Below are positions 1 through 64,000 of a stretch of DNA of 64,000 bases, one piece after another. The stretch is from a virus. Lineage: Duplodnaviria > Caudoviricetes. A model generated the notes under the pieces. It made no database searches and had not been told where the DNA came from. It saw nothing but the letters and a program-made list of their open reading frames with translations. Positions within the stretch are counted from its first letter, which is position 1. Every line of letters starts with the position of its first letter. The translations under genes and the position numbers were made by a program. The DNA lies in IMG/VR virus record IMGVR_UViG_3300029288_000066, positions 164,887 to 228,886 of that record, one strand, 5' to 3'.

Positions 1-1857
1 CTAGCTTTTTTAGCACTCAACGTACTTTCTGTATTTTCTCAAGGTATAGACTGTGCAAGTTCTGACCCCTTCTGCACGGGAACTTCTTATAATTTTCCTG
101 CAAGCACCAATGTAGCCGATATGGGCACTGTCGGCTGCTTATATACCACGCCAAACCCCGCATTCTATTATTTACAGATAGACCAGTCTGGTTCCATTGA
201 CATTACGATGCAGAGCACCCCGCTTGTTGATATTGACTTTATTTGTTGGGGTCCTTTCCCAAGCTTGGTTGCAGCATGCGCCTCTAATTTAATGACAAAT
301 TCTGGAGTTGATTGTAGTTATTCAACTGCGGCTACTGAAATATGTAATATTCCAAATGCAATATCTGGAGAGGTATATATATTGTTAATTACCAACTATT
401 CAAATACTGTATGTAACATAGACTTTTCACAAACAGGAGGAACTGGAACCACAGACTGCAGCATTATGTGTTCTAGTCTTTCAAATAATGGTCCTCTTTG
501 TGTTGGACAAACTTTAAATCTCACATCTACCACAGTTTCAGGAGCAACATATGCATGGACAGGTCCTAATGGGTTCACATCTAATCTTCAAAATCCAACC
601 ATATCTTCAGTTGTGGCTGCAAACGCAGGTGTTTATTCTTGTATTGTAACGGTAAATGGAAATTCTAGCCAACCTTGTACAACAACGGTTGTGGTCAATT
701 TGCCTCCCCTTGTAACAGTTAACAGCCCAACAATTTGCGAAGGAGATGATACCGCTTTAACCGCAGGTGGAGCTTCAACATATGTTTGGAGTACTGGAGC
801 GGTAATAAATCCTATAACAGTAAATCCACCATCATCAACTTCTTATACAGTTATTGGTACTGATGCAAATGGATGTAAAGACACCACTATTAGTAATGTC
901 ACGGTTAATCCGAATCCAATTGTAACTGTTAATAGTGCCACAATATGCCAGGGAGAAACACAAATAATAACTGCGAACGGAGCAATATCATACGTATGGG
1001 ACAATGGTCAAAATATTAATCCTATAAGTGTAACACCAAACACAACTACATCATATACTGTTACTGGAACATCACTTGGTTGTACAGGAACAGCTGTTTC
1101 AACAATTACAGTCAATCCAAACCCAATAGTAGATATTAACGATACAACAACTTGTTCTGGAATACCAGTTATTCTTACCGCAACTGGCGGAGACACGTAT
1201 GAATGGAGTAATGGAAGTCTGTCAAATCAAATATCCGTTAATCCACAATCAACATCTACATACACAGTAACTGCAACCATGAATGGGTGTACTGGAACCG
1301 CAATAGGAACAGTCACAATTAATGCAACTCCAACAGCTGAGTTTACTGTATATCCAAGCAACATCATACTTAATCAAGGAACATTTGAATTTACAGATGT
1401 ATCATTAAATGCAAGCACATGGAGTTGGGATTTTGGAAATGGACAGGTTTCGAATCAGCAATCTCCTTCTTATGGGGGATATACATCCGAGGGAAGCTAT
1501 CTTGTTTCATTAACTGTTACAAACGGAATATGTTCTGATAGTATTGAGCATATGGTTTATGTTGGGGATGTTTATTATTTTTGGGTGCCAAATACGTTCA
1601 CCCCAAATGGAGACGGACACAACGATGTATTTATACCGACGGCATACAATATTGACCTTAACCAATTCTCTATGACAATATACAACAGATGGGGAGAAGA
1701 GCTCTATAAAACATGTGACATAAGCAAACCGTGGGATGGGAAAAACTTGAAGACAAACTTGGTTTATCCACAGGGAGTTTACTGTTATATTATTTATTTT
1801 GTCGGAAATGATAACAAGAAACATATCGTTGACGGAAGGATAACTTTGTTACAATAA
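1..1857 (+). CDS. T9SS type-B sorting (gliding-motility C-terminal) domain protein with Ig/PKD repeats; 5' end outside window
   Basis: Frame is open from base 1. C-terminus has VPNTFTPNGDGHND...IYNRWGE; PKD motif WSWDFGNG; repeated ICxG..LTAxG..YxW units. Confidence 0.85.
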   Translation, partial: LAFLALNVLSVFSQGIDCASSDPFCTGTSYNFPASTNVADMGTVGCLYTTPNPAFYYLQIDQSGSIDITMQSTPLVDIDFICWGPFPSLVAACASNLMTNSGVDCSYSTAATEICNIPNAISGEVYILLITNYSNTVCNIDFSQTGGTGTTDCSIMCSSLSNNGPLCVGQTLNLTSTTVSGATYAWTGPNGFTSNLQNPTISSVVAANAGVYSCIVTVNGNSSQPCTTTVVVNLPPLVTVNSPTICEGDDTALTAGGASTYVWSTGAVINPITVNPPSSTSYTVIGTDANGCKDTTISNVTVNPNPIVTVNSATICQGETQIITANGAISYVWDNGQNINPISVTPNTTTSYTVTGTSLGCTGTAVSTITVNPNPIVDINDTTTCSGIPVILTATGGDTYEWSNGSLSNQISVNPQSTSTYTVTATMNGCTGTAIGTVTINATPTAEFTVYPSNIILNQGTFEFTDVSLNASTWSWDFGNGQVSNQQSPSYGGYTSEGSYLVSLTVTNGICSDSIEHMVYVGDVYYFWVPNTFTPNGDGHNDVFIPTAYNIDLNQFSMTIYNRWGEELYKTCDISKPWDGKNLKTNLVYPQGVYCYIIYFVGNDNKKHIVDGRITLLQ

Positions 1858-1893
1858 ACACATTTTTATACTATTTATAGAAAATATTTTATC

Positions 1894-2901
1894 ATGGGAA
1901 ACATAAAGAATTTTATTCTAGAAGAATTAAAAAGACTTCATCAAGTAACTTTGTCAGAAATGGCTGGTTATAACTACGAAGAAAAAATGACTGATGACAA
2001 AGGAAATACTTTTTATATAGGACAGCGCCTTAAAGATAGTGAAGGAAATTCTTTTGTTATAGATGGATTTGAAAAATTCTCAAGAGACAGCATCGGAGTG
2101 GACTTAAGAGGACAAGGTGGTGGTAAAGGGGTTTCTTTGTGGGATTTAAAATATTATAAAATAGTTGAACCAAAAAAAACTATAAAAGACTTCGTTCAAG
2201 AAGAGTTGAAAAAACTTCATCAAAAAACATTATTGGAAGAAGCAAAAAAACAAATTGAGTCTGAATTGCACATTTTAAACGAAGATGCTGATTTAAGCGG
2301 AGGAGGATATCACCCAGATGCTGACAACGATTGTTTTGTAACAGACAAACCATCTGGCGGATATGATGTTGCATGCTTCGGAAAGTTTGTTGGAAATTTT
2401 GAAGAAATTACAATGGCATTGGATGCCATTAAAAAGGAAATGGAAAAAGCAAATTTATATCCAACAATATGGTTTAGTTCTGACCACGGTAATGTTTGGC
2501 CAATTGATTCGGAAGGTAATGAATTAAAAGAAACAGCTGGTATTAAAGCACTGTATAGAAACGCTGGAATGCAACCGCCTCATCCAGGAAAAGGTATTCA
2601 CACAAAGAAATTCCATAAATGTGTTACATCAGTTGGTGATGAAAAAGGGAAAAACCCTTATACTATCTGTATGGCCAGCTTGGGAAAAGATAAAGCCGTA
2701 AAAGCAGCCCATAGAACTGATGAACAAATAAATGAAGAATATAATAGGTGGAGTAATTTACAAGACCTAAAAAACAATGACGTTTTTTCAAAAGAAGACC
2801 TTAGCAGAATTTTGGATGCAATTTATCATCAAGTATACGAATCTGATTGGAACACAATACTTGATATAAAAAGATTTTTTAACGTTGCTGATGACAATTA
2901 A
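1894..2901 (+). CDS. hypothetical phage protein with repeated IKxFxxEELKxLH helix
   Basis: 335-aa ORF; CTATTTATA motif upstream; terminator downstream. Confidence 0.7.
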   Translation: MGNIKNFILEELKRLHQVTLSEMAGYNYEEKMTDDKGNTFYIGQRLKDSEGNSFVIDGFEKFSRDSIGVDLRGQGGGKGVSLWDLKYYKIVEPKKTIKDFVQEELKKLHQKTLLEEAKKQIESELHILNEDADLSGGGYHPDADNDCFVTDKPSGGYDVACFGKFVGNFEEITMALDAIKKEMEKANLYPTIWFSSDHGNVWPIDSEGNELKETAGIKALYRNAGMQPPHPGKGIHTKKFHKCVTSVGDEKGKNPYTICMASLGKDKAVKAAHRTDEQINEEYNRWSNLQDLKNNDVFSKEDLSRILDAIYHQVYESDWNTILDIKRFFNVADDN

Positions 2902-2932
2902 AAAAGCCCCACATTCTGGGGCTTTTCTTTTT
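2900..2932. terminator. bidirectional intrinsic terminator
   Basis: AAAAAAGCCCC-loop-GGGGCTTTT between convergent genes. Similar hairpins lie near 5755, 17135, 21620, 24245, 33820, 47490 and 56780. Confidence 0.75.
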
Positions 2933-3147
2933 TACGGAAGGTATTTAAAACCTTCTCCATAGAACTTCATCAGTTTTTCATTCCCTGATGCCATTTCGGC
3001 ATATCCATCCGCTTTTTTATACGCTTCTGTCTGATTGATTGCAGAGACGTAGAATTGTAGCATATCGCCGCTCGTAAGCTCGATTTCTACCAACCAATAT
3101 TTCATTGGCTGTTTCTGGTAATCTTTTTGATTTTCTAACATATTCAA
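2932..3147 (-). CDS. hypothetical protein
   Basis: 71-aa ORF ending at the terminator. Confidence 0.55.
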   Translation of the reverse strand: MNMLENQKDYQKQPMKYWLVEIELTSGDMLQFYVSAINQTEAYKKADGYAEMASGNEKLMKFYGEGFKYLP

Positions 3148-3214
3148 ATGTCATTAAGTAACATTGAATATTTTGTTAGCCAGGGCTGAATGACATATGT
3201 TTTTGGTTTATTAT

Positions 3215-3373
3215 TTAAATATTAATAGTTAATTTATTCAATTTGTTCCAGTCTACTCTTTTCCTTGCAAGAATTTCTTCCTGTTGCCTTAATATATCTT
3301 CTGTTCTTTTCTTCTGTTCGGGAGAATCAAAATCTATTTTATTAACAATAAATTTAGACAATTCTTTTTTCAT
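3215..3373 (-). CDS. small hypothetical protein (52 aa, MKKELSKF...)
   Basis: Read from the sequence; TATTTATT motif just upstream. Confidence 0.5.
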   Translation of the reverse strand: MKKELSKFIVNKIDFDSPEQKKRTEDILRQQEEILARKRVDWNKLNKLTINI

Positions 3374-3435
3374 ACTGTATATTTAATAAATATCAAAAAA
3401 AAATCCTGACTTTCTTTGAGAAATCAGGAAGTTTT

Positions 3436-4195
3436 AAAACCTTGAGTTTACAGGCTTTAGTGAGCCAACTTTCGGAGGATTATTGTTTCCCCGCCTTATC
3501 CACATGCCTTGCGACACGTACCGACTCAATCTCGACTGCTATGGGCAATCACTCCTATCGTCACAGACTACTCTACTGCTACTTTAACCACAACAAGGGC
3601 GCCCCCCTGCAATAGCCTTTCACAATAATCCGTTGAACTTTGACATCCAACGTCCCCAATTCATCTTGCGATGTCAGGGTCTGAGAGACCTGTCGTCCAT
3701 AACGCCAGCGGAACTTTTTCTTTGCTTCTATTGTTTTTAGAGAATAGAGCGGTTTTTACCCCGCACCAAAGTATGTGTTTAATTAAGGATGTGCCGCTGG
3801 AACAGCTTCGCCACTTTTGGCGACGAAATACTATACACCTTCTGCGCCCTTTTGCATCAGTACGCTTTCATCTCCGAATCCTTCCTCCATCGCTGGAAGC
3901 GAGAATCCCAAAAACAAATGGAACACGCTCTATAGTCTGCTAAACGTTGAACATTATTCCTCGGTTTTTCCTGTTACCCCTTTCGGAGCTCAATCGCCTT
4001 AACACAATTTAGACGATATTCCACTCAGCAGTTGCCCTTGCAGAACGTACTAACCTATTGTATGCTCGACTTCCTTGTGAAAGCGGCGAGTTATAAACCC
4101 CACCTTTAATCCTGGTCACCCAGTTTATTTTGCCTGCCCCTTTCGGAACAGACCTTGACAACCCGTAGGCCACCAGTGACAGCACACTGCCACAA
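3436..4195 (-). ncRNA. large structured RNA, GOLLD-like
   Basis: About 760 nt, GC-richer than its flanks, no credible ORF, many GAAA/GCAA-capped hairpins on the minus strand. TATCTTTG promoter (~4250) and boxA (~4215) upstream; terminator 3395-3430 downstream. Family assignment is from size, context and recalled 3' motifs. Confidence 0.6.
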
Positions 4196-4312
4196 ATATT
4201 TTCAATATTTTAAAGAACTTTAAATCTTGGTTACTCACCTATAATGAGCAAAGATATATAATCTAAAAACAAAAAGCAACTTTTTTCTTGTTTTTTTTTA
4301 TTTTTTTTTAAA

Positions 4313-4397
4313 AAGACGTAAACAGGCCGCTCAACCACCTACCCTTGCTTTCTTCCGAACCTGGGGGAGTTCAGTAGGAGCTGGCCTATTACGCTTT
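4313..4397 (-). ncRNA. ffs: small SRP RNA (4.5S)
   Basis: Long hairpin containing CAGGTTCGGAAGAAAGCA, matching the Ffh-binding domain IV consensus CAGGUCCGGAAGGAAGCAG. Confidence 0.8.
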
Positions 4398-4398
4398 T

Positions 4399-4536
4399 TA
4401 AGTTACATAGATACAGCTGAACCATTTTTCAGAGTCAATTTAAATGCGAAGGGCTTCCACTCTTGCGAGTCATACACAGCCTCACTTTCCTCACATACTG
4501 CATCAGGCGACTGAACCTGACCTTTTTTAATAACTT
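4399..4536 (-). ncRNA. unidentified structured RNA
   Basis: Terminal stem AAGTTAT/GTAACTT; nested stems GATGCAG/CTGTATC and ATGTGAG/TTCGCAT; hairpin ACTC-GCAA-GAGT; boxA at ~4555. Confidence 0.5.
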
Positions 4537-4681
4537 AAATTTTCAATATCTTAAAGAACTTTTGCCAATGTAAATATACAAAAAAAATTCCATTTACATA
4601 GGCTCATACGAAAAAAAATAAAAAAAGTTACGAGAATCAAATAATTTTTTCTATATTTATAAAAAAATTAGGTTCTCTATA

Positions 4682-5752
4682 ATGAAAGACAAGTTAAGGC
4701 TTTTTATCCAAGAAGACATTTCAAAAATATTTGAAGACGATTATATAAGCTCATTCGAACCTGAAGATATCCCAGAAATGCAACCAGGCGGAGTAGCACA
4801 TCAAGCATTTTTAAAAGATTTGTGGAAAGAACCATCAATGGGGAAATATAAAGACCCATCAGGAGAGGAAGTTGACAATATAATAAAAGGACTACAACAA
4901 GGAAATCTTGATTTGCCGAATGATTATGATTTGACCCAACAAGCAGAAAAGGATTTACAAAGAAAATTAAATTCACCTGAGAAAAGTGGCGCAGATACCA
5001 TAAAAGACATGGAGAAACTTGCAGGAGCTGGCTCATATAACGAATCAATCAGAAAAATAATAAGAGAACAAATAAACACACTGTTTGAAATAAATGCTGG
5101 CATTTCAAGCGATACAAGACAAATTGCCATGGCAAGAAAATTAATGGGAGATGACTCTATTATCGTTCTGAATAAATTAAAATTTGGTGAAGAACTAAGC
5201 ATGGCCGAAGAATCCGAAGCAAGAGATAAGTATTTTACAGATTATATAATTACAAAAACAAGACTTGGAAAAAGCTTAAAAAGGATAAATCCAATAAACT
5301 TATATGATTTAGAAGCCCTTTTCGAAAGAGGTGGTTATGTGTTTAACTCATATCTGTCAGCATTGGTTGAAAGATATTCAAACGTGGAACAAATAAGTAA
5401 CCTGGAAAGAAATTCTTTGCTAAACACTGGAAAATTATACACTCCAGAAAATGCAAATGATAATATAGCAAAAAAATATATTATAAAAATGTTTGTTAAC
5501 TTAGATGTTCCACAAGCTGATGACAACAAATGGACTCAGGATGACAGCATGGAAGCTTCAAAAGCATATCAAATTGCATTATCAGATGGTGAATTTAGAA
5601 ACATACTTGAACAGGTGCTCTATAGAAAAGGAATGCAAAACTCTAGACTATATAAAAAACTTAAAAGCATATCTGATGAAATCCCTGCAACACCAAGTGC
5701 ATTGCCACACCACATGAAACGATTTGCAGAACAACAGGAAAATATGTTCTAA
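4682..5752 (+). CDS. hypothetical phage protein with IRKIIRE motif
   Basis: 356-aa ORF; TATTTATA upstream. Confidence 0.7.
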   Translation: MKDKLRLFIQEDISKIFEDDYISSFEPEDIPEMQPGGVAHQAFLKDLWKEPSMGKYKDPSGEEVDNIIKGLQQGNLDLPNDYDLTQQAEKDLQRKLNSPEKSGADTIKDMEKLAGAGSYNESIRKIIREQINTLFEINAGISSDTRQIAMARKLMGDDSIIVLNKLKFGEELSMAEESEARDKYFTDYIITKTRLGKSLKRINPINLYDLEALFERGGYVFNSYLSALVERYSNVEQISNLERNSLLNTGKLYTPENANDNIAKKYIIKMFVNLDVPQADDNKWTQDDSMEASKAYQIALSDGEFRNILEQVLYRKGMQNSRLYKKLKSISDEIPATPSALPHHMKRFAEQQENMF

Positions 5753-5783
5753 CAAAAAAGCCCCCAGAATTTGGGGGCTTTTT

Positions 5784-6133
5784 TTAATGACTCATATAAG
5801 TCATATTCGAAAATTGAGCTCTTCGAATCTCTTCATTCTTATTCAAAATTAAAGAATTAAACTCTTCTATTTCCAACTCAACAATTTCATTAACCTCAAG
5901 CTCAAACATTCTTATTTTATCATCATACAATCTGTTTTATCAATTGGCTCCACAAGACACAAACTTACACCAAGCTCGCCCTTTTCCAATTTCTCTTTTA
6001 TTTGTTCAACAAACTTTAATCCCGTTTCTTTATAAAGGATTTTTGCTTTTTCATAATCTTTAATGTGCTGCTTCTGATTCTTTTTTAAAGCATCAATCAC
6101 ATCAATTGTTTTTACATTAATCTTTCTTGACAT
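5784..6133 (-). pseudogene. hypothetical phage protein, frameshifted near 5930
   Basis: EPIDKTD continues as YDDKIRMFELEVNE...MSH* in another frame, one base short. Confidence 0.55.
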
Positions 6134-6151
6134 AACTTTGTTTTTTTTGGT

Positions 6152-6838
6152 TTATAGTAATACGTATTGACTTTTTTCTGAATTCATTAATTCCATGGTT
6201 TGCTTTAATTCCCCATTTTCCATGAATACTTTTACACATTTTTCTGTTTTTGCTTCCTCAAAAGTCCCTTCAGGAAAATAGCCACATATCATAATGGCTC
6301 TTTTTTCTTTCATTAAATATTCTCCTGGATTATTCAATACATTCTTGAATCTTTCAATTAAGAGTTCTTTAACTTCACTTTGCAATTCTTCTGGATTACT
6401 AGAATTAAACTCTGGAGTAAGAAAAAGAGTTATTCCTCTTCTTGGAACAAAATCAGAACCGTAAAAAATTGGCGTTATACATGCTTCATTCTTTACAGGC
6501 TCAGTGAGGTTTTCTTTATCATATATTATCGGAGTTAAGAAAATTGAATATAGATAAACTTTGGGGCCTTTGAATTTTAAAGTATCACCCACTTTAACTG
6601 TGACGGTTTTATGCGTTTCAACTTCACCACCTTTTTCCAATTGGATAAATGGCTCGTCCAATATAACTAGATGCTTTACATTTTCAAATTCATCACATCT
6701 TAAAAGCGCTTCTTGTACTATGGGAGCTTTTAAAATATCTGGAGTTAACATATATTCTTCTGTGAATCCAAGCCCTTTTTCAGCTTTTGTACCATGTGAT
6801 ATTTCAAATAAACTTTGTAAATATTCTGACATTTTCAT
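6152..6838 (-). CDS. hypothetical protein
   Basis: 228-aa ORF. Confidence 0.7.
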   Translation of the reverse strand: MKMSEYLQSLFEISHGTKAEKGLGFTEEYMLTPDILKAPIVQEALLRCDEFENVKHLVILDEPFIQLEKGGEVETHKTVTVKVGDTLKFKGPKVYLYSIFLTPIIYDKENLTEPVKNEACITPIFYGSDFVPRRGITLFLTPEFNSSNPEELQSEVKELLIERFKNVLNNPGEYLMKEKRAIMICGYFPEGTFEEAKTEKCVKVFMENGELKQTMELMNSEKSQYVLL

Positions 6839-6968
6839 AATTACTGTTTTTTAATTTATGAAAATGTAGTAAAATAAAATAGTAAAATCAAGTTTTATTT
6901 TGGCAAATGTTTTAAGTTCGATTTGTATTATCGCTTTTTTTTGCTATATTTATAGAAAAGATGAAATT

Positions 6969-7823
6969 ATGAATAAATGTTTAAATTGCGGACAGGAAAC
7001 AAATAACAATAAGTTTTGTTCTATTAGTTGCCAACATAGATTCCAAAAAGCATCACAAATTGATAAAAGACTTGGTATGTTTTTAGACTTTACAATTAAA
7101 TGCAATAAGTGTGGAAAGGAGTTTGTAGTTAATGAACGTGAAAATTTATTTCCACAAAAAGAAAAATATTATTGTAGTAGAAGTTGTGCAAATAAAAGAA
7201 TTCATAGTGAAGAAACTAAGAAAAAGATAAGCAAAAGAATTAAAGAGCTTATAAAAGAAAATCCAGAAAAATATAGCAATGGTGGTTATAATAGCGGTTC
7301 TGAATTACAAAAAAAAAGAGAAAAAATTGTAAAAATAATTTGTAAAAAATGTTTAAAAGAATTTTGTGTGCCTTATGGTAGAAGAAATAGGCAATTTTGT
7401 TGTAAAACGTGTGCATCTAATTGGATGAAAGGTTCTTCTAAATCTCAATTAACTGGACTGTTATCAGTACAAGCACAAAAGGATATGAGAAGAAGTAAAA
7501 ATGAGATATATTTTTCTGAATTATGTAAAAATCACTTCAATAAGGTTTTAACCAACGAACCAATATTTAATGGTTGGGATGCAGATGTTATTATTGAAGA
7601 CATTAAAATGGCAGTTTTGTGGAATGGTAAGTGGCATTATGAAAAGATAACTAAAAAACACTCTGTCAAACAAGTTCAAAATAGAGATAAAATAAGAATT
7701 AAAGAAATTAAAGAATATGGATATAATTACTACATCATTAAAGATATGGGAAGACAAAATAAAAAATTTGTTGAGGATAAATTTAACACATTTATAAAAA
7801 TGTTGGGAACAAAAAATTCTTAG
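6969..7823 (+). CDS. Zn-finger plus PD-(D/E)xK/Vsr-like endonuclease (homing-type)
   Basis: Repeated CxxC...FCSxSC fingers; C-terminal DADVII...WNGKWHY...RDKIR. Confidence 0.7.
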   Translation: MNKCLNCGQETNNNKFCSISCQHRFQKASQIDKRLGMFLDFTIKCNKCGKEFVVNERENLFPQKEKYYCSRSCANKRIHSEETKKKISKRIKELIKENPEKYSNGGYNSGSELQKKREKIVKIICKKCLKEFCVPYGRRNRQFCCKTCASNWMKGSSKSQLTGLLSVQAQKDMRRSKNEIYFSELCKNHFNKVLTNEPIFNGWDADVIIEDIKMAVLWNGKWHYEKITKKHSVKQVQNRDKIRIKEIKEYGYNYYIIKDMGRQNKKFVEDKFNTFIKMLGTKNS

Positions 7824-7897
7824 TGGCGATGACGAGATTTGAACTCGTAACCTTCTCTTTATGAGAGAGATGTGCATACCAATTACACCGCATCGCT
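7824..7897 (-). tRNA. tRNA-Met/Ile2 (CAT), A1:C72 mismatch
   Basis: Cloverleaf; anticodon arm TCTCT-CTCATAA-AGAGA. Confidence 0.85.
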
Positions 7898-7910
7898 GTT
7901 TAAAAAAATA

Positions 7911-8116
7911 GTGGTGCGTGAAAGCCTCCTACTTTCATAATCTCGCTGACTTACACAGCTAGAAGGTCTCGGAATCGCACAACGAAAGTAGTTGTAGTCG
8001 AACAAATTTCACTTCTTCTGAAATGATATTCATTCTTTCGATTGTGTCAACAATCCAACTGCTCCGTTGATTCACTACTGAACCTTTAATTACAGCGGTC
8101 TTAAGCACCGCACCAC
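7911..8116 (-). ncRNA. unidentified ~205-nt structured RNA
   Basis: Terminal stem GTGGTGCG/CGCACCAC enclosing several hairpins, located between tRNAs. Confidence 0.5.
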
Positions 8117-8199
8117 TTGCCTACAAACAACTCATGCATTAGCTGTTCATGTGCCAGGGAAACACTCGCCCTTTTGCAAATAGAGTCTGTGATTCCTTT

Positions 8200-8273
8200 T
8201 GAGCGAAAGATGGGGTTCGAACCCACGGCCTGAACCTTGGCAAGGTCCCACTCTACCACTGAGCTACTTTCGC
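8200..8273 (-). tRNA. tRNA-Gly (GCC)
   Basis: Cloverleaf; GGACC-TTGCCAA-GGTTC. Confidence 0.9.
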
Positions 8274-8280
8274 ATTAAAA

Positions 8281-8437
8281 TTAGGGAATTCTCGAACTAA
8301 GCTTTTTCTTTTCCGCCCCATTTAGCCACTCTGGTACTCCTCGATTTTAATTTTCTTTGTCGAGGAGGATGGATTCGAACCACCGTAGGCTTACGCCAGC
8401 AGATTCCTTTCGAAGTATCTTAATTTGTTACCACTAA
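8281..8437 (-). ncRNA. Y-RNA-like (YrlA-type) RNA with circularly permuted tRNA-Tyr-like domain
   Basis: Shared AGTGG...ATACTTCG...TTCCCT stem. The tRNA 3' half precedes the 5' half; acceptor stem CGAGGAG/CTCCTCG is closed by an A-rich linker. Confidence 0.75.
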
Positions 8438-8444
8438 TTTTTTG

Positions 8445-8518
8445 TGGAGATGACTGGATTCCAACCAGCGACTTCTTGATTGCAGGTCAAGCGCTCTAAG
8501 CAGCTGAGCTACATCCCC
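8445..8518 (-). tRNA. tRNA-Ala (TGC), C19:G56 and C33 variant
   Basis: G3:U70; CTTGA-CCTGCAA-TCAAG. Confidence 0.8.
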
Positions 8519-8601
8519 CATTGTTTTCCTATTAACTCTTCCTGCACTAAGGTGCGCAGGTTAACAGAACTTCGGAAAAGCTTCTATACTTGTTCAGTTA
8601 G

Positions 8602-8678
8602 TCGGGCATGCAAGATTCGAACTTGCGAGTTCTCCACATCCCAAATGTGGCGGGGTGGCCTGACTCCCCAAATGCCCG
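8602..8678 (-). tRNA. tRNA-Pro (TGG)
   Basis: CCACA-TTTGGGA-TGTGG. Confidence 0.88.
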
Positions 8679-8747
8679 AATTTACAACCTTTGTTTGCAG
8701 AATAGTTTTTGAATTTTAATTTTTTAAACTATTTATAATAAAATACG

Positions 8748-9449
8748 ATGAAACCTTTATTTACAGAAGAAGAGTTCAACAATGCAAAAAGCGAAGATAA
8801 ACTTCCTTGCGAATGCTATTATTGTAAAAAACAATTTTTTCCCTATAAAAAAGCAATTAAACATGAATTAAAAAGTAATAGTGGGTGGATAAAGTTTTGT
8901 TCAATTGCATGTCATAATAGATATAAGTTCGGAGAATCTGTTTTAACAAAATGCTCTAATTGTAATAAACATATATATAAAGACCCTTCACAAATAAAAA
9001 AATCTAAAACTGGAAATATCTTTTGCTCAAAGTCTTGCGCTGCCACATATAATAACAAGCATAAAATTCATGGCACTCGTAGGTCAAAGCTTGAAATTTA
9101 TTTAGAAAAACAATTAACGCTTTTATACCCAAGTTTAGAGATTCTTTATAACAACAAAGAAACAATAAACTCTGAACTTGATATTTATATTCCTTCTTTT
9201 AAACTTGCTTTTGAACTTAATGGAATCTTTCATTACGAACCAATATTTGGTGATGAAAAACTAGGTAAAATCCAAAACAATGATGAGCGCAAATTTCAAG
9301 CTTGTTTAGAAAACCAAATTGAACTCGTTTTAATTGATGTTTCTTCTTTAGGATATTTTAAGCCTAAAAATGCTGATAAATACCTTAATATTATTATCAA
9401 CATTATAAATAAAAAATTAGGGAATTCTTTGCAGAATCTTTTTTTATAG
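8748..9449 (+). CDS. Zn-finger plus PD-(D/E)xK endonuclease (homing-type), antisense to the tRNA operon
   Basis: ELDIYIP...FELNGIFHY; paralogue of 28266..28940. Confidence 0.75.
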   Translation: MKPLFTEEEFNNAKSEDKLPCECYYCKKQFFPYKKAIKHELKSNSGWIKFCSIACHNRYKFGESVLTKCSNCNKHIYKDPSQIKKSKTGNIFCSKSCAATYNNKHKIHGTRRSKLEIYLEKQLTLLYPSLEILYNNKETINSELDIYIPSFKLAFELNGIFHYEPIFGDEKLGKIQNNDERKFQACLENQIELVLIDVSSLGYFKPKNADKYLNIIINIINKKLGNSLQNLFL

Positions 9450-9567
9450 CGTTCTAGCCATTAAACTATCCCCACAATTTTACTTTATTCTCTTTTGTGT
9501 AGGGAGCGAGATTCGAACTCACATTTCTGTCTTGGAAGGACGATGAAATTCTACGATTTGCCACTAA
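9417..9567 (-). ncRNA. Y-RNA-like RNA with permuted tRNA-Gly(TCC)-like domain
   Basis: Same terminal stem; GTC-CTTCCAA-GAC loop, T arm, acceptor GTGGGGA/TCCCTAC, D arm placed last. Confidence 0.72.
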
Positions 9568-9572
9568 TTTTG

Positions 9573-9648
9573 TCGGAGTAACTGGATTCGAACCAGCGGA
9601 AATCTTGCACCCCATGCAAGCCCATATAGCCATCTGTGGAACACCCCG
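9573..9648 (-). tRNA. tRNA-Pro (GGG)
   Basis: CTTGC-ATGGGGT-GCAAG. Confidence 0.85.
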
Positions 9649-9782
9649 ATAAAATGACCAACGTCAAGATTTTTGAGTTGCTAATGCTTTTGCTACATCA
9701 CCGTTAATGCTGCTTTGTCGACTCATCGGCAATAAGGCCGCTATTCACATTAATTCTTCCTCTCATATTAATCAGTCATTTG

Positions 9783-9857
9783 TCTAGGTGGCAAGATTCG
9801 AACTTGCGGACCGATGTTTCCAAAACACCGTAGTATAGCCATCTGCAATACACCTAG
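9783..9857 (-). tRNA. tRNA-Pro (TGG)
   Basis: GGTGT-TTTGGAA-ACATC. Confidence 0.82.
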
Positions 9858-9874
9858 TTTTTTATTTTTCACTG

Positions 9875-9960
9875 TTGCGGGTGAGGGACTCGAACCCCCG
9901 CTTTCCTTTTGGGAAAGTCCAGCTTATGAGACTGGCGAGATGCCGCTTCTCTAACCCGCA
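9875..9960 (-). tRNA. tRNA-Met (CAT) with long variable arm
   Basis: CCAGT-CTCATAA-GCTGG followed by CTTTCC-CAAAA-GGAAAG. Confidence 0.8.
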
Positions 9961-9967
9961 TTTCAGT

Positions 9968-10038
9968 GGGAATAGCAGGATTCGAACCTACAATTCACAG
10001 ATTTACAGTCTGCTAAGCAACCGCTGCTCAATACTCCC
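9968..10038 (-). tRNA. tRNA-Tyr (GTA) with short variable loop
   Basis: GCAGA-CTGTAAA-TCTGT; 5-nt variable region. Confidence 0.8.
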
Positions 10039-10154
10039 AATTTCTCCAGCTCAAGGGTCAGTCTATCCCTTTTCTTTTTAACGCTATATTAAGGAGACTT
10101 CTATGTGTTCAACAACGCTCTCATATGCAGCTAGAGGAAGATTTTCAAAATTTG

Positions 10155-10236
10155 TCGGAAGGGTAGGAGTTGAACCTACATAGCCAGAGGCGACTGTTTT
10201 ACAGACAGCTGATTTAGCCGATTTACCATCCTGCCG
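10155..10236 (-). tRNA. tRNA-Tyr (GTA), C1:G72
   Basis: GCTGT-CTGTAAA-ACAGT; variable arm present. Confidence 0.8.
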
Positions 10237-10243
10237 AATTAAA

Positions 10244-10387
10244 TCAGGGAAAGGGCGGAAGAGTTTTTTTTAAATTCCCCCTTGTTAAATTTGTTTTTCT
10301 TAATTGGCGGGGGAAGTTGGATTTGAACCAACATTGTTTGTTTTTCACACAAATGTTTACCGAAGTATCTCTTTCTATTGCCACTGA
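10244..10387 (-). ncRNA. Y-RNA-like RNA with Phe(GAA)-like anticodon arm, T arm and acceptor stem
   Basis: Same terminal stem; TTTGT-GTGAAAA-ACAAA, GTTGG-TTCAAAT-CCAAC, TTCCCCC-GCCA pairing with downstream GGGGGAA; no D arm. Confidence 0.7.
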
Positions 10388-10391
10388 TTTG

Positions 10392-10466
10392 TGGAGCTTA
10401 ACGTATTCGAAACGTTCTGCTTTTCTCATTGCAAATGAGATGACCACCCTAGCAGTCCCAAGCCCC
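10392..10466 (-). tRNA. tRNA-Ala (TGC)
   Basis: G3:U70; TCTCA-TTTGCAA-TGAGA. Confidence 0.8.
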
Positions 10467-10476
10467 ATAGTTGGGA

Positions 10477-10988
10477 TTATAATAATCCCAGGTTTTTTAA
10501 TCTTTCGATTTCAATTTCATTTCTTTTTATTTTTTTTCTTAACAGAGTGTTATCGAAATCCAGTAGAAATGATTCTGGAATTTTGATATTTTTTTCTTTG
10601 AATTGGTTCAGCACTTCATCTTTTGTAAAGCTACATTCTACAATTCCGTCTGTCCATTGGTCTAGCCACAGACCCCAACTTTTTTTCCCTATTACAACAC
10701 CCTTTAAAATATTAGGATGACAGCTTTTTAGGTTATGAATTTTGATTTCGCCATTTTCGAATTTTCTATAACAAAATTTTCCTTCATCTGAATTTAAATC
10801 GAATTCCACTTTCACATCTGAGCCGCAGAATGTAAGAATTCCGCTTCTGTATGATGTTAAAAAGAAGGTGAAGATTTCATTAAATTTTTCAGAATATCTT
10901 TGAAGTTTTCTATGAATTCTACTTCCAGATTTCTCTTTTGTTTTTTCAATTCTTTTTAATCTTTCTTGGATTAAGTCGCTTTTCGCAT
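10477..10988 (-). CDS. hypothetical protein, probably frameshifted in an A-run just after the ATG
   Basis: The frame of 10477..10815 is open upstream to ~10985, but the ATG is one base out of frame. Confidence 0.5.
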
Positions 10989-11024
10989 GGTTGTTCCCTC
11001 CATATTAATTGTTTAAAAATAAAA

Positions 11025-11091
11025 TCAGGGAAAAATTTACTGAGAGAGTTTTTTGATTGGAAGTCGAAGTATCTCTACTGATTGCCACTGA
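11025..11091 (-). ncRNA. minimal Y-RNA-like stem without tRNA domain
   Basis: TCAGTGGCAA...AGATACTTCG...AAAACTCTC...TTCCCTGA. Confidence 0.65.
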
Positions 11092-11098
11092 TTTTTTG

Positions 11099-11169
11099 AG
11101 CGAAATGTGGGAATTAAACCCCTTCTACTAGTTGGAGGCCAGCCGCTTTATCGTTAAGCTACATCTCGC
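11099..11169 (-). tRNA. atypical tRNA-Gly (TCC), 8-bp acceptor and short T stem
   Basis: GCTGG-CCTCCAA-CTAGT; A19:U56. Confidence 0.65.
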
Positions 11170-11296
11170 ATTGTAGTGGTTTTGTATTAACCTGTGACCA
11201 CCAAACACCGCCAACATACGATTTGGAATGAGTGTGCAGCGGCTCTGAACCCGCTCTACGCCTTACATCATCTTCGTTCCCTTGTACTTCGGGCTT

Positions 11297-11372
11297 TGGA
11301 GCAGAAGACGGGGCTCGAACCCGCCACCTGGAGATTGGAAATCTCCCGCTCTACCAAATGAGCTACTTCTGC
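11297..11372 (-). tRNA. tRNA-Gly (TCC)
   Basis: Canonical cloverleaf with encoded CCA. Confidence 0.92.
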
Positions 11373-11465
11373 ATTGGTGCCAGACATTTTGAACTTTTTC
11401 ATTCACGGGCACTTTCGGGAAAACCCTATACATAACGCCCTGACAGCTATCTCGCCTCCGCTTTT

Positions 11466-12326
11466 TTAATTTAATTTCTTTTCGTAATATTTAATCCATT
11501 TTCTTACTGCATTATCAGAAACTCCATATTTTCTTCCGACTGCACTATAATTAGATTTTTTTAATTCTTCAACAAGTTCTATATAAGAAGGTCTCTGTGT
11601 TTTTCTTTGCCTAATTTCATCACACGATTTACATCTTTTCATACCTTTACCTATTTCATTTCCACATGCACAATAATTTTTATTTTTTTCTTTAATTTCT
11701 TTTATTTTATCAAAATATTGCTTTCCTATATTCTTTCCTCCATTAGTATTAAATGTAGCCGCACAATTTGGACAAACTATTCTTAAATTTTCCAATCTAT
11801 TATCATTATGATGCCCATTTTTATGGTCAAGAATCAAACTAATTTTTTCCCCATTCCAAACTTCTCCTTGTCCACATTTCTCGCATATTTTTTGTTTAAG
11901 TTCTTCTTTATATAATCTTTCTTTTAAATTTGTCGTATGATTATATGTTGAATTTTCAACTAATATGTCGGACAAATCAAATTTTCCAGAAACAAATCTA
12001 TTACCTGAAATGCCAAAATTAAAATGTGAAATGTCAATGTTGTATTTCTCTATATATTTTTTAATAGTATTTCTGTTACCACAATGAGTTGTAATTCCCA
12101 ATCTCCTAGCTACATCAGTATAGCTTTTAGACTCACCCACAACTTTTTTAAATTTTATTTCATTGTATTTTTCATTCCTACATTCAAGATTAAGAGCAAA
12201 ATGTTGTGCTTTACCTCTAATAGATGTTTTTGTCCTTTTTAATTCATTTGCACAAAATTCACATCCGTAGATTGGATAATTCTTTTTCAAGAATTCCACG
12301 TCTTTTTCTGTCCATTCTTTTTTCAT
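11466..12326 (-). CDS. HNH homing endonuclease
   Basis: CEKC...LDHKNGHHNDNRLENLRIVCPNC; paralogue of 26407..27183. Confidence 0.85.
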   Translation of the reverse strand: MKKEWTEKDVEFLKKNYPIYGCEFCANELKRTKTSIRGKAQHFALNLECRNEKYNEIKFKKVVGESKSYTDVARRLGITTHCGNRNTIKKYIEKYNIDISHFNFGISGNRFVSGKFDLSDILVENSTYNHTTNLKERLYKEELKQKICEKCGQGEVWNGEKISLILDHKNGHHNDNRLENLRIVCPNCAATFNTNGGKNIGKQYFDKIKEIKEKNKNYCACGNEIGKGMKRCKSCDEIRQRKTQRPSYIELVEELKKSNYSAVGRKYGVSDNAVRKWIKYYEKKLN

Positions 12327-12407
12327 GGTTTTTGTTTTTTCTTATAAATAGTTCAAAAAAACAAAAACTATAAATTTAACTATATAATTATCAACACACA
12401 AAAAAAG

Positions 12408-12478
12408 CGGAATGCGTGGGAATCGAACCCCTCCCTCAGCGTGACAAGCTGATATACAACCATTATACTGCGCACTCC
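12408..12478 (-). tRNA. tRNA-Asp (GTC), 8-bp acceptor and short T stem
   Basis: TCAGC-TTGTCAC-GCTGA. Confidence 0.78.
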
Positions 12479-12593
12479 ATTTTGTATATCTACACTATTA
12501 AAATTACATTAATAGCGTAGATATACTTTTTGAAATCTTTTTTTATTCCCAACATGTCAAAGAACTTTCCAATAGAATAAATCTATAGAAGAG

Positions 12594-12682
12594 CGGGGAT
12601 TATGGGATTCGAACCCATGTAAAACCTTTTAAGGGTCTCAGGCGTGACAGGCCAGCATCAACTCCAGACTTGACCAAACCCC
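12594..12682 (-). tRNA. tRNA-Asp (GTC) with long variable arm
   Basis: CTGGC-CTGTCAC-GCCTG followed by AGACC-CTTAAAA-GGTTT. Confidence 0.75.
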
Positions 12683-12708
12683 CGTATTTTTATTTTAAAG
12701 AACGATAT

Positions 12709-12750
12709 AAAAAAAGAAACCCGAATCTTTTTGGGATTCGGGTCTGTTTA
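12709..12750 (-). terminator. attenuator terminator of tRNA operon A
   Basis: GACCCGAATC-loop-GATTCGGGTT plus U-tract, between the leader ORF and the first tRNA. Confidence 0.85.
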
Positions 12751-12775
12751 TTCCTTTTATAAGTTTACAACTTCA

Positions 12776-12886
12776 TTAAGGTTTAGTATTAAACATACCC
12801 GTCCCACATCCATAATCGGCATCAATCGCTGATGGATAGCCGCCCATCGGAGTTACTTCTAAACGATATGTAAAATTCTGTTTCAC
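12776..12886 (-). CDS. leader peptide, 36 aa: MKQNFTYRLEVTPMGGYPSAIDADYGCGTGMFNTKP
   Basis: GTG start. Rich in P/M/G/Y/A/D. Its 3' part is complementary to the terminator 5' arm. Confidence 0.8.
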   Translation of the reverse strand: MKQNFTYRLEVTPMGGYPSAIDADYGCGTGMFNTKP

Positions 12887-13056
12887 CTTTAATTAATTTT
12901 TATACTGTTGTTACTATTAAATATCTCAAAAAAATGTTTTTCATTTCTCTTCTACGGCAAAGGTACAAAAAAAGTTACATCAAATGCAAGTTTTTTTTCG
13001 TTTATTTTTAAAATAATTTTTAATTGATTGATTTACAATACACTTATTTTTAAAAT

Positions 13057-13512
13057 TTATTTTGCTTTATCATCTATTTTTTGAAATTTTCTTAAATCTT
13101 TTTGAAAATTTCTTGAAAAAGAGTTGTAGGTTTTAATCATTTCATCAATTTTTTCCTGAGTAATTGGGTCACCGTTTGAAGAATTTCTACCCTGTTTAAG
13201 TTTCAAACTATCTTTTACGATTCTTCTTCTTAGATAATGATATCTGACCAAATTCTTTGTATAGCTTGATATAAAAGGCCACTTCTTTATTATCTGATAT
13301 GATTTTTCTTCGTGATTTGTAAATGAATAATTATATCCATCTGTCTTCAGTGTTGCTACAAAAGGTTTTCCAATATCATGCAATAGTGCGGCCACGCATA
13401 AGTCTGGCATAGCAAAGAGAAAATACCAAAACGCTCTTAATGTATGGACAAGTACAGAGTGTTTGTGATGGGTATTTTGTCTAATGAATAATGTGATAAA
13501 AAATTTTTTCAT
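13057..13512 (-). CDS. HD-domain protein
   Basis: H...ALLHDIGKP...HEE...YH...D. Confidence 0.8.
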   Translation of the reverse strand: MKKFFITLFIRQNTHHKHSVLVHTLRAFWYFLFAMPDLCVAALLHDIGKPFVATLKTDGYNYSFTNHEEKSYQIIKKWPFISSYTKNLVRYHYLRRRIVKDSLKLKQGRNSSNGDPITQEKIDEMIKTYNSFSRNFQKDLRKFQKIDDKAK

Positions 13513-13697
13513 TAGGGCTTCTTTTCCTTCTCTTCTTTTTTAGACCATTTTATTGAATAGTCGTAATCATCATTCATCCAGATAGCATAAAACTTGTTGT
13601 CACATGAATCACATTTAAACCAATATCTTGTATCTATTGGATTCAAATCACCACCGCAGGTGTCAATTTTACCACCGCAGTCACATTTTATTTCCAT
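13512..13697 (-). CDS. small Zn-ribbon protein
   Basis: CxC...CxxC; abuts the next gene. Confidence 0.55.
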   Translation of the reverse strand: MEIKCDCGGKIDTCGGDLNPIDTRYWFKCDSCDNKFYAIWMNDDYDYSIKWSKKEEKEKKP

Positions 13698-13708
13698 GTT
13701 TATTGTAT

Positions 13709-15175
13709 TTACAAAGCTTCAACTTCAGTTAGATATTTTTCATCAAAGACAGGAGTTCCTCTATCGTCATCATCCTGTTCAAATCCAACAGGCTTTCTCT
13801 TATTCATTGATGATTGTTCAGATGCATACTTCAAAATATTTTTAATATCATCCTTCATTCTTTCTTTTACAGTTTTTATAAGGCCAACATCTATATCTTT
13901 ACCTTCACTTACGGCAAACGATGCAGATGATTGTGCCAACTCTTTTATTTCGGCACCAGACATCATGTTAATAAGCGGATACAATTCTTCTCTTATCTTT
14001 CTTCCAATTTTTGTTTTGTTGCCATTTTTATTGTTAAAAAGAATTTCATTAAAATAAATCTCAGCACACTTCATTGCATACTCTCCAGAAAGAACACCGA
14101 ATTCAAGAATTCTATCAACACGTCCTGGTCTTTTAAGGATTCTAGGTTCAATTTTATCTGGGTGATTGGTTGTCATTATTACATAAGAACCAAGCATGTT
14201 TTTTGGTTGGTCTACGCCATCTAAGAAATTCAACAAAGCAGAATTCGCTTGTTGCAGAGTAGATTCTGCATCTTCCAGAATAACCAAAGTGCTTACTTTA
14301 TGAGAAGCACATTTTGTCAAGTGCTGTGCAACATCTGATATATTTGTTGAGAACACTACACATTTATCAACTGCGAATTTTTTTGCAACTTTGATTGCTA
14401 AACTTGTTTTTCCTGTTCCTGGAGGACCCACCATTAAAGTCTTTCTTACACCCGTCATTCCAAACCTTGTAAATAAAGGAACATGTTCATAGTAATATGT
14501 AATGTCCTGCAATAAGGTCGCTGTTGATGGGTGAATTATTGGAGTTTCCTGTAAATCATCAAGTTTTTTATATGCAATGCCGCTTCCACCAGGACTAAAG
14601 ATTCTATATATTCCATTCTTGGGTTTTGAACTCTTTTTTCTTTCTTGTTTTATCATTTTAAGGAATTGCAACCACACACCTTGTTCTGCTGCGTACATCC
14701 CTTCAACAGAACGACTCTTTCCAGCGCCGCTAATCCACTTTGAATAATACATGAAGGAACCGTCTGAAAAGATTATTTTAAACAATCCTGTGGTGTCCGT
14801 CACTTGTATGCTGTATGTTTTGTGTTTTACAAGAGATACTCCAAAAGAATAGTTGGTTATCATTTCTGACTGAATTCTTTCTATCTCTTCAATATGAAAT
14901 GATTTTCTCCCATATCTTTTTGCTTCATATTTGGATTTGTTTAACATCGCAATGTCATAACTATCCGAATATTCAACAACTACAAACCCACAAAGTTCTT
15001 TTAACAATCCTGGGTTCTGTAAATTATCTTTCCATAGTTTTTCAACCTTTTCCTCAAGCTTCTGCTTCTTTTCTATGGTGAGGTTCTTTTCTTTTTTATA
15101 GAGATAGTCTCTGATTTTGTCTTTCCGATACCTGATAAGCAATTCCTTGTAAATTGATTCTCTCAATGTTCCCAT
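13709..15175 (-). CDS. AAA+ ATPase
   Basis: GPPGTGKT, ILEDAE, TTNHPDKIEPRILKRPGRVD. Confidence 0.88.
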   Translation of the reverse strand: MGTLRESIYKELLIRYRKDKIRDYLYKKEKNLTIEKKQKLEEKVEKLWKDNLQNPGLLKELCGFVVVEYSDSYDIAMLNKSKYEAKRYGRKSFHIEEIERIQSEMITNYSFGVSLVKHKTYSIQVTDTTGLFKIIFSDGSFMYYSKWISGAGKSRSVEGMYAAEQGVWLQFLKMIKQERKKSSKPKNGIYRIFSPGGSGIAYKKLDDLQETPIIHPSTATLLQDITYYYEHVPLFTRFGMTGVRKTLMVGPPGTGKTSLAIKVAKKFAVDKCVVFSTNISDVAQHLTKCASHKVSTLVILEDAESTLQQANSALLNFLDGVDQPKNMLGSYVIMTTNHPDKIEPRILKRPGRVDRILEFGVLSGEYAMKCAEIYFNEILFNNKNGNKTKIGRKIREELYPLINMMSGAEIKELAQSSASFAVSEGKDIDVGLIKTVKERMKDDIKNILKYASEQSSMNKRKPVGFEQDDDDRGTPVFDEKYLTEVEAL

Positions 15176-15213
15176 GTTTTAAAAAGTTTTTTTGGTTAGT
15201 AGTTAGTTGGTTA

Positions 15214-15507
15214 TTATCGTTTCCCTCTTTGTGCAGTAAACAATCTTGCTAGTAGAATTTCATTTTTATCATATAAGCCAGAAGGCCAATTATTGATTTT
15301 CCCGTTTACCATTATTTCGATTTTTTCATTATTAAACATAAGGTAATACCCACTGGGAATAGTATAACTATTAAAGTCACATATATTGTGTTCAGCTATT
15401 TGACACCGTAGGTCGTTACTCTCGTGTTCATTAAGAAATCCTAAAGATTTCCCTTCACTATCAAAATGTTCAACGCATAGAACATCTATTTTGTTTGGTT
15501 GTATCAT
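15214..15507 (-). CDS. hypothetical protein
   Basis: ORF in an operon-like run. Confidence 0.6.
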   Translation of the reverse strand: MIQPNKIDVLCVEHFDSEGKSLGFLNEHESNDLRCQIAEHNICDFNSYTIPSGYYLMFNNEKIEIMVNGKINNWPSGLYDKNEILLARLFTAQRGKR

Positions 15508-15992
15508 TAAATTGTATTGTGAAATTCGAAAAGAGAAATCTTATACCCGCCAATATGAGATATTCTATTGTACATTCTTCCTGAATCTTCATCCATAACG
15601 GTATAAAGCTCTGTGTTAGATGAGGAAATAAAGCACTCAACTCCCCTATCTATTGCGCTTTTTACTTTCGCACCTTCTTCATTTTCTATTAACATTATTA
15701 TTCCACAAATAGTTTTTTGGTCTCTATTCCAATAAACATCAACAATCATAAACGCAGGCTCTTTATCATCTTCGGCAACCTGTTCTCCATGTTCTGTAGG
15801 AATAACCAAAAATCCATCATTAAGCGTACCCACTGCTGCTCCTTGATCAACAAGGTCTGCTTTAAATTGTTCTATTGCTAATAATATATTTTCTTCATCA
15901 AGAAATGTATTGCCAGCTGGCCTTAATCTCTCAAGCTCCCCTTCGAGCATATATCCATCTTCTGACTTGTCAATTAATAATAATTTTGACAT
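15507..15992 (-). CDS. hypothetical acidic protein
   Basis: ORF in an operon-like run. Confidence 0.65.
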   Translation of the reverse strand: MSKLLLIDKSEDGYMLEGELERLRPAGNTFLDEENILLAIEQFKADLVDQGAAVGTLNDGFLVIPTEHGEQVAEDDKEPAFMIVDVYWNRDQKTICGIIMLIENEEGAKVKSAIDRGVECFISSSNTELYTVMDEDSGRMYNRISHIGGYKISLFEFHNTI

Positions 15993-16001
15993 ATTGTGGT
16001 T

Positions 16002-16421
16002 TTAGTTTAATATATTTCCTTTTAAACCGATAGGAAGTACGAGCTTACAACTGTCATTTTCAATAACTATTGTAACTGGCGCAATAGTTTTAGTTGCCAT
16101 ACTAAGGTTCACATAAGTCATAGTTTTCGAGCCATCTGCATTATCAGTTACACTCTTCAGTTTTAACTTTGACATATTAGTAAACTTGTTTGTGTAGTAC
16201 AACTTCAACGTTGCTTTACCATATTTTTTAACATCCGCAGAAGCAGTGAATTTTATCATCATATCATAGTTCGCTGTCTTTCTTAAAGACTGCATGAATG
16301 ACATAAAATCAGAACCATAAATAAATGCTGGATTTGAATACGGCTTTGTCTGTGCACTTGCATTGTTTCCTATCATTAAAGCAAAGATAGAAATAAAAAC
16401 AATAATAACAAAATTTTTCAT
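16002..16421 (-). CDS. secreted hypothetical protein
   Basis: Signal peptide ending ASA-Q. Confidence 0.65.
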   Translation of the reverse strand: MKNFVIIVFISIFALMIGNNASAQTKPYSNPAFIYGSDFMSFMQSLRKTANYDMMIKFTASADVKKYGKATLKLYYTNKFTNMSKLKLKSVTDNADGSKTMTYVNLSMATKTIAPVTIVIENDSCKLVLPIGLKGNILN

Positions 16422-16450
16422 AACATTTTTTTTAAAGTTTCTATTAATAG

Positions 16451-16478
16451 TATACGAAAAAAAGTCAAAAAAGTTTCA
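16451..16478 (-). promoter_or_regulatory. ECF-sigma-type promoter TGWAAC-N16-CGTATA (representative copy)
   Basis: Same motif and spacing near 17100, 18884, 32559, 36231, 41724, 50462 and 54570 (minus) and 59295 (plus). Confidence 0.75.
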
Positions 16479-17081
16479 CTTTACTGTAATATTCTTTTCC
16501 CAAAAAGCAACACTTTTTAGATATTTATCTCTATCCAATGGTACGCCAGAGCCCCCTTCTTCCATACCCAAAGCATTTCTCAGCATCGTTTCTGGCTTCA
16601 TCGGCTCTTCGTTAGGATGCGACTGTCCTAAAATAGCCACAATTCCCCAATCTGCGTCAAACCCAAAAATCCCCGTTGCATCATCTTTCCCCTTTGCTTC
16701 TTTTTCAATTTGTTCTTTGCTGTAAAGAACAAGCATAAGCCATTTGGCTTTGGGTTTTCCTAATGGCAATTCCAACCATCTTGAGAACACTGGGAGTTCG
16801 TCGTCTTTTCTTGCTGAATATCCAGTTCTAATATATGGATAATTTTCCAGTGTTATTGGAAGCGACCCAACCCTGGCATCAGTAAAATTTTTAATTGGCC
16901 AAAGCTTGCAAAATGAAGCATACCCATCTATCCATTCAAGCTTACCAAATCTTTGAATCTCGTAATCAACAATATCATCAATAACAACTTGAAATTCTTC
17001 AAGTGTACGGTCAAGAATTTTCGTTGCGCCAAACTTTGGGTCGAAATGTCTTTCTCCAAAGTCTGTTATTTTCATTTTCAT
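16476..17081 (-). CDS. DUF3228-family protein
   Basis: YSARKDDELPVFSRW...LYSKEQI...PETMLRNALGMEEGGSGVPLDR. Confidence 0.75.
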   Translation of the reverse strand: MKMKITDFGERHFDPKFGATKILDRTLEEFQVVIDDIVDYEIQRFGKLEWIDGYASFCKLWPIKNFTDARVGSLPITLENYPYIRTGYSARKDDELPVFSRWLELPLGKPKAKWLMLVLYSKEQIEKEAKGKDDATGIFGFDADWGIVAILGQSHPNEEPMKPETMLRNALGMEEGGSGVPLDRDKYLKSVAFWEKNITVK

Positions 17082-17161
17082 AGATAAATGTTTTCCCCAT
17101 ATACGAAAAAAATCAAGAAAGGTTACAAATAAAAAGCCCCACTGGTCGGCGGGGCTTTCTT

Positions 17162-17479
17162 TTAGTCTATTACGTAAACTATTTCTTTGTTTACCTCAGT
17201 TACATACTGCGGCTCTCTAAACAAATTTGGTCCTGGGTGTTGTGTCATTTCTGATACAAATATTTCCACCTTTTCTTTCATCAAATTTTCTGCGATACAA
17301 TACCAACCATCACTAATTCTCCTTGCATTCGTTAACGCAACAAGTTGATAATTATTATACCTTTCGCACTCAAAGAAAACGTCTCCTTTTCTAATGTTTT
17401 TTACTTCTAAATAAGTATCTGACCATTCTTCGTTTAGGTCAAAATTTTTTGGTCTTAAAATCTTTACTAATTGTTCCAT
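17162..17479 (-). CDS. hypothetical protein
   Basis: ORF with TATTTATA upstream. Confidence 0.6.
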   Translation of the reverse strand: MEQLVKILRPKNFDLNEEWSDTYLEVKNIRKGDVFFECERYNNYQLVALTNARRISDGWYCIAENLMKEKVEIFVSEMTQHPGPNLFREPQYVTEVNKEIVYVID

Positions 17480-17572
17480 AACTATTATATTTTTTGTTTT
17501 ATATAAATAGTCAAATAATTCAGAAAAGACGGGGTTTTCAGAAGAAAAAAGTATTAAAAAATAAAATTTTAT

Positions 17573-18379
17573 TTACTTGGTTTTCAACACTCTCACAGGT
17601 CTATCAATTGTTCTGTGAATATCCCAATACTTTGGCATGAATTTTGGTTTCATATTTTCCAAAAAATCACCTCTCCACATCTCCACAAATTTTTGTATAT
17701 CGGTTACTTTTGACATGACTTCTCTGCCATGATTACTGTGAAATTCATTATAATCCTTTTGACTTATTTTAGAGAGCTTTTCTATTTCTTCTATTGGAAC
17801 AAAATCTTCCTCATATCCTAATATTGAAGATATGTTTTCAAGAAGCTCCATTTTCCTTTCTTCTGGCATCATTGCACTATTCAGCGTGAAAGCTTTTGAT
17901 AATTTTATGGCTTTTACAAAATTTGATTGTGAGTTGCAAAGCGGAACTACATACTGTTCAGATATTTTTTCTTTTAATCTTGAAGCATATATGTTTTCGT
18001 ACTCATCGTGACATGGCCTGCAAATACAAACAACATCATGACTCGTGGCAACCTTTAACTTCTTAGGAAAATGCTTTTTGTATAATGAAGGAACAATATG
18101 GTGCTTTGTAAGCAAATCCAACTCTTCTACTCCGCAAACTACACAAATGTTTTTCTTTTGAGTTAAGGCAAATTCATCACCATGCCAACCTACGCCAGCG
18201 GGGGTAAAGTTCAATTTTATAATAGGGGGCTCTTCGGAAACAATGTCTGCTAAATCCCTAGACAAATACCAATTTGCTTTTCTAGTTGTACATCTGAACA
18301 TTTCAAACCCCTGCGGATGAAGCACCAGCCAGTTACCATAAATCACATTTACTCTCTTAGTAGTTTCTTGCATAACCAT
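17573..18379 (-). CDS. HNH-like nuclease resembling the EXD2 C-terminal region
   Basis: KANWYL...CVVCG...HHIVP...SHDVVCICRPCH. Confidence 0.7.
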   Translation of the reverse strand: MVMQETTKRVNVIYGNWLVLHPQGFEMFRCTTRKANWYLSRDLADIVSEEPPIIKLNFTPAGVGWHGDEFALTQKKNICVVCGVEELDLLTKHHIVPSLYKKHFPKKLKVATSHDVVCICRPCHDEYENIYASRLKEKISEQYVVPLCNSQSNFVKAIKLSKAFTLNSAMMPEERKMELLENISSILGYEEDFVPIEEIEKLSKISQKDYNEFHSNHGREVMSKVTDIQKFVEMWRGDFLENMKPKFMPKYWDIHRTIDRPVRVLKTK

Positions 18380-18876
18380 TATTCGCTATTCTTAATAACT
18401 TTCCCATTAAGAGTGTGAGTGCAACAAGAACAAAGTGAAAGTTCACATTTTGCATTTTTATCAATAAACTGAAGAATTCCATTTTCATCTACTGTTAATG
18501 AGTGATACATTGAGCCTTCTCCCAAGCGAACAATAGGTGGCACTTTCCCATGAAGTGGATGAACAATTGTTAAATCAGGATATACCAAATAAAAGATATT
18601 TTTTTCGCCTTCTTTTCCATTAAGCCTAGAAACAGCCTCTGCATGCACATCATTCCATGGCTTCCCCACTTTCGATTGTAAAAATCTGTATAATGGAGTA
18701 TAATCATATCCCAGATTGTTTTTTGGATTCATATTTTTTTTATTTCCTTGGAAATTTTTCATTTCCTTTGTATGCCTTTCGTGTCTGAAGTCACCACCTT
18801 TTATTACATAATAGTGTGTACTAAGAGATGATTTATTCTCTTTTCTAAACAACGGTTTTTTTCTATCTTGTTTCAT
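18379..18876 (-). CDS. hypothetical protein
   Basis: 165-aa ORF. Confidence 0.65.
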   Translation of the reverse strand: MKQDRKKPLFRKENKSSLSTHYYVIKGGDFRHERHTKEMKNFQGNKKNMNPKNNLGYDYTPLYRFLQSKVGKPWNDVHAEAVSRLNGKEGEKNIFYLVYPDLTIVHPLHGKVPPIVRLGEGSMYHSLTVDENGILQFIDKNAKCELSLCSCCTHTLNGKVIKNSE

Positions 18877-18908
18877 ATAGATTTATACGAGAAAAACTAG
18901 AATAAGTT

Positions 18909-20375
18909 TCAATCTTTTTCTTTGGGAAAAATACTTCCATTTCCTGCGGGAGGTGCTTGCGCTTGGAAATTACCTATTTCAATTTGGTTGGCTTCGTCAA
19001 ATACTCCTCTTTTTATAACCTCTTTGTTTGCTCTAAACTCTCTTATAACACCTCTTACTGTAAACGGGTGTTCTAACGGTTCCCAGTTTTTAATTAATTT
19101 TGAATCTGATGGTGCATATTTAAATCCTAAAGTAATGTGTTGAAATTCGTTGTCAGAAAAATAGTCCCCAGAGACACCAAGAGCAACTGCATCGTCTGAT
19201 ATTCCAAAAGTTTCAATATTAAGCACAACTTCTTTATCTAAATCTCTTTTAAATCGCAACGGGAGCTCTCCTAAGCCTATGGTCATGTGATAATCTAATG
19301 TTCCATCTTTAAAAGCAGGCCTGGTAAAAAATCTTTCTGGAATTTTTCCTTGTGCTTTTAAAGAATCATAAACATCGCTTATTTTCTTTTTCTCGGACTC
19401 ATCTTCAATTGAAACTGCTGTAAATGCAGCAGTTGGAATCTGCTGTTTTAGTTTGACTTCTCTTATTTCTTTAACTTTGTCAAAGAATTCTCGATGGAAT
19501 TCATCATATCCTTTATCAGATAATTTTGCAATAGGATTTGCTTTTATTTCCAAATTAACACTTAATGGAACATTTAATATTTTTGCAGCACAATATCTGT
19601 GATGTCCATCTTCAATATAAAATTTTCTTCCATCAAAACTTACATCAATAGGTTCAGATAAATTAATCTTCTTAGCCCATTCAGTTTTTGAAATTCCCTT
19701 TTTTTGATTATTAGCAATTTCCCATATAACGTTTTCAAAATCGTCTTTCCATTTAATAGAAAGCTGTTTGGGCATCAAACTTTTCACACTTTCTTCTGTA
19801 AATCCAAAAGCAGCTAAATCAAGAGCTTCGGTTGAAAACCCTCCGCTTCTTAACAATTCTTCTGATGTATTATGTTTCTTTGCTTCTTTTTCTAGCATCT
19901 GAAACCCTATCGACTGTGGAGTGTTCTTTTTTTTTGTATATACTAATTTATCAATTTCCTCTCGTATAATTTGTTTTATAATGTTACGTGCTTCATTTGT
20001 TGTTCCATATTTATCAATAGCTCTCAGCACTGTTTCATTGTCAAACAAATCATATATAAAATTATATTTCCTGGTTTCTTTATAAACTCCACCACCGCCA
20101 GGCAGTTGTGTATATGGTTTCCCAGTTGGAAAATCTTGAAATAAAACTTTTGATAAATAATAGTCTTTTAAAAAAATATGATTTTTTGTTTTTTCGTGTT
20201 GTCTTGGGTCATGAGACTTAAGCCAATCTTTTTGTTCATCACTTAATTTGTTTACTTTAAAAACCTCTTTTGTATTATCGAACCCAACAAATCTAGAATC
20301 TGGATATTCATAAGCAACACTCAGTATATATAAATCTGCTCCTTTTTTGTAAAGAGCAAAGCCCTTATTTGTCAT
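18909..20375 (-). CDS. ParB/Srx-like domain fused to a 2H phosphoesterase
   Basis: IEDGHHRY; paired HMT and HIT motifs. Confidence 0.65.
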   Translation of the reverse strand: MTNKGFALYKKGADLYILSVAYEYPDSRFVGFDNTKEVFKVNKLSDEQKDWLKSHDPRQHEKTKNHIFLKDYYLSKVLFQDFPTGKPYTQLPGGGGVYKETRKYNFIYDLFDNETVLRAIDKYGTTNEARNIIKQIIREEIDKLVYTKKKNTPQSIGFQMLEKEAKKHNTSEELLRSGGFSTEALDLAAFGFTEESVKSLMPKQLSIKWKDDFENVIWEIANNQKKGISKTEWAKKINLSEPIDVSFDGRKFYIEDGHHRYCAAKILNVPLSVNLEIKANPIAKLSDKGYDEFHREFFDKVKEIREVKLKQQIPTAAFTAVSIEDESEKKKISDVYDSLKAQGKIPERFFTRPAFKDGTLDYHMTIGLGELPLRFKRDLDKEVVLNIETFGISDDAVALGVSGDYFSDNEFQHITLGFKYAPSDSKLIKNWEPLEHPFTVRGVIREFRANKEVIKRGVFDEANQIEIGNFQAQAPPAGNGSIFPKEKD

Positions 20376-20414
20376 AATTTTTATTTACTATAAATATAAC
20401 AAAAAAGGAGATTT

Positions 20415-20663
20415 TCATCTCCTCACATAATTGTTCTTTTTAGGTGTTGACCTTTTAATTAACGACTTAAATCCCCCAAATACCATATTGATTGGAATCC
20501 AAAATGGGGCGGTAAGCACAGCCCATTTGAGAATAAAAAAAATAAAATAAGCAACAGCTGACACCAAAAGACATGCATATAACCACCCTTGGCTAAATAC
20601 ATCAACGTCATATTGGAATAAGCTCCACAAAAGTTTAAGGTATTGATTAAAAATTTCTTCCAT
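20415..20663 (-). CDS. small membrane protein
   Basis: Hydrophobic core. Confidence 0.6.
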   Translation of the reverse strand: MEEIFNQYLKLLWSLFQYDVDVFSQGWLYACLLVSAVAYFIFFILKWAVLTAPFWIPINMVFGGFKSLIKRSTPKKNNYVRR

Positions 20664-20709
20664 AATTTTGAGTTTTTAATGTTTACGCAAATATATGAAA
20701 AAAGTTGCA

Positions 20710-21051
20710 CTAATCATATTTATCCATAAAATATTTTAGAAGAAGATAAGATACATAGCAAACAAAGCTGCTTGCAAATCCATAACATATATTGAATAAA
20801 TCGCTCCACATAAGGTTTGAGAATTCCCCGCCGTGCCACATAAATAAAGCTCTAATTATTAAACCAATCCAAAACCCCATACATTGTGGGCATTTCAATA
20901 ACTTTCCCAGCTTTGGGCTTATAGAGCTTGCTTTATCTCGTATAGGCTTGAGCAAATACGATATGTTAATTATAAATGTGGCTCCCAGACAGGAAAGAAA
21001 AAATAATAATAATTCCATAAATTTATTTAGCTGAAGTCTCTTCAGCATCAC
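20710..21051 (-). CDS. membrane protein with CPQC motif (DUF1360-like)
   Basis: LGKLLKCPQCMGFWIG between transmembrane segments. Confidence 0.65.
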   Translation of the reverse strand: MMLKRLQLNKFMELLLFFLSCLGATFIINISYLLKPIRDKASSISPKLGKLLKCPQCMGFWIGLIIRALFMWHGGEFSNLMWSDLFNICYGFASSFVCYVSYLLLKYFMDKYD

Positions 21052-21108
21052 CTACGAACCGCCGCAACAATGTGTAACTGGCCTTAAGAAAAATTTAATT
21101 GTTACCAT
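21052..21108 (-). CDS. 18-aa uORF MVTIKFFLRPVTHCCGGS ending in TAG, in frame with the downstream gene
   Basis: ATG follows a TATTTATA motif; TAG directly abuts GTG at 21051. Confidence 0.45.
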   Translation of the reverse strand: MVTIKFFLRPVTHCCGGS

Positions 21109-21186
21109 AATGTAAAGGTTTTTATATAAATATAGCCAAAAATAAAAAAAAGTAAACATTAAGCGGTCTTATTTTAAAAAAAACTA

Positions 21187-21195
21187 CTATTTATA
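21187..21195 (+). promoter_or_regulatory. phage promoter motif (C)TATTTAT(A) (representative copy)
   Basis: Found about 10-35 nt upstream of many starts on the coding strand, e.g. near 1871, 4655, 6947, 8729, 22384, 47069, 57720 (plus) and 12345, 20392, 25757, 27192, 45774, 56735 (minus). Confidence 0.7.
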
Positions 21196-21216
21196 TAAAA
21201 CAAAAATCCTAATCCT

Positions 21217-21600
21217 ATGAAAACAGAAGAATTAAAACAAATAATTTTAAAAGAGGCCATATACATCAAAAACCTTATCGAAGAAAAGAAACAAATTGAA
21301 GAGGCTTTGAAAAACCTGGAAGAAGGTAAAAAAATAGAAGACGAAGGTGTTGGAATCGGAAAAAGTCTTGCCAATAAAAAAAGTGTTAACAAAAGATTGG
21401 ATGACCCACACAGATTAAAAGAAGAAGAAGAAGCGGTGGAAGATGAAAGCCTTGATGAAGTTACAGGCATTGGTCTTGGCGTAAGCAAAAGAGCAGAAAA
21501 CAGAAGAGATGAATTGAACGAATCTATAATTCTTTGTAGAAAAGCTGTTAGAGAACAACTTTACGAGTCTTATGGACTTAATGACCTAAAAAAGTCTTAG
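21217..21600 (+). CDS. hypothetical protein with LKQIILKE motif
   Basis: 127 aa; internal duplication (EGVGIGKS / TGIGLGVS). Confidence 0.65.
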   Translation: MKTEELKQIILKEAIYIKNLIEEKKQIEEALKNLEEGKKIEDEGVGIGKSLANKKSVNKRLDDPHRLKEEEEAVEDESLDEVTGIGLGVSKRAENRRDELNESIILCRKAVREQLYESYGLNDLKKS

Positions 21601-21643
21601 TTAAAAATGACATTGGTAAAAACCCCCAACTAAGGGGGTTTTT

Positions 21644-22330
21644 TTATGCCATTAATTTATCATAAAGCCACTTTGTTCCCCTAGTCGCTTTGTCTACAAT
21701 AAAAGTTCTGCCTTCTGCTGGGGCTAAGTTAACATTATTTGGGTCAATTACATAAATTTGTTCTCCATGAAAATATTTAATTAAATCTGCCGCAGGAAAA
21801 ACAACCAAAGAAGTTCCAACTATAATTAAAAAATCCGCATTTTCCATTGCTTTCATGGCTTTTTTGAATTCTCCCGTAGGCAAAGACTCTCCAAACAACA
21901 CAGTGTTGTGACGCAACTGAGAATTATCATCAGCTTTATCTCCAAGTTTAATATCGCCACTTAAAGGATATGTTTTGTTAGGGTTCATTGAACTCTTTGA
22001 TTCAGCTATATTTCCGTGAACGTGAATTACATTTGTCGACCCACCTCTTTCGTGTAGGTTGTCTATATTTTGTGTGACAACCGTTACATCATATCTTTCT
22101 TCCAGCTTTGCCAGGGTTTTATGCGCATCGTTTGGCTCACACTTTGAGAACTCTTTTGCAAATTCATTGTGAAATTTTAAAACTTTCTCCTTATCTTTTT
22201 TCCATCCAGACATAGAGGCCACCTCATCAGCAATGTGTTTATTCCAAAGACCTTCATTATCTCTGAATGTCGGAATTCCACTTTCTGCAGATATGCCCGC
22301 ACCTGTAAAAACTACAATTTTCTTTTTCAT
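21644..22330 (-). CDS. cobB: NAD-dependent deacylase (sirtuin)
   Basis: GAGISAESGIPTFRD, TQNIDNLHE, HG, GTSLVVFPAA. Confidence 0.92.
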   Translation of the reverse strand: MKKKIVVFTGAGISAESGIPTFRDNEGLWNKHIADEVASMSGWKKDKEKVLKFHNEFAKEFSKCEPNDAHKTLAKLEERYDVTVVTQNIDNLHERGGSTNVIHVHGNIAESKSSMNPNKTYPLSGDIKLGDKADDNSQLRHNTVLFGESLPTGEFKKAMKAMENADFLIIVGTSLVVFPAADLIKYFHGEQIYVIDPNNVNLAPAEGRTFIVDKATRGTKWLYDKLMA

Positions 22331-22396
22331 AAATTATTTTTTTTCTTATACGTAGTTAAAAATAAAAAGTTAAAAAAAAGGAACTATTTATATTCA

Positions 22397-23038
22397 ATGG
22401 AACCTAGCATCACATATCTACATCTGAGAAATAACATTGCCCAACTTCCTGTCAAAGAAAGACATGAGTTGTTAATGCAACTCATTGAAAATGGTATAGA
22501 CTTGACCAGAGAAGAGGAAGAATATCTTTCAAGACATGATATGAAATATTATGTTGGCAAATTATTCCAACGAATGAGCCATCCAACAGCATATGAATTG
22601 AATTTTGCCGATGATACTGAGAAGGATATTTATGTTATGAATCCCAAAAGGTTGGAAATTTTGATTCCAATTATGAAAGACTTAGACGATTCCTGGAGAA
22701 AAACAATTCTCACCATGGCCGTTTTTTCGAATAAAGGACTTGAAGATTCTGTTTTTAAAACACTACCAGACAAAGACAAAAGATTTTACGCCAACTTGTG
22801 TATAGTCAATTCGGATTATTCATCTGCGGAGGTTGTAAAATATATGAGCCCCAAAAATCAAAGACTTGTTATTAAACAAATTTTAGAAAGAGGAGAGGCA
22901 TTTTCCAATGACCACTTTAAAAGTTTAACAAAAGAAAATCAAAGACTTTATCGAAAACTAGACAGAAAAAGAAAGAACATACAAGAGTCTGTTAGAAATT
23001 TTATTAGAAAAATTATCAACGAAACCGTTGAAAAATAA
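22397..23038 (+). CDS. hypothetical protein with C-terminal VRNFIRKIINE motif
   Basis: ATG follows CTATTTATA. Confidence 0.65.
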   Translation: MEPSITYLHLRNNIAQLPVKERHELLMQLIENGIDLTREEEEYLSRHDMKYYVGKLFQRMSHPTAYELNFADDTEKDIYVMNPKRLEILIPIMKDLDDSWRKTILTMAVFSNKGLEDSVFKTLPDKDKRFYANLCIVNSDYSSAEVVKYMSPKNQRLVIKQILERGEAFSNDHFKSLTKENQRLYRKLDRKRKNIQESVRNFIRKIINETVEK

Positions 23039-23075
23039 AGAAATTTAATTCTTGGCATGGTTGTTGTAATGTATA

Positions 23076-24242
23076 ATGAAACAAAAGACCATGAAAACTA
23101 TATTAATCACAATCGCACTCGTTTTAATGTCATTCGCATCATACTCTCAGTATGTCGATGATGTTTATTACACGTCAAAGGACAAGAAGAAATCTTCCCA
23201 AGTTATTGATACAACCGCTAAGGTTGTTGATACTACTTATTCCACAGAAAATAAAACATACGTAACAAATAATTATTTCGATTCTGATGATTATTATGAT
23301 TACGAATACACCGCAAATCTAAGAAGATACTATTCAAATTATACATTTGGATATTATTCTGATTATTACACCAACTACTATTGGTATAATTATGACCCCT
23401 ACTACTACGGTTATAACATATACGATTCATACAACTGGTATACTCCTTACTATCATTACTATGGATGGAACCATGGTTGGTATTACTCATATAGTCCATA
23501 CTGGTACTACGGCGGATGGGGTTATTACAACTATTGGAGTTATAATAATTACTGGAATTATTACGCTTATAATGACCATTGGGGACATAATCATGATTGG
23601 AACCATGATGGACACAATCACGATGGACACCACAATCACGACGGGAACCACAATCACGACGGAAACAACGGTGGTGGAGGAGACAACGGATATTATGGTC
23701 CTAGACAAACAACTGCTACTAACAGTTCATCTTCTACGCAACCAACAAATAGTAATCCAAAAACATATAACAGTTCATCAACATCTATATCAACAAACTA
23801 TAGTAAACCTAAAACTTATAGTAACACTGTTTCTGTAAAACCAAAATACAGTGCTCCAACCAATACAAATGTTGTGCAAAGTAAACCAAGGAACTATAAT
23901 GCTCCAACGTATAATAAACCAAAAACATATACTAGTCCTACTTATTCTGCACCAAAATATTCACAAGAATACTATAACACACCAAAGCCAAGCTCAAACT
24001 ACAGCACGCCAAAATCAAATTACAACTCTGGCTCAAATTACAGCAGCCCAAAGTCAAGCTCAAATTACAGTAGCCCAAAATCAAGCTCAAGTTACAGCAG
24101 CCCAAAGTCAAGCTCAAGTTATAGCAGCCCAAAGTCAAGCTCAAGTTACAGCAGCCCAAAGTCAAGCTCAAGTTACAGCAGCCCAAAATCAAGCTATGGA
24201 AGTAGGTCAAATGCGGGGAGCTCTAGTTCAAAAAGGAGATAA
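23076..24242 (+). CDS. Bacteroidota-type secreted low-complexity (Tyr/Trp-rich, Ser-rich) protein
   Basis: Signal peptide, DDVYY motif, NHDG and SSSYSSPK repeats. Confidence 0.7.
   Translation: MKQKTMKTILITIALVLMSFASYSQYVDDVYYTSKDKKKSSQVIDTTAKVVDTTYSTENKTYVTNNYFDSDDYYDYEYTANLRRYYSNYTFGYYSDYYTNYYWYNYDPYYYGYNIYDSYNWYTPYYHYYGWNHGWYYSYSPYWYYGGWGYYNYWSYNNYWNYYAYNDHWGHNHDWNHDGHNHDGHHNHDGNHNHDGNNGGGGDNGYYGPRQTTATNSSSSTQPTNSNPKTYNSSSTSISTNYSKPKTYSNTVSVKPKYSAPTNTNVVQSKPRNYNAPTYNKPKTYTSPTYSAPKYSQEYYNTPKPSSNYSTPKSNYNSGSNYSSPKSSSNYSSPKSSSSYSSPKSSSSYSSPKSSSSYSSPKSSSSYSSPKSSYGSRSNAGSSSSKRR
24030..24195 (+). repeat. 24-nt coding tandem repeat (SSSYSSPK)
   Basis: CAAGCTCAAGTTACAGCAGCCCAAAGT-type units. Confidence 0.85.
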
Positions 24243-24257
24243 TAAAAAAAGGGGAAT

Positions 24258-25318
24258 TTACTTCCCCTTTTTCTTTTCTGCAACAGCTTCATCCATTGTT
24301 TTCCCCTTAAACTTATTGCTTCGAACAAAATTAACTTGGCACTTTCCAAGCTCTTTGCTAAAATTTTTCTGTTTTTTGAAACAGTCGCTTCTACTGTTAT
24401 TTCCCCATATTTTATAATTTCTCAGAGCCTCAGTTCCGCAACACTCTGAATTACATCCAAGCTCCATAAAATCATTATCAGCTACAAAAAATTTAATATC
24501 ATAGTGTCCACACAGCTGTTATCAGAACCAGATATGTTTCCAAATGTTTTATAATATTCAATAATGTTATGTCCCAAAAAATCTCCTATCTTATTCATAA
24601 TTTTTTTCTCACCTTCTGGCATCGTAATACGAACTTTTAACCCCTCAATATTTACCGCCCAACAACCTGCTTCTTTTGCCATTTTAATGAGTTCTGGCAA
24701 ATCTTCTATAATTTTTGGATATATGGCAGGCTGAATCTTAATCATTATTTTATAGCCCTTCTCTGTAAGTTTTTTAATTGCATCTAGTCTGCTTTTTGCA
24801 GAAGGAGCATTCGGCTCACATACTTTAATAAATTTCTCATCTGTTGAAATAAGTGTCACTGCAATAGTCCAATTGGGATTTTTGAAATCATCTGCAATGT
24901 CACAAATTCCTGCAGGATTCTTCGTTTGAATTTCTACTGGATAATCAAACTTGTGAAATACTTTAAGGATATCGTAAGTAATTTTACTTTTCCATTCGGC
25001 ATAAGGAAAGGGGTCAGCCGTGGCACCAATCTTAATTGGAATTCTTTCTTTAAATGCCACCTCTTCTGGTTTGTTGTAATCGTATTCTTTTGTATTTGTC
25101 CTTTCTATCCACTTTTCTAAAAGGTCAGCTCTATTTCCGACCAAATAAGAGAATGATTTTTCATTTCCGATTTTGTTTCTTCTGCTGAATGTAACAAAGT
25201 CCCTGGCAAAACAATAAGAACAATTAAAAGAACATCCCCTATATGTATCCATGTGGTAGGGGATGGGGCAATGAATAAACTGTGATGTAATTGATGGTTT
25301 CCAAAATTTCTTTTCCAT
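24258..25318 (-). pseudogene. radical SAM protein (SplB-like), frame break near 24515
   Basis: CSFNCSYC motif; SGSD continues as QLCGHYDIKFFVADNDFMELGCNSECCG in another frame. Confidence 0.7.
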
Positions 25319-25370
25319 AACTTATTTAGCTTTCACTAAACTTAGTTATTTATTCTAGAAAAGTAAACAA

Positions 25371-25742
25371 TTAATACATTGCCCCTGGAGGCAATGGTGG
25401 AGTTGGTTTATATTCACCACTTGTTACATTAAAAGCAATTCTCAGGTGAGAATTCTTATCAAATTCTTCTGGAAACTTATTTTTTAATTCTTCTATTTTT
25501 TCTCTAACCGCAGTTCTTAATGGGTCTGGTGGGTTAAAAGGAAAATGAAATCCACATGTTATACCAAGCAGATAATCATCTAGTTCTTTGCAAGTACTCA
25601 TGGAATTAATTTTTTTTATTTCTTGATTCCTATATTCTTCCATTTCTTTTTCAGTAGGATATGAGTCATCAGAATCATTTTGCTTTGTTTCAAAAACTTC
25701 ATCAATTGACTCTCTTATAAGTTTTCTTATTTTATCTTTCAT
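25371..25742 (-). CDS. hypothetical protein with N-terminal KIRKLIRE motif
   Basis: 123-aa ORF. Confidence 0.65.
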   Translation of the reverse strand: MKDKIRKLIRESIDEVFETKQNDSDDSYPTEKEMEEYRNQEIKKINSMSTCKELDDYLLGITCGFHFPFNPPDPLRTAVREKIEELKNKFPEEFDKNSHLRIAFNVTSGEYKPTPPLPPGAMY

Positions 25743-25789
25743 ATGTTATTTTTTATATAAATATAAGAAAACAATAAAAAAATATAAAG

Positions 25790-25864
25790 TGGTACCCTCA
25801 CCCAGAATCGAACTGGGATTTAAAGTTTAGGAAACTTCCGTTCTGTCCGTTGAACTATGAAGGC
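25790..25864 (-). tRNA. tRNA-Arg (CCT)
   Basis: GAAGT-TTCCTAA-ACTTT; encoded CCA. Confidence 0.9.
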
Positions 25865-25869
25865 ATTTG

Positions 25870-26043
25870 TTACATAAATTTTAACCTCAGCTTCGCCTTA
25901 TCGTACTTTGCCAAAGCTTTTTCATATTCTTCCTTAGAAACATTCTTTTTAAAGTTTTCACTTTGAACACGCTTTCTAAGAAATTCTACATATTCCTTAT
26001 GTCTTTCGACATCATCTTTTTTATTTTCTTGTTTCTTTTTCAT
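25870..26043 (-). CDS. small basic hypothetical protein
   Basis: MKKKQENK... ORF. Confidence 0.55.
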   Translation of the reverse strand: MKKKQENKKDDVERHKEYVEFLRKRVQSENFKKNVSKEEYEKALAKYDKAKLRLKFM

Positions 26044-26239
26044 AACTTCCATCTGGTAATTCTGGCAACAGCTGCCAGTGTGTAACATTCATAATTGACC
26101 ATCCTTTGCAATGCCCCGTTGGCTCATTCTTGTGACCATAGCCCCAAAAATAAGCTGTCACAATGCCAATTGGCGTTCCGCAAGCCAACACCTTTGTCCC
26201 AGGAGTTGGTAATTCATCCTTAATTGAAATCCATGTCAT
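26021..26239 (-). CDS. DUF551-like phage protein
   Basis: WISIKDELP...VTHWQLLPELP. Confidence 0.75.
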   Translation of the reverse strand: MTWISIKDELPTPGTKVLACGTPIGIVTAYFWGYGHKNEPTGHCKGWSIMNVTHWQLLPELPDGSYEKETRK

Positions 26240-26406
26240 ATTAATTTCTTTTAACCTCTCAGCAGAAAAATCAGGATACCTAACCGATATTGCGTTCGGG
26301 AACCTTTCAGTCCTCGGTGGTAAGAATGGGAAACTTTGGACATCTCCACTTACATACAACGGTATCCTAACCTCACTTTTTCATTTTCTGCCTTACTATT
26401 TTATTT

Positions 26407-27183
26407 TTAAATTATTTTATATGATTTTGCCCATTTTCTAATTGCATTGTCAGACACTCCATATTTTCTTCCAACAGCACAAAAAGACATTTTATTTAAC
26501 ATTTCTTGTAATTCCTCTTTTGTTGGCCTATCTTCTACCTTTCTAATATTTTCTCTAAGAAAACATTTTTTCTTATAAAAGTCAGGAGCATTCCTTTTTA
26601 CAAAGCCTCTTACATATTCCATACTCAATCCAGTTAAAATTGTAGTGTTATATACCCAGCTTTTCTTTGAAAAATCTATATTAGAATTCATTATTATATC
26701 AATATCTAATTTTACTCTTTCTGTCTTTATATTCTTTCCAGCATATGTTTTGGTTTGAGAATGACAGTTAGGGCACAACAATTCTAAATTTTCTAATCTA
26801 TTATCATTATGTGTTCCATTTTTATGTTCTAAGTGCAAAGAGATATAAAATCCATTCCATTCACTAATATTACATTTATTACATTTATATTCTAATAATC
26901 CTTCTTTTAATAATCTTTTTTTTAAACTCTCGTTGTTTTTATAGAGAGAATTTTCTATAAGAATTTCTTCCAAAGAATACTTTTTATTATTCTTTTCATA
27001 ATTAAAATTTCTTTTAAAGCTTGGGATGACTACCCCAAGAGTTTTGCAGTGTGACCTAAATGTTCTATAGGCTCCAGACCCATTAGAGTTAATACCTAAT
27101 TCAATAAAAATTTTTCTTAAAGAATCATATTTGTCAAAGAACGTTAAAAGCTCTTCTTTGGTTAAATTGACTATTTTTTTCAT
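26407..27183 (-). CDS. HNH homing endonuclease
   Basis: LEHKNGTHNDNRLENLELLCPNCH; C-terminal HTH GRKYGVSDNAIRKW. Confidence 0.85.
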   Translation of the reverse strand: MKKIVNLTKEELLTFFDKYDSLRKIFIELGINSNGSGAYRTFRSHCKTLGVVIPSFKRNFNYEKNNKKYSLEEILIENSLYKNNESLKKRLLKEGLLEYKCNKCNISEWNGFYISLHLEHKNGTHNDNRLENLELLCPNCHSQTKTYAGKNIKTERVKLDIDIIMNSNIDFSKKSWVYNTTILTGLSMEYVRGFVKRNAPDFYKKKCFLRENIRKVEDRPTKEELQEMLNKMSFCAVGRKYGVSDNAIRKWAKSYKII

Positions 27184-27255
27184 TTTTATTTATAAATAGT
27201 CAAAAAAAGTCAAATTAACCTGTAAAAAAATCTTTTAATTTGATGCTTATTTTAG

Positions 27256-27328
27256 CAGCCCAGGCAGGACTCAAACCTGCAACCAACGCTTTTGGAGAGC
27301 GCCATTCTATCAATTGAACTACTGACCT
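27256..27328 (-). tRNA. tRNA-Trp (CCA), A19:U56
   Basis: GCGCT-CTCCAAA-AGCGT. Confidence 0.82.
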
Positions 27329-27333
27329 ATTTG

Positions 27334-27404
27334 CAAGCATGGAAAGGTTCGAACTCTCGACTTTGGGTTTGGAAGCCAACGTGTTGCCACTACACCACAC
27401 ACCT
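27334..27404 (-). tRNA. tRNA-Trp (CCA)
   Basis: TTGGC-TTCCAAA-CCCAA; G73. Confidence 0.78.
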
Positions 27405-27412
27405 GTATTTTG

Positions 27413-27491
27413 CATAGGCAGAAGGATTCGAACCCTCACAGTTTTCACCACGCTTTTGGAGAGCGCTTATCTCACCAATGAATGTGCCTAT
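27413..27491 (-). tRNA. tRNA-Trp (CCA) with extended variable arm
   Basis: GCGCT-CTCCAAA-AGCGT followed by GGT-GAAA-ACT. Confidence 0.75.
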
Positions 27492-27674
27492 ATCTTTTTT
27501 CTTTCTCTTCTTAAATTATCCAACTCTACCTGCAAAACATTTCTTTTTTTATACAATTCAATTACCTTATCAATTGTTTCAGTATAATCAAAATTACGTT
27601 TGGCAAGTCTTTCAATTACCTCCTTTCTATTTTCTACTATGTACTTTATTTGTAACATCTTTTTTATTATTTTG

Positions 27675-27746
27675 TACCCAGGGAGGGACTCGAACCCCCG
27701 ACCAAAGCCTTAGAAGAGCCACGTTCTTCCACTGAACTACCTGGGC
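27675..27746 (-). tRNA. tRNA-Arg (TCT)
   Basis: Loop CTTCTAA; weak anticodon stem. Confidence 0.8.
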
Positions 27747-27837
27747 ATAACCAGAAAGATAGCACTGTTCCCCAAAAACCCACCACCAAGTGCCCTGGCG
27801 TAGACCAACGGTTGGGGTCTAAATTATCTTTCCTTTG

Positions 27838-27911
27838 TCTCTCTGGCGGGAGTTGGACCCACAACCTTCAGATTAGAAGTCTGACGCTCTATCCAGTTGA
27901 GCTACAGAGAG
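27838..27911 (-). tRNA. tRNA-Arg (TCT)
   Basis: TCAGA-CTTCTAA-TCTGA. Confidence 0.88.
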
Positions 27912-27916
27912 AATTT

Positions 27917-28006
27917 TGGCGGTAAGTAAGGGATTCGAACCCCTGGTGCCCTTTCGAGCACACATGCTTTCCAAGCATGCGCCTTAAACCACTCGGCCAA
28001 CTTACC
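27917..28006 (-). tRNA. tRNA-Ser (GGA)
   Basis: Canonical class II tRNA with encoded CCA. Confidence 0.92.
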
Positions 28007-28011
28007 ATTTG

Positions 28012-28098
28012 CGGAAGAAAGAGAGAACGATTCCCACGCCCCTAAAGGCGCCAACGGTATTCGAAGCCGTGGTGTCGCCACCCGACACTTTTTCTTCC
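28012..28098 (-). tRNA. tRNA-Ser (CGA), 8/4 allo-tRNA-like fold
   Basis: 8-bp acceptor, 6-bp D stem GTGTCG/CGACAC, long variable arm, 4-bp T stem. Confidence 0.7.
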
Positions 28099-28104
28099 AG
28101 TTTG

Positions 28105-28189
28105 CGGAGAGTGCGAGTACCGACCTCGCTTGGGCATTACCCCATCCTAAGTTTAGCAAACTTGACTCTTACCTTTCGAGCAACTCTCC
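28105..28189 (-). tRNA. tRNA-Ser (GCT), divergent T loop
   Basis: CAAGT-TTGCTAA-ACTTA. Confidence 0.75.
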
Positions 28190-28265
28190 ATTACGTAAAG
28201 CATGAATTGTGAAATATAATTTTTATTTTTTATTTTTTCCGCATATTTATTAATATAATACATTA

Positions 28266-28940
28266 TTGTTTATGATACCACTATATACTAAAAACGAATT
28301 TGACTTAGCAAAATCATCTGATAAACTTCCATTGCAATGTGAACTTTGTGGAGAAATTTTTTATACACAAAAAAGAATAATAAAAGACAAAAGAGGCGTC
28401 AAAAAGTTTTGTTCTTTTTCTTGTCTTGGAAAATCTACATTACAAAAAGTGTTAATTAATTGTAAACAATGTAACAAAGAATTCTTAATAAAAAAATCTC
28501 AATTAAAAAAAAGCGAAAATCATTTTTGTAGCATTTCTTGCAATGCTAATTATAACAATTCTCATAAAACATGTGGATTTAATCGTTCTAAACTTGAAAT
28601 TTATCTCGAAAAACAACTTGCGGCTTTATATCCAAATTTAGATATTCTTTATAACAACAAAGAAACAATTAATTCTGAATTGGACATTTACATTCCATCT
28701 TTTAAACTTGCGTTTGAACTCAATGGGATATTTCATTATGAACCAATATTTGGTAATGAAAAACTGAATCAAACAAAAAACAATGACAAAAATAAATTTA
28801 AATTATGCCAAGAACACAATATCTCTCTATGTATTATAGACACATCATCTCAAAAATATTTTAAAGAAAATACCTCTAAAAAATATCTTGATATAATTAC
28901 AAACATTATTTCAAAGAACTATTCTGCTGCTTTTTCCTAA
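28266..28940 (+). CDS. Zn-finger plus PD-(D/E)xK endonuclease, antisense to the tRNA operon
   Basis: Nuclease domain nearly identical to that of 8748..9449. Confidence 0.75.
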   Translation: MFMIPLYTKNEFDLAKSSDKLPLQCELCGEIFYTQKRIIKDKRGVKKFCSFSCLGKSTLQKVLINCKQCNKEFLIKKSQLKKSENHFCSISCNANYNNSHKTCGFNRSKLEIYLEKQLAALYPNLDILYNNKETINSELDIYIPSFKLAFELNGIFHYEPIFGNEKLNQTKNNDKNKFKLCQEHNISLCIIDTSSQKYFKENTSKKYLDIITNIISKNYSAAFS

Positions 28941-29014
28941 CATTAAAGGCTCGCTGAGCCTATAATGATGTTTTTAAACAGCAATAACTACAATACGTCA
29001 AAGAACATTTTTAG

Positions 29015-29104
29015 CGGAGGGAGTGAGGCTCGAACTCACACACCCTTTTAATGATTGACGGTTTTCAAAACCGCTGCCGATAGTCCTACTCGGCTTACCC
29101 CTCC
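29015..29104 (-). tRNA. tRNA-Ser (TGA)
   Basis: GCGGT-TTTGAAA-ACCGT; long variable region. Confidence 0.85.
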
Positions 29105-29125
29105 ATTCAATTCCAAAGAACAATT

Positions 29126-29161
29126 AAAAAACCCCCTTCAACTTTCCTAGTCGAAGGGGGC
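29126..29161 (-). terminator. attenuator terminator of tRNA operon B
   Basis: GCCCCCTTCGACT-loop-AGTTGAAGGGGGT plus U-tract. Confidence 0.88.
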
Positions 29162-29185
29162 TTTTCTAAAATATCTTATTACAAA

Positions 29186-29272
29186 TTAGAAAATATTCGG
29201 CCAGGAACAAGTAATTCTACTTGAGCTTCTTCTCCTGGATGACCAACTAATATTTCCTACTTTATTTTTCAT
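29186..29272 (-). CDS. leader peptide, 28 aa: MKNKVGNISWSSRRRSSSRITCSWPNIF
   Basis: Eleven consecutive S/W/R codons. Its 3' part is complementary to the terminator. Confidence 0.88.
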   Translation of the reverse strand: MKNKVGNISWSSRRRSSSRITCSWPNIF

Positions 29273-29473
29273 GCTATCAATAAATATGATAAAATTTTAT
29301 TTCTCGTTATTTTTTTCACTTCTTTTTTTTCATCAGCAAATAATGGTTTTCCTTGTGTCTTTCCTTTCGTGGCTTTCATAAATATAATCCACTCTTTTAA
29401 TACATCTGCTTTTAAGGACATTCCTGTTTTGCCATATCTTTATTTCTTTTGTACGTACAAAGGTATAAAAAAG

Positions 29474-29695
29474 TTACAATAAATGCAAGTTTTTTTTAAT
29501 TTTTTTTATAATTTCTTTTTCTTTTGTTCCAGCTTCTTCATATTCCATCGTACTTCCAGCACTGTTTTTTTTATCCCTCCATTCTTGCATTTTATACAAA
29601 TCTTCACCATAATTATTAATCAAATTTCTTACAGCAACACCCAGGTCATAATCGTTTGGGTATTTTTTTACTAATTCTTCTAATATTTCATTCAT
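29474..29695 (-). CDS. hypothetical protein
   Basis: ORF in an operon-like run. Confidence 0.55.
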   Translation of the reverse strand: MNEILEELVKKYPNDYDLGVAVRNLINNYGEDLYKMQEWRDKKNSAGSTMEYEEAGTKEKEIIKKIKKNLHLL

Positions 29696-29711
29696 AAAAA
29701 TTATGTTTAAA

Positions 29712-30170
29712 TTATTTTTCTTCTATCTTAGGAAGTATCCTGCACCAATACGTTTTTACGTCTTTATCATCGCCAATATCTGTTATAAGACAATAATAAG
29801 TATACATATAAACAATTGCGCCTTGACCTAAAAAATCTTTTACAATTCCAATTATATCTCTTGAACCCAGCCTGGCATATGAGCGTGTTGGAAATTCTGC
29901 CACATATTCTCCTTCCTTATCAAAATAATCTTCGCATGGAGCTAGAGCGACGTAAACATTATCCAAAGAAAATAATTCATTTGCAATTTCTTCTAAGTTG
30001 TCTGGTACAATGCATTTGTCAGGCATATTATAATCTTTCACAAAGTCTTTACTGTTTTTAAGAAAGAAATAAATGGAGGCATCTTTACTCAACAACCTTT
30101 TGTTATACTTATATTGTTTGAGGGCAAACAATTCCTCTTCAAATTTATTCATCTTAATCAAAATAATCAA
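29712..30170 (-). CDS. hypothetical protein
   Basis: ORF in an operon-like run. Confidence 0.6.
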   Translation of the reverse strand: MIILIKMNKFEEELFALKQYKYNKRLLSKDASIYFFLKNSKDFVKDYNMPDKCIVPDNLEEIANELFSLDNVYVALAPCEDYFDKEGEYVAEFPTRSYARLGSRDIIGIVKDFLGQGAIVYMYTYYCLITDIGDDKDVKTYWCRILPKIEEK

Positions 30171-30537
30171 AATAATTTAAGTTATCTACATAATCCATTA
30201 CCATAAAAGCTTTTTTCAATGCATCATTAAATTGAGAAAACGTCCTGCAGTCTTCTGGGTTAAATGCATCCACTTCCAGTCTCGTCTTCCCAAACTTAAG
30301 GAGCTTATATCCTTTGAAGCTCTCCAAGAACAACTGTTCACGCTCTTCTTCACTTGTTAAAGAATCAAACTGGTCTTTTATGTCTACCACAGGGTTCTTA
30401 TTAAACATTGATAGCAGTGTAAAATTCTCTTCTATACACTCATTCAATTCATCAATATACTTTTGCCTTCTATAGCTACGAGTAATTAAAAGCATTAACT
30501 TCGTATAAATTAATTTTTTCAAAATCGTTCTTTTCAT
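30154..30537 (-). CDS. hypothetical protein
   Basis: ORF in an operon-like run. Confidence 0.6.
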   Translation of the reverse strand: MKRTILKKLIYTKLMLLITRSYRRQKYIDELNECIEENFTLLSMFNKNPVVDIKDQFDSLTSEEEREQLFLESFKGYKLLKFGKTRLEVDAFNPEDCRTFSQFNDALKKAFMVMDYVDNLNYFDYFD

Positions 30538-30818
30538 TTTTGTTCCCCCGTTGTATTAGTATTATAATAATGACAATAACAAATGTTTTCTGGATACTTG
30601 GTAAAATAGCTTGGTGCCGTTGGAGAGTCTTGATAATATCCTCCGTATGGATTTTCTTTTGCTGGTTCGCCTGGATGTTTATCTACATTTCCGAGCATAT
30701 CCATAATGTTTCCCACTTCTGGTCCACTCAAAGACCTTTGCCCTATAACCTTAAAAAACCCTTCCAGATAATTTACAAACTCCAGCGGAGTAATAGTTTT
30801 TTCAGCTTTTTCTTCCAT
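30534..30818 (-). CDS. hypothetical protein
   Basis: ORF in an operon-like run. Confidence 0.6.
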   Translation of the reverse strand: MEEKAEKTITPLEFVNYLEGFFKVIGQRSLSGPEVGNIMDMLGNVDKHPGEPAKENPYGGYYQDSPTAPSYFTKYPENICYCHYYNTNTTGEQK

Positions 30819-30825
30819 AATTTTT

Positions 30826-31206
30826 TTATATAATTCCTCGTTTTTTTAAATCTTTTACATAATTTATACAATAAATATAAACAAACTCTGCTTCCGCATC
30901 AATATGAATATTTGCAAATACATCTGAATAATCCAATTTAAATTTTTCCCACTTTTCATTCACATCCCAAAACAAATCCACACAATTTACAATCAAAAAA
31001 AACTTTCCAGGTCTATTAACTCCATCATATATTCTTCTAATAATTGGAAAAATAACATTTTCCGCTGGGGGGAAATCACTTGTAGAAAAAGAAGAAATTA
31101 AATATACAGTCATTTCTTCAAGTGTTCTTGCTAGTTCATCAGCACTTTCACTATTAAGTCCGTCTAATAAATTAGTCTCTTTCCACGCAGCTGTTATTTC
31201 ATTCAT
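30826..31206 (-). CDS. hypothetical protein; N-terminus (WKETNLLDGL) recalls T4-type capsid-protein leaders
   Basis: W..T.LLDGL and IFPIIRRIY motifs; weak similarity from memory. Confidence 0.5.
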   Translation of the reverse strand: MNEITAAWKETNLLDGLNSESADELARTLEEMTVYLISSFSTSDFPPAENVIFPIIRRIYDGVNRPGKFFLIVNCVDLFWDVNEKWEKFKLDYSDVFANIHIDAEAEFVYIYCINYVKDLKKRGII

Positions 31207-31619
31207 TAGTCCAATTCCTTTGCCTTCGTATTTTCATTCTTTTCTATTTCTTCAATATAATCAAAGATTTCCTGTACATTCCTTAAATACTGAATGTTAC
31301 TGTTAATCAAGTTCCTATTAGAAGGAATCTTTTCTGCAATAGTATTTGAAGGATAATTTACGTCAAGGACTCCAAACGGAACTGGAATAGAAAATGTATC
31401 ATTCGTTGGTAAAGCCAAAGTTCCTTGCCCTATAACAATTGTGGAAGAAGTTGGCGTTGCTGTATTAACTTCAAGGGCACTTCCTTCAGGCATATCTTTA
31501 ATTGAGTAAACTCTTTTCCCACTTCTATACTCTTTTATTTGCAAATACAACACCTGAGAATCTTCCCAAGCAAACTGAATAGTTTTTGTGTTAATCTTTT
31601 CTGTTATCTGTGCTTTCAT
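31206..31619 (-). CDS. hypothetical protein
   Basis: MKAQITEK... ORF. Confidence 0.6.
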   Translation of the reverse strand: MKAQITEKINTKTIQFAWEDSQVLYLQIKEYRSGKRVYSIKDMPEGSALEVNTATPTSSTIVIGQGTLALPTNDTFSIPVPFGVLDVNYPSNTIAEKIPSNRNLINSNIQYLRNVQEIFDYIEEIEKNENTKAKELD

Positions 31620-31718
31620 AGTTTTTTGTTTTTTATACAATATAAAAAAAAATCCCCCCAAAATCAAGAGATTTCAGAGGAATTTTCAGAAACGAAAAGA
31701 AACGAAACGAAATTTTTG

Positions 31719-31792
31719 CCTCCCAGACAGGACTCGAACCTGCAACCAGCGGTACTAGAAGCCGCAGCTCTACCAAATTGAGCTACAAGGAG
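31719..31792 (-). tRNA. tRNA with CUA anticodon (amber suppressor)
   Basis: Normal D and T arms; GCGGC-TTCTAGT-ACCGC places CTA at positions 34-36. Confidence 0.75.
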
Positions 31793-31795
31793 ATT

Positions 31796-32524
31796 TTAAT
31801 CTTCTTCTTCTTTAAAACATTTTTCAATCCAATTATCGGGAATTTTATCCAGCGGGAATTCTCCAACCATTTTACATGGATAATAACCACTTTTGTTTTT
31901 TTCTTCTCCAAAGCGATTTCCTGGCTGTGGTGCATCACTTTGAAAACCTTCATACGCTTCAAACTTCATTGTATCAAGATTTATAAGATAACCGTATTCA
32001 CAATGTAAAGATTCTTTGAAAAAATCTTTTGCATTAGAAATGTGATGAAGATTTCCTTTGTAAATTTCAGCAAACGTAATAATTCCCTGAATATTTCTTA
32101 AAAGACAATACCAATCCTCTGGGGTTCTATTGGAAACTGTTACATCACAGTATCCTAAGTCTTGATATTTTTGCTGAATTTCTTCTGTTGGGGGGATTTT
32201 GTTATCAATTTCTTGAACTGTTTCCATGTTCTTTTTCAACACTTCCCATCCACCAAGACCAAAAATGTCTGCAAACTCACTTCTCTTTAATTCCTCGCAC
32301 TCTTTAGTGTCTTTGACAATATTATCAATAACTTTTTTCGAGATGGTTTTCCCCTCGTATTTGGCGTATAAAGATTGAAATACACTTTCTAAAGAAGTGG
32401 TTTGAACTGCTTTGATAAAGTTTACAACTTCATCTCCTAGACAACCTGGGTCACTGTCACAGTGATTGTATACAGAATAAACATTGTTTTTATAAACAAT
32501 TCCTGCGGGACCTCTTGTACTCAT
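31796..32524 (-). CDS. conserved-looking phage hypothetical protein
   Basis: MSTRG...YNHCDSDP...CEYGYLINLD. Confidence 0.7.
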   Translation of the reverse strand: MSTRGPAGIVYKNNVYSVYNHCDSDPGCLGDEVVNFIKAVQTTSLESVFQSLYAKYEGKTISKKVIDNIVKDTKECEELKRSEFADIFGLGGWEVLKKNMETVQEIDNKIPPTEEIQQKYQDLGYCDVTVSNRTPEDWYCLLRNIQGIITFAEIYKGNLHHISNAKDFFKESLHCEYGYLINLDTMKFEAYEGFQSDAPQPGNRFGEEKNKSGYYPCKMVGEFPLDKIPDNWIEKCFKEEED

Positions 32525-32663
32525 AAAATTATTTTTTAATTTCTACTTTCTATCTATCTATACGAAAAAATAGAAAAAAAGTTACACTACTGTATCTTTT
32601 CTAATATAATCATCTTAGCTGAGTGCCCATTAAGTCTTGGATTTGGGACAATAAATTCTGTTT

Positions 32664-33782
32664 TTATATCACAAATTTTGAATAATTTTTAATTTCTTCA
32701 AAGAATTCTCCTCCAGTATCATTATCATAATAATAGTCTTTTTGAGAATGGTCATAAATCATATTAGAATTGTGCCAGTCTAAGTCATTTAAAATTTCCT
32801 CCAATATCTGTTCTCCGTATCCATATTCATACTTTGGATTACCATACTCGGTTACAACCTTCTTGTCTGAAAACAAATTTATGGCCTGAGACACAATTTT
32901 ATGCCTTGCCTCCAAACTCATCCTTTTTGCTCTGCCGACCCAATATTTAAAGAATTCATCTGGGTCATTTATTATTTTTATAGAGTTAGCATTTTCTCCT
33001 TTTTTATGTTTTAAAAGACTTTCGTTAAATCTTCTAACAAATTCTTTTTTCAGAGCACCGAAAAGATTTAAAACGGACTCAACCTGGAAATGCTGAACTT
33101 TTAAAAAATCTCTGAATACAGATAATTTATCCAACTCCAATAGGACTTCATCGTGGGATTTGGCTCCAAATTTTAACTTAAGATTTTCCATCTGATTATA
33201 TGCCTCATGAACCCTTGCGCTCACCTCTTGCGGCAAACTCAAATAAAAGACCTCAATAAATCTTTTTAACTCTTCTACATCACCCAAATTGATTAAATCC
33301 TTCATATCATTTCTGGCATTATACAAGGCTTTGGAATAACCATTTTTATCAGTATCGACTATATACTGGAATGCATGAAATAGTTCATGAGAAAAAACCT
33401 TTTCAATGCTGCCCGTTAAATCAGTTTTATAATCCCAGTTTATTATATAAATTTCAAAATCTGCAGAATACCTAAACGCACTTTCAACAAAGTCTTGTTT
33501 CAGTTTCATAAATCTGCCTGAAACTTGATTTTTTTGACTGATGTTTTTCTTGCTTGGAATTATTTCTATATCAATGTTGCGTATTTTGGAAATCTGCTCA
33601 TCTTCTTCAGACATTTTTTCCCTTATATACAAATTGTCAGAGCTGTTCAACTCCCTTTTCTCTTCTTGAAATTTATTTGACAATGTTCCCATTATCATCT
33701 TTGCATACTTGTTCGACACGCCATCAAGTGGTAAATAGTGACCAAGAACTTCTCTGATTAATTTTCTTATTTTGTTTTCCAT
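32664..33782 (-). CDS. hypothetical protein with KIRKLIRE motif and HExxH (possible zincin)
   Basis: HELFH followed by EVSARVHE. Confidence 0.65.
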   Translation of the reverse strand: MENKIRKLIREVLGHYLPLDGVSNKYAKMIMGTLSNKFQEEKRELNSSDNLYIREKMSEEDEQISKIRNIDIEIIPSKKNISQKNQVSGRFMKLKQDFVESAFRYSADFEIYIINWDYKTDLTGSIEKVFSHELFHAFQYIVDTDKNGYSKALYNARNDMKDLINLGDVEELKRFIEVFYLSLPQEVSARVHEAYNQMENLKLKFGAKSHDEVLLELDKLSVFRDFLKVQHFQVESVLNLFGALKKEFVRRFNESLLKHKKGENANSIKIINDPDEFFKYWVGRAKRMSLEARHKIVSQAINLFSDKKVVTEYGNPKYEYGYGEQILEEILNDLDWHNSNMIYDHSQKDYYYDNDTGGEFFEEIKNYSKFVI

Positions 33783-33869
33783 GTTCCTTTTAATAATAAA
33801 TATTGGCTTAAAAATAAAAAAAGCCTCTACGATTGTAAAGGCTTTTCTATAAATACTTAAAGTTCCTTT

Positions 33870-36209
33870 TTAATACTTTAATCCAGTAGTAGAATCATAC
33901 AATCTTTCATTTTCCAATTTGTAAACTCCAAAGATATCATCATTCGCTTGGTGAAGGGATTCATAAGTTTTTTTTCTTACACTTATACAATTTTGTAAAA
34001 CAACGCCCCTTATTTTTTTAAACTCAATGCCCTTAACATCTCTCTCTTTATAATCCACAACACCTTGTAACTCATTAAATAACTTTACAAAATCACTCCA
34101 ATTCCCTTCGTTTTTCCCAACATAAATCGTATGAGATTCTGGGTCCCCTTGAATAAATTTGTATTTCCCTAAATTTTTAAAATTGCCATAAAGAATATCG
34201 TCTATTAAATTTTGTTCATCATTTACTTTCCCTTGCTCTATATGCTTGGACAATCCATAAAAATAACGCTCGCATCTTTCATGAAATTCTATTTCTGTCA
34301 TTGGTGATATTTTGCTTAAAATATCGTTTCTAAAGCTATTAGACATCATGTTGGCGTAAACCATATTACAATCATAATAATCGGATTCTTCGTCTTTGTA
34401 AACGAACAGAAACGTGTTTATCATACCAAATTCCCCATGTCTATTCCCCCTCCCATTTGATTGAACCACGCTTGATGGTGGTGCCGCATCTCTATATATA
34501 GATGGGAAGCTTATGTCTACCCCTGCCTCTATTACCTGGGTGCTTACTACTAATATTTTTTTATTATCCTGCAGGTCTTGCTTAATTTTATTTAATATTT
34601 GAATTCTATCATGGGGACTAATGTGGGAGTTTAGCAAATACACCTTCTCAAAAAGAGAACCGCTTTGCTTGAACTTATAATACATTTTTTGGGAGGTCTT
34701 GATGGTGTTTAAAATCAGTAGCGTTGCAACATTGGATTTTCTTACCGTTTCATATAAAGATTCTGAATCTAATTCTCCAATAAAATTTATAGTATATCTA
34801 TTAAATACTTCATCGTCGAAAACATCATTATTTAGGAGCTCAATTGGTGGATTTATGTTTTTTATTAGCTTTTTGAAGTTTGCGTTTGCTACGGTATTTA
34901 AATCAACATTCATATTTGGCATTGTTGCAGTGCTTATAATCGCATAACAATCATTCTTCTCGCAAAAATAAGCAAGAAGCTGTACAAATATTGCATATTG
35001 AGAAGGAGAAGTCGCCTGGTACTCATCAATTAAAAAGATTCTTTTTTTATAATTTTTAAGCCTCATTAGCTTACTCGTAGAATTATTCGCTAATGTTTCA
35101 AAAAGCTGATTAAACGTTGTCACTATAAATGGATGGTCAAAACAACTTTCTGAAAAAGCATATTCAGAAATTCCATCCAAATCTGTTCCTTCTTTTAACA
35201 TAGATTGAAGCTTCTCACTTACATCGGAAGAGCTGGTGTAATTTAAAGTCTGTATTTTTAAATCCTTATTTATGATTTCTACTGTTTGGTCAATTATGGA
35301 TAAAAATGGCAGCGAGTAAATAATATCATGCTCGTAGCTAAACTCCTTTAATATTTCAATTGCTAACTGAAGCATCATAAATGTTTTTCCACTTCCAGTG
35401 GGTGCCGTTAATGTAAAAACTCTTTGTTGGTTTATACAATTAAGCAATTTTTCTACTGCTTGCTTTCTTATTTTGTTCCTTGCTTCATTTAATTTTGTAT
35501 CGGCCTTAAAGTGCAAAAATATCCACTCAAGATTATTCTCAAGAACATAAGCATATCTCTTTCTTGACTTCTCTCTATAACAACTCTTATTTCCAGAAGC
35601 GTCTTTTCTGTCTCCATAAACTAATTCTCCATAAGTTTGAATAGTGTCAAAATAATGTTTTATAGACTCATCTTCCCATGATTTCAAATCAGACACTCTC
35701 CCAAATGATTTATAAAAGTTATTATTTTCCAAATCATCCACGAAATTCAATTTACAATTTAATAAGTCAAAGTTGTCTTCAAAAAATGTATTCACATGCT
35801 CCGTCATATTGATTGTTTTCAAATATGAAACCATTTTATCCCACTCCTCTTGATTGAATAGTTCGTCTATATTTCTCAAATATCCATGGTGCCCAACTAT
35901 AATATTTATCAAAATAATAAGTATACTTTCGTAATTATTATCATTAATGAATTTAAATCTGCCTTCTATTTCATCCTTATTGTTTACAAATGCATTAATG
36001 AGATAATATGATGAGATATATGAATGATTTGAATATCCATCAAAGGGCAATCCTACAATCTTTCTCTGAAAGTTGTCGTTCATTTTCCCAACATCGTGGA
36101 ATGATGCCGCAAGCAATTTTAAATCATCTAAATCACAATTGCTCAACACCCCCCTTGTGTGGTCTATCAACAATTTTGTTGGATGGGATTTTGGATTATA
36201 TCCTGACAT
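33870..36209 (-). CDS. cas3: Cas3 HD nuclease-helicase
   Basis: HDVGK, APTGSGKT, DEYQ, STAT, STQVIEAGVDI, QSNGRGNR. Confidence 0.93.
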   Translation of the reverse strand: MSGYNPKSHPTKLLIDHTRGVLSNCDLDDLKLLAASFHDVGKMNDNFQRKIVGLPFDGYSNHSYISSYYLINAFVNNKDEIEGRFKFINDNNYESILIILINIIVGHHGYLRNIDELFNQEEWDKMVSYLKTINMTEHVNTFFEDNFDLLNCKLNFVDDLENNNFYKSFGRVSDLKSWEDESIKHYFDTIQTYGELVYGDRKDASGNKSCYREKSRKRYAYVLENNLEWIFLHFKADTKLNEARNKIRKQAVEKLLNCINQQRVFTLTAPTGSGKTFMMLQLAIEILKEFSYEHDIIYSLPFLSIIDQTVEIINKDLKIQTLNYTSSSDVSEKLQSMLKEGTDLDGISEYAFSESCFDHPFIVTTFNQLFETLANNSTSKLMRLKNYKKRIFLIDEYQATSPSQYAIFVQLLAYFCEKNDCYAIISTATMPNMNVDLNTVANANFKKLIKNINPPIELLNNDVFDDEVFNRYTINFIGELDSESLYETVRKSNVATLLILNTIKTSQKMYYKFKQSGSLFEKVYLLNSHISPHDRIQILNKIKQDLQDNKKILVVSTQVIEAGVDISFPSIYRDAAPPSSVVQSNGRGNRHGEFGMINTFLFVYKDEESDYYDCNMVYANMMSNSFRNDILSKISPMTEIEFHERCERYFYGLSKHIEQGKVNDEQNLIDDILYGNFKNLGKYKFIQGDPESHTIYVGKNEGNWSDFVKLFNELQGVVDYKERDVKGIEFKKIRGVVLQNCISVRKKTYESLHQANDDIFGVYKLENERLYDSTTGLKY

Positions 36210-36252
36210 AAATCTTTTCTTTATATAAATTATACGGCTTAAATTACAATTT

Positions 36253-37468
36253 GTTACAGATTACTTAAAGTTTTTAGGTGTGAACAATAATAGCGCAACA
36301 GTGTCACAATAAAGCAGGATTGTAATTACAAATAATTTACAAATGATGAACAATAACATTTTCTTGTACAGTGAATGCACCATTTTAATTGCAAGTAGCT
36401 TGTAAATAACAAACGGCAACAAACATTCCTTCTGATAAATATAATCAATTTTAATTACAAACAATTTATAGATAATAAACAGCTTTTACTGAAAACGAAA
36501 CTGGTGTAGCTCCATTATAATTACAAATAATTTATAGATGATATGCCAATGTTTTCATTGGATTAACGGCTTCGCTGGATTGTAATTACAGACAATTTAT
36601 AGAAGATAAGTAACAAGACACTATTTTTTATTATTGTGCAATACATTATAATTACGAGTAATTTATAAATGATGAGCATCAGCAACACTATATAGTCAAG
36701 CAGGCACTTGGTTGTAATTACAAATAGTTTGTAAGCGATGAGCAATTGGTAGCACAGCTACAGGATATTTCTTTGAGTTGTAATTACAAGTAGTTTGTAG
36801 GTGATGAATAACAGCGCAATTCCATACACGAAATATTCAGCAGTTGTAATTACAAGTAGTTTGTAGGTGATGAACAACACAAACCGCAAAATATGTAACA
36901 ATCCAATCGTTGTAATTACAAACAATTTGTAGGTGATGAACAACTTATTGCAAATTTACTATTTATAACAACACATTGTAATTACAAACAGCTTGTAGGT
37001 GATGAACAACCCTGAGAGCGAAGCAATACGAGACGGCGGGTTGTAATTACAAACAGCTTGTAGGTGATGAACAACTGTCTAGTTGTATCTTTAAATATAT
37101 TCTCGTTGTAATTACAAACAGCTTGTAGGTGATGAACAACCAATTCCTTTTAATTTAACCCACTCCAATAGTTGTAATTACAAACAGCTTGTAGGTGATG
37201 AACAACATAAGAATGTAAATATTGTGATGGATTCAGGTTGTAATTACAAACAGCTTGTAGGTGATGAACAACAATGTTGTGTTCTCCAAATCAATTTACA
37301 AAGTTGTAATTACAAACAGCTTGTAGGTGATGAACAACAAACCAGCATGATTCAGGTGTCAATGCATGTTGTAATTACAAACAGCTTGTAGGTGATGAAC
37401 AACTTTTGAATTGGTTGGATAACCAGCCTTTCGTTGTAATTACAAACAGCTTGTAGGTGATGAACAAC
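36253..37468 (-). CRISPR. CRISPR array: 19 repeats (36 nt, GTTGTTCATCACCTACAAGCTGTTTGTAATTACAAC) and 18 spacers, mostly 29-30 nt
   Basis: Seven identical repeats at 37040-37468 with progressive decay toward cas3; AT-rich leader at 37469-37548. Confidence 0.95.
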
Positions 37469-37548
37469 AGAACATATCAGACTGGCTGCTATCATCCATT
37501 TTTAATATAAAAATGAAATAAAAAAATGATATAAAACTCTATTTATTG

Positions 37549-38265
37549 TTAAATAAATTCTATATTTTCATTTTCTACTTTGTGATAGTTTCCATGAGCT
37601 TTAAGTGTTTCACAATTATCATTAAAATAAATGGTTTTAAAACTTTTTAAATCATGAGCCAAATAAGATTCGCTTCTAGTGGGTATATCATCAGTTCTTA
37701 TGTGCTCAAATGATTGGACATCATCAAGAACAATATTTGTGCAAATAGCTGAGGTCTCAAAATTCCCATTACATGGCTTGGCATCATATGCCCCTATATA
37801 TTTTATTTCTGCCATAAAATTTGCCATTCCCATATATGGAGGAAAGATAAATTCTTCATTTTTAATATTCTCAACAAAATTATTCAACATCGTCTTTATG
37901 TCAAAATCATCTTCTTCATATAATACATAGATACTGTAACTAACATCCACAAGCCTTTCAAACTTTGACGGCGTGTACATCGGTCTGTCAGGTTTTACAA
38001 GATTTCCATGATTGTAACCATATTCTGACCAATATTTTATTTGGAACGGTTTCTTTAATTTAACAGAATATCGAATTTTTTCTGTAAGAATTTTATAGAG
38101 ATTGTTCGATTTCATAAACTCTTTTTCCACGCCAATCACCGCACAGATAATGCCTATTAAAGCTGATTTCGGCATAATGCAAAATGTGCTTGGATTGTTG
38201 TTGCTTTGTGGACGCTGGAACGCACCCAATGCACTATTAATATTAAATACAATTGCTTTTTCCAT
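37549..38265 (-). CDS. cas5: Cas5
   Basis: GAFQRPQSN...PKSALIGIICAVIG...PYMGMANF. Confidence 0.88.
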   Translation of the reverse strand: MEKAIVFNINSALGAFQRPQSNNNPSTFCIMPKSALIGIICAVIGVEKEFMKSNNLYKILTEKIRYSVKLKKPFQIKYWSEYGYNHGNLVKPDRPMYTPSKFERLVDVSYSIYVLYEEDDFDIKTMLNNFVENIKNEEFIFPPYMGMANFMAEIKYIGAYDAKPCNGNFETSAICTNIVLDDVQSFEHIRTDDIPTRSESYLAHDLKSFKTIYFNDNCETLKAHGNYHKVENENIEFI

Positions 38266-38266
38266 A

Positions 38267-39262
38267 TTAATCAGAGCTTACAAGATTTATAAGTGCGTCA
38301 AATGGGTCAACAATTTTACAATTTTCTGGAAGACATGAAAAATGCTTTTGAACAAATTCTTCATCATCACAATATATTGTAACATTATCCACAACATTTT
38401 TTACTGTTTTTTCAATTTCCACTTTTAATGGAGAAAAATCTAACTCATAGTCATTCTTACAATAAATCTCATTTAATGAACTTTTTGGGACTAAATTAAA
38501 TGGTATAAAATCTTTTCTTAATGTTCTTCCCAAACAGCCTTCTTTCGTTAATTCTGTTGGATGTTCAACAACAATAAAAGCGATTGGAGATTGTCCTTGC
38601 TTCGACCTTGAATTTGCTGAGCTTATCCCATCCCAAATTGCTGTTAACATAAGCGCAACATCTTTGTCTGATGCTTTGTTTAACTTTGCCACCTGAGCAG
38701 AAAACCTCCCTTTGATACAAAACAACCCATATTTAAGAAATGAATCTCTTCCCATGCTTCCTTGCCCCTTTTTTATATCTGATGGGAAAATACTTGTTAT
38801 TCCTCTATTTATAATGTTTTTCCCATGAATTACTTCATTAATGCTTTCGTTTTCCGCATCAAATTGTAAAGCCCCAGTTATACTTGCTTTGTAATCTTTT
38901 GATGTTAATGCCGCCCCGAATATTCTGACATCTGAAAATTCTTTTAAAAGAATATCCATAGCCTTTTCTGAAGAAAATTTTTTGTCGATTTCATAGCCCT
39001 TATCTTTACAAAACGCAACAAATCTTGCGGCTGCCCCAGAAAGCTTTTTTCCATCTTGTTCGATGGATTCTCTATCGTAAAAATAGAAAACTTGTTCCCC
39101 AACGCTTTCAAGCTTGTCTCTCCCATATCTTTTGATTCTCAAATCTGAAACGACAGCTCTTTTGGTTGCTTCGTTATATCTCTGTTCCCCTTCGTTATCT
39201 GGGTCTCCATTTGGAGTACAATTCACAGTTTCATAAATTAAATAAATACTTTTGTTTTTCAT
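38267..39262 (-). CDS. cas7: Cas7 (Csh2/Csd2 type)
   Basis: PNGDPD...VSDLRIKR...DVRIFG...SRSK. Confidence 0.9.
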   Translation of the reverse strand: MKNKSIYLIYETVNCTPNGDPDNEGEQRYNEATKRAVVSDLRIKRYGRDKLESVGEQVFYFYDRESIEQDGKKLSGAAARFVAFCKDKGYEIDKKFSSEKAMDILLKEFSDVRIFGAALTSKDYKASITGALQFDAENESINEVIHGKNIINRGITSIFPSDIKKGQGSMGRDSFLKYGLFCIKGRFSAQVAKLNKASDKDVALMLTAIWDGISSANSRSKQGQSPIAFIVVEHPTELTKEGCLGRTLRKDFIPFNLVPKSSLNEIYCKNDYELDFSPLKVEIEKTVKNVVDNVTIYCDDEEFVQKHFSCLPENCKIVDPFDALINLVSSD

Positions 39263-39302
39263 GATTAATTTTATTTTATAACGTTAAATTTATTGCGTGA
39301 TT

Positions 39303-40976
39303 TTAGTCTTTTTCTTCGGATTCAGCATTCTCATCACCCTCATTTTCTTTTGCATTATAAGTATTCTTTTCTGCAAAATAACCCATTATGAATTTGTTTT
39401 TTTCGAAACCTTCATCTTTCATAGATTGTAAAAGCACCAAAAGTTCATTATGTTCTCCTGGCGTTATTCTATTTCTTTGCATCCTCTCGCACAAGTCTAT
39501 ATAATAAAGGAAAACATCTTGTGTTTTATAAACACGTCTGCTAACATTCCCAGTAAACTGTTGAATTGTTTTTTTCAAGTTTTCTCTTCCTTTCTTCCAC
39601 CCAGATTCAAATTTAGCTAGCTCTGCTCCTAATTTATAAGAGTTACTATCCAAAAGGTCTGATACAAAGCTTTTGTTTTCCATAGTTTTCAAAAATTTAT
39701 ATATTTTAAAAATATCATTCCATTTTTTTGCAAATTGCCCCTCGTCAGTTCTGGCAATGTGTTGTGAGTTATCTAAAAGGCAGAATTCTGCTTGGGGTGG
39801 AACTCTATAGTTTCCTTGGTAGATATTCTGCAGAGTTTTTAATATAAGAGAGTTATATCTATCATTTTTTTTATTATAGTCTTGATATATGCCCAAAAGA
39901 ACCGCTATTAAAAAATTCCCTGGTATATTCTTCTCTCCATATATTAATTTATATGATTCATTTAAGTGGTCCCTTATTCCAATAATTTGACTATATCTAA
40001 TCCCAGAAAGTCGGAGCATATTGCTGTCTCCCAACTTTGTTCTATATTTATAATATAAGTCAAATTTTAATTGTAACGGTATCATTTTTTTTAACTGTAA
40101 ATCTCTTTTCGATTTACTTTCAATAAAGTTTTGTATGGTATTACAAAAAAGGTCAAAATTAAATATGTTTTTTCCGCAAGGAGATAAATAATCAATATCT
40201 TCATAAGTGATATTTTCATAATTTGGTAAAATAGAAACAGAGTAATCTCCAAACATAAATCCTTTTTTGTTAAACACGCTCCTTGCATAATAAAGATTCA
40301 GAAAATCGTCTTTGCTAAAATATGGAATAGAGCCTTCTGGCATTGTTTTAACCCCCCTAATTTCGAATTTTCCATAGTTAAACATATTGTAAAATGAACT
40401 CAAGAAAACATATCCTTTTCCCTTTATAAAATTTTTCTGAAGAAACATTGAATCCATTTCGTCCAAAAACCCTACAAATGATTGTAATTTGTCTCTTCTC
40501 CCATTCATGACAACATCAACACTTAATGAAATCTCTTTGACCTTTTTGTTCTCCTTTTCTTTTTCATATAATTCTGCAAACAAGTTGGAGTTTCTTTCCA
40601 ATATCTTTCTATATTTGTAAATCAGTGAATCCGATGTTATTTTATATTGTTTGACATATTTATCTTCAAATAATCGAAACGACACTTGCTCTAAGAAATC
40701 TTCCACCTTAATAACAGTACTCCCGCACAAATAGCTAGCCACAGTGTCTGCACTACTAACAACAAATTTTATTGTTTTTAGCTTGGGAACAATTTCTGAT
40801 GTGTTTATTTGCACTGTTTCATTATCCATATTTACAGTCACATCATAAGATACAATATCCTCTTTTACCTTCTCTTTTTCAGCCAAATTTCTACTAGAAA
40901 TCATTGGATAGAATTCCGATTTGGCTATGTCGCTTTTCCTAATAGCTTTCCCTATGTTTATAAAAGTGTTGTCCAT
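39303..40976 (-). CDS. cas8b: Cas8b-like large subunit
   Basis: Position between cas6 and cas7, size, and helical Cas11-like C-terminus (YKLG...FIMGY). Confidence 0.7.
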   Translation of the reverse strand: MDNTFINIGKAIRKSDIAKSEFYPMISSRNLAEKEKVKEDIVSYDVTVNMDNETVQINTSEIVPKLKTIKFVVSSADTVASYLCGSTVIKVEDFLEQVSFRLFEDKYVKQYKITSDSLIYKYRKILERNSNLFAELYEKEKENKKVKEISLSVDVVMNGRRDKLQSFVGFLDEMDSMFLQKNFIKGKGYVFLSSFYNMFNYGKFEIRGVKTMPEGSIPYFSKDDFLNLYYARSVFNKKGFMFGDYSVSILPNYENITYEDIDYLSPCGKNIFNFDLFCNTIQNFIESKSKRDLQLKKMIPLQLKFDLYYKYRTKLGDSNMLRLSGIRYSQIIGIRDHLNESYKLIYGEKNIPGNFLIAVLLGIYQDYNKKNDRYNSLILKTLQNIYQGNYRVPPQAEFCLLDNSQHIARTDEGQFAKKWNDIFKIYKFLKTMENKSFVSDLLDSNSYKLGAELAKFESGWKKGRENLKKTIQQFTGNVSRRVYKTQDVFLYYIDLCERMQRNRITPGEHNELLVLLQSMKDEGFEKNKFIMGYFAEKNTYNAKENEGDENAESEEKD

Positions 40977-40985
40977 TTACAAAAT

Positions 40986-41684
40986 CTAAAGATTAAAAAT
41001 GAATCCAAATCCACACCCAGTTGACTTCCCAACACCAAGCCCATAAAAAAGAGATTTAACGTCTGCCGTTCCTGTTATTTTAATTTTTCCAGAAGTTGTA
41101 ATGTTAAGACTCCCCTTATATGGGATTGCCCTTTCTTTTATTGGACTATTCAAATCGAATTCAATGTTAAAATCACTTTCAGAAAAATTATATCCCAACT
41201 TCTGCGTTTTCCATAAAAAGATTCTTTTTAAATACTTAGATGCCATCTCATTGCCGTGTTTATATGTTACATGTTCTCTCTTAAGAGAGTCTGCGTTCTG
41301 GCCAAGATATATTGGAGAAGTTCCTGTGGTAATTGTTCCTGGAATATCACCAAATTGTTTGATTGAGTATTCCACATCTTTAAGGATTAGCCCTTTTGAA
41401 AATTCTTTGGTAACAGCGTTTTTTCCCTTCAAATAAAAGTCTTTAAAAACATCAATGACTGGCGTTCTAATCAAAAGAATTGCGCCAGTTTCACATGACA
41501 ATTCACTTTTAGATGTTAATTTACCCCCAAGCAGTGGACTTACGGAATATAAACTAACAGCATCATGATAGTTGTTGTCTTTCCCCAATACATGATTATG
41601 AAGGAAAGAGCTTATGTGGCTGATTTCACTTGGAACTGGCTGTTTGCTTCCATAAAAATAAAACTTTGTCGTATATATTTTCAT
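40986..41684 (-). CDS. cas6: Cas6 endoribonuclease
   Basis: C-terminal GVGKSTGCGFG loop. Confidence 0.9.
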   Translation of the reverse strand: MKIYTTKFYFYGSKQPVPSEISHISSFLHNHVLGKDNNYHDAVSLYSVSPLLGGKLTSKSELSCETGAILLIRTPVIDVFKDFYLKGKNAVTKEFSKGLILKDVEYSIKQFGDIPGTITTGTSPIYLGQNADSLKREHVTYKHGNEMASKYLKRIFLWKTQKLGYNFSESDFNIEFDLNSPIKERAIPYKGSLNITTSGKIKITGTADVKSLFYGLGVGKSTGCGFGFIFNL

Positions 41685-41812
41685 CTCCTTTTTAATTTAA
41701 ACAATTCTTCTTTTCAAGTCTGTTATACGGAACATTTCTGAATAAGTTTCAAATTCTATTAATTTTTTGATATTTTCTTTTCATTTTTCTATATTTATTC
41801 AAAACAAAATCC

Positions 41813-41953
41813 ATGGCAAGAGAAAAAAAGAAAACAAAAGCTCTAAGCATTTCAATTCCCGCAAAAGTATTTCAAGAATTAGAAGAAAAAAAGTATAATA
41901 AAAACAAGCTGATAATCAGTTTGCTAGAAAAATATTTGCAAAAAAGTGAATAA
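41813..41953 (+). CDS. small ribbon-helix-helix-like protein (46 aa)
   Basis: KALSISIPAKVFQELEE; read from the sequence. Confidence 0.6.
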   Translation: MAREKKKTKALSISIPAKVFQELEEKKYNKNKLIISLLEKYLQKSE

Positions 41954-42091
41954 ATTATCAGTTATTTAACCGATTTTATTTTTTCTACCTATTTATAAGA
42001 AACAATTAGAGTTTTCCCTCTTTTTTAAGAGATTTGCTTTATATAATGATTGGCAAAGATTAAAGAGAGAATAAACCAAATTATAAAAACC

Positions 42092-42247
42092 ATGGGACGA
42101 AAAAAGATATTACCAGAAGATAAGACAAAAACTGTCAAAATCTACATTCCAGAAGAACTATACGAAAAACTGGAAGAAAAAAACATTAAAAATAAATCCA
42201 AATTGTTTACCTGGCTCCTCGAACAGCATCTTGGACTTACAAAATAA
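42092..42247 (+). CDS. small ribbon-helix-helix-like protein
   Basis: KTVKIYIPEELYEKLEE...NKSKLF. Confidence 0.6.
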   Translation: MGRKKILPEDKTKTVKIYIPEELYEKLEEKNIKNKSKLFTWLLEQHLGLTK

Positions 42248-42254
42248 AGCATAA

Positions 42255-43448
42255 ATGATAAGGTCATATAAATACAAGTTGTATAATAATAGTCGCAGAA
42301 ATGAGGTGTTGGTTCAGGATATAGAATTATATTCTGAAGTATACAACCACTGTGTTGCTTTATATAACAGGTATTATAAGCTATATAAAAAAACGATAAG
42401 AAAATATGACCTACAGAAGCATCTCACGAAGATTAAGGGACGTTATAAGGACGAATGGAAGCAATTGGGTTCTCAGGCCATCCAAGACATCACAGACCGC
42501 CTGGATAAAGCATATAAGCTGTTCTTCTCGAATTTAAAGAGGAAGGTAAGATGTTCTCCTCCATCATTTAAAGGACGACATCATTATAAATCATTCACCT
42601 TAAAACAAGCGGGTTATAAGTTTGACCAGAAAGAGAATGAAATTATCATAAACAAAAAGAAATACAAATATTTTAACAGCAGAGATTTCGAAGGGAATAT
42701 AAAAACCTTAACTGTAAAAAGGAATCATAAGGGAGAGATTTATATCATTTTTTCTGTGGAGCAGGAAATGAAACTGAAAGTTGGATTCGAGACGGGTAAA
42801 ATCGCTGGATTCGATTTTGGTTTGGGAACATTTCTTGTGGATTCAGAAGGAAAAGAATTTATTTCTCCTCAATATTTAAATAACTCATTCGAGAAACTGA
42901 AAACACTGAGCAGGAGCTTGTCCAAAAAAAAGAAAGGGAGCAACAATCGCAAAAAGGCGAAGATGCAACTTGTTTCTTTGCACGAGAAGATTGTCAACCA
43001 GAGAAGCGATTGGCAATGGAAGCTTGCATTGGAGCTTGTGCGTTCTTATGATGTGATTTGTTTGGAGAGTTTATCTTTTCTGCAAATGCAGAAGAACAAA
43101 TCTCTGGAATATAAATCTCAGAAGCGAGCTCGTGCAAGAAAAGTTCTTGACCTGGCTCCTGGTTCTTTATTTGAGAAAGTTAAATATAAAGCAGCGGAAT
43201 ATAACAAAAAAGTTGTGTTTGTAAACAAATGGTTTCCATCCACCCAAATATGCAGCGAATGCATGCATGTGGTTGGAAAGCTGGATGAAAAAATTCGTGA
43301 ATGGGCTTGCCCCATCTGCGGAACCAAGCACAATCGAGACCATAACGCTGCAAAAAACATTTTAAGAGAAGGGATATCTTCTCTTGGTATAGGCGACGTC
43401 AGACTTGAGGATAACAGCAATGTTGTTTTTGAGCAGTTGCCGTTCTAA
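42255..43448 (+). CDS. tnpB: IS200/IS605-family RNA-guided nuclease TnpB
   Basis: GFDFG, ICLESL, CSEC/CPIC, RDHNAAKNI; RuvC D-E-D intact. Confidence 0.92.
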   Translation: MIRSYKYKLYNNSRRNEVLVQDIELYSEVYNHCVALYNRYYKLYKKTIRKYDLQKHLTKIKGRYKDEWKQLGSQAIQDITDRLDKAYKLFFSNLKRKVRCSPPSFKGRHHYKSFTLKQAGYKFDQKENEIIINKKKYKYFNSRDFEGNIKTLTVKRNHKGEIYIIFSVEQEMKLKVGFETGKIAGFDFGLGTFLVDSEGKEFISPQYLNNSFEKLKTLSRSLSKKKKGSNNRKKAKMQLVSLHEKIVNQRSDWQWKLALELVRSYDVICLESLSFLQMQKNKSLEYKSQKRARARKVLDLAPGSLFEKVKYKAAEYNKKVVFVNKWFPSTQICSECMHVVGKLDEKIREWACPICGTKHNRDHNAAKNILREGISSLGIGDVRLEDNSNVVFEQLPF

Positions 43449-43454
43449 AACCAG

Positions 43455-43488
43455 AATCTCCGAGGCTTCAGCTCGGAGAGTATGTCAA
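43455..43488 (+). mobile_element. IS200/IS605 right end / omegaRNA 3' hairpin
   Basis: TCTCCGAG-loop-CTCGGAGA followed by TCAA. Confidence 0.7.
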
Positions 43489-43561
43489 TTTCTACTCACT
43501 TGTACTACAAAGTTACAAAAAAGTTGCTTTTCATTTTTTCTGTAACTCGTTGATTGTCACG

Positions 43562-44146
43562 TTAGAATTTTTCAATATTTTTAAACCCGTACTCAATAGA
43601 AACGATTGCTTTACATAAATCGTTTGATTTATTGCATCCACATTGGAATGCATCTACACTTATAACTTTAATATCTTCTAGTGTTATTTTCCTATTGAAC
43701 CCATCTTTCGAATATATGCTTATTTCCACATTTTCTTCATCAGTGTTTTCTCCAGCATAATATAAATGTTTCTTTTTCATAATTTCATCAAACACATCCA
43801 ATTCTCCTTCTCCTCCCAGAATAACTTCTAGCTCAACCAAGCTTTTCCCCACAAAAGAATATCCCTGAATTAACATTGATGGAACATTCTTCATGTTTAC
43901 CGAGAAATTCGCCTCATGATAAACGTACACATCGGCTATTTTTTTATCTTCTTCTGAAACCTCTTTAATCCACGGCATCTTTTCTCCGTAATTTGATATT
44001 CTTTCACATGTTCTACGTATTTCCTCCATATATCTTTCTTCATCAAACCACTTTAATTTCTTTTCGCTCATTTTAAATTCGTGATGTGTTTTCTTCGAAA
44101 GTTTTCTCAATAAAAACTTTAAAAATCTTACCAGTAATTTTTTCAT
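43562..44146 (-). CDS. hypothetical protein
   Basis: 194-aa ORF. Confidence 0.6.
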   Translation of the reverse strand: MKKLLVRFLKFLLRKLSKKTHHEFKMSEKKLKWFDEERYMEEIRRTCERISNYGEKMPWIKEVSEEDKKIADVYVYHEANFSVNMKNVPSMLIQGYSFVGKSLVELEVILGGEGELDVFDEIMKKKHLYYAGENTDEENVEISIYSKDGFNRKITLEDIKVISVDAFQCGCNKSNDLCKAIVSIEYGFKNIEKF

Positions 44147-44193
44147 AACTTTATTTGTTTTTAGTTTCTTTTAAATATTTATAATAAAAAATT

Positions 44194-44547
44194 ATGAAAA
44201 TACAATTATTTAAAGACATTCTTAAAACCAAAGTAGAAGGAAGTATGAAATACTCCCAGGGAAGAATTTATCTTTTTGTTTTTATAGTGGCATATCTTGC
44301 AGTTTTGTTGTACTATATGTTTTTTCCAACCGCTGCATCAATGACCACAATTATAGATTCAGTACAATGGGCTATTTTATTATTTGCTGCATATGTTTTC
44401 GGAACAAATGGCGTTTCAGCTACAAAAGATATATTTAAGATAACAAATGGTAAAGATGCTGTTGCTGCAGTTACAAACGTTGCAAACAATGTAACTCCTA
44501 CGGATACAAATACGGCACCAGCTGACGTTGCTAATCCACCAAAATAA
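44194..44547 (+). CDS. two-TM membrane protein (holin-like)
   Basis: KYSQGR followed by two hydrophobic helices. Confidence 0.5.
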   Translation: MKIQLFKDILKTKVEGSMKYSQGRIYLFVFIVAYLAVLLYYMFFPTAASMTTIIDSVQWAILLFAAYVFGTNGVSATKDIFKITNGKDAVAAVTNVANNVTPTDTNTAPADVANPPK

Positions 44548-44553
44548 CTTATA

Positions 44554-44961
44554 TCAGCTTAGCTTGTGCCAAAATCTGGCTGGAAGGTGAATGTTTAACA
44601 CATTCTCGACTCCCTTGAATAAGGGAGCTATATCTTTGGGTTTATAGTTTGATAATCCACAACCAATTTCTGTAACAAGAAATATAAGTTGTGGATTTTC
44701 TTTTGCAAATTTTATAAAGTCATCAACATAGGGCTTTATCTCATTTGTTGAGAGAACTCTTTTAACTGAGGCATCTTTCGTGGGAATTCCATAAGTCCTT
44801 CCTTGTAGCCCAGCGGGCTGTCCATATTTTGCACCCCAGCCCATTGCTGTTTTGGCGGCACCAGCAGAATGTCTTCCTCCTTCATTCGACCCGAAAACGA
44901 ATATTTGGTTGGATTTTAATGTGGTTATATGTTCAGGCGTTGTTCTATTTAAATTATTCAT
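44554..44961 (-). CDS. macro-like (A1S_2505-family) phage protein
   Basis: IFVFGSNEGGRHSAGAA...YGIPT...VTEIGCGL. Confidence 0.75.
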   Translation of the reverse strand: MNNLNRTTPEHITTLKSNQIFVFGSNEGGRHSAGAAKTAMGWGAKYGQPAGLQGRTYGIPTKDASVKRVLSTNEIKPYVDDFIKFAKENPQLIFLVTEIGCGLSNYKPKDIAPLFKGVENVLNIHLPARFWHKLS

Positions 44962-45755
44962 AATATTTTTAATTCTTTTAGTTTATTTTTATCGTATACT
45001 TCAATTACTATATTTGAATATTGCTCATTAAAAGCTTTAAATTTAATATATGCATCATCCCGCCACCATCCTTTAATCTCTATATATTTATTAGTTTTTA
45101 TAAAATAAAAGTCTGGCGTATAAGTCCCATCTTTATTATCATAAATAATTGGAAATGTCTTAGGTTCATATAACCAATCAATATTGTTTTTATCCAAATA
45201 GTGTGCAAATTTTACCTCCCAAGAACTTCTCATCCAAACCTTAGACCCATCTATACAATAGTACCAATCGCCCCTTCCATGATATTGTTTGCCATATAGA
45301 TTACATTCTTTCCCATGTTTAGCATTCTTCTTTGCTGCAATTTTCATTTTTTCTAATGATTTCTCTGTGTGTTTTCTGCCATAAAAAGGATTTCCGATTC
45401 CAGCGTTTTTTACTCTTAATTTCTCTTTAGTGCCCTCAAGACATGGAACCCCTATATGCGCATTGCTAATTGCTCTTTTAACATGTTCTGGTCTGTGAGT
45501 ATTTAAAAGTGGATGGTCGTGTTTTGTATGCCACTCTTTCATATTCCCACTTCTCTGTTCAATATTAATATTTGCGTTTATTTTGTTTGAGCAATTTAAG
45601 CATAGATTATTCTCTTTGGCTAATCGGTACTTCTTTTCTACTTCAATTCCACATTCTTTACATTTCCAAATAACTTTCTTTTCACTACTTGGCTTTAGTT
45701 CATTTGAATAATATCCAAATTGTCTTTTTGTTTTTTCCTCTAAGATAATTCCCAT
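44958..45755 (-). CDS. NUMOD3 plus PD-(D/E)xK endonuclease
   Basis: NPFYGRKHTEKS; RSSWE...YTPDFY...IEIKG. Confidence 0.8.
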   Translation of the reverse strand: MGIILEEKTKRQFGYYSNELKPSSEKKVIWKCKECGIEVEKKYRLAKENNLCLNCSNKINANINIEQRSGNMKEWHTKHDHPLLNTHRPEHVKRAISNAHIGVPCLEGTKEKLRVKNAGIGNPFYGRKHTEKSLEKMKIAAKKNAKHGKECNLYGKQYHGRGDWYYCIDGSKVWMRSSWEVKFAHYLDKNNIDWLYEPKTFPIIYDNKDGTYTPDFYFIKTNKYIEIKGWWRDDAYIKFKAFNEQYSNIVIEVYDKNKLKELKIL

Positions 45756-45863
45756 AATTTATCACTATTTTTATATAAATAGTGATAAAAATGTTTATTT
45801 GAATACTGCCAAATAAATTATATCCAAAAACAAAGAAATTACAGTATTTTTAAAATTACTCTA

Positions 45864-46661
45864 TTATTCATCGGTGCCTTTTCTAAATTTTATTTCATAA
45901 AACTCACCTATATCCAACAAGTGAAAGTTTGTCACATCATGCATTTGGGTATTTGTATGGTGATAGTGACCGTAAACCCAAAAGAGTATTAAGTTTACCT
46001 CATTCAGTTTGTCGTAAATTTTTCCAACCAATTCTCGTTCTGCAATCAACTCATTTTTTAATTCTAGGTCATACTCAGCCCACTTCAAAGCGGTGCCACC
46101 CAAAATTGGTGGATGAACAAAGTTTGGGCAAATATGTGTTATTACCACATCAATTCCTGCCAATTTTGCTAGTTTAGCCTTATTATAAACGACTTTCTCT
46201 GCTTCAGGCCACCAATCTATCCCTTCTTTCCTTCCAGGACAATCCTTACCCCTATAATCCTTAAAATTGGGATTGGGTTTTCTATCAACACTAGTCGCTC
46301 CACCAATTCCTAAAATTGCATGTTCACCAACCTCAACCACGTCATAATCTTGCATAAATATTAAGTTGGTAAAATTATGGTTACCATCAAAGAAAAGTGG
46401 GCTGTCATGGTTCCCCCTGACAACGTAAAGAAACAAGTTGCGTTTTTTAAGGAATAAATTTAATTCTAATAATCTCTTGCGTTCTTTTTTTGGTTCTCTG
46501 GGGTCATTGTATCCAAAACCAACTCCAAAGTCTCCTGCTTGAAATATAATAACATTTTCGAGGTTATAATATTTGATTTTATCTCTTATTAAACCCCATT
46601 CTTCATGAACGTCTCCCAAGACGCCAATAGGTAAGTCTTTGTGCTTTGCTATTACATTCAT
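45864..46661 (-). CDS. calcineurin-like metallophosphoesterase
   Basis: GDVH, GDFG, GNHD, GHYH. Confidence 0.88.
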   Translation of the reverse strand: MNVIAKHKDLPIGVLGDVHEEWGLIRDKIKYYNLENVIIFQAGDFGVGFGYNDPREPKKERKRLLELNLFLKKRNLFLYVVRGNHDSPLFFDGNHNFTNLIFMQDYDVVEVGEHAILGIGGATSVDRKPNPNFKDYRGKDCPGRKEGIDWWPEAEKVVYNKAKLAKLAGIDVVITHICPNFVHPPILGGTALKWAEYDLELKNELIAERELVGKIYDKLNEVNLILFWVYGHYHHTNTQMHDVTNFHLLDIGEFYEIKFRKGTDE

Positions 46662-46677
46662 AATACGTTATACGAAA

Positions 46678-47025
46678 TTATAAAATTTTTGTTATATCCA
46701 AAGTTGACCTTTCTTTTAAATAGCCTATAATTTCTTCTATTTCTTGGCAGGTTGATTTAAATTTATACACATCTTTCATAGATAACAAGAACCATTCTCC
46801 AGATAGGTTTTCAAAATCTTCTGGAATATATTTTTTTGGCTTCAACTGTCTATGCAATATTGTTTCTATTTTTTGATAAATTTCACTTTCATACCTTTCA
46901 ATACATATAAGCTTTTTGGCACTACCAGTTTGTAGCGACTTCATTCTTTTTTCAACTGTCTTACTTGTAACTCCAATTTTATACAAATCTGTTCTTTCTA
47001 TATTTATCAAATACACGTATCCCAT
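46678..47025 (-). CDS. GIY-YIG (T5orf172/MUG113) protein
   Basis: YVYLI...YKIG...R...LQTG...GEWF. Confidence 0.85.
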   Translation of the reverse strand: MGYVYLINIERTDLYKIGVTSKTVEKRMKSLQTGSAKKLICIERYESEIYQKIETILHRQLKPKKYIPEDFENLSGEWFLLSMKDVYKFKSTCQEIEEIIGYLKERSTLDITKIL

Positions 47026-47093
47026 GTAAAAAATATAGTTATATCGTATTAAAAAATCAAATTTTTATCTATTTATATAAAAATCATAAAGCT

Positions 47094-47468
47094 ATGGATT
47101 TAAAGAACTATATAAACGAAGAGGTTAAAAAACTACACACCAGAGTAATGTTAGAGGCTGAACTAGAAGAAGTCAACAAACAACTGTCTGCTCTAAACGA
47201 GGAAGAAAGTGCTGAAGGAAAAACATATGAAAGCAATGTGTACGAATCTTATAAAAAAGACTTAGAAGAAGTAGTAAAAAATTTGGCAGAAGCTTGTAAC
47301 AAGTTAGAGACAGCCACTTTAAGACAAGAATCACACATAAAAACTCTTCCACAAGTTGAAGGTAGGGTAAATGAGGGTGCTAGACAAAAACAAGTTATTT
47401 TAGATATTTTCAAAGAAGTTAAAAAAGCAAAACTTGCAGCCGAGCGTAAATTGTATGAAATGAGATAA
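47094..47468 (+). CDS. hypothetical coiled-coil protein with LKNYINEEVKKLH motif
   Basis: CTATTTATA upstream. Confidence 0.65.
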   Translation: MDLKNYINEEVKKLHTRVMLEAELEEVNKQLSALNEEESAEGKTYESNVYESYKKDLEEVVKNLAEACNKLETATLRQESHIKTLPQVEGRVNEGARQKQVILDIFKEVKKAKLAAERKLYEMR

Positions 47469-47511
47469 TGACGATGCGTTATCTTAAATAAAAGGGGCTT
47501 ATGCCCCTTTT

Positions 47512-47787
47512 TTATTTTTTTGATTGTAGCTCCATCCAATCTACGATTTCATCAACAACTTTTTGGTTTCTATCAAGTAGTGATTTTGCTTGTTTGTAAT
47601 CATCTTCTGATACAAGTTTTGGATTTAAACACTCTACTTTAGTTTCTTCTCTTGTTGGTATTACATAGTTTATTACATCCTCATCTTTGGGAATAATTTC
47701 TGTTTTAATTTTATGCAAATACTGAGCAACATCTTGTTTGCTCATATTTCCAACACTGATGTAGTGTACTAAAATAATTTTTTCCAT
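47512..47787 (-). CDS. hypothetical protein
   Basis: MEKIILVHY... ORF. Confidence 0.6.
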   Translation of the reverse strand: MEKIILVHYISVGNMSKQDVAQYLHKIKTEIIPKDEDVINYVIPTREETKVECLNPKLVSEDDYKQAKSLLDRNQKVVDEIVDWMELQSKK

Positions 47788-47806
47788 AGTTTTATTTTTA
47801 AATTGT

Positions 47807-48397
47807 TTATAAATCCTCATCATCAATTTGCAAACTAACCCACTCCCAGAACGCTTCATCATCTAACTCTTTCCTTTTTTGAACATATGCGTCGGTGCCT
47901 GGCTTGTTGGGCTTTAAATCAAATTTTGTGGGAATCTTTGGATTTCCCCAAATCATGTGTCCAGTCGTTTCTTTATAAGAAAGAGTACAATAACCAGCTT
48001 CAATCAATTCATCTGCGGTCCTTCCATAAAATCCTTGCAAATTCCACGCATGTCCTTCATCAATTAAATATTGAAACAGCTTTATACAATCTTCTTGACT
48101 TAAATCTCCCATTTCCCATTGGAAGCAGTAATCAAACCAGTTGTCTTTATCTATTTCAATGTCTACAACAAATGGATATAATTCATCATCCACTCGAATG
48201 TCTACAAATCCCTGGTCTATTCTATCTGCAGGAGTATAAAGATTTATTGTTTCATAATCAATCTTTTCTTTTTCAAGAAAACACTTAATCTGATACGCTA
48301 TTTTGTTTATGGATATATCATCGATAAGCTCCATTACAAAAGCATTAAGAATCTCTGCGATTTTTTTGTTTACTTTGATTTTTTGTCCTGTGTCCAT
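47807..48397 (-). CDS. hypothetical phage protein
   Basis: Contains LFQYLIDEGHAWNLQGFYGRTA. Confidence 0.65.
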   Translation of the reverse strand: MDTGQKIKVNKKIAEILNAFVMELIDDISINKIAYQIKCFLEKEKIDYETINLYTPADRIDQGFVDIRVDDELYPFVVDIEIDKDNWFDYCFQWEMGDLSQEDCIKLFQYLIDEGHAWNLQGFYGRTADELIEAGYCTLSYKETTGHMIWGNPKIPTKFDLKPNKPGTDAYVQKRKELDDEAFWEWVSLQIDDEDL

Positions 48398-48607
48398 CTG
48401 TCTTTGTTTATTTTGTTCAAATATAAAAAAAACTTGGACAAAAACAAATTTATTTATAAACTATTTCCATATCCAATAAAAAGGCAAAAAAAAAATGAGC
48501 GATTTATAAAATCGCCCATTAAAAAACAGAGACCTGTGGGAATTACCTTGGGTGCGCACCCCGTTTGCAATTTGCATTGCTACACAAGTTTGTTTTAGCT
48601 TTTAAAA

Positions 48608-50203
48608 CTAAAATTCAATGTAGTTTTTGATTGTATTTATCAATGCTTTCTTGTCTTGTTCAAGAACTTTCATGATGTCAAAAACCTTTTCAGAGAAACC
48701 AGCAATTGCACAAACTTGTGATTCGGGGAATTGCATAGTTCCGTATCCATTCAAGTCAAAAGAGTAAATGTAAGGATTACATTTGAATCTTTCTTTGTAT
48801 GCCTTGAATTCTGCCGCTGGAGTATAGTATCCCATCCATCCTTGCATATCTGAAAGAATAATAACTCTTGAGTATGCTTTATTCATAGTTCCAAATATTG
48901 CTTTGAAGTTGGTTCCACCTCCATGGAAGTGAATGCTTTTAGCAATCGTCAAGATGCTATCTGCAGGATTAAGATTTTGGTATCTTGCAGATGTATCAAA
49001 TGTCAAAAAGTCTGCATTGTTACTTCTTACCAATATTGCTGCGAACAATCCTCCAATTTGTGATGGTTTTCCATTCATAGAACTAGACGTATCAAGAACT
49101 ACAAGTGTTTCCCCTTCAAACACTGGAACATTTGAGCATGAAATATCAACAGCATGGTTCAACGCCAACATAACTTGTCTAACTTCTTTCGAACCATTTG
49201 ACATAGCTTCAATTTCTTTCATAGCCGTATCAAATCTAAATGGCAATACCAATGAGTTTCTGATAGCTCTTTCTTCAACAAGCAATTCACATGCTCTCTT
49301 AACTTGGTCAGGTGCTTGTTCGACAATGTTCCTCAAGTTTCTTAACAAGTTAAAGTATGGCATTTTACCGCTGTTAAGCATTTCTTTCCATACGTCAGCC
49401 TTCAATTGAGACTTTTCAGCTTCACTTGACGCTTCTTGTCCAGCTTTTGACATCTTAGCTTCTGTGGTTGCAGTGTTTTTCAACATACCAGCCATTAAAG
49501 CGTCCAATGCTCCCAACTTAACAGTTGCTTTTCTTTGTCTCTTTACGGGAGCTAAAGCTTCATTAACACTTGCAATTTTTGCAGTATTTTTCTTAGCATT
49601 TCTGCTCAAACTTTTTAATTTAGCTTCAAGCAAAGAAACGTAATCTTCTTTTGCTATTTCAACAAAACCGTTGTGTTCAACTGGAACAGGGTGAACAAGG
49701 TTAACAACGTCAACCAAAGACACTTCTTTATTTTCCATTTTGTACTTAGCCAATTGGTAAGCATCAAATTTGTTGAATGCTTCAGCAAATCCTTTTTGCA
49801 TTGCCTTTGACAATGATTTATTTTTCTTACTGAAGTAGTAAGCAATAGTTTCTACCATGTCATCTGGTCTACGAACAATAGCCTTGTAGAAATTTTTAGC
49901 CCAGCTTTCACCAGACAATTTCTTTGCAAGTTCTGCAGCCAATACATGAGTAATAGAACGCATTCCAAATTCTTGTCTTGCGTAAACTGCTGCCTTTGCT
50001 GCAAACAAAGGGTTAACACGGTTAATTACTTCTTGTAACCTTTTAAGGCCATCTGATGCCTTTTCGTAGAATTTATCTTCAACGAAAGAGGTTAAAAGAA
50101 TTGATACCAATTCTAACTCTGCTGATTGTTTGTAAGCTTCGCCACCAGCTAAGTTATCAGTTTTGGTCACTGATTTTGGGGTTGTTTTGCTAAATTTTGC
50201 CAT
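48608..50203 (-). CDS. rsr: Ro60/Rsr TROVE-vWA RNA-binding protein
   Basis: NLAGGEAY, YQLAKY, LLRNLRN, VLPFRF, vWA DTSSSM, GGT, ILSDMQ, GFSEKVF. Confidence 0.92.
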   Translation of the reverse strand: MAKFSKTTPKSVTKTDNLAGGEAYKQSAELELVSILLTSFVEDKFYEKASDGLKRLQEVINRVNPLFAAKAAVYARQEFGMRSITHVLAAELAKKLSGESWAKNFYKAIVRRPDDMVETIAYYFSKKNKSLSKAMQKGFAEAFNKFDAYQLAKYKMENKEVSLVDVVNLVHPVPVEHNGFVEIAKEDYVSLLEAKLKSLSRNAKKNTAKIASVNEALAPVKRQRKATVKLGALDALMAGMLKNTATTEAKMSKAGQEASSEAEKSQLKADVWKEMLNSGKMPYFNLLRNLRNIVEQAPDQVKRACELLVEERAIRNSLVLPFRFDTAMKEIEAMSNGSKEVRQVMLALNHAVDISCSNVPVFEGETLVVLDTSSSMNGKPSQIGGLFAAILVRSNNADFLTFDTSARYQNLNPADSILTIAKSIHFHGGGTNFKAIFGTMNKAYSRVIILSDMQGWMGYYTPAAEFKAYKERFKCNPYIYSFDLNGYGTMQFPESQVCAIAGFSEKVFDIMKVLEQDKKALINTIKNYIEF

Positions 50204-50238
50204 AGCATTTTGTTTTTGGTTAATATTAATTTAATTAT

Positions 50239-50283
50239 AAAAAAAAAAGGGCATTACGTATTTCTACATAGTGCCCTGTATTG
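50239..50283 (-). terminator. intrinsic terminator between the Y-like RNAs and rsr
   Basis: AGGGCACTATGTA-loop-TACGTAATGCCCT plus long U-tract. Confidence 0.8.
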
Positions 50284-50353
50284 TGAGGGAAAATTAAAAA
50301 GCAGGTTTTTTCAAAATACCAATTTTCGATGAACTGCTCTTAGTTGCCACTCA
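50284..50353 (-). ncRNA. minimal Y-RNA-like stem
   Basis: TGAGTGGCAA...CATCG...TTCCCTCA. Confidence 0.65.
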
Positions 50354-50363
50354 ATATCGTTAA

Positions 50364-50429
50364 TACAGGGAATTTTTAAATAGAGTTTTTTCTTTTTTGG
50401 ACGAAGTATCCCTATTTATTGCCACTATA
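50364..50429 (-). ncRNA. minimal Y-RNA-like stem
   Basis: TAGTGGCAA...GATACTTCG...TTCCCTG; boxA and ECF-type promoter directly upstream. Confidence 0.68.
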
Positions 50430-50494
50430 ATATCATTATGTTTAAAGAACTTAATATTGCTTATACGCAATAATTTCAAAAAGGTTACAAAAAT

Positions 50495-50617
50495 AAAAGG
50501 GAAAGTTTTGAAGAGTGTAATCTCCCACGAGGGGAGAAATCACGCCCTGACCTTTCGGAGGGCACGATTGGAGTCAAACCAATGTAACCGAAGTAACTCT
50601 ATCAATGGCCACTTTTT
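50495..50617 (-). ncRNA. YrlA-type Y RNA with T arm, closed acceptor-like stem and D-like hairpin
   Basis: Shared stem; ATTGG-TTTGACT-CCAAT, CGTGCCCT..AGGGCGTG, TCTCCC/GGGAGA; boxA upstream. Confidence 0.72.
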
Positions 50618-50775
50618 ATTTTAAATATCTTTAAGAACGTTTCTGTTTAGCATTTTATTGCCTAACATTATAAATATGCACAAAAATATTAAATTCGAAA
50701 ATAAAAAGCAAGTTTTTTCACTTTTTTTAAAAATTTTTTTTATTTGCCTGATTATCAGCAACAATAAAAATAAAA

Positions 50776-51291
50776 TTAAATTAAAATATTATCTTTTTTT
50801 AAAGAATATACGAAATCTTCATACAAAACTTCGATAATTTCCAGTAGAGAAAAGTCAGATTTTACCTTAATGCCTTCTCTTAAAATTTCATCTCCGTCAA
50901 CTATTGTTGGGTCAAGTACAACTTTTAAATTGTCTACACTTTGCGTTTTTCCTATACTATCGTAAGAACAAAGCTCTGATTTAACATTTATCTTCAGAAA
51001 ATTTTCTGTTGTAATTTCTGCATTTTTAAATATTCTTAAATAATCATATCGCTCTGCCATCTTTCCAGCACTAATCAAAGACCTTCCTACCTCATACTCT
51101 TCGCAACAATATAAATTAACAAACTCTCTGATGTCATATAGAACATGCACTAAACCCCCAAGAGTCAATCCTGCTTCTAATTTAATAGGACAATTAAGAG
51201 ATGACATTAAAAACTCTTTCATTGAGCCATCTCCGATATCCAACTTCTCCCCATCAAAATAAATTGACTTATTTGCTTTTATCTCCAGCAT
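50776..51291 (-). CDS. hypothetical protein
   Basis: ORF overlapping the end of the Clp gene. Confidence 0.6.
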   Translation of the reverse strand: MLEIKANKSIYFDGEKLDIGDGSMKEFLMSSLNCPIKLEAGLTLGGLVHVLYDIREFVNLYCCEEYEVGRSLISAGKMAERYDYLRIFKNAEITTENFLKINVKSELCSYDSIGKTQSVDNLKVVLDPTIVDGDEILREGIKVKSDFSLLEIIEVLYEDFVYSLKKDNILI

Positions 51292-53326
51292 TTTTCTTTT
51301 CCTTTTTTGTTTTTTTAACACTACTACGTATTACTATCTCTTCGTTTTCCAGAACTAAATTATATTGTTCTTTTAAAACAAGGTCGCCTTTCAACACGGC
51401 TTTAGAAATAAGATTTCCTATTCTTTCTGAGACAGCTCTTTTAATTGGCCTCGCCCCATATTTTTTATCATAACCAACAGTGGCAATGTTTTGAACCACT
51501 TCTTTTTCTGCGGTTATTTCATATCCTTTTTCTTTAATTCTTGACAATATTTCATTCACTTCTATTTGCGCAATGACATCTATTTGTTCTCTACCAAGCG
51601 GATTGAACACGATTTTTTCATCTATTCTATTTAAGAATTCTGGTTTAAATTGTTTTTCCAATTCTTTAAAAACAAGTTTTTTGTCATTTTTAAGTGTGTC
51701 TGTTTGAGTTCCAAATCCAAGAGTGTTTTCCTCCAATATATTCCTTGTTCCTATATTAGATGTCATTATTATAATTGTGTTTTTAAAGTTGATTTCAGAA
51801 CCCGTAGAATCAGTAAGCTTACCTTCATCAAGAACTTGTAAGAAAACATTAAAAACATCTTGATGTGCCTTTTCAATCTCGTCAAACAAAATAAGAGAAT
51901 ATGGTCTATTTTTTACCTTTTCGGTAAGTTGGCCTTTATTGTCATATCCAATATACCCAGGAGGAGAGCCTATAAGTTTTGACACAGAATGTTTTTCTTC
52001 ATATTCTGACATATCAATTCTTATAAAAGAATCGTTTGTATGAAACAAGTGAGAGGCAAGAAGTTTTGCCATTAGCGTTTTCCCTACACCAGTAGGACCC
52101 AAAAAGAGAAATGATGCCAATGGTCTAAGCGGGTCTTGAAGTCCCAGCCTGGACCTTTGTATTGCTTCCTCTACCTTTTGCACAGCTTCATCCTGTCCAA
52201 TAATTTGTTCTTTTAAATAACTTGATATACTTAAAAGCTTTTCGTTTTCTGAGTCAGTTAATTTATTAACAGGAATTCCCGTGTGAGAAGATATTATATA
52301 AGCAAAATCTTCTACTTGTACTTTAATTTTTTTTTCTCTTGCTTCCATTTCCAACCTCAATTTTTCTGCCTCTATCTCTTTTATTATTACCTTTTCATTG
52401 TCTCTGTGTCTTGCAGCATCTTCAAAGCTTTGTTTAAGTGCTGCTATTCTTTTCTTTTCAGAAACATCTTCTAACTTTACCTGCAAATCTTTAAGTTTAT
52501 CTGAAGTTGATGAGTTTTTTAGCTTTACCCTTGCGCCAACCTCATCTAACAAATCAATTGCTTTATCTGGAAACTTTCTGTATGTTATATACTTGTCTGC
52601 ATAATCGACACATTCTTTAATCACTTCAACAGAATATTCTACTCCATGGAACTCTTCATATTTTCCCTTTACGTTGTTTAGTAAAATTTCCGTTTCAATT
52701 TTTGTGGGCTCATTAATATAAATTTTTTGAAATCTTCTTTCAAAAGCACCCTCACTTTCTATATGTTTTTTATAATCTTCAAATGTAGTAGCACCAATGC
52801 ACTTCATAAGCCCCTTTGACAACGCTGGTTTTATAATGTTTGCAGCATCCATAGACCCAGATGCACCACCAGCACCAACGACATTGTGTATTTCATCAAT
52901 AAAAACAATTAGGTCTGTTGACTCTTCTATTTCTTTAATTAAATCTTCCATTCTTTGTTCAAACTCGCCTCTATACTTTGTTCCAGAAACCATGGAAGTC
53001 ATATTAATTTCAACTATACGCTTATTTAAAAGCCATACTTCAGTTTCTTTTTTATAAATTTTGATGGCCAATCCTTCTACAACAGCAGTTTTCCCAACAC
53101 CAGGTTCTCCAACCAAAAGTGGATTATTCTTTTTTCTTTTATTTAAAACTTGAACTATTTCTTCGATTTCCTTTTCTCTTCCATACACTGGGTCTAATTT
53201 TGATTCAGAGGCCTCTTTTGTTAGGTCTCTCCCAAAATAATCTAGCATTGGAGTAGAACTCTTGGTTTTCTTATTGCTAGAACTCAAATTTTTTTCATCC
53301 TTTTCGGCATCAAAAGCTTTTGGCAT
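51269..53326 (-). CDS. clpC: ClpC-like ATPase lacking the N-terminal domain
   Basis: GEPGVGKT and GPTGVGKT, UVR-like M domain, IDMSEY, GARPIKR. Confidence 0.88.
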   Translation of the reverse strand: MPKAFDAEKDEKNLSSSNKKTKSSTPMLDYFGRDLTKEASESKLDPVYGREKEIEEIVQVLNKRKKNNPLLVGEPGVGKTAVVEGLAIKIYKKETEVWLLNKRIVEINMTSMVSGTKYRGEFEQRMEDLIKEIEESTDLIVFIDEIHNVVGAGGASGSMDAANIIKPALSKGLMKCIGATTFEDYKKHIESEGAFERRFQKIYINEPTKIETEILLNNVKGKYEEFHGVEYSVEVIKECVDYADKYITYRKFPDKAIDLLDEVGARVKLKNSSTSDKLKDLQVKLEDVSEKKRIAALKQSFEDAARHRDNEKVIIKEIEAEKLRLEMEAREKKIKVQVEDFAYIISSHTGIPVNKLTDSENEKLLSISSYLKEQIIGQDEAVQKVEEAIQRSRLGLQDPLRPLASFLFLGPTGVGKTLMAKLLASHLFHTNDSFIRIDMSEYEEKHSVSKLIGSPPGYIGYDNKGQLTEKVKNRPYSLILFDEIEKAHQDVFNVFLQVLDEGKLTDSTGSEINFKNTIIIMTSNIGTRNILEENTLGFGTQTDTLKNDKKLVFKELEKQFKPEFLNRIDEKIVFNPLGREQIDVIAQIEVNEILSRIKEKGYEITAEKEVVQNIATVGYDKKYGARPIKRAVSERIGNLISKAVLKGDLVLKEQYNLVLENEEIVIRSSVKKTKKEKKNAGDKSK

Positions 53327-53369
53327 GTTATTTATAATTTTTTACAAATATAGTATTTTTAATTATAAA

Positions 53370-53585
53370 TCACAAGCACTTTTGTAGTTCTTTTTCTCTT
53401 AGTGGAATAAGCTCCACATATATTAAAGTTTTTTCTCTATCTCTTTCAATGTTAAAAATTGCATATTTATCAATTTTATATACATTTCTGATTTTATCCC
53501 ATAAATAATCAAAGCCGTCATTCTCCACCTCTTTCGTGTGAACTTCTATGACGACTTTACCCATAGTTTTCGATATTAGTCTCAT
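53370..53585 (-). CDS. hypothetical protein
   Basis: 71-aa ORF. Confidence 0.55.
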   Translation of the reverse strand: MRLISKTMGKVVIEVHTKEVENDGFDYLWDKIRNVYKIDKYAIFNIERDREKTLIYVELIPLREKELQKCL

Positions 53586-53636
53586 AATAGTAATATTTTC
53601 TTTATATAAATAAAGAAAAATAATTACTATTCTAAA

Positions 53637-54539
53637 CTAAAACTGATATTTTTTTAAAAGACTTTTGATTTTATGAACAAACTTCAAGTGTACATCAAGC
53701 AAATCTTCGGACGAGTCGTAAATTTTTGACATTTCTAAACCAATCTCTTCCGCAAAGAGCTCATAGTTTGGATTGTTTGTGTCCAATGAGCTAAGAAATG
53801 TTTTAATCATTTCCAAAAGATAGTCTTCCAGCTTTTTGCCGTTCTTAACGGTTTCATACTGTTCTGGAGTGTAGAATTCAATTGACTTTTCTCCAAACTC
53901 ATAAAAAAGGCTTTTTTCAACGGAACCATTTCTGTTTTTTGCCCACGAAAGAGTTCTTGTATTTCTTTTCTTGTCAAATATCATCTCCATGTGAGAATCA
54001 AACATATGTTCGATTATGTTTTTCCCCTCAAATTCGCCATCTTTATTTACATGACCAACAACAATAAGGACTGCATCATTCTTTTCCGTCCAAGCTCTCA
54101 ACATCTGTATAATATTAAACCCAGAAACATTAGCAGAAACATCTGCATAATCTTCTCTCATAATCACCTGTAGAGAATCTACTATAACAACCTTTGGACG
54201 CATTTCATCAAGCTCTTTAATGAAGGCCTCAAGAGTGGGACACATTTCTTTATCTGCAATGTAAGCGTTTTTGTGCTCAACGGGATATTGTTTCATTTGA
54301 GTCTTAACTCTTGATGCGCTCATTTCTCTTGAGTAAAGTGCTGTTCTGTACTCACTCAGCGACCTTTGGAGTGTTATTGCCAGTGTGGTTTTACCAGCAC
54401 CTGATGTGCCTGTAAGAAAAATAGAACTTCCTACAACCAAACCCTTTTCAAAACTTAAAAATTCATCAAAATTTTTGTTTCCAATTTCGATTGTTAAATC
54501 AGCCTTGATTTTAACATCTGAATAATTTAAACTTTTCAT
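53637..54539 (-). CDS. RadA/Sms-like RecA-fold ATPase (short form)
   Basis: GTSGAGKT, IVDSLQ, GHVNKDG, KNRNG. Confidence 0.8.
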   Translation of the reverse strand: MKSLNYSDVKIKADLTIEIGNKNFDEFLSFEKGLVVGSSIFLTGTSGAGKTTLAITLQRSLSEYRTALYSREMSASRVKTQMKQYPVEHKNAYIADKEMCPTLEAFIKELDEMRPKVVIVDSLQVIMREDYADVSANVSGFNIIQMLRAWTEKNDAVLIVVGHVNKDGEFEGKNIIEHMFDSHMEMIFDKKRNTRTLSWAKNRNGSVEKSLFYEFGEKSIEFYTPEQYETVKNGKKLEDYLLEMIKTFLSSLDTNNPNYELFAEEIGLEMSKIYDSSEDLLDVHLKFVHKIKSLLKKYQF

Positions 54540-54606
54540 TTTTTTCGTTTTAATCGTTTCTTATTATAGTATACGAAAAAACAGTGAAAAGGTTACATTT
54601 TTTTTG

Positions 54607-56085
54607 TTAAATTTTTGACATTAAAAACATGGCAGTTTGATAGTCTTTTTGGAAGTATCCAACATTTTGTTTAAATTCTGTTATTTTAAACAAATTACAC
54701 ACGACAAGAAAATCCTTAACGTCTTTTTCATTAATGTTGGGCATCTTATTATATATCATTTTTTTAAAGTCTGTGTAAATGGGAATTTCCGTTCCACTTC
54801 CGCTTCTGCCATTGTCATAAAATATTTCTAACAATTGCAGATACAAGCTTTGTCTATTTTCATCATTTATCACCAATTCTCCTTCTGCTGGCTGGGTCTC
54901 TGTAATTGTTTCTACTTTGTTATCAGATGTAGTTGCTGTAAAAATATCAGTTATAATCGTCCCTTCTTTTATGTTAAAAGATTTGAGTTCTTGATGTTTT
55001 TCAACAAGTGAGTCTTCTACAACTTCTTCTTCGGCAAACACTTCCTCTGCAGGAGACTCTTCCAATGGCAATTCTTCCACAACAAAGTTTTCTACAGCCT
55101 GGTCTTCTGTTGATACATTGTTGGAAATAGCAGGATGTTCAAATATTTGTTCTTCTTCTTCAACTGGCTCTTCTGTGTTTGAAGATTCTTCATTTTGTAG
55201 TTTAAAATTTCCCTGTTCATCAGATACATATTTTACTTTCTTTTTAAAAGCATCATTTCTATCGTTAATGTTTTTACCTTCTTTTTCTTTCCTAATCATT
55301 TTAATCATACTACTTGTAGCGATAACAAGTGCAACAGCCAATGGGTCAAAAACAAAAATTAAAAGCAAAATCAAATAATTTACCACAGTATCCATTGATG
55401 CCCCAGTAAGTTTTGATATGTATTTAAGTGGTCCCACCTCTGATGCAATATCACTGTCTGCAATATCTAATTTTTTTGTTTCATATTTTGAAATAGAATC
55501 ATTTAAAACCTCTATTTTACCACTAATTTTGTTGATTTCCAGGTTTAAAGTTGCAATATTGTCATCTGCTTGTCCTATAACAGCCTCTGTTTTCTTTGCC
55601 GCAGCCATCCAACCCCTTTGATATAAAGAGTCTAACCTTGTTTCTTGCCCTTTTCTGAGCTGTGTTAATGATATAACCCTGTCGTTTTTTGTTTTTATTT
55701 GTTCATCTAATCTTGTTTTTTCTTCTCTTTTTGTTGCTATTTTTTTATCCAACAATTGTATTCCACCACTCATTTTATCTAAATCTGCGGACACTCTTGA
55801 ATATGCATTTGATAAAAACCCATAAATACCAGCACTTGTTACAATCATTAAAACCACTATCGCCACAAACAAATAGGCCTTTAGTTGTTTAGCCATAGTA
55901 TCCCAATATTGATGTAGCCAAGATACAACTACTATTTTTGAGAATTCAAGAGTCCCTGCCATTATGATTACAGAAAGAGCCGCACCAATGAATAATTTTG
56001 ACAACCCGAATACGGAAAAATAAGCGGCTGTAACTGCCAACAAAATTGCTGTAAATCCTAAGAGTATTGCATAAAACTTTTTCAT
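54607..56085 (-). CDS. membrane coiled-coil protein
   Basis: Three N-terminal TMs, coiled coil, EVGPLKYI...IFVFDPLAV. Confidence 0.7.
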   Translation of the reverse strand: MKKFYAILLGFTAILLAVTAAYFSVFGLSKLFIGAALSVIIMAGTLEFSKIVVVSWLHQYWDTMAKQLKAYLFVAIVVLMIVTSAGIYGFLSNAYSRVSADLDKMSGGIQLLDKKIATKREEKTRLDEQIKTKNDRVISLTQLRKGQETRLDSLYQRGWMAAAKKTEAVIGQADDNIATLNLEINKISGKIEVLNDSISKYETKKLDIADSDIASEVGPLKYISKLTGASMDTVVNYLILLLIFVFDPLAVALVIATSSMIKMIRKEKEGKNINDRNDAFKKKVKYVSDEQGNFKLQNEESSNTEEPVEEEEQIFEHPAISNNVSTEDQAVENFVVEELPLEESPAEEVFAEEEVVEDSLVEKHQELKSFNIKEGTIITDIFTATTSDNKVETITETQPAEGELVINDENRQSLYLQLLEIFYDNGRSGSGTEIPIYTDFKKMIYNKMPNINEKDVKDFLVVCNLFKITEFKQNVGYFQKDYQTAMFLMSKI

Positions 56086-56127
56086 AAAATAAAAATAACA
56101 AAAAACTATTATAAAATAAATAGTTTA

Positions 56128-56712
56128 TTATTTCTCCCCAGGTTTAAGGTCTGTGTGAGAGTTTGTTCCCACTTTATATTTTGTTTTAAAATCTGTTATT
56201 AGTTTTTGAAGGTAGATGGTGTCTCTCGCTTGTGTTTTTTCATTTGGTTTTAAGTCTTCTAAGTGTTTACGAGTCCATTTGTTTGGTTTTAATCTACCCT
56301 TCTTGTCTCTTACATAATATGGCTTTTCATTGTAAAACCATGGTCCTTGCTTATAGCTTAAATCGTGTTCTTCTTCATCGCCAACCTTTTCGTGCTCCAC
56401 ATCATCACTATAAAGGTGAGCATGTTTTTTGCCGTCATTCTCTCCTTCTGTTAAATCCTTGGCCTCATGTGGTCTTAATTCTTTAAATTCTTCTTTGTCA
56501 ATCCAAACAAACAATGGGTGTTGTTCCCCATAAGAATATGCAACATACATTTTGTCTAGGTCTCCAATGTTTTCTCCGTAAGTATGAGAACCAAGAAAAT
56601 TTTCCTTTTTGTTTACAAATTCGTCTGCATTTGGATTGGGGATTCTTTCTTCTTCAAAGTTGCTACTTATAACTTCACGAATTAATAAACGAATCTTTTT
56701 CTTTTCTTCCAT
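56128..56712 (-). CDS. hypothetical protein with KIRLLIRE motif
   Basis: ATG follows TATTTATA. Confidence 0.65.
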   Translation of the reverse strand: MEEKKKIRLLIREVISSNFEEERIPNPNADEFVNKKENFLGSHTYGENIGDLDKMYVAYSYGEQHPLFVWIDKEEFKELRPHEAKDLTEGENDGKKHAHLYSDDVEHEKVGDEEEHDLSYKQGPWFYNEKPYYVRDKKGRLKPNKWTRKHLEDLKPNEKTQARDTIYLQKLITDFKTKYKVGTNSHTDLKPGEK

Positions 56713-56823
56713 AATATCTTTTAATTTATACATATAAATATTAAAAAAAATTATTACTTTTCTGTCTTTAACAAAATAAAAAAACCCCACGACTTGTGAG
56801 GTTTTTACTATTTAAATGACAAC

Positions 56824-57588
56824 TTAAAATGGCAAGTCATCTGGAGAATTCATAGTTTGCAAAAACTGCTGATTAGTCATATATTGAGTTGTTTGCTGAA
56901 CCGCTTCTTGTGCTGGCTGTTGTGCAACAGGGGCAGCTTGCTGTTGTGGCATAGGCTGTTGTTGATACACAGGTTGTGGAACAGGTTGTTGCTGTTGTTG
57001 AACAGGTCTCTGTTGAGGGTTTGGCTGTTGTTGAGGGATTGGCTGTTGCTGATAAATAGGCTGCGGAGCAGGTTGCTGAACTGGCTGTTGCTGATAAATA
57101 GGCTGCGGAGCAGGTTGCTGAACTGGCTGTTGCTGATAAATAGGCTGCGGAGCAGGTTGTTGAACTGGCTGTTGCTGATAAAATCCTTGGCCATTTTGTG
57201 GAATTTGACCTGTCTGCGTGGCAACTTGTCCATTCTGTCCTTCTGGCTTTTTACCATTTGGTAAAAAATGAAGATTATCCATCACAATTTTTGTTCTGTA
57301 AACTTTTCTTCCAGCAACTTGATTGTCATCATAAGATTCGGTCTTAATTTTTCCCCTGATGATAATGTGCGTTCCTTTTTTTACATAATTTGCGATTGTG
57401 TCAGAAAGATAATTCCATGCTTCAACATTGTGCCACTCTGTTGATTCTTTTTTTACACCGCTTTTATCAGTGTAGTTTTCATTAGTAGCCAAACGAAAAG
57501 TGCTGACTCTTGAGTTTTCATTTAAAATCTTAGTTTCTGGGTCATTTCCCACTGTACCAAGTAACAAAACTTCGTTAATACCGTTCAT
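56824..57588 (-). CDS. ssb: single-stranded DNA-binding protein with Q/P-rich linker
   Basis: OB fold (LATNE...TEWHNV); three 42-nt repeats at ~57041-57180; DDLPF tail. Confidence 0.92.
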   Translation of the reverse strand: MNGINEVLLLGTVGNDPETKILNENSRVSTFRLATNENYTDKSGVKKESTEWHNVEAWNYLSDTIANYVKKGTHIIIRGKIKTESYDDNQVAGRKVYRTKIVMDNLHFLPNGKKPEGQNGQVATQTGQIPQNGQGFYQQQPVQQPAPQPIYQQQPVQQPAPQPIYQQQPVQQPAPQPIYQQQPIPQQQPNPQQRPVQQQQQPVPQPVYQQQPMPQQQAAPVAQQPAQEAVQQTTQYMTNQQFLQTMNSPDDLPF

Positions 57589-57755
57589 AAAGATTGATTT
57601 TTTGATTATTAATAATAAAAATTCAAGGCAAATATATAAAATCTTTTTGTAATAACAAAATTTTATTTCTCTTTTGTTTAAAATAAAATAACAATAAGTT
57701 CAATTGATGAAATTAATGACTATTTATTATAAATCAGGCAAAATTTTAACACAAT

Positions 57756-59282
57756 ATGGAACAATTAAGAAAATTGATAAGAAAGACGTTGTTGGAAAAT
57801 TTCCTAATTAAGGAAAATTTAAAATATGTTGAAGACCATGCGGGCAATTCAGAGTCAGTCAAAGCAGGTGCCGAAGAATGGGCAATCGGCATTAATAATA
57901 GAGGAAAAAACATAAACTTCAACTTCACAAAAGACTCGTCAGATTTTAATAAAACGTCTTATATGTTGGAGATATTAATGTACGCAATAGCCTTCCAAAA
58001 TGAAGGAAAATTTACATTCCCCACAATTAACGTAACTGTTACAGTAAATCCCACAAACATAGCAGAAGGATTATCAACATTCTTTTTCCCATCATTTAAC
58101 TTAACTAAATTCGCCTACTTTATATCTAAAGGTGGTGATTTCTCCATAACAGCAGATGAATTAGAAAGACTTGACTCATATGATGTAATAGGAAAATTGG
58201 GGGATGTTTTAAATAATTTGCCAACAATTATAGAAAAATATTTAAAGACAAATTTTACTGCGGGGCAAAGCAATTTTTTCAACTACTTACAAACAGCATT
58301 AAGATACCCGCTGAGAGATTTAAGAAAAAAAGTTGTTAGACAACAGGCTTCGTCTTTAGATGACCCAATGGGTGACGGGAAGAAATCAAGGTCTGATATG
58401 ATGGCTGGAGATGAACATGGAGAAGATTCATACAATGATTTTAGCGTGTATAATGTAGTTGACACTGAAATGCCTTATAGACCAGATATTGGTCAAAAAA
58501 TCAGCCGAATTTTATCTTTAAATTACGATATATACGAATTAATTAGAAAACCATCTAATCATCAATTTTTTTATTATAGAATTATTGGAGAAGGCGGAAC
58601 TTCTAGCAAGTTTGGTCAAACCGTTACATATAAAGGAATAATACAAAAATATCTTAATGGAGACCTTGAACAAAACGCTCCAGAATTAAAAGATGACATA
58701 AGTAAAAAGGCCAAAGCTGCTGCAGGAAGATTTTTTGGTAAAAATCCAGAATTATTTCAAAAATTTAAAGCACAAAGTCCGCAATCTTTTAACGAGCAAG
58801 GAGAATTGATTGCTGATAAAAATTTAATTGGATTTCTTTTAAACTATGCAAAAGGAACAAAAGAAACTCCACTTATTTTGTTAAAAAGAATAAGAAGAGA
58901 TATTCAAGACTTTTTCGAAAATAACCCTATAAACACAGGGGCTCTTAATCAAATGGTTGCTGACGTTGGATTGGTAAATCCAAAAACAAATCAACCATTT
59001 TCAGGAATGGAATATCTGAATAACTTATTAAAATCAAGAACATCTGAAAAGGTGGTGCCAGAAAAGCCTGTTACAGTAAGTCCAGAAAAAGTAGAACTTG
59101 ATGAATCATTGAATGAAGAAATGATATACGAAGAATTAATTGGTGAAGGAGATGGCGATGAATTGTTCTCATTTAACGATATTTATAAAATAGCTAAAGC
59201 TACCGTAGATGCAAAAGACAACGCAATCCAAGAAACCAGAAATGCTATAAGAAAGATATTGGTTAAGAATTTCATCAAATAA
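57756..59282 (+). CDS. hypothetical protein with LRKLIRK and TRNAIRKIL motifs at both ends
   Basis: 508-aa ORF. Confidence 0.7.
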   Translation: MEQLRKLIRKTLLENFLIKENLKYVEDHAGNSESVKAGAEEWAIGINNRGKNINFNFTKDSSDFNKTSYMLEILMYAIAFQNEGKFTFPTINVTVTVNPTNIAEGLSTFFFPSFNLTKFAYFISKGGDFSITADELERLDSYDVIGKLGDVLNNLPTIIEKYLKTNFTAGQSNFFNYLQTALRYPLRDLRKKVVRQQASSLDDPMGDGKKSRSDMMAGDEHGEDSYNDFSVYNVVDTEMPYRPDIGQKISRILSLNYDIYELIRKPSNHQFFYYRIIGEGGTSSKFGQTVTYKGIIQKYLNGDLEQNAPELKDDISKKAKAAAGRFFGKNPELFQKFKAQSPQSFNEQGELIADKNLIGFLLNYAKGTKETPLILLKRIRRDIQDFFENNPINTGALNQMVADVGLVNPKTNQPFSGMEYLNNLLKSRTSEKVVPEKPVTVSPEKVELDESLNEEMIYEELIGEGDGDELFSFNDIYKIAKATVDAKDNAIQETRNAIRKILVKNFIK

Positions 59283-59339
59283 ATTGTTTTATAATGTAAC
59301 TAAATTCCATATTTTTCGTATACATTAAAAAAGAACATT

Positions 59340-59537
59340 ATGAAACCATTTGATATAAGAAAATTTGCAGGACAATTTGAGTTTAACAAAGGAATCATCA
59401 GAAATAGAAAAAAAGCTGAAGACCTAATTAAGCTTGGTTATAAACCAAACAGATTGTTATTACACTTCGTTGTTGACAATGATAGCTTACAATTTATCTT
59501 AGCTCAAATTGAGAACGATAAAATAAAGTATAACTAA
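59340..59537 (+). CDS. hypothetical protein
   Basis: ECF-type promoter at 59295-59322. Confidence 0.6.
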   Translation: MKPFDIRKFAGQFEFNKGIIRNRKKAEDLIKLGYKPNRLLLHFVVDNDSLQFILAQIENDKIKYN

Positions 59538-59565
59538 ACAAAAACGTCAAATGACGCTTTTTTAA

Positions 59566-59826
59566 TTATATAGGTGGATTTGTCACAAACCTTTCTTTAT
59601 AAACAATCACCGTCTTAAAGTCTGGATTATCTACAGCCGCCCAACTACCATCATTTTGTAATTTGTACATATTCAAATTTGAGTCGAATCTCAAAAGCTT
59701 ATCATAGTTAAGATTTTCTAAAATCCTATTTTCCTTCAAGCTTTTAACACGAATTACTGGAACTTCTTCATATTGTAATTTCTCTTCAAACATTTTATCC
59801 GCTTTTTCATAAAAAGTTTCACTCAT
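59566..59826 (-). CDS. hypothetical protein
   Basis: 86-aa ORF. Confidence 0.55.
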   Translation of the reverse strand: MSETFYEKADKMFEEKLQYEEVPVIRVKSLKENRILENLNYDKLLRFDSNLNMYKLQNDGSWAAVDNPDFKTVIVYKERFVTNPPI

Positions 59827-59837
59827 AATCTTTATTT

Positions 59838-60986
59838 TTAAATTAACTTCTTTTTTCTTAATTCTTTTGTTGGTAAAAGCAATTCTTCGTATCCACCAAG
59901 GGGCTCTCCAACATATTCATAACTATAACTTATTCTATCTTTTCTCTCAGCAGTGTGCTTTCCCTTCTCCCTGGTGCCCTTCCCAACATTTGCCCCCTTT
60001 CCGTTTGTCCCAGTTGCTTTCCATGAAGAAGACTTGCTTCTGTAAATTCCTAGCGCAGGATTTATGGTTCTAGTATATATCCTACGTCCATCTTGTTTTA
60101 AAATTGACGCTGTAAAATCACATATTCTTTGTCCTATTCCCATTCCTTGATAATCTGGCATTACCACTGTTCTGCTAAAAGAAACTGCATTTGCCCTACT
60201 TGCTCCAGGAGAGGATAAAACTACAATAATGCCCACAGGCTTTTCATTCCATTCAAATAAAAAAAATTTAGACCCTTTATTTACAGCTTCAGTTAAATAA
60301 TGATGCTTTTTAAAGAAGTCCCAAGTTTCATGCTCGACTCTACTAACTTGTAATTCGATTTTTGGCCTTCCTTGCCGAAGCCAGTCGCCTCTTTCGAGTA
60401 CGCCTCCCTTTTGTGGTGAACAGGTCCAGTCTGGCATTAGCCACTCCAAAATATCATAGTGACAACTTGCCAAAATTATACGCTTCTTTTCTCTACGTAC
60501 ATATTTCTGCAAGGCATAACTCATTGCTTTTGCCACATCTCTATCCACAACAGAAGTATACTCATCTACTAAAATTACATCCCCTTCTTTTGCACTTCCA
60601 ACCAAATATGCTAACATTGCCCTGTATTGTTCTCCATTACTTAAAACTCTAAATGGTCTTAACCATGTCGGAATAGAAGACAATCCCATAGATGTCAACA
60701 CAAGAGCTGCATCTTTTGGGGGCAAAAAATTGAAATTGCTTATCAGCGGCTTTTCTGGGTCAAAATTTACTTTTTTCATATCACCCAGGTTTTTTAAAAT
60801 AGCAGTTTTGCCACTTCCGCTTCCCCCCAAAATAACCCCAATATTCCATTCAAAATTCTTTGCTTCTCCTAAATACATAGGAATAGAGACAGACGTTTCT
60901 TCTCTGTTTTGAATATCAAATGTTTCATATACATATTCTGTATATTCATCATTGATAATTTTCGACCTTAACTCAATGTCTGCCAT
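59838..60986 (-). CDS. ABC-type ATPase fused to a GNAT acetyltransferase
   Basis: GGSGSGKT, LSNGEQYR, VDEYTS; VVMPDYQGMGIG. Confidence 0.82.
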   Translation of the reverse strand: MADIELRSKIINDEYTEYVYETFDIQNREETSVSIPMYLGEAKNFEWNIGVILGGSGSGKTAILKNLGDMKKVNFDPEKPLISNFNFLPPKDAALVLTSMGLSSIPTWLRPFRVLSNGEQYRAMLAYLVGSAKEGDVILVDEYTSVVDRDVAKAMSYALQKYVRREKKRIILASCHYDILEWLMPDWTCSPQKGGVLERGDWLRQGRPKIELQVSRVEHETWDFFKKHHYLTEAVNKGSKFFLFEWNEKPVGIIVVLSSPGASRANAVSFSRTVVMPDYQGMGIGQRICDFTASILKQDGRRIYTRTINPALGIYRSKSSSWKATGTNGKGANVGKGTREKGKHTAERKDRISYSYEYVGEPLGGYEELLLPTKELRKKKLI

Positions 60987-60994
60987 GTTATTTG

Positions 60995-61459
60995 CTAATA
61001 ATTTTTATACTTAAATTTGTCAATCAACTTTTCAAGCAAATCTTTTTTTAAATCCAGCACTGTTACAACAGATGGGACGACTTTTTCATCATATTCCCAC
61101 TTACAAGTTGTAGGAAACCAACCATAATCTACACTTTCATTTCCAATTTCACATTCACCTTTTAAATTTGGAACAAACTCATAGGGAAGAATTCCAACAT
61201 AAACATAAAAATTTAAATGATTATCTTTTTTTAAATATAGGACTTCTTTTGAAATTTTAACCACTCCTTCATATCCAGTTTCTTCCCTGAATTCTCTTAA
61301 TGCTGTAACTTTTGGATATCCGTCTTTTTCATCAAAAAAACCACCTGGAACACTCCAATAACCTGGAAATTTCATATCTTCTCTTCTTTTTAACATAAGA
61401 AATCTCCCTGTTTCTGGGCAAATAGCCATCAACCCTGCTGCTATAACTTTTTGTTCCAT
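60995..61459 (-). CDS. Nudix hydrolase
   Basis: PGG...ALREFREETG. Confidence 0.88.
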   Translation of the reverse strand: MEQKVIAAGLMAICPETGRFLMLKRREDMKFPGYWSVPGGFFDEKDGYPKVTALREFREETGYEGVVKISKEVLYLKKDNHLNFYVYVGILPYEFVPNLKGECEIGNESVDYGWFPTTCKWEYDEKVVPSVVTVLDLKKDLLEKLIDKFKYKNY

Positions 61460-61482
61460 ATTGTCTTTTATAATAAATAGGG

Positions 61483-62988
61483 TCAAAAATCATAAAGCAT
61501 ATAAAACAAACCATGCTTTGCCCTGGTCACAGCAACGTAATGAATATTCCTTGGCTCCACATCATCTTCATCTTTCAAATCGAATGATAATCTCAAAATT
61601 TGTTTGGGAGACAAAATTCTATCTAATCCAACTTCTTTTATTAATTCAGGGTCTACCGAGTTCACCACCACACAATACTCAAACTCTCTTCCCTTGCTTT
61701 TGTGTATAGAGGTTATAAGTTTTTTGCTTGTTTTATAAGTTTCAATAAAAGTAAAAACTTCCATTTCACTATCATTAAAAAACGGCTTTATCTTATCCAA
61801 CTTCTCCTGTAGGCCGACGTGAATATTGCCCTTTTTATATTCAATAAAATCATTGGGGGTTAAATAATTAAAATATCTCATTGGATACTTTAATTTTAAC
61901 AACTCAAACTCAAGCTTTTTTATTACCGCATTTGTCCTTACCAAAACTGCCACCTCAGAATGAGAATCCAATACAGTTATTAAATCCAACTTATTTTCGC
62001 CTTCTGGGGCTTTTATTTGATAGATAATGTATTTTTGGATGAATCCTTCATTTTTACTATTTGGCACTGCCATAAGCGACGAAAACCTGTTAGAATTTGA
62101 AATAATGCTCTTGTCGCTTCTGAAGTTTACAGAAAGAGTTTTTTCAATTGTTTCTCTTCTTGATTTTAGCATGGCCTCTATCTTCTTATGGTTTGACCCT
62201 CCGAACCCAAAAATTGCTTGATTTCTGTCTCCAATTAAATAATAATATTTAGCGTTTAATGCTAATAATATCTGCAACTGAATTGTGCTTGTATCTTGAT
62301 ATTCGTCAATAAAAATATAATCATATTTTCCCCTAAACATCTTCAGCCACTTATCTTCTTTCAACAAATCCCTTACTTCTATTAACATATCGGAAAAATC
62401 ACGACTTCTTGTCTCTCTTAAAAACTGATTATATTGTGTCAAAAATAATGGCACCACGCATTTTATATTGTCAGCCGTTTGGAGTTTATATGCTGATATT
62501 GTAGAAGAAATATATTCAGATTCTTCATAAAGGTTTCCTATGAGTTCGTAAAACTCAGTTTTGCTTTCACGGGAAGCTGTTTTGCCTGGTTTAAATTTTT
62601 CTTTATACCATTTTATGAAATCATAAAAAGTAATAATAGCTTTAAATTTTCCAGCCTTTGCAAGTATTCCCAACGCAAAAGCATGAATTGTTGTTATTTT
62701 AACGTCATCACGGCCAATTCTTTTTTGGAGCTCTTCCGTTGCAGCTTTTGTATAACTAAAGAATATCATTTTATCGGGGGGAACACCACGATTTAAAAGT
62801 TGTTTAAGTCGTTGTACTACGGAAAACGTTTTGCCAGAGCCTGCTGTGGCAATAAGCATTATTGATTTGTTTCCGTCATAATCAACGAAATCTATTTGTT
62901 CCTCTGTGTAATTAATTCTATCAAGTGTGTTGATAAAACTAAGCTGTTGCTCGTCTTCAATAGAAAGATTTTTTTTTCTTTTAACCAT
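61483..62988 (-). CDS. UvrD/Rep-family helicase
   Basis: ATAGSGKT, DEYQD, GDRNQAI, HKSKGREF, YVAVTRAK. Confidence 0.9.
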   Translation of the reverse strand: MVKRKKNLSIEDEQQLSFINTLDRINYTEEQIDFVDYDGNKSIMLIATAGSGKTFSVVQRLKQLLNRGVPPDKMIFFSYTKAATEELQKRIGRDDVKITTIHAFALGILAKAGKFKAIITFYDFIKWYKEKFKPGKTASRESKTEFYELIGNLYEESEYISSTISAYKLQTADNIKCVVPLFLTQYNQFLRETRSRDFSDMLIEVRDLLKEDKWLKMFRGKYDYIFIDEYQDTSTIQLQILLALNAKYYYLIGDRNQAIFGFGGSNHKKIEAMLKSRRETIEKTLSVNFRSDKSIISNSNRFSSLMAVPNSKNEGFIQKYIIYQIKAPEGENKLDLITVLDSHSEVAVLVRTNAVIKKLEFELLKLKYPMRYFNYLTPNDFIEYKKGNIHVGLQEKLDKIKPFFNDSEMEVFTFIETYKTSKKLITSIHKSKGREFEYCVVVNSVDPELIKEVGLDRILSPKQILRLSFDLKDEDDVEPRNIHYVAVTRAKHGLFYMLYDF

Positions 62989-63192
62989 TTAAAATATTCT
63001 GTTTAAGTATTTCTTCTATGTTTTTAATTTCATCTATTTTATAAAAAATCTTTTACAATTTCTCCTCCAAAAAAGCCACACCACTTTAGTTTTTAAAATT
63101 ATTAATTTATATGAAAATAATTAAACAAAGTTACAAATATTTGTTAAATAAACAAAATTTTTATATATTTATAAATAAACGGATAAACAATT

Positions 63193-63351
63193 ATGGCAAA
63201 AGGGACTCATTTTGTAATCAGAACAGACCAAATTTTTAAAGACAAATTTAATCGTTTTTGTAAAAAAAGGAATTATATTCCAACTAAAAGAATAAGGGCG
63301 CTTATACAAATGGATATGGATAATAAAATAAAGATAGACCAGTGCAAGTAA
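63193..63351 (+). CDS. small ribbon-helix-helix-like protein (52 aa)
   Basis: HFVIRTDQIFKDKFNRFC...IRALIQ; read from the sequence. Confidence 0.55.
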   Translation: MAKGTHFVIRTDQIFKDKFNRFCKKRNYIPTKRIRALIQMDMDNKIKIDQCK

Positions 63352-64000
63352 TCCGCTCATATAAATATAAGTTGTATAATAACAGCCGAAGGAATGAGGT
63401 ATTGGTTCAGGATATAGAATTATATTCTGAGGTATACAATCATTGTGTCGCTTTATATAATAGGTATTATAAATTATACAAGAGACATCTTGGAAAGTAT
63501 GACCTGCAGAGGCATCTCACGAAGATTAAGCACAGATATATGACTAGGTGGGAAGATTTGGGTTCCCAGGCAGTTCAGAACATCACAGACCGTCTGGACA
63601 GGTCATATAAATTGTTTTTCTCGAATTTAAAGAGGAAGGTAAGATGTTCTCCTCCATCATTTAAAGGAAGACGCCATTATAAATCATTCACTTTAAAACA
63701 ATGTGGTTATAAACTTGACCAAAAGGAGAATGAAATCATCATAAACAAAAGAAAATACAAATATTTTAACAGCAGAGATTTCGAAGGGAAAATAAAGTCC
63801 TTAACTGTAAAAAGGAATCACAAAGGAGAGATTTATATCATTTTTTCTGTGGAGCAAGAGATGAAACTGAAGATTGGATTCGAGACGGGTAAAATCGCTG
63901 GATTCGATTTTGGTTTGGGAACATTTCTTGTGGACAGCGAAGGAAAAGAGTTTATTTCTCCGCAATATTTAAATAACTCATTTGAGAAACTGAAGGTTTT
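63342..64000 (+). CDS. tnpB: second TnpB copy, runs off the window
   Basis: GTG-QVIRSYKYKLYNNSRRNEVL; closely similar to 42255..43448. Confidence 0.88.
   Translation, partial: MQVIRSYKYKLYNNSRRNEVLVQDIELYSEVYNHCVALYNRYYKLYKRHLGKYDLQRHLTKIKHRYMTRWEDLGSQAVQNITDRLDRSYKLFFSNLKRKVRCSPPSFKGRRHYKSFTLKQCGYKLDQKENEIIINKRKYKYFNSRDFEGKIKSLTVKRNHKGEIYIIFSVEQEMKLKIGFETGKIAGFDFGLGTFLVDSEGKEFISPQYLNNSFEKLKV

Follow-up and report, generated by a model that had tools for sequence, protein, structure and literature searches.

A candidate leader-peptide attenuator with codons matched to the tRNA operon downstream in a phage genome

Layout of the leader region and its tRNA genes

The window, a stretch of 64,000 nucleotides, belongs to a 229-kb fragment of a large uncultured phage, on whose minus strand a predicted promoter is followed by a 36-codon leader ORF, an intrinsic terminator, and 14 tRNA genes (Table 1). 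With its short ORF flanked by promoter and intrinsic terminator, 5' of the genes presumed to be regulated, the region is laid out like a leader-peptide attenuator. The preliminary description of this DNA had reported a 36-aa ORF, a terminator followed by a boxA, and 14 tRNAs of six types, and all of these were verified: the ORF runs from a GTG start to a TAA stop over 36 codons, the hairpin has a U tract and a boxA-like element after it, and ARAGORN and Rfam agree on the tRNA set (two Asp, three Gly, two Ala, two Tyr, two with a CAT anticodon, and three Pro). A 14-codon ATG ORF at 12944-12900 was also considered as the leader and rejected, as neither its start nor its frame is conserved and it shows no match to the tRNAs.

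Table 1. Features of unit A and of the sister unit in the window (positions in the window).
Feature	Coordinates	Strand	Basis or remark
Predicted Bacteroidota sigmaA-type promoter (TTG ... TAnnTTTG)	12958-12989	minus	consensus from PMC9723704
Leader ORF, 36 codons, GTG at 12886, TAA ending 12776	12776-12886	minus	ATG at the GTG column in 5/7 aligned versions
Candidate protector strand (region 1), complementary to antiterminator strand, weak	12865-12871	minus	
Sensor codons 13-25: Pro, Met, Gly, Gly, Tyr, Pro, Ser, Ala, Ile, Asp, Ala, Asp, Tyr	12812-12850	minus	
Antiterminator 5' strand (region 2), leader codons 29-33	12790-12801	minus	
Antiterminator 3' strand, overlapping terminator 5' arm (region 3)	12739-12750	minus	
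Intrinsic terminator hairpin and U tract, -14.5 kcal/mol	12709-12745	minus	hairpin itself 12717-12745
boxA-like element GTTCTTT, directly after terminator	12693-12704	minus	role suggested by resemblance
tRNA-Asp(GTC)	12593-12683	minus	ARAGORN, Rfam
Second boxA-like copy	12555-12566	minus	
tRNA-Asp(GTC)	12407-12478	minus	ARAGORN, Rfam
tRNA-Gly(TCC)	11297-11372	minus	ARAGORN, Rfam
tRNA-Gly(TCC), atypical	11098-11169	minus	Rfam, relaxed ARAGORN
tRNA-Ala(TGC), atypical D arm	10391-10466	minus	ARAGORN
tRNA-Tyr(GTA)	10154-10236	minus	ARAGORN, Rfam
tRNA-Tyr(GTA)	9966-10038	minus	ARAGORN, Rfam
CAT-anticodon tRNA, Met assumed, Ile2 possible	9874-9960	minus	ARAGORN
tRNA-Pro(TGG)	9782-9857	minus	ARAGORN
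tRNA-Pro(GGG)	9572-9648	minus	ARAGORN
tRNA-Pro(TGG)	8601-8678	minus	ARAGORN
tRNA-Ala(TGC)	8444-8518	minus	ARAGORN, Rfam
tRNA-Gly(GCC)	8201-8273	minus	ARAGORN, Rfam
CAT-anticodon tRNA, Met assumed, Ile2 possible	7823-7897	minus	ARAGORN
Sister unit: 28-codon Ser/Arg/Trp leader	29186-29272	minus	tRNAs at 25790-29104

This array, unit A, is one of five tRNA units in the genome, all of which have the promoter in common; that of unit A is identical at 31-32 of 33 positions to the promoters of three sister units. No second promoter of the Bacteroidota sigmaA class (consensus from PMC9723704) was found within the tRNA operon. A sigma-70 scan retrieved 32 promoter-like sites against 26.1 +/- 4.8 by chance and, being near chance, was left unused.

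ARAGORN at default settings called 13 of the 14 tRNAs; the last, the atypical Gly(TCC), scores 91.6 under relaxed ARAGORN settings and 38.3 bits in Rfam, above the gathering threshold. Neither CAT-anticodon tRNA of unit A has the three G-C anticodon-stem pairs of the initiator type. Besides tRNAs, the region downstream of the leader contains a few ORFs, either with HTH matches or with no Pfam match, along with Y-RNA-like cassettes. Two weak ARAGORN calls, Gly at 9497 and Phe at 10309, were rejected as ordinary tRNA genes, being permuted tRNA-like inserts in the Y-RNA-like cassettes.

Codon match between leader and tRNAs

Within the leader, a 19-residue core has 15 residues among Pro, Met, Gly, Tyr, Ala, and Asp, with all six present, exactly as first described. 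Among the 47,120 windows of 19 residues in the phage proteome, 15/19 is reached once only, and never with all six amino acids; in a six-frame scan of the genome, a single other window reaches 15/19 while holding all six. Conversely, just two of 38,760 possible sets of six amino acids fit the unit A leader equally well. The effective sensor is taken to be codons 13-25, because codons 26-31 are either part of the antiterminator strand or immediately precede it. In this stretch 11 of 13 codons, all six amino acids included, are cognate to the downstream tRNAs, with no cognate codon for the Pro(GGG) tRNA; the regulatory codons match what the downstream genes supply, as expected of a leader-peptide attenuator. 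Both the layout and the codon match are far beyond chance.

One could nevertheless argue that a GC-rich stretch in an AT-rich leader reads as Gly/Ala/Pro/Asp-rich by chance and is conserved for its RNA structure alone. Gly, Ala, and Pro are indeed encoded by GC-rich codons, the genome is 32.8% GC, and the leader starts with GTG and has no Shine-Dalgarno sequence. Bacteroidota, however, do not rely on Shine-Dalgarno sequences (PMC9723704), and when the bases of the core were shuffled 100,000 times with its composition kept, no shuffle reached 15/19. The frame-keeping indels, the third-position bias, and the ATG start in five relatives (see below) also count against chance, as do the sister leaders, in which AT-rich sets (Asn/Lys/Ile, Leu/Cys, and Gln/Phe) match equally well. 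We regard this explanation as extremely improbable.

Antiterminator pairing and folding model

The proposed pairing between the segment within the leader ORF and the 5' arm of the terminator was reproduced at 11 of 12 positions, which only 2 of 20,000 codon-shuffled ORFs equal. Across seven leader versions the helix is 92% paired, versus 11-48% when one strand is slid, and both the CGGG/CCCG core and the terminator are invariant. Three sequences carry a U-A to C-G double change in the helix, made through a synonymous Phe change, and the compensatory-change score is equalled in 15 of 500 shuffles. This change may be a single event common to three related sequences. The leader has, in sum, a conserved antiterminator that is mutually exclusive with the terminator, with one compensatory pair that is possibly a single event.

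We modelled the fold with a ribosome as a hard footprint reaching 12 nt past the start of the A site, and with the RNA cut before the 3' arm. In this model all seven versions give the antiterminator a probability of 0.98-1.00 with the A site anywhere up to Tyr25 and of 0.00 from the codon after it onwards, which puts the switch point between codons 25 and 26; the step is itself a consequence of the hard footprint cut-off and of ending the RNA ahead of the 3' arm. In sister units B-E the model switch point likewise tracks the cognate run. The modelled spacing is such that a ribosome stalled in the sensor would leave region 2 free and one further along would cover it; what the model demonstrates is compatible geometry, not kinetics. 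Region 2 may be covered only in part when the ribosome is at the stop codon.

The same calculations bear on a different reading, in which the leader is a general translation gauge: slow or absent leader translation of any cause (initiation block, antibiotics, or a ribosome-targeting defence) would open the operon, and codon identity would be minor. The ribosome-free fold favours the antiterminator in five of seven versions (0.99 in the window), a model stall at any codon before 26 has the same outcome, and tRNA arrays induced by general translational stress do exist, e.g., the Anabaena trn operon according to the abstract of PMC10272220. A general gauge does not account, however, for the matching of every unit to a codon set of its own, right down to the Arg codon box, or for the movement of these sets together with the tRNAs in a distant relative. 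It is unlikely to be the explanation, in our judgement, and we would like to note that a translation gauge and codon-specific attenuation can both be true.

A 7-bp helix between regions 1 and 2 is 93% paired, shows no compensatory change, and loses to the 2:3 pairing in five of seven versions. Region 1 is a weak candidate for a classical protector, since the ribosome-free fold favours the antiterminator in five of the seven versions.

Conservation of the leader

The alignment holds seven distinct versions, i.e., the window and six others; L004, L006, L019, and L026 are repeats of L001 or L005 and were excluded from the count. Of seven metagenome pattern matches, two (L020 and L023) were dropped as chance, having neither the frame nor tRNAs. 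All indels among the seven versions are multiples of three and keep the frame, single changes in the core are 11 synonymous versus 3 non-synonymous, and variation in the core falls 2/2/8 on the three codon positions, so that the ORF appears to be under coding-type selection. In a separate groundwater study, a 151-base contig shows one base difference, synonymous at codon 34. Searches of viral contigs with promoter DNA patterns gave no match, and blastn against INPHARED phages retrieved tRNA-sized matches only and no cultured relative.

Conservation of the core peptide is high, as it would be for a small functional peptide, and one alternative is that the ORF encodes just that, with the RNA pairing incidental and read-through of the terminator left to a protein-based system, either Nus/boxA or a phage antiterminator and perhaps timed in infection. 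A boxA-like element does lie 3' of the terminator in all units and reappears after several tRNAs. That position, however, means that by the usual Nus mechanism it would not help in passing the terminator. An incidental pairing is also at odds with the near-absence of third-position variation in codons 24-31 (the pairing strand among them), set against variable third positions in the sensor, and with the kept compensatory pair. The five unrelated peptides, each matching its own tRNA set, also count against this alternative, and we find it very unlikely.

Sister units and relatives

The preliminary description had predicted further arrays with their own leaders, and three more matched units do occur elsewhere in the genome (Asn/His/Thr/Lys/Ile, Leu/Cys, and Gln/Phe/Arg/Val), besides the Ser/Arg/Trp unit within the window. 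When leaders were assigned to operons in all 120 permutations, the true assignment was the best, with a summed -log10 P of 17.7 versus 12.9. A complete relative carries an additional Glu unit, for six units versus five here; its leader (in G001) shows weak whole-length enrichment (4/22, P 0.08) and has four Glu within five codons. In the distant relative G003 the tRNAs are grouped differently and the leader codons follow the new groups (P 1e-4 to 2e-7), in line with the expectation that leader codons change with tRNA content.

Two earlier claims stand in part. The unit A attenuator had been called independent of, and without sequence similarity to, the other leader; the leader ORFs of units A and B are indeed unrelated (249 of 300 shuffles score as high), but the promoter is near-identical across units, and units A and C share a terminator tail and boxA. 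The operons had also been said to split the code without overlap, which applies to A versus B. Across the genome, Arg is shared out between units according to codon box, and two units contain CAT tRNAs. The match in the sensors extends to the codon box, with AGA/AGG in the Ser/Arg/Trp leader against tRNAs TCT/CCT, and CGC in the Gln/Phe/Arg/Val leader against tRNA ACG.

Comparison with known systems

Leader-peptide attenuators of amino-acid biosynthesis operons include trpL, thrL, and ilvL, the thr leader sampling two amino acids and that of ilvGMEDA three. Unit A resembles these in having a short leader ORF with regulatory codons and a 2:3 antiterminator mutually exclusive with a 3:4 intrinsic terminator. 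In contrast, it would regulate tRNAs rather than enzymes, making the product the sensed molecule; one leader samples six amino acids; and it is phage-borne, in a set of units that tiles the code. With tRNA genes downstream instead of biosynthetic enzymes or synthetases, it falls outside the trp/thr/ilv/phe class, and the Rfam Thr_leader model (RF00506, full model) gives 25.5 bits (E 0.13) against a gathering threshold of 55, which excludes membership. E. coli pheM-pheST is an attenuator of an aminoacyl-tRNA synthetase operon that senses a single amino acid. There, too, charged tRNA is sensed to adjust part of the translation machinery, but what is regulated is the synthetase protein of a single amino acid, whereas here it would be tRNA genes. 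T-box riboswitches bind tRNA directly via a specifier loop, with no need of a ribosome. In T-boxes, as presumably in unit A, tRNA charging sets the choice between terminator and antiterminator; Rfam gave no T-box match, whether at the gathering threshold or with E relaxed to 1, placing unit A outside that class.

Ribosome pausing as the switch in leader-peptide attenuation is described for E. coli pheL-pheA (PMC3082878), and synthetase operon attenuators are surveyed in work cited by PMC4833913. The Anabaena trn operon is, like unit A, a large accessory tRNA array, reported as silent until translation stress; it comprises 26 genes on a plasmid, with one switch, the RHH repressor TrcR acting at initiation, and the abstract of PMC10272220 reports no codon-specific sensing there. 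In T5-like phages, passages of PMC11555353 describe a tRNA-Tyr that counters retron-Eco7 PtuAB and a tRNA-Lys that counters PrrC, so that replacing destroyed host tRNAs is a plausible purpose for the present tRNAs as well. Unlike here, the tRNA in that work was overexpressed from a strong promoter, and those passages mention no leader or terminator control. Our literature search, with subscription papers mostly outside its coverage, found no description of leader-peptide control of tRNA genes.

Proposed mechanism and implications

Anatomy, codon match, conservation, one compensatory pair, and modelled geometry support the original proposal of an attenuator matched to the Asp/Gly/Ala/Tyr/Met/Pro tRNA operon, and we consider it highly likely that this is ribosome-mediated attenuation of the trp type, with the tRNAs themselves as its output. 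Host RNA polymerase would start at the sigmaA-type promoter, and a ribosome would translate the leader, as its coding-type conservation suggests. With charged Pro, Met, Gly, Tyr, Ala, and Asp tRNAs all plentiful, the ribosome would quickly pass codon 25 and cover codons 29-33, the terminator would fold, and transcription would end before the first tRNA. Were any one of the six scarce, the ribosome would wait in codons 13-25, regions 2 and 3 would pair, the terminator would be blocked, and the 14 tRNA genes would be transcribed, presumably on a single transcript spanning 5 kb. This transcript could be broken by an AU-rich hairpin with a T run near 9370 and by a gene on the opposite strand at 8748-9449. 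The tRNA product would remove its own inducing signal, i.e., negative feedback, and each tRNA set is very probably made only when ribosomes slow on its codons. The natural trigger would be a loss of tRNAs, whether to nucleases of host defence or to decay during infection, rather than chiefly a shortage of amino acids.

On balance we favour, with moderate confidence, a wider reading in which five such units, six in the complete relative, form a phage tRNA homeostat: multivalent attenuators would tile the whole code at codon-box resolution, sense which host tRNAs are destroyed or short, and transcribe only the block that replaces them, the product being self-limiting. If true, the phage would have an inducible and target-specific answer to anti-phage defences that cleave tRNAs.

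It has long been asked why large phages carry nearly complete tRNA sets, and codon-specific switches would make this question testable. Such a switch before each block would make the tRNAs an on-demand reserve and each leader a ready reporter of the tRNAs failing during infection, and the grouping of tRNAs may mirror which are lost together. Attenuation would reach beyond enzymes to tRNA genes and close a direct feedback loop, with a six-amino-acid sensor over 13 codons that is wider than in the textbook leaders known to us. Should the 300-base cassettes behave as predicted, they could be used in Bacteroidota as biosensors of tRNA supply.

A codon-matched leader before the tRNA operon

The preliminary description, made by a model from sequence alone, had placed a codon-matched attenuator before the 14 tRNA genes of unit A, the operon for Asp, Gly, Ala, Tyr, CAT-anticodon (Met assumed, Ile2 possible) and Pro tRNAs. 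Its anatomy was confirmed, i.e., the leader ORF with 15 of 19 core residues drawn from these six amino acids, the downstream tRNAs of the same types, and the boxA-like element 3' of the terminator. The 15/19 match is reached by 1 of 47,120 phage-proteome windows, none of these windows contains all six residues, and no base shuffle of the core attains it; moreover, only 2 of 38,760 six-residue sets fit the leader equally well. The antiterminator pairing (11/12) is likewise real, being equalled by 2 of 20,000 codon shuffles. Based on anatomy, statistics, conservation and geometry, unit A is very probably a ribosome-mediated transcription attenuator.

Features of unit A and its surroundings (window positions unless stated)
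Feature	Position	Strand	Remark
HD-domain gene	13057-13512		directly upstream of unit A promoter
Promoter	12958-12989	-	first element of unit A
Leader ORF, 36 codons	GTG 12886 to TAA 12776	-	
Antiterminator strands	12790-12801 with 12739-12750		
Terminator hairpin + U tract	hairpin 12717-12745	-	
boxA-like element	12693-12704	-	after terminator
First tRNA	starts 12683	-	
14 tRNA genes	ending at 7823	-	Asp2, Gly3, Ala2, Tyr2, CAT2, Pro3
Protein gene in operon	11466-12326	-	C-terminal HTH
Protein gene in operon	10477-11002	-	
Protein gene in operon	8748-9449	+	
Cassettes (5' ends)	11089, 10385, 9565, 8435	-	inside operon
Further cassettes	50613, 50426, 50351		three others elsewhere in record
TROVE/Ro60 gene	48608-50203		
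50-codon ORF	29421-29269	-	Ser/Arg/Trp unit
ORF	28266-28940		inside Ser/Arg/Trp operon
CTA-anticodon tRNA	31718-31792		outside attenuated units
Small SRP RNA	4310-4397	-	47.2 bits
GOLLD RNA	3439-3843	-	185.9 bits
Cas3; Cas7	33870-36209; 38267-39262		region 33870-40976
Permuted tmRNA	84078-84424 of whole record		outside window

Conservation of the leader

Searches with the upstream HD gene and with a DNA pattern gave six other distinct versions of the leader. All six precede a terminator. The first called tRNA is tRNA-Asp in five, with Asp further on in the other (L021), and loci of sufficient length carry the same downstream set of Asp, Gly, Ala, Tyr, CAT and Pro, the exceptions being single extra relaxed-score tRNA calls that all fall on Y-RNA-like cassettes. 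Every ORF indel is a multiple of three, and ATG replaces GTG at the start column in five versions. Variable sites in the core are distributed 2/2/8 over codon positions 1/2/3, with 11 synonymous versus 3 non-synonymous single changes; amino-acid conservation is partly built in because the pattern search selects the conserved motif, from which the window and loci L001 and L005 (found via the HD gene or the window) are exempt. The amino acids of codons 1-12 vary freely, as expected for a spacer. A separate groundwater study contributes a 151-base contig with one base different from the window, a synonymous change at codon 34. In several relatives, the HD-domain gene occupies the same position or lies one gene away.

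Geometry of the switch

In the antiterminator, 92% of cells are paired, versus 11-48% after sliding by one to three columns. Its G-C core is invariant; three versions have C-G in place of one U-A pair via a synonymous Phe codon change, which may be a single event, and another version lengthens the helix by a G-C pair. The codons after 25 form the pairing strand, which explains their nearly frozen third positions.

We folded the RNA cut before the terminator 3' arm, masking all bases up to 12 past the A-site start. In all seven versions, the antiterminator forms with P 0.98-1.00 as long as the ribosome has not moved past the last Tyr (codon 25 in the window) and cannot form from the following codon onward, a cut-off that is set by the mask and hence speaks to geometry only. 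The cognate run, codons 13-25, with 11/13 cognate and all six amino acids represented, lies just inside this permissive zone. The modelled switch points of the sister units also coincide, or nearly so, with the end of the cognate run; unit B, the Ser/Arg/Trp unit, shows this most weakly. As the ribosome-free model favours the antiterminator in 5/7 versions, the operon may also open when leader translation is blocked altogether. A candidate protector (codons 6-8) is kept among versions, without compensatory change.

Sister units and regrouped tRNAs

The prediction of further arrays with their own leaders was borne out: ARAGORN calls on the whole record gave five amino-acid-sorted tRNA clusters, each with the same promoter followed by a leader ORF of 26-36 codons and a terminator. 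Each of the other four leaders favours the amino acids of its own cluster: Ser/Arg/Trp, Asn/His/Thr/Lys/Ile, Leu/Cys and Gln/Phe/Arg/Val. When each leader was tested against each cluster (5x5), diagonal cells gave P 3e-3 to 3e-6 and every off-diagonal cell at least 0.1, and the true assignment ranks best among 120. Arg is even divided by codon box, with AGA/AGG leader codons before TCT/CCT tRNAs and CGC before the ACG tRNA. Unit A had been described as a second, independent attenuator, and its leader ORF indeed lacks similarity to the others, but the promoters of units A, C, D and E agree at 31-33 of 33 positions, and units A and C have the terminator tail and boxA in common; unit A thus has a sensor of its own on a chassis that it shares.

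The Ser/Arg/Trp unit contains a further ORF of 50 codons after its promoter. The stop codon of this ORF overlaps the ATG of the leader that follows, suggesting translational coupling. The promoter-to-leader distance of this unit is much shorter in G001, a complete relative.

All five units recur in G001, together with a sixth (G001:338449-338949; L012:1450-1950), in which promoter, CAT tRNA, leader with four Glu in five codons, terminator and TTC-anticodon tRNA-Glu gene follow one another. This region has no counterpart in the window's virus record, and no Glu tRNA was found in this fragment. Lying before the leader, the CAT tRNA would escape attenuation; if it is the initiator, this position fits, as an elongation stall cannot report initiator tRNA.

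Leader codons also change with tRNA content, as seen in the more distant G003 (HD gene 67% identical), whose leaders match its regrouped blocks. Its Lys/Trp/Ser/His/Phe leader is 19/30 cognate (P 1e-5), its Glu/Asp/Asn/Tyr/Cys/Met/Ile block has two tandem leaders (29/37, P 2e-7; 22/29, P 2e-5), and the leaders of the separate Gln and Leu blocks contain five Gln in a row and a Leu-rich run, respectively. Asp, Tyr and Met, which accompany Gly/Ala/Pro in the window, thus sit in another block, and their codons have moved along. For the Ser and Arg tRNAs that close the Glu/Asp/Asn/Tyr/Cys/Met/Ile block, no matching leader was found. The tandem leader-terminator units (L014:1200-1960) have two CAT tRNAs between them.

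Proposed mechanism and known systems

Slow decoding in codons 13-25 would allow the antiterminator to form and the polymerase to read into the tRNA genes, and fast decoding would allow the terminator to form; that the leader is translated, that the operon is regulated and that one transcript spans the 5 kb are all inferred. A ribosome cannot distinguish uncharged tRNA from missing tRNA, and surplus tRNA remedies tRNA loss, not amino-acid starvation. Since, in addition, the match reaches codon boxes, tRNA depletion would be the natural trigger. tRNAs of phage origin are known to rescue infection when defences degrade tRNA (PMC11555353).

Unit A has the same anatomy as pheL/trpL-type attenuation (PMC3082878) and the testable features of a classical leader-peptide attenuator, the protector being only a candidate. 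It differs from biosynthetic-operon attenuators by its output, and falls outside the Thr_leader and T-box classes by Rfam comparison. Among regulated tRNA arrays in print, the nearest one found was the Anabaena trn operon, which is repressor-controlled (PMC10272220). Leader-peptide control of tRNA genes was not found in the literature covered, which includes a small share of subscription journals. The design of unit A is real and conserved, very probably a known attenuation type with tRNA genes as output.

Inserts in the operon

A repeated cassette (GTGGC ... TACTTCG ... TTCCCTGAT-like) surrounds either a circularly permuted tRNA body or no more than an anticodon-like loop, with no Rfam match within 7800-13100. 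Three of the copies (5' ends 50613, 50426 and 50351) are closely followed by a TROVE/Ro60 gene, which fits Y RNAs. The protein genes are probably mobile endonuclease genes; by eye, one product (11466-12326) has an HNH-like motif, and another gene (8748-9449) resembles the ORF inside the Ser/Arg/Trp operon. Inserts vary among relatives.

Genome, host and other features

The window covers the final 64 kb of a single linear virus record (228,886 bases, 32.8% GC; 82% complete by CheckV). As the HD-domain gene is shared with the complete 372-kb G001 at 77% identity, the record is probably a jumbo-phage fragment. Nearly the whole stretch is contained in a landfill metagenome run, possibly the run of origin. 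The tRNA-unit promoters carry the TAnnTTTG box of the Bacteroidota primary sigma factor (PMC9723704), from which we infer a Bacteroidota host.

The CTA-anticodon tRNA is of amber suppressor type; G001 has two such tRNAs and G003 one. Among long ORFs here, the stop codon is TAA in 138, TGA in 18 and TAG in 15, so TAG apparently still serves as a stop. GOLLD and small SRP RNAs lie a few kb beyond the operon end, ARAGORN called a permuted tmRNA, and the phage-borne Cas3 and Cas7 genes probably mark a type I CRISPR-Cas module.

What the first reader, a model, noticed from the sequence alone, without database searches (positions are those of the whole stretch)
8281..11091. Y-RNA-like cassettes carrying different circularly permuted tRNAs inside the tRNA operon
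Seen: four elements (8281-8437, 9417-9567, 10244-10387, 11025-11091) share a terminal helix AGUGG/CCCU with one bulged U, an internal loop and an (A/U)C(U/A)UCG motif. The same stem occurs three more times next to rsr. Cargo differs: a nearly complete permuted tRNA-Tyr whose anticodon loop is replaced by the stem; a permuted tRNA-Gly retaining a UCC loop; a Phe-GAA arm plus T arm, acceptor and internal CCA; and no cargo. Established: bacterial YrlA RNAs join an Rsr-binding stem to a tRNA-like domain with a closed acceptor end. Inference: these are recent, independent tRNA captures (the A-rich linkers look like inter-tRNA spacers). They could be Rsr-protected decoys for tRNA-targeting defences or tethers for tRNA-binding enzymes, co-induced by the attenuator.
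Basis: partly seen in the sequence, partly recalled or inferred. Interest (0 to 1): 0.86.

Follow-up and report, generated by a model that had tools for sequence, protein, structure and literature searches.

The report
Phage Y RNAs carrying rearranged tRNAs
A large uncultured phage carries eight copies of a small RNA "handle" that always travels with the RNA-binding ring protein Ro60/Rsr. Five copies sit among its tRNA genes, and the same handle is grafted onto tRNA bodies at four different positions, a new variant of the known bacterial Y RNAs.

Summary
An eighth lies 25 kb outside the window, beside tRNA-Leu. The shared 5' signature occurs 8 times against 0.09 expected. The two-helix scaffold with a bulged U covaries strongly: 90% paired against 42-57% in slid controls.

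The scaffold tracks Rsr. It lies upstream of rsr on the same strand in nine related phage loci and eight of the ten bacterial rsr loci searched. All four contigs found by motif alone also encode a TROVE protein.

The cargos are real tRNA rearrangements with different break points. E2 re-joins in silico into a full tRNA-Gly(UCC). E1 has the classical YrlA topology. In E3 the scaffold replaces the D arm and an encoded CCA is kept. In E8 the scaffold replaces the acceptor stem.

Orthologues of five elements exist in a 372-kb relative with compensatory changes, so they are old conserved paralogues, not recent captures. None matches Rfam YrlA, and the published GNCGAA motif is only partly matched.

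Verdict: Rsr-partner Y RNAs of a divergent YrlA-like subfamily, a new variant of a known kind. Function (tether, decoy or chargeable tRNA body) is untested. The scan has noted similar Ro60/handle-RNA sets in Felix O1-type phages.

The parts
8281..8438 (-). E1: scaffold plus a YrlA-topology tRNA-like body. Order: anticodon-stem 3' strand, long variable arm, T arm, closed 8-bp acceptor, D arm, anticodon-stem 5' strand. There is no anticodon loop. It lies between tRNA-Ala(UGC) and tRNA-Gly(GCC).
   Evidence: An orthologue in G001 has 43 predicted pairs: 39 unchanged, 2 changed on one side, 1 compensatory, 1 broken.
9417..9568 (-). E2: scaffold plus a complete circularly permuted tRNA-Gly(UCC), broken between positions 26 and 27. 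Order: anticodon arm, variable loop, T arm, acceptor 3' strand, 21-nt A-rich linker, acceptor 5' strand, D arm.
   Evidence: The halves re-joined in silico are called a 76-nt tRNA-Gly(tcc) by ARAGORN, as are those of the G001 orthologue. Of 34 predicted pairs, 4 are compensatory and none broken. The anticodon arm is identical in both phages.
10244..10388 (-). E3: scaffold in place of the D arm. Order: UUCG mini-hairpin, anticodon arm (GAA here, GUA in the orthologue), T arm, 7-bp acceptor followed by an encoded GCCA, 23-nt linker after the encoded GCCA, acceptor 5' strand. It lies directly 5' of tRNA-Tyr(GUA).
   Evidence: Rfam tRNA partial hit at 10314-10373, model positions 6-65, 22.8 bits. 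The orthologue keeps ACCA and has 3 compensatory pairs and none broken.
11021..11095 (-). E4: scaffold only. Its apical region has a 2-bp stem closing a CUUCCAA heptaloop, the same heptamer as the E2 anticodon loop.
   Evidence: CM R1 scores 73.5 bits, but this copy was in the training set. The orthologue shows AGAG/CUCU changed to AGGG/CCCU.
50492..50619 (-). R1: scaffold plus a T-arm-like hairpin and two further hairpins. It is the first of three copies upstream of rsr.
   Evidence: CM R1 scores 37.6 bits, E=1e-5, and this copy was not in the training set. The orthologue upstream of rsr in L001 has 2 compensatory pairs.
50361..50432 (-). R2: scaffold only.
   Evidence: CM R1 scores 46.2 bits, E=1e-7, and this copy was not in the training set.
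50280..50357 (-). R3: scaffold plus a small apical hairpin. It uses the UUCAUCGAA form of the junction motif.
   Evidence: CM R1 scores 65.6 bits, but this copy was in the training set.
50239..50277 (-). Terminator-like hairpin followed by U10, between R3 and the rsr start codon.
   Evidence: -15.6 kcal/mol, z-score -4.6. Related loci have a comparable hairpin plus U-run before rsr.
48608..50203 (-). rsr: a Ro60-like TROVE plus vWA protein of 531 aa.
   Evidence: Pfam TROVE at 5.4e-21. The best solved relative is the Thermus phage phiLo Ro60, PDB 9L5Y/9KOP, at 8e-22.

Best explanation
These are eight paralogous Y RNAs of a divergent YrlA-like subfamily, the RNA partners of the phage's own Ro60/Rsr protein.

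All share one handle. The 5' and 3' ends pair into a helix with a bulged U. An internal loop follows, then a second helix, then a U(A/U)C(U/A)UCG junction whose CG sits where YrlA has GNCGAA. I infer that this handle is the Rsr-binding module.

The apical end of the handle carries interchangeable cargo: nothing, small hairpins, or a tRNA body. The handle is joined to the tRNA body at different places: the anticodon loop (E1), the 26/27 hinge (E2), the D-arm position (E3) or the acceptor stem (E8).

Five copies occupy tRNA-like slots in tRNA operons, 1-8 nt from neighbouring tRNAs. I infer that they are co-transcribed with those tRNAs and released when RNase P and the 3' tRNA processing enzymes trim the neighbours.

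E1-E3 have 7-8-bp acceptor stems closed by A-rich linkers. By analogy with M. smegmatis YrlA, I predict they are opened by RNase P and end in CCA. That would give two-piece RNAs held together by the handle.

The tRNA bodies would then link Rsr to proteins that recognise particular tRNAs, or compete with tRNAs for those proteins. Candidates are processing, modification and repair enzymes and nucleases, within a phage that invests heavily in its own tRNA pool and encodes RtcB.

Shown here: the sequence family, its structure, its linkage to rsr and the cargo topologies. Inferred: Rsr binding, processing and the tether or competitor role.
For: Family and structure:
- 8 copies against 0.09 expected by chance.
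- Covariation in 11 short forms: 89% paired against 36-60% in slid controls.
- Covariation in 30 CM matches, 19 of them untrained: 90% paired against 42-57%, covariation score 0.645 against <=0.18. This includes a clade-wide G-C to A-U swap next to the bulged U.

Rsr linkage:
- Three copies lie directly upstream of rsr.
- The same motif lies upstream of rsr on the same strand in L001-L007, L009 and L012.
- All 4 contigs found by motif alone encode TROVE, while only 63 of 50,697 phage records hold an Rsr relative.
- CM hits lie just upstream of rsr in eight of the ten bacterial (MAG) rsr loci that had upstream sequence to search (E from 3e-7 to 0.33; Saprospiraceae, Verrucomicrobia, SAR202).
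- The closest solved homologue binds two Y-like RNAs encoded upstream of its gene (PMC12135203).

Cargo:
- Canonical cargo-bearing copies in relatives match RF02553 over its full length at 37-47 bits, E as low as 9e-8.
- Topologies are established.
- Orthologues keep their stems: 20 pairs changed but still pairing, 1 broken.
- Synteny with the tRNA neighbours is kept in G001.

Context:
- RtcB is encoded in the genome.
Against: - No binding, transcript or end-mapping data exist for this uncultured phage.
- The window's own elements give no RF02553 hit even at E<=10.
- RF02553 partial hits of 24-32 bits also arise at ordinary tRNA-tRNA junctions, so sub-threshold hits are weak evidence.
- GNCGAAN0-1G is not matched. 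Only CG is invariant, and CGAA occurs in 2 of 8 copies.
- E1-E4 and E8 lie 38-75 kb from rsr, outside the published within-4-kb criterion.
- The D and T stem sequences that are nearly invariant in YrlA are not kept in E1-E3.
- Alignment A3 was fitted to the model, which inflates its pair counts.
Confidence: 0.72

Rival explanations
1. Identity-specific decoys. The handle-borne tRNA bodies and anticodon-type heptaloops (Gly UCC, Phe GAA / Tyr GUA, Leu UAA-like) act as competitive inhibitors or sacrificial substrates for host anticodon nucleases or other tRNA-targeting defences. Rsr stabilises them, and RtcB possibly reseals them. This refines the best explanation rather than excluding it.
For: - Anticodon-type 7-nt loops with U33 and a purine at position 37 are kept on E2, E3 and E8 and on relatives.
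- The E2 anticodon arm is identical in two phages although its T, D and acceptor arms diverged.
- The E4 apical loop is the same CUUCCAA heptamer.
- The phage carries 54 tRNAs and RtcB.
- Competitive inhibition of an anticodon nuclease was proposed for YrlA in PMC7790460.
Against: - E1 and the canonical YrlA-type relatives have no anticodon loop.
- The E3 anticodon differs between orthologues (GAA against GUA), and the E8 loop has lost the UAA anticodon seen in the W01 (LR745206.1) counterpart.
- No nuclease is identified and no experiment exists.
Confidence: 0.2
2. Functional rearranged tRNAs. E2, and perhaps E3 and the cr111_1 element, mature into chargeable tRNAs. They would be either two-piece molecules held by the handle after RNase P and CCA processing, or linear tRNAs made after cutting at the handle and ligation by RtcB, as in algal permuted tRNA genes.
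For: - E2 and its orthologue re-join into a full cloverleaf tRNA-Gly(UCC).
- E3 and its orthologue keep an encoded NCCA after a 7-bp acceptor while the linker diverges.
- In crAss-like phage cr111_1 the handle encloses an intact tRNA-Gln(UUG) with CCA, 51.8 bits over the full-length model.
- RtcB is present.
Against: - No bulge-helix-bulge motif or splicing endonuclease is evident.
- The same handle occurs with no cargo in E4, R2 and R3.
- The phage already has a normal tRNA-Gly(UCC).
- The E2 anticodon stem has a C.A mismatch.
- A helix protruding at position 26/27 is unlikely to fit the ribosome (inference).
Confidence: 0.06
3. Processing punctuation unrelated to Rsr. The handle is a leader-trailer stem recognised by an endonuclease such as RNase III or RNase E to cut tRNA operon transcripts, and the tRNA-like inserts are by-products.
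For: - The elements sit 1-8 nt from tRNA genes in tRNA-like slots.
- In cr111_1 the handle flanks a real tRNA.
Against: - Three copies lie outside any tRNA array, directly before rsr, with their own terminator.
- Every contig with the handle has rsr.
- The sequence-specific invariants (AGU-G, U-C-UCG) and the covarying cargo stems exceed what a cleavage stem needs.
Confidence: 0.05
4. Decaying tRNA pseudogenes left by recombination in the arrays, flanked by a selfish repeat and without function.
For: - tRNA arrays with homing-endonuclease-like ORFs are recombination-prone.
- Cargo identity tends to match the neighbouring tRNA: E3 with Tyr, E8 with Leu.
Against: - Stems are kept by compensatory change across phages whose Rsr proteins are 79% identical.
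- Unpaired positions differ at 24-37% while only 1 of 139 pairs is broken.
- The family extends to bacteria.
Confidence: 0.02

Closest known systems
YrlA / YrlB Y RNAs of bacteria and mycobacteriophages (Rfam RF02553; Chen et al. 2014, PMC4201824; Wang et al. 2018, 10.1101/312249)
   Same: - Encoded next to rsr on the same strand, with several per locus.
- The 5' and 3' ends form the protein-binding stem, with a CG-containing motif on the 5' strand just below the cargo.
- E1 has the YrlA order: variable arm, T arm, closed acceptor, D arm.
- Cargo-free copies parallel YrlB.
[quoted passage not shown]
   Different: - No RF02553 hit for the window copies.
- The motif is U(A/U)C(U/A)UCG, not GNCGAAN0-1G.
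- The D and T stem sequences are not the invariant YrlA ones.
- Five copies are dispersed in tRNA operons 38-75 kb from rsr.
- Cargo is attached at four different positions on the tRNA body, and three copies keep an anticodon arm.
Thermus phage phiLo Ro60 with Yrl1/Yrl2 (PMC12135203; PDB 9L5Y, 9KOP)
   Same: - It is the closest solved homologue of this Rsr.
- Short stem-bulge-stem RNAs are encoded in tandem just upstream of the gene.
- It is a phage system that relies on host partners such as PNPase.
   Different: - The phiLo RNAs are described as stem-bulge-stem RNAs with one or two hairpins; no tRNA-like body or tRNA-array location is mentioned in the passages read.
- Their binding depends on a CGAA motif, which is only partly present here.
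Deinococcus radiodurans Yrn1
   Same: A Y RNA whose tRNA-like arms have a different orientation from YrlA. This shows that more than one graft topology exists (PMC4201824). E8 and the W01 element resemble this unpermuted type.
   Different: - Yrn1 has a metazoan-like Ro-binding helix.
- It is a single lineage, not several topologies on one handle within one genome.
Circularly permuted tRNA genes of Cyanidioschyzon merolae and other algae (Soma et al. 2007; recalled from memory, not read here)
   Same: The 3' half precedes the 5' half, joined by a linker at the acceptor ends. E2 re-joins into a complete tRNA.
   Different: - The algal precursors are circularised at a bulge-helix-bulge motif by the splicing machinery.
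- Here the termini form the Rsr-type handle, no such motif is seen, and maturation is unknown.
Stable RNAs 'species 1 and 2' in the phage T4 tRNA gene cluster (recalled from memory, not read here)
   Same: Small stable non-tRNA RNAs encoded among phage tRNA genes and released by tRNA processing enzymes.
   Different: T4 has no Rsr, and no sequence or structural relation was tested.

Membership tests
Y RNA, YrlA class (RF02553; Chen 2014) | Encoded within about 4 kb of rsr on the same strand | tested here: met
   R1-R3 lie 80-420 nt upstream of rsr on the same strand. E1-E4 and E8 are on the same strand but 38-75 kb away, so this feature is met for three of the eight copies.
Y RNA, YrlA class (RF02553; Chen 2014) | The 5' and 3' ends pair into a stem with a bulge or internal loop (the Ro60-binding module) | tested here: met
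   Folds. Covariation: 89-90% paired against 36-60% in slid controls.
Y RNA, YrlA class (RF02553; Chen 2014) | GNCGAAN0-1G (or CGAA) motif on the 5' strand | tested here: not met
   The motif is U(A/U)C(U/A)UCG. Only CG is invariant, and CGAA is present in E1 and R3 only. The position matches the YrlA motif in the cmscan alignment.
Y RNA, YrlA class (RF02553; Chen 2014) | tRNA-like domain in the order V, T, closed acceptor, D | tested here: met
   Met for E1, and for E2 with an extra anticodon arm. Not met for E3, E8, E4, R2 and R3.
Y RNA, YrlA class (RF02553; Chen 2014) | Reaches the Rfam gathering score (69 bits) | tested here: not met
   No hit to any window element at E<=10. Canonical copies in relatives score 37-47 bits. 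tRNA-tRNA junctions score 24-32 bits.
Y RNA, YrlA class (RF02553; Chen 2014) | Bound by Rsr/Ro60 | not testable with these tools
   Only genomic co-occurrence is available.
Circularly permuted tRNA gene | The 3' half lies upstream of the 5' half, and a full cloverleaf forms on re-joining | tested here: met
   E2 and its orthologue give ARAGORN tRNA-Gly(tcc), 76 nt. E1 lacks the anticodon loop and E3 lacks the D arm.
Circularly permuted tRNA gene | Bulge-helix-bulge at the precursor termini, and a mature linear tRNA | tested here: not met
   By reading the sequence, the termini form the handle with a single 1-nt bulge and no 3-nt/4-bp/3-nt motif. Mature products cannot be tested.
tRNA (RF00005) | Full-length match to the tRNA covariance model | tested here: not met
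   Only partial matches: E8 scores 30.5 bits over model positions 7-64, and E3 scores 22.8 bits over positions 6-65.

The most novel reading that the evidence does not exclude
The handle is a platform that carries real, chargeable tRNA bodies. E2 is a complete permuted tRNA-Gly(UCC). E3 is a D-armless body with an encoded CCA. The cr111_1 element is an intact tRNA-Gln. After RNase P and CCA processing, or after cutting at the handle and ligation by the phage RtcB, these would become aminoacylatable tRNAs that are made, guarded or delivered as Rsr particles. They would be the first permuted or split tRNA genes in a phage or bacterium, and would give the Y RNA tRNA-like domain a direct role in translation.
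Probability: 0.06. Interest if true: 0.88.

Novelty: new variant of a known kind. Interest (0 to 1): 0.58.

Why it matters
What the tRNA-like domain of bacterial Y RNAs does has been open since 2014. The published YrlA domains are nearly invariant and lack an anticodon loop, which gives few handles for experiments.

This phage lineage offers a natural series. One Rsr-type handle is joined to tRNA bodies of different identity at four different positions (a fifth in cr111_1). Some carry intact anticodon arms or an encoded CCA, and all are conserved by compensatory change.

That makes several questions directly testable:
- Is the domain a stability element, a tether for tRNA-binding enzymes, a nuclease decoy or a chargeable tRNA?
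- Which tRNA faces must stay exposed?

The finding also shows three practical points. Y RNA genes can be dispersed in tRNA operons far from rsr. Rfam YrlA misses this subfamily. tRNA annotations such as tRNA-Gln of cr111_1 can sit inside a Y-type handle.

Tried and rejected
- **Rfam on the window.** Neither gathering nor E<=10 thresholds gave a Y RNA or YrlA hit for any element.
- **RF02553 sub-threshold hits as proof of membership.** Rejected as decisive, because tRNA-tRNA junctions in the same genome score 24-32 bits.
- **CM from cargo-free copies.** Model R1 finds R1 and R2 and many relatives, but it cannot span the roughly 90-nt inserts of E1-E3 and E8, even with filters off. Those were called with an anchored script instead.
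- **IMG/VR scan with a 14-base gapped motif.** Chance matches dominated. Only four new contigs passed the structure filter.
- **Exact search for the E2 anticodon arm.** It found only the one close relative.
- **'Recent capture' test.** Local alignment of the cargos to all 54 phage tRNAs gave only generic T-arm matches, except E8 against tRNA-Leu.
- **Terminator scan.** The simple scan missed the hairpin before rsr because of an internal mismatch. Folding showed it.
- **Literature.** The Chen 2014 supplements and two Wolin reviews are not held.
- **Loose stem regex on the Rsr loci.** The first version was too noisy to use.


Full report
**Setting.** The window is the last 64 kb of a 228,886-bp uncultured phage record. 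The genome has 54 tRNA genes and a tmRNA. The window also holds a GOLLD RNA and an SRP RNA. The tRNA genes and all elements discussed are on the minus strand.

**Observation.**
- The ends pair as N..AG-U-GG with CCCU..N, with the U bulged.
- An internal loop beginning GCAA or GUAA follows.
- A second helix follows, then a junction reading AUACUUCG, UUACUUCG or UUCAUCG.
- On the return strand there is an A-run before the second helix.

The TROVE/Rsr gene is the ORF at 48608-50203(-) (Pfam TROVE 5e-21). Three more copies lie in the 420 nt upstream of it. A regex scan of the whole genome found an eighth copy at genome 139597-139737(-), immediately 5' of tRNA-Leu(UAA) in another tRNA block. The composite 5' signature occurs 8 times, all on one strand. 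The mean in 200 dinucleotide-preserving shuffles was 0.09.

**Is the scaffold a real structure?** I tested this in three steps.
- An alignment of 11 cargo-free copies from this phage and relatives places AGU-G, the U-C-UCG junction and C-CU in invariant columns.
- On that alignment, my two-helix structure has 89% of cells paired, against 36-60% when the 3' partners are slid. Eleven of 17 pairs change on both sides. The pair next to the bulged U is G-C in this clade and A-U in the sister clade.
- A covariance model built from the alignment found R2 and R1, which were not used to build it (46.2 and 37.6 bits). It gave 30 matches across phage and bacterial loci. On these, pairing is 90% against 42-57%, and the covariation score is 0.645 against at most 0.18.

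That last alignment is fitted to the model, so the numbers lean towards the structure. The untrained matches and the slid controls still make chance unlikely.

**Link to Rsr.** Several independent lines connect the handle to rsr.
- Eight IMG/VR loci encode relatives of this Rsr (42-79% identity). In the seven that have upstream DNA, the same AG-N-G-R ... U-A-C-U-U-C-G signature lies upstream of the gene on its strand, usually in two or three copies.
- The same holds in the 635-kb phage LR745206.1 and the crAss-like phage cr111_1.
- A motif scan of IMG/VR that did not use Rsr was mostly noise. Its four structurally valid new contigs all encode a TROVE protein.
- Only 63 of 50,697 phage records have any Rsr relative.
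- The model also hits just upstream of rsr, on the same strand, in bacterial MAG contigs of Saprospiraceae, Verrucomicrobia and SAR202.
- The closest solved homologue is the Ro60 of Thermus phage phiLo. It binds two short stem-bulge-stem RNAs encoded upstream of its gene (PMC12135203).
- Between R3 and rsr there is a hairpin of -15.6 kcal/mol followed by ten U. Relatives have the same arrangement. The upstream copies therefore look like a transcription unit of their own.

**Relation to YrlA.** Rfam holds YrlA as RF02553. No window element matches it even at E<=10. In relatives, copies of this same handle that carry a canonical T / closed-acceptor / D body do match it over its full length at 37-47 bits, below the 69-bit cut-off. 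In the cmscan alignment, the UUCG of the junction falls where the model has its GNCGAA motif.

There is a caveat. The same model scores 24-32 bits at ordinary junctions between adjacent tRNA genes in this genome, so partial sub-threshold hits prove little. I therefore file the elements as a divergent YrlA-like subfamily by architecture and by linkage to rsr, not by the Rfam test.

**Cargo.** Each element carries a different arrangement.
- **E1** has the published YrlA order: anticodon-stem 3' strand, a long variable arm, T arm, an 8-bp acceptor closed by a 15-nt A-rich linker, D arm, anticodon-stem 5' strand. The handle replaces the anticodon loop. The Tyr label rests on the class II variable arm and on anticodon-stem and D-loop resemblance. 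It cannot be tested without an anticodon.
- **E2** contains every part of a tRNA. When its two halves are re-joined in canonical order in silico, ARAGORN calls a 76-nt tRNA-Gly(UCC). It does the same for the orthologue. The break is between positions 26 and 27.
- **E3** runs UUCG mini-hairpin, anticodon arm (GAA), T arm, 7-bp acceptor, GCCA, linker, acceptor 5' strand. The handle stands where the D arm would be (Rfam tRNA partial match).
- **E8** is not permuted. It runs D arm, anticodon arm, long variable arm and T arm in normal order, with the handle in place of the acceptor stem. It matches Rfam tRNA positions 7-64 at 30.5 bits and is about 80% identical to the phage tRNA-Leu(CAA) over 48 nt. 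LR745206.1 has the same type with a true CUUAAAA loop, inside a tRNA array.
- **cr111_1.** The handle encloses an intact, annotated tRNA-Gln(UUG) with CCA.
- **E4, R2 and R3** carry no tRNA body. **R1** carries a T-arm-like hairpin.

One handle is thus joined to tRNA bodies at four different positions in this phage, and at a fifth in cr111_1. Point mutation cannot interconvert these, which supports separate graft events.

**Age.** The 372-kb phage IMGVR_UViG_3300014208_000024 (Rsr 79% identical) has orthologues of E1, E2, E3, E4 and R1 in the same order among the same tRNA neighbours. It also has two canonical YrlA-type copies that this phage lacks.

Across the five pairs, identity is 69-85%. 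Of 139 predicted base pairs, 118 are unchanged, 9 changed on one side, 11 changed on both sides, and 1 is broken. Unpaired columns differ at 24-37% for E1, E2, E3 and R1.

The E2 anticodon arm is identical in both phages although its other arms diverged. E3 keeps N-CCA after the acceptor while the linker diverged, and its anticodon is GAA here and GUA there. These are old paralogues under selection for structure, not recent captures.

Cargo identity tends to match the adjacent tRNA gene: E3 next to tRNA-Tyr, E8 next to tRNA-Leu, and E4 next to tRNA-Gly(UCC) in the relative. This fits origin by local duplication within the arrays. A window cut across two tandem copies of a tRNA gives exactly the permuted order with an inter-tRNA spacer as linker.

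**Mechanism.** The following is inferred, not shown.
- The handle binds Rsr.
- The array copies are co-transcribed with tRNAs and released when the neighbours, 1-8 nt away, are processed.
- E1-E3, with 7-8-bp acceptors, are predicted to be opened by RNase P and to carry CCA, as shown for M. smegmatis YrlA (PMC4201824).
- The tRNA bodies link Rsr to, or compete for, proteins that recognise particular tRNAs.

The phage encodes RtcB, as in the Salmonella rsr-yrlBA-rtcBA operon (PMC7790460). No CCA-adding enzyme was found in this record, which is estimated to be 82% complete.

A decoy role against anticodon nucleases was already suggested for YrlA (PMC7790460). It gains some support here from the retained anticodon loops. 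It is weakened by the loop changes between orthologues and by the loop-less types. A role as chargeable tRNAs is not excluded but is unlikely.

**Novelty.** Already known:
- Y RNAs with tRNA-like domains next to rsr, including in phages.
- Several Y RNAs per locus.

New here:
- A handle variant that Rfam misses.
- Copies dispersed in tRNA operons far from rsr.
- A series of graft topologies on one handle, including a complete permuted tRNA and bodies that keep anticodon arms or CCA.

I found no paper describing this. Earlier notes of this scan describe comparable Ro60 plus handle-RNA sets in Felix O1-type phages, with a different handle. I did not test those.

Noticed in passing
window 3439-3843 (-); also L198 1397-1875: A GOLLD RNA (185.9 bits) lies a few kb from the tRNA operon. 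A second GOLLD sits beside tRNAs and an rsr relative on an Aureispira MAG contig, so GOLLD, tRNA arrays and rsr travel together in this group.
   Followed up: no
window 4310-4397 (-): A phage-encoded bacterial small SRP RNA, 47.2 bits against a gathering score of 40.
   Followed up: no
window 31718-31792 (-): A tRNA with anticodon CUA, called 'Pyl' by ARAGORN. It is an amber suppressor, which may point to TAG recoding in late genes.
   Followed up: no
window 33870-41684 (-): Phage-borne type I CRISPR-Cas genes: Cas3 helicase/HD at 33870-36209 and Cas7 at 38267-39262.
   Followed up: no
window 42255-43448 (+): A TnpB / Cas12f-like OrfB_IS605 gene.
   Followed up: no
window 6900-7823 (+), 8748-9449 (+), 11466-12326 (-): ORFs are interspersed in the tRNA operon, two of them on the opposite strand and one with HNH and HTH domains. 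They look like homing-endonuclease-type insertions. In the relative G001, the slot of the 8748-9449 ORF holds a canonical YrlA-type copy instead.
   Followed up: partly
genome 152112-152170, 155227-155299 and others (outside the window): Method caveat: Rfam YrlA (RF02553) scores 24-32 bits at junctions between adjacent tRNA genes, because T arm, acceptor and D arm of neighbours mimic the YrlA order.
   Followed up: yes
L012 1888-2021 (MT774387.1, crAss-like phage cr111_1): The annotated tRNA-Gln(UUG) is enclosed by the Rsr-type handle. A second, cargo-free handle lies at L012 2257-2328, and both are upstream of a TROVE gene annotated as hypothetical.
   Followed up: partly
window 11047-11063 (-): The E4 apical loop is the heptamer CUUCCAA closed by 2 bp, identical to the E2 Gly(UCC) anticodon loop. 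The G001 orthologue has CUGCAAA at the same place.
   Followed up: partly
window 51269-53326 (-): A ClpB-like double AAA+ ATPase is encoded just upstream of the R1-R3/rsr cluster.
   Followed up: no
window 12710-12798 (-): A terminator-like hairpin at 12745-12717 and a weak Thr_leader hit (E=0.13) lie ahead of the tRNA block that holds E1-E4. This is the attenuator described by other notes of this scan, and I did not test it here.
   Followed up: no

Follow-up and report, generated by a model that had tools for sequence, protein, structure and literature searches.

Probable ribosome-coupled transcription attenuation of a Ser/Arg/Trp tRNA operon in a large phage

Why phages carry tRNA genes has been debated for decades (PMC10264068). 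The 64,000-nucleotide stretch of phage DNA analyzed here (the window) raises a narrower question: why do the genes for serine, arginine, and tryptophan tRNAs stand together behind a terminator and a short open reading frame with a run of Ser, Arg, and Trp codons? The first-pass annotation of the window read this arrangement as an attenuator of the trp/his type. We give a probability of about 0.88 to the reading that a trp/his-type ribosome-coupled transcription attenuator controls the Ser/Arg/Trp tRNA operon, which is one of six in the genome. The reading is based on the parts of the locus, the match of leader codons to tRNAs, the alternative pairings of the leader RNA, and their conservation, and it has passed computational tests of codon content, reading frame, folding, replication, and occurrence across phages. 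The features described below are on the minus strand unless stated otherwise.

The operon contains ten tRNA genes that are exclusively specific for Ser, Arg, and Trp, as first described, two of which are detected only with relaxed thresholds. The first gene, tRNA-Ser(TGA) (29014–29104), was identified by ARAGORN with default settings. It is followed by tRNA-Ser(GCT) (28104–28189, with a cloverleaf fold) and tRNA-Ser(CGA) (about 28017–28091), which were seen only at the relaxed ARAGORN threshold because their T loops are atypical. The T-loop sequence of tRNA-Ser(CGA) resembles that of the matching Ser tRNA in phage L096. The remaining genes, identified by ARAGORN and Rfam, encode tRNA-Ser(GGA) (27917–28006), two copies of tRNA-Arg(TCT) (27837–27911 and 27674–27746), three tRNA-Trp(CCA) (27412–27491, a weak match of 31.5 bits; 27333–27404; and 27255–27328), and the final tRNA-Arg(CCT) (25790–25864). 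In total, default ARAGORN found eight of the tRNAs and Rfam seven. The other genes 3′ of the leader are inserted HNH genes: an HNH/homing endonuclease in antisense orientation (28266–28940, plus strand; PHROG 559, E=6.5e-14) and an HNH endonuclease (26407–27183; PHROG 10822, E=5e-41). None of the genes is for amino-acid biosynthesis or an aminoacyl-tRNA synthetase. A late-type motif at 27199 is a candidate internal promoter ahead of the second HNH gene and may let tRNA-Arg(CCT) bypass the switch.

The leader ORF of 28 codons (29186–29272) is present in the ORF listing with the codon run that had been reported, and orthologous Ser/Arg/Trp units occur in two other phages (L096 and L099). Codons 9–19 (29216–29248; SWSSRRRSSSR), which are part of segment 1 of the leader RNA, form an uninterrupted series in which 11 of 11 codons specify Ser, Trp, or Arg (shuffle P=5e-5). 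The content of these codons in the whole leader has a binomial P of 1.4e-6, with the three families accounting for 10.9% of all genome codons. The codon TCG, which is read by tRNA-Ser(CGA), is absent from the leader. The leader uses only AGA and AGG for Arg, as had been emphasized previously, but this is weak evidence by itself: AGA and AGG make up 82% of the Arg codons of the genome (1548/1897), and because of this dominance AGR codons at all four leader Arg positions are about 44% likely by chance. The match was therefore dropped as a stand-alone argument. An alternative genetic code of the phage was also rejected, since TAG terminates 10 of 121 long ORFs.

The leader has an A at position -3 and lacks a Shine-Dalgarno sequence. 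Its ATG overlaps the TGA of a 50-amino-acid ORF (29269–29421, from the ORF listing) as ATGA, and translational coupling of the two ORFs is possible. The leader is presumably translated. The 50-amino-acid ORF is preceded by a motif match to a Bacteroidota-type promoter (29458–29488; consensus TTG...TAnnTTTG, PMC6847099). The full motif has five copies in the 229-kb genome, all of them 5′ of tRNA-operon leaders, and a search of viral contigs with the exact promoter pattern gave zero matches. A motif resembling phage late/middle-type promoters (WTATTTATW, 29279–29287) is positioned just before the leader. Of the motifs of this type, 28% have an ORF start no more than 60 nt away, compared to 4% expected, and they probably act as promoters.

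The strong terminator previously noted between the leader and the first tRNA is an intrinsic terminator (helix 3:4) with a U tract (29126–29166; 18 pairs, -27 kcal/mol). Segment 2 (29189–29207) has two alternative partners, segment 1 (helix 1:2) or the 5′ arm and loop of the terminator (antiterminator 2:3). In the latter, 11 of 12 positions pair between 29207–29196 and segment 3 (29155–29144), exactly as claimed, and the duplex has a predicted energy of -13.8 kcal/mol (shuffle P=0.0085). Segments 1 and 2 are predicted to pair in this unit when the ribosome is absent; the 1:2 helix is not significant against shuffles here (P=0.10), varies among units, and is missing from the predictions for some of them.

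The first-pass annotation proposed folding the leader with and without a ribosome footprint, and the result depends on the stage of transcription. When half of the terminator 3′ arm has been made, the terminator probability is 0.00–0.01 if a stalled ribosome masks the control codons. It is 0.83 for a ribosome that has reached the stop codon and 0.82 without a ribosome. In contrast, at full-length equilibrium the terminator forms with a probability of 0.99 in every ribosome state. An equilibrium model of the switch was thus rejected, and the switch must be kinetic. In the co-transcriptional folds, the antiterminator excludes the terminator; the stall mask frees the antiterminator, and the ribosome at the stop codon blocks it. 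The folding supports a trp-type ribosome-dependent switch.

In the proposed mechanism, RNA polymerase would start upstream and a ribosome would translate the leader. With fast reading of its Ser, Trp, and AGR-Arg codons, the ribosome would reach the stop codon and cover segment 2, the terminator would form, and no tRNAs would be made. If reading were slow, the ribosome would stall on segment 1, segment 2 would capture the 5′ arm and loop of the terminator, and the polymerase would continue into the tRNA genes. Stalling and regulated read-through are inferred, and tRNA shortage is the presumed main trigger. Since the tRNAs produced decode the very codons that are sensed, the loop would be self-limiting and supply tRNAs on demand.

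The layout claimed for one operon is repeated in five more: all six tRNA operons of the 229-kb contig consist of a leader, a terminator, and then tRNAs. The second unit in the window comprises a promoter (12989), leader, and terminator (12709–12989), with a 36-codon leader (12886–12776) that has the core PMGGYPSAIDADYG and precedes tRNAs for Asp, Gly, Ala, Tyr, Met, and Pro (12683–7823). Each of the six leaders matches its own operon with a best-window shuffle P≤5.5e-4, and the correct assignment of leaders to operons ranks 1 of 720. Together the leaders partition 19 amino acids, with Arg divided by codon family. Each tRNA block is probably made only when ribosomes decode the matching codons slowly.

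A scan of related phages for concordance of codons and anticodons, which had been suggested as a check, gave matches in two sets of units. A blind rule selected 20 units, which come from G000, G001, and seven further contigs. In frame, these had 8.65 matched codons out of 10, compared to 3.1 and 2.6 for the two alternative frames, and the unit's own tRNA set was ranked first in 18 of 20 (P<5e-6). Fifty-nine partly redundant held-out units, from loci selected solely by a terminator and boxA pattern, had a mean -logP of 3.0 versus 1.0 (P<1e-5). Cognate antiterminator duplexes averaged -15.7 kcal/mol versus -8.6 kcal/mol for non-cognate ones (P<5e-6), and this pairing is retained despite differences between terminator sequences. 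The P values of these comparisons overstate the independent evidence because the units are not phylogenetically independent. The tRNA partitions vary among phages, and the leaders follow them in dozens of contigs. For example, G001 has a His/Phe/Ser/Lys/Trp operon with KHSKHFSSSSKWF and a Tyr/Leu operon with LYYLYLYLY. Short ORFs are plentiful (162 in 12 kb), and a low-complexity one could lie beside a tRNA cluster by chance, but the permutation, frame, and held-out controls refute this explanation, which we consider hardly credible.

Other searches define the range of the units. In viral loci, the fixed rule detected no leader for 14 held-out tRNA arrays, an outcome that truncation or thresholds may explain. 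A DNA pattern built from the leader codon run matched 16 loci, none with tRNAs, and these were considered chance matches; the leader is conserved in composition and not in sequence. Searches for related loci with the radical-SAM-like and HNH proteins identified no relatives, and a collection of cultured phages gave only single-tRNA matches or protein identities below 40%, and no close relative among them. The terminator and boxA scan of bacterial genomes found at least two tRNAs at 2 of 41 loci and a leader at neither, a sample too small to exclude cellular cases.

The leader peptides could be functional small proteins, or a phage antiterminator acting at boxA-like sites could override the terminator, with no ribosome switch. 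The boxA-like motif GTTCTTTG (29113–29121) has more copies at 29006, 28919, and 27142, and the six operons contain 15 copies compared to 1.7 expected, an about nine-fold enrichment that suggests a role in antitermination. However, the first boxA is downstream of the terminator, and the peptide sequences vary while their composition and the antiterminator pairing are kept; in L096 an 8-bp complement is retained with an unrelated terminator sequence. This makes the explanation very improbable. The leaders could also be a general timer of translation load or of transcription–translation uncoupling during infection, tuned by the codon match. In L158, L168, and L207, a single leader samples most amino acids once ahead of an operon of 16–18 tRNAs and would act as a broad sensor, and in several units the antiterminator is predicted even without a ribosome. 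However, a timer has no need of six mutually distinct leaders in one genome or of exact tracking of reshuffled tRNA sets, and the Ser/Arg/Trp unit terminates in the no-ribosome state. We consider a timer improbable.

If the attenuator reading is adopted, it must be asked what the leaders sense. Phage tRNAs replace host tRNAs and thereby counter anticodon nucleases (PMC11555353), and PMC11464382 and PMC10264068 likewise present them as a counter-defense. Replacement of nuclease-cleaved tRNAs is a plausible purpose of the switch. With about even confidence, we propose that a broad group of large phages carries a modular tRNA homeostat, in which the genetic code is split among operons and each leader reports shortage of its own isoacceptors. 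The phage would thus detect the tRNAs depleted by a host anticodon nuclease or by its own demand, and transcribe just those. Less likely, the same switch could mainly sense amino-acid starvation through uncharged tRNA. An attenuator is blind to the difference between uncharged and missing tRNA, the leader matches its operon mostly at the level of amino acids, and in L109 a Gln-rich leader followed by a Glu/Gln-tRNA synthetase gene recalls synthetase control. However, extra tRNA would presumably not relieve an amino-acid shortage, and the codon family tends to track the isoacceptors of the operon (Arg, 14/0 versus 1/3, Fisher p=0.005; Leu, p=0.007; Ser, p=0.05; all from small and non-independent counts). 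The rare codon CGC of G000 is located in the leader of the operon with anticodon ACG.

A conditional, codon-specific switch implies that phage tRNAs are an on-demand reserve and not a constitutive supplement to codon usage. Each leader would be a ready-made sensor for the shortage of a particular group of tRNAs, making the rival ideas testable, and if the homeostat exists, leader codons would be a readable record of the tRNAs limiting in infection. Attenuation would be extended to stable-RNA genes and to viruses, as a direct feedback loop on tRNA supply. The first-pass annotation knew of no description of attenuation at tRNA genes, and our literature search for attenuation, leader peptides, or T-boxes together with tRNA genes and phages, which covered only a minority of subscription journals, found none either.

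Leader-peptide attenuators of amino-acid biosynthetic operons include trpL, thrL, and ilvGMEDA, and the thr and ilv leaders are multivalent, as are those of the phage. In common with the pheL, his, and trp leaders, the phage leader has a short ORF with consecutive control codons, mutually exclusive 2:3 and 3:4 helices, and a U-tract terminator; a 1:2 helix is also predicted. On the Ser/Arg/Trp leader, none of the named Rfam leader families (Trp, His, Leu, Thr, Phe) scored above cut-off, and on the second leader Thr_leader reached a sub-threshold 25.5 bits (cut-off 55); the phage leaders thus show no sequence homology to these families. The attenuation of E. coli pheM-pheST regulates a component of translation, Phe-tRNA synthetase; it responds to a single amino acid and is chromosomal. 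There the regulated gene product is the charging enzyme, whereas that of the phage operon is the tRNA itself. The T-box riboswitches share the dependence of the terminator/antiterminator choice on the state of tRNA. However, they recognize uncharged tRNA by direct binding, with no need of translation. They lie ahead of genes for synthetases, transport, and biosynthesis, and a survey found none in Bacteroidetes (PMC2494555). Rfam identified no T-box (stem I, specifier loop, antiterminator motif) within the window. The tested case of phage SP15 tRNA-Tyr depends on a strong promoter, unlike the attenuator proposed here, and attenuation or leader wording is absent from that report (PMC11555353). 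The architecture and logic of the phage leader resemble those of the E. coli pheL-pheA attenuator (PMC3082878), and the Salmonella his attenuator reacts to changes in codons and tRNA and not to the amino-acid level alone (PMC11805395). Unlike the biosynthetic attenuators, the phage switch would govern tRNA genes instead of enzymes, and its product reads the sensed codons. The phage design is probably a variation on ribosome-mediated attenuation, with tRNA genes as the target.

The Ser/Arg/Trp tRNA operon of the phage is headed on the minus strand by a 28-codon open reading frame (window 29272-29186, ORF listing), in which, as the first-pass annotation had reported, codons 9-19 exclusively specify Ser, Trp or Arg. 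These codon families constitute 10.9% of genome codons, and the 11 matches in the best 12-codon window of the leader were reached in none of 20,000 nucleotide shuffles (P = 5e-5). Between the promoter and this leader lies a 50-residue ORF whose end shares the sequence ATGA with the leader start. The strong terminator placed between leader and first tRNA is present, with 18 pairs and a U tract (29166-29126, minus strand), and is followed on the same strand by the boxA-like sequence GTTCTTTG before the first tRNA. Eight of the ten claimed Ser/Arg/Trp tRNAs are detected by ARAGORN at default settings, the last one at 25790; Ser GCT and Ser CGA, both with atypical T loops, appear only at a relaxed threshold. 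The exclusive use of AGA/AGG for Arg in the leader is a weak argument for codon matching, since these are 82% of Arg codons in the genome. The tail of the operon, with the HNH gene and tRNA-Arg(CCT), may be transcribed separately from the rest, because a late-type promoter motif lies ahead of it at 27199. The operon also contains two structured non-coding stretches on the minus strand without a match in an Rfam search; 26262-26400 folds better than shuffles (z = -2.4) and 27745-27835 does not.

The 3' part of the leader (29207-29196) is complementary to the terminator segment 29155-29144 at 11 of 12 positions, as had been claimed (duplex P = 0.0085). In ribosome-free folding, the control codons and the 3' part of the ORF form a helix that is not significant by shuffle, and the terminator also forms. 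When the RNA is masked as if a ribosome had stalled at a control codon, whichever one it is, the 3' part instead pairs with the 5' arm and loop of the terminator, and this antiterminator is lost when the mask reaches the stop codon, which is the behavior expected from the first-pass proposal. The other five units of the genome respond similarly, except that in several of them the antiterminator is weakened by stalls at the last control codons. Once half of the 3' arm has been transcribed, the terminator probability is 0.00-0.01 in the stalled state, 0.83 with the ribosome at the stop codon, and 0.82 without a ribosome, whereas for the full-length RNA it is 0.99 in every state; in these models the decision must fall during transcription. 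The decision of classical attenuators is described as being made at this stage (PMC3082878). Sequence and folding together make it highly probable (roughly 0.9) that the Ser/Arg/Trp leader and terminator are a ribosome-mediated attenuator.

The tRNA genes of the genome fall into six operons sorted by amino acid, each of which opens with an ORF of 26-36 codons followed by a terminator. Besides Ser/Arg(AGR)/Trp, the operons are Asp/Gly/Ala/Tyr/Met/Pro (leader at window 12886-12776, core PMGGYPSAIDADYG), Asn/His/Thr/Lys (core HINTKTNKHNNT), Lys/Ile/Met (IIKKSISIKIKK), Leu/Cys (LCLCLLL), and Gln/Phe/Arg(CGN)/Val (QRFFQVVFFVQQ). The true leader-to-operon assignment scores highest among the 720 possible. 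Jointly the operons span 19 amino acids; the incomplete phage contig has no Glu unit, and locus L013 of another contig carries a Glu leader (EESEE) ahead of two tRNA-Glu. At L013 2775-3026, the promoter motif directly precedes tRNA-Met(CAT) without a leader, and the initiator tRNA may be ungated there; the Glu tRNAs that follow have the leader. A recurring element, AGTGGCAA...TACTTCG, an insert, and ...TTTCCCTGAT, encloses tRNA pieces at window 11090-11020, 10385-10240, 9570-9410 and 8435-8275 (minus strand), elsewhere in the genome at about 139735-139595 and 155345-155190, and at 5368-5496 of locus L001. At 9570-9410, the 3' half of tRNA-Gly lies ahead of the 5' half, giving a circularly permuted look, and in L001 the tRNA-Arg(TCT) is split in its anticodon arm, in the manner of an intron, by a similar sequence. 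An Rfam search returned no family for the element.

Orthologous Ser/Arg/Trp units, reached via homologues of the operon's internal HNH gene, occur in L096 (core WSSSRRSSRW) and L099 (core SRSSRSRSWSSRSSS). Their terminators differ in sequence, and each has its own complement kept in the leader. Another phage, G001, groups its tRNAs unlike the studied phage (Asp/Gly/Arg/Cys/Met; Glu/Pro/Arg/Thr/Ala/Val; His/Phe/Ser/Lys/Trp; Ile/Asn/Met/Gln; Tyr/Leu), and its five leaders fit its five groups. In 20 units with leaders picked by a position-only rule, an average of 8.65 of 10 codons match in frame, compared with 3.1 and 2.6 when the frame is shifted. The mean antiterminator duplex energy is -15.7 kcal/mol for cognate pairs against -8.6 for non-cognate ones (permutation P < 5e-6 for both comparisons). 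Selection of loci solely by a terminator and boxA pattern found at least two tRNAs in 63 of 73 viral loci; the held-out loci yielded 59 units, in which this codon signal is seen again (P < 1e-5). Both sets contain close relatives, and the P values are therefore not counts of independent events; the reshuffled tRNA partitions with matching leaders are the stronger argument. In cellular genomes, the pattern had tRNAs at 2 of 41 loci and a leader at none. The codon concordance that the first-pass annotation proposed to check in related phages is borne out, and the codon-matched leader, terminator and tRNA operon are a real feature.

Variants of the arrangement were also observed. L158, L168, L207 and L209 have two operons: a leader in which most amino acids occur about once heads 16-18 tRNAs, and the remaining tRNAs are served by another leader, rich in Leu/Gly/Asp/Glu. 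The orthologous Leu/Cys leaders of L113 (3740-3940, minus) and L061 (10070-10270, minus) retain the seven control codons, while both antiterminator strands have changed together and a downstream one-base indel alters the tail of the leader peptide. In related phages, translation genes lie near or within units controlled by a leader: an ORF that by eye is similar to ribosomal protein bL12, immediately after a terminator (L078 2746-3123), a Glu/Gln-tRNA synthetase gene after a Gln/Pro/Trp/Asn unit (L109 10876-12525), and genes of a CCA-adding enzyme and IF3 (L099 17250-20272).

A ribosome stalls when a tRNA is uncharged or missing. Extra tRNA would presumably not ease amino-acid starvation, and the leader codon families tend toward the isoacceptors of the operon (Arg p = 0.005, Leu p = 0.007, Ser p = 0.05, from small counts); because of these two points, tRNA supply is favored as the sensed signal. 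The his attenuator responds to codon and tRNA changes (PMC11805395). Candidate natural triggers of a shortage are host nucleases or, alternatively, plain demand; phage tRNAs are able to rescue infection from tRNA-cleaving defenses (PMC11555353).

The window forms the terminal part of a linear virus record of 228,886 bases, which is about 82% complete and encodes a large terminase subunit and a sigma factor of its own. The phage promoters have the form TTG...TAnnTTTG, and the five genome-wide occurrences of the complete motif are all upstream of a leader of one of the six operons. This form is that of Bacteroidota promoters (PMC6847099), which makes a Bacteroidota host likely. A search of cultured phages gave no close relative. 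The window also contains an apparent phage-borne type I CRISPR-Cas set (33870-41684, minus), in which a 779-residue Cas3-like HD-helicase has a profile-search match and upstream ORFs look like Cas5/7/8/6, as well as a GOLLD RNA and a bacterial small SRP RNA (3439-3843 and 4310-4397, minus); a permuted tmRNA lies at genome positions 84078-84424. A tRNA with the CTA anticodon (31718-31792, minus), similar to amber suppressors, lies outside the leader-controlled operons, and TAG is apparently a stop in this phage despite it. In L096, a tRNA with a TTA anticodon lies upstream of the Ser/Arg/Trp unit.

The phage leader belongs to none of the Rfam leader families, and a T-box riboswitch was rejected after an Rfam search without a T-box match. 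No report of attenuation of tRNA genes was found in the literature searched, which excluded most subscription journals. In sequence and folding, the unit has the leader ORF, control-codon run, terminator and mutually exclusive antiterminator of trp-type attenuators. It would work like the trp, his and phe attenuators, as a multivalent version, and attenuation applied to tRNA genes would be a new twist on this known type.
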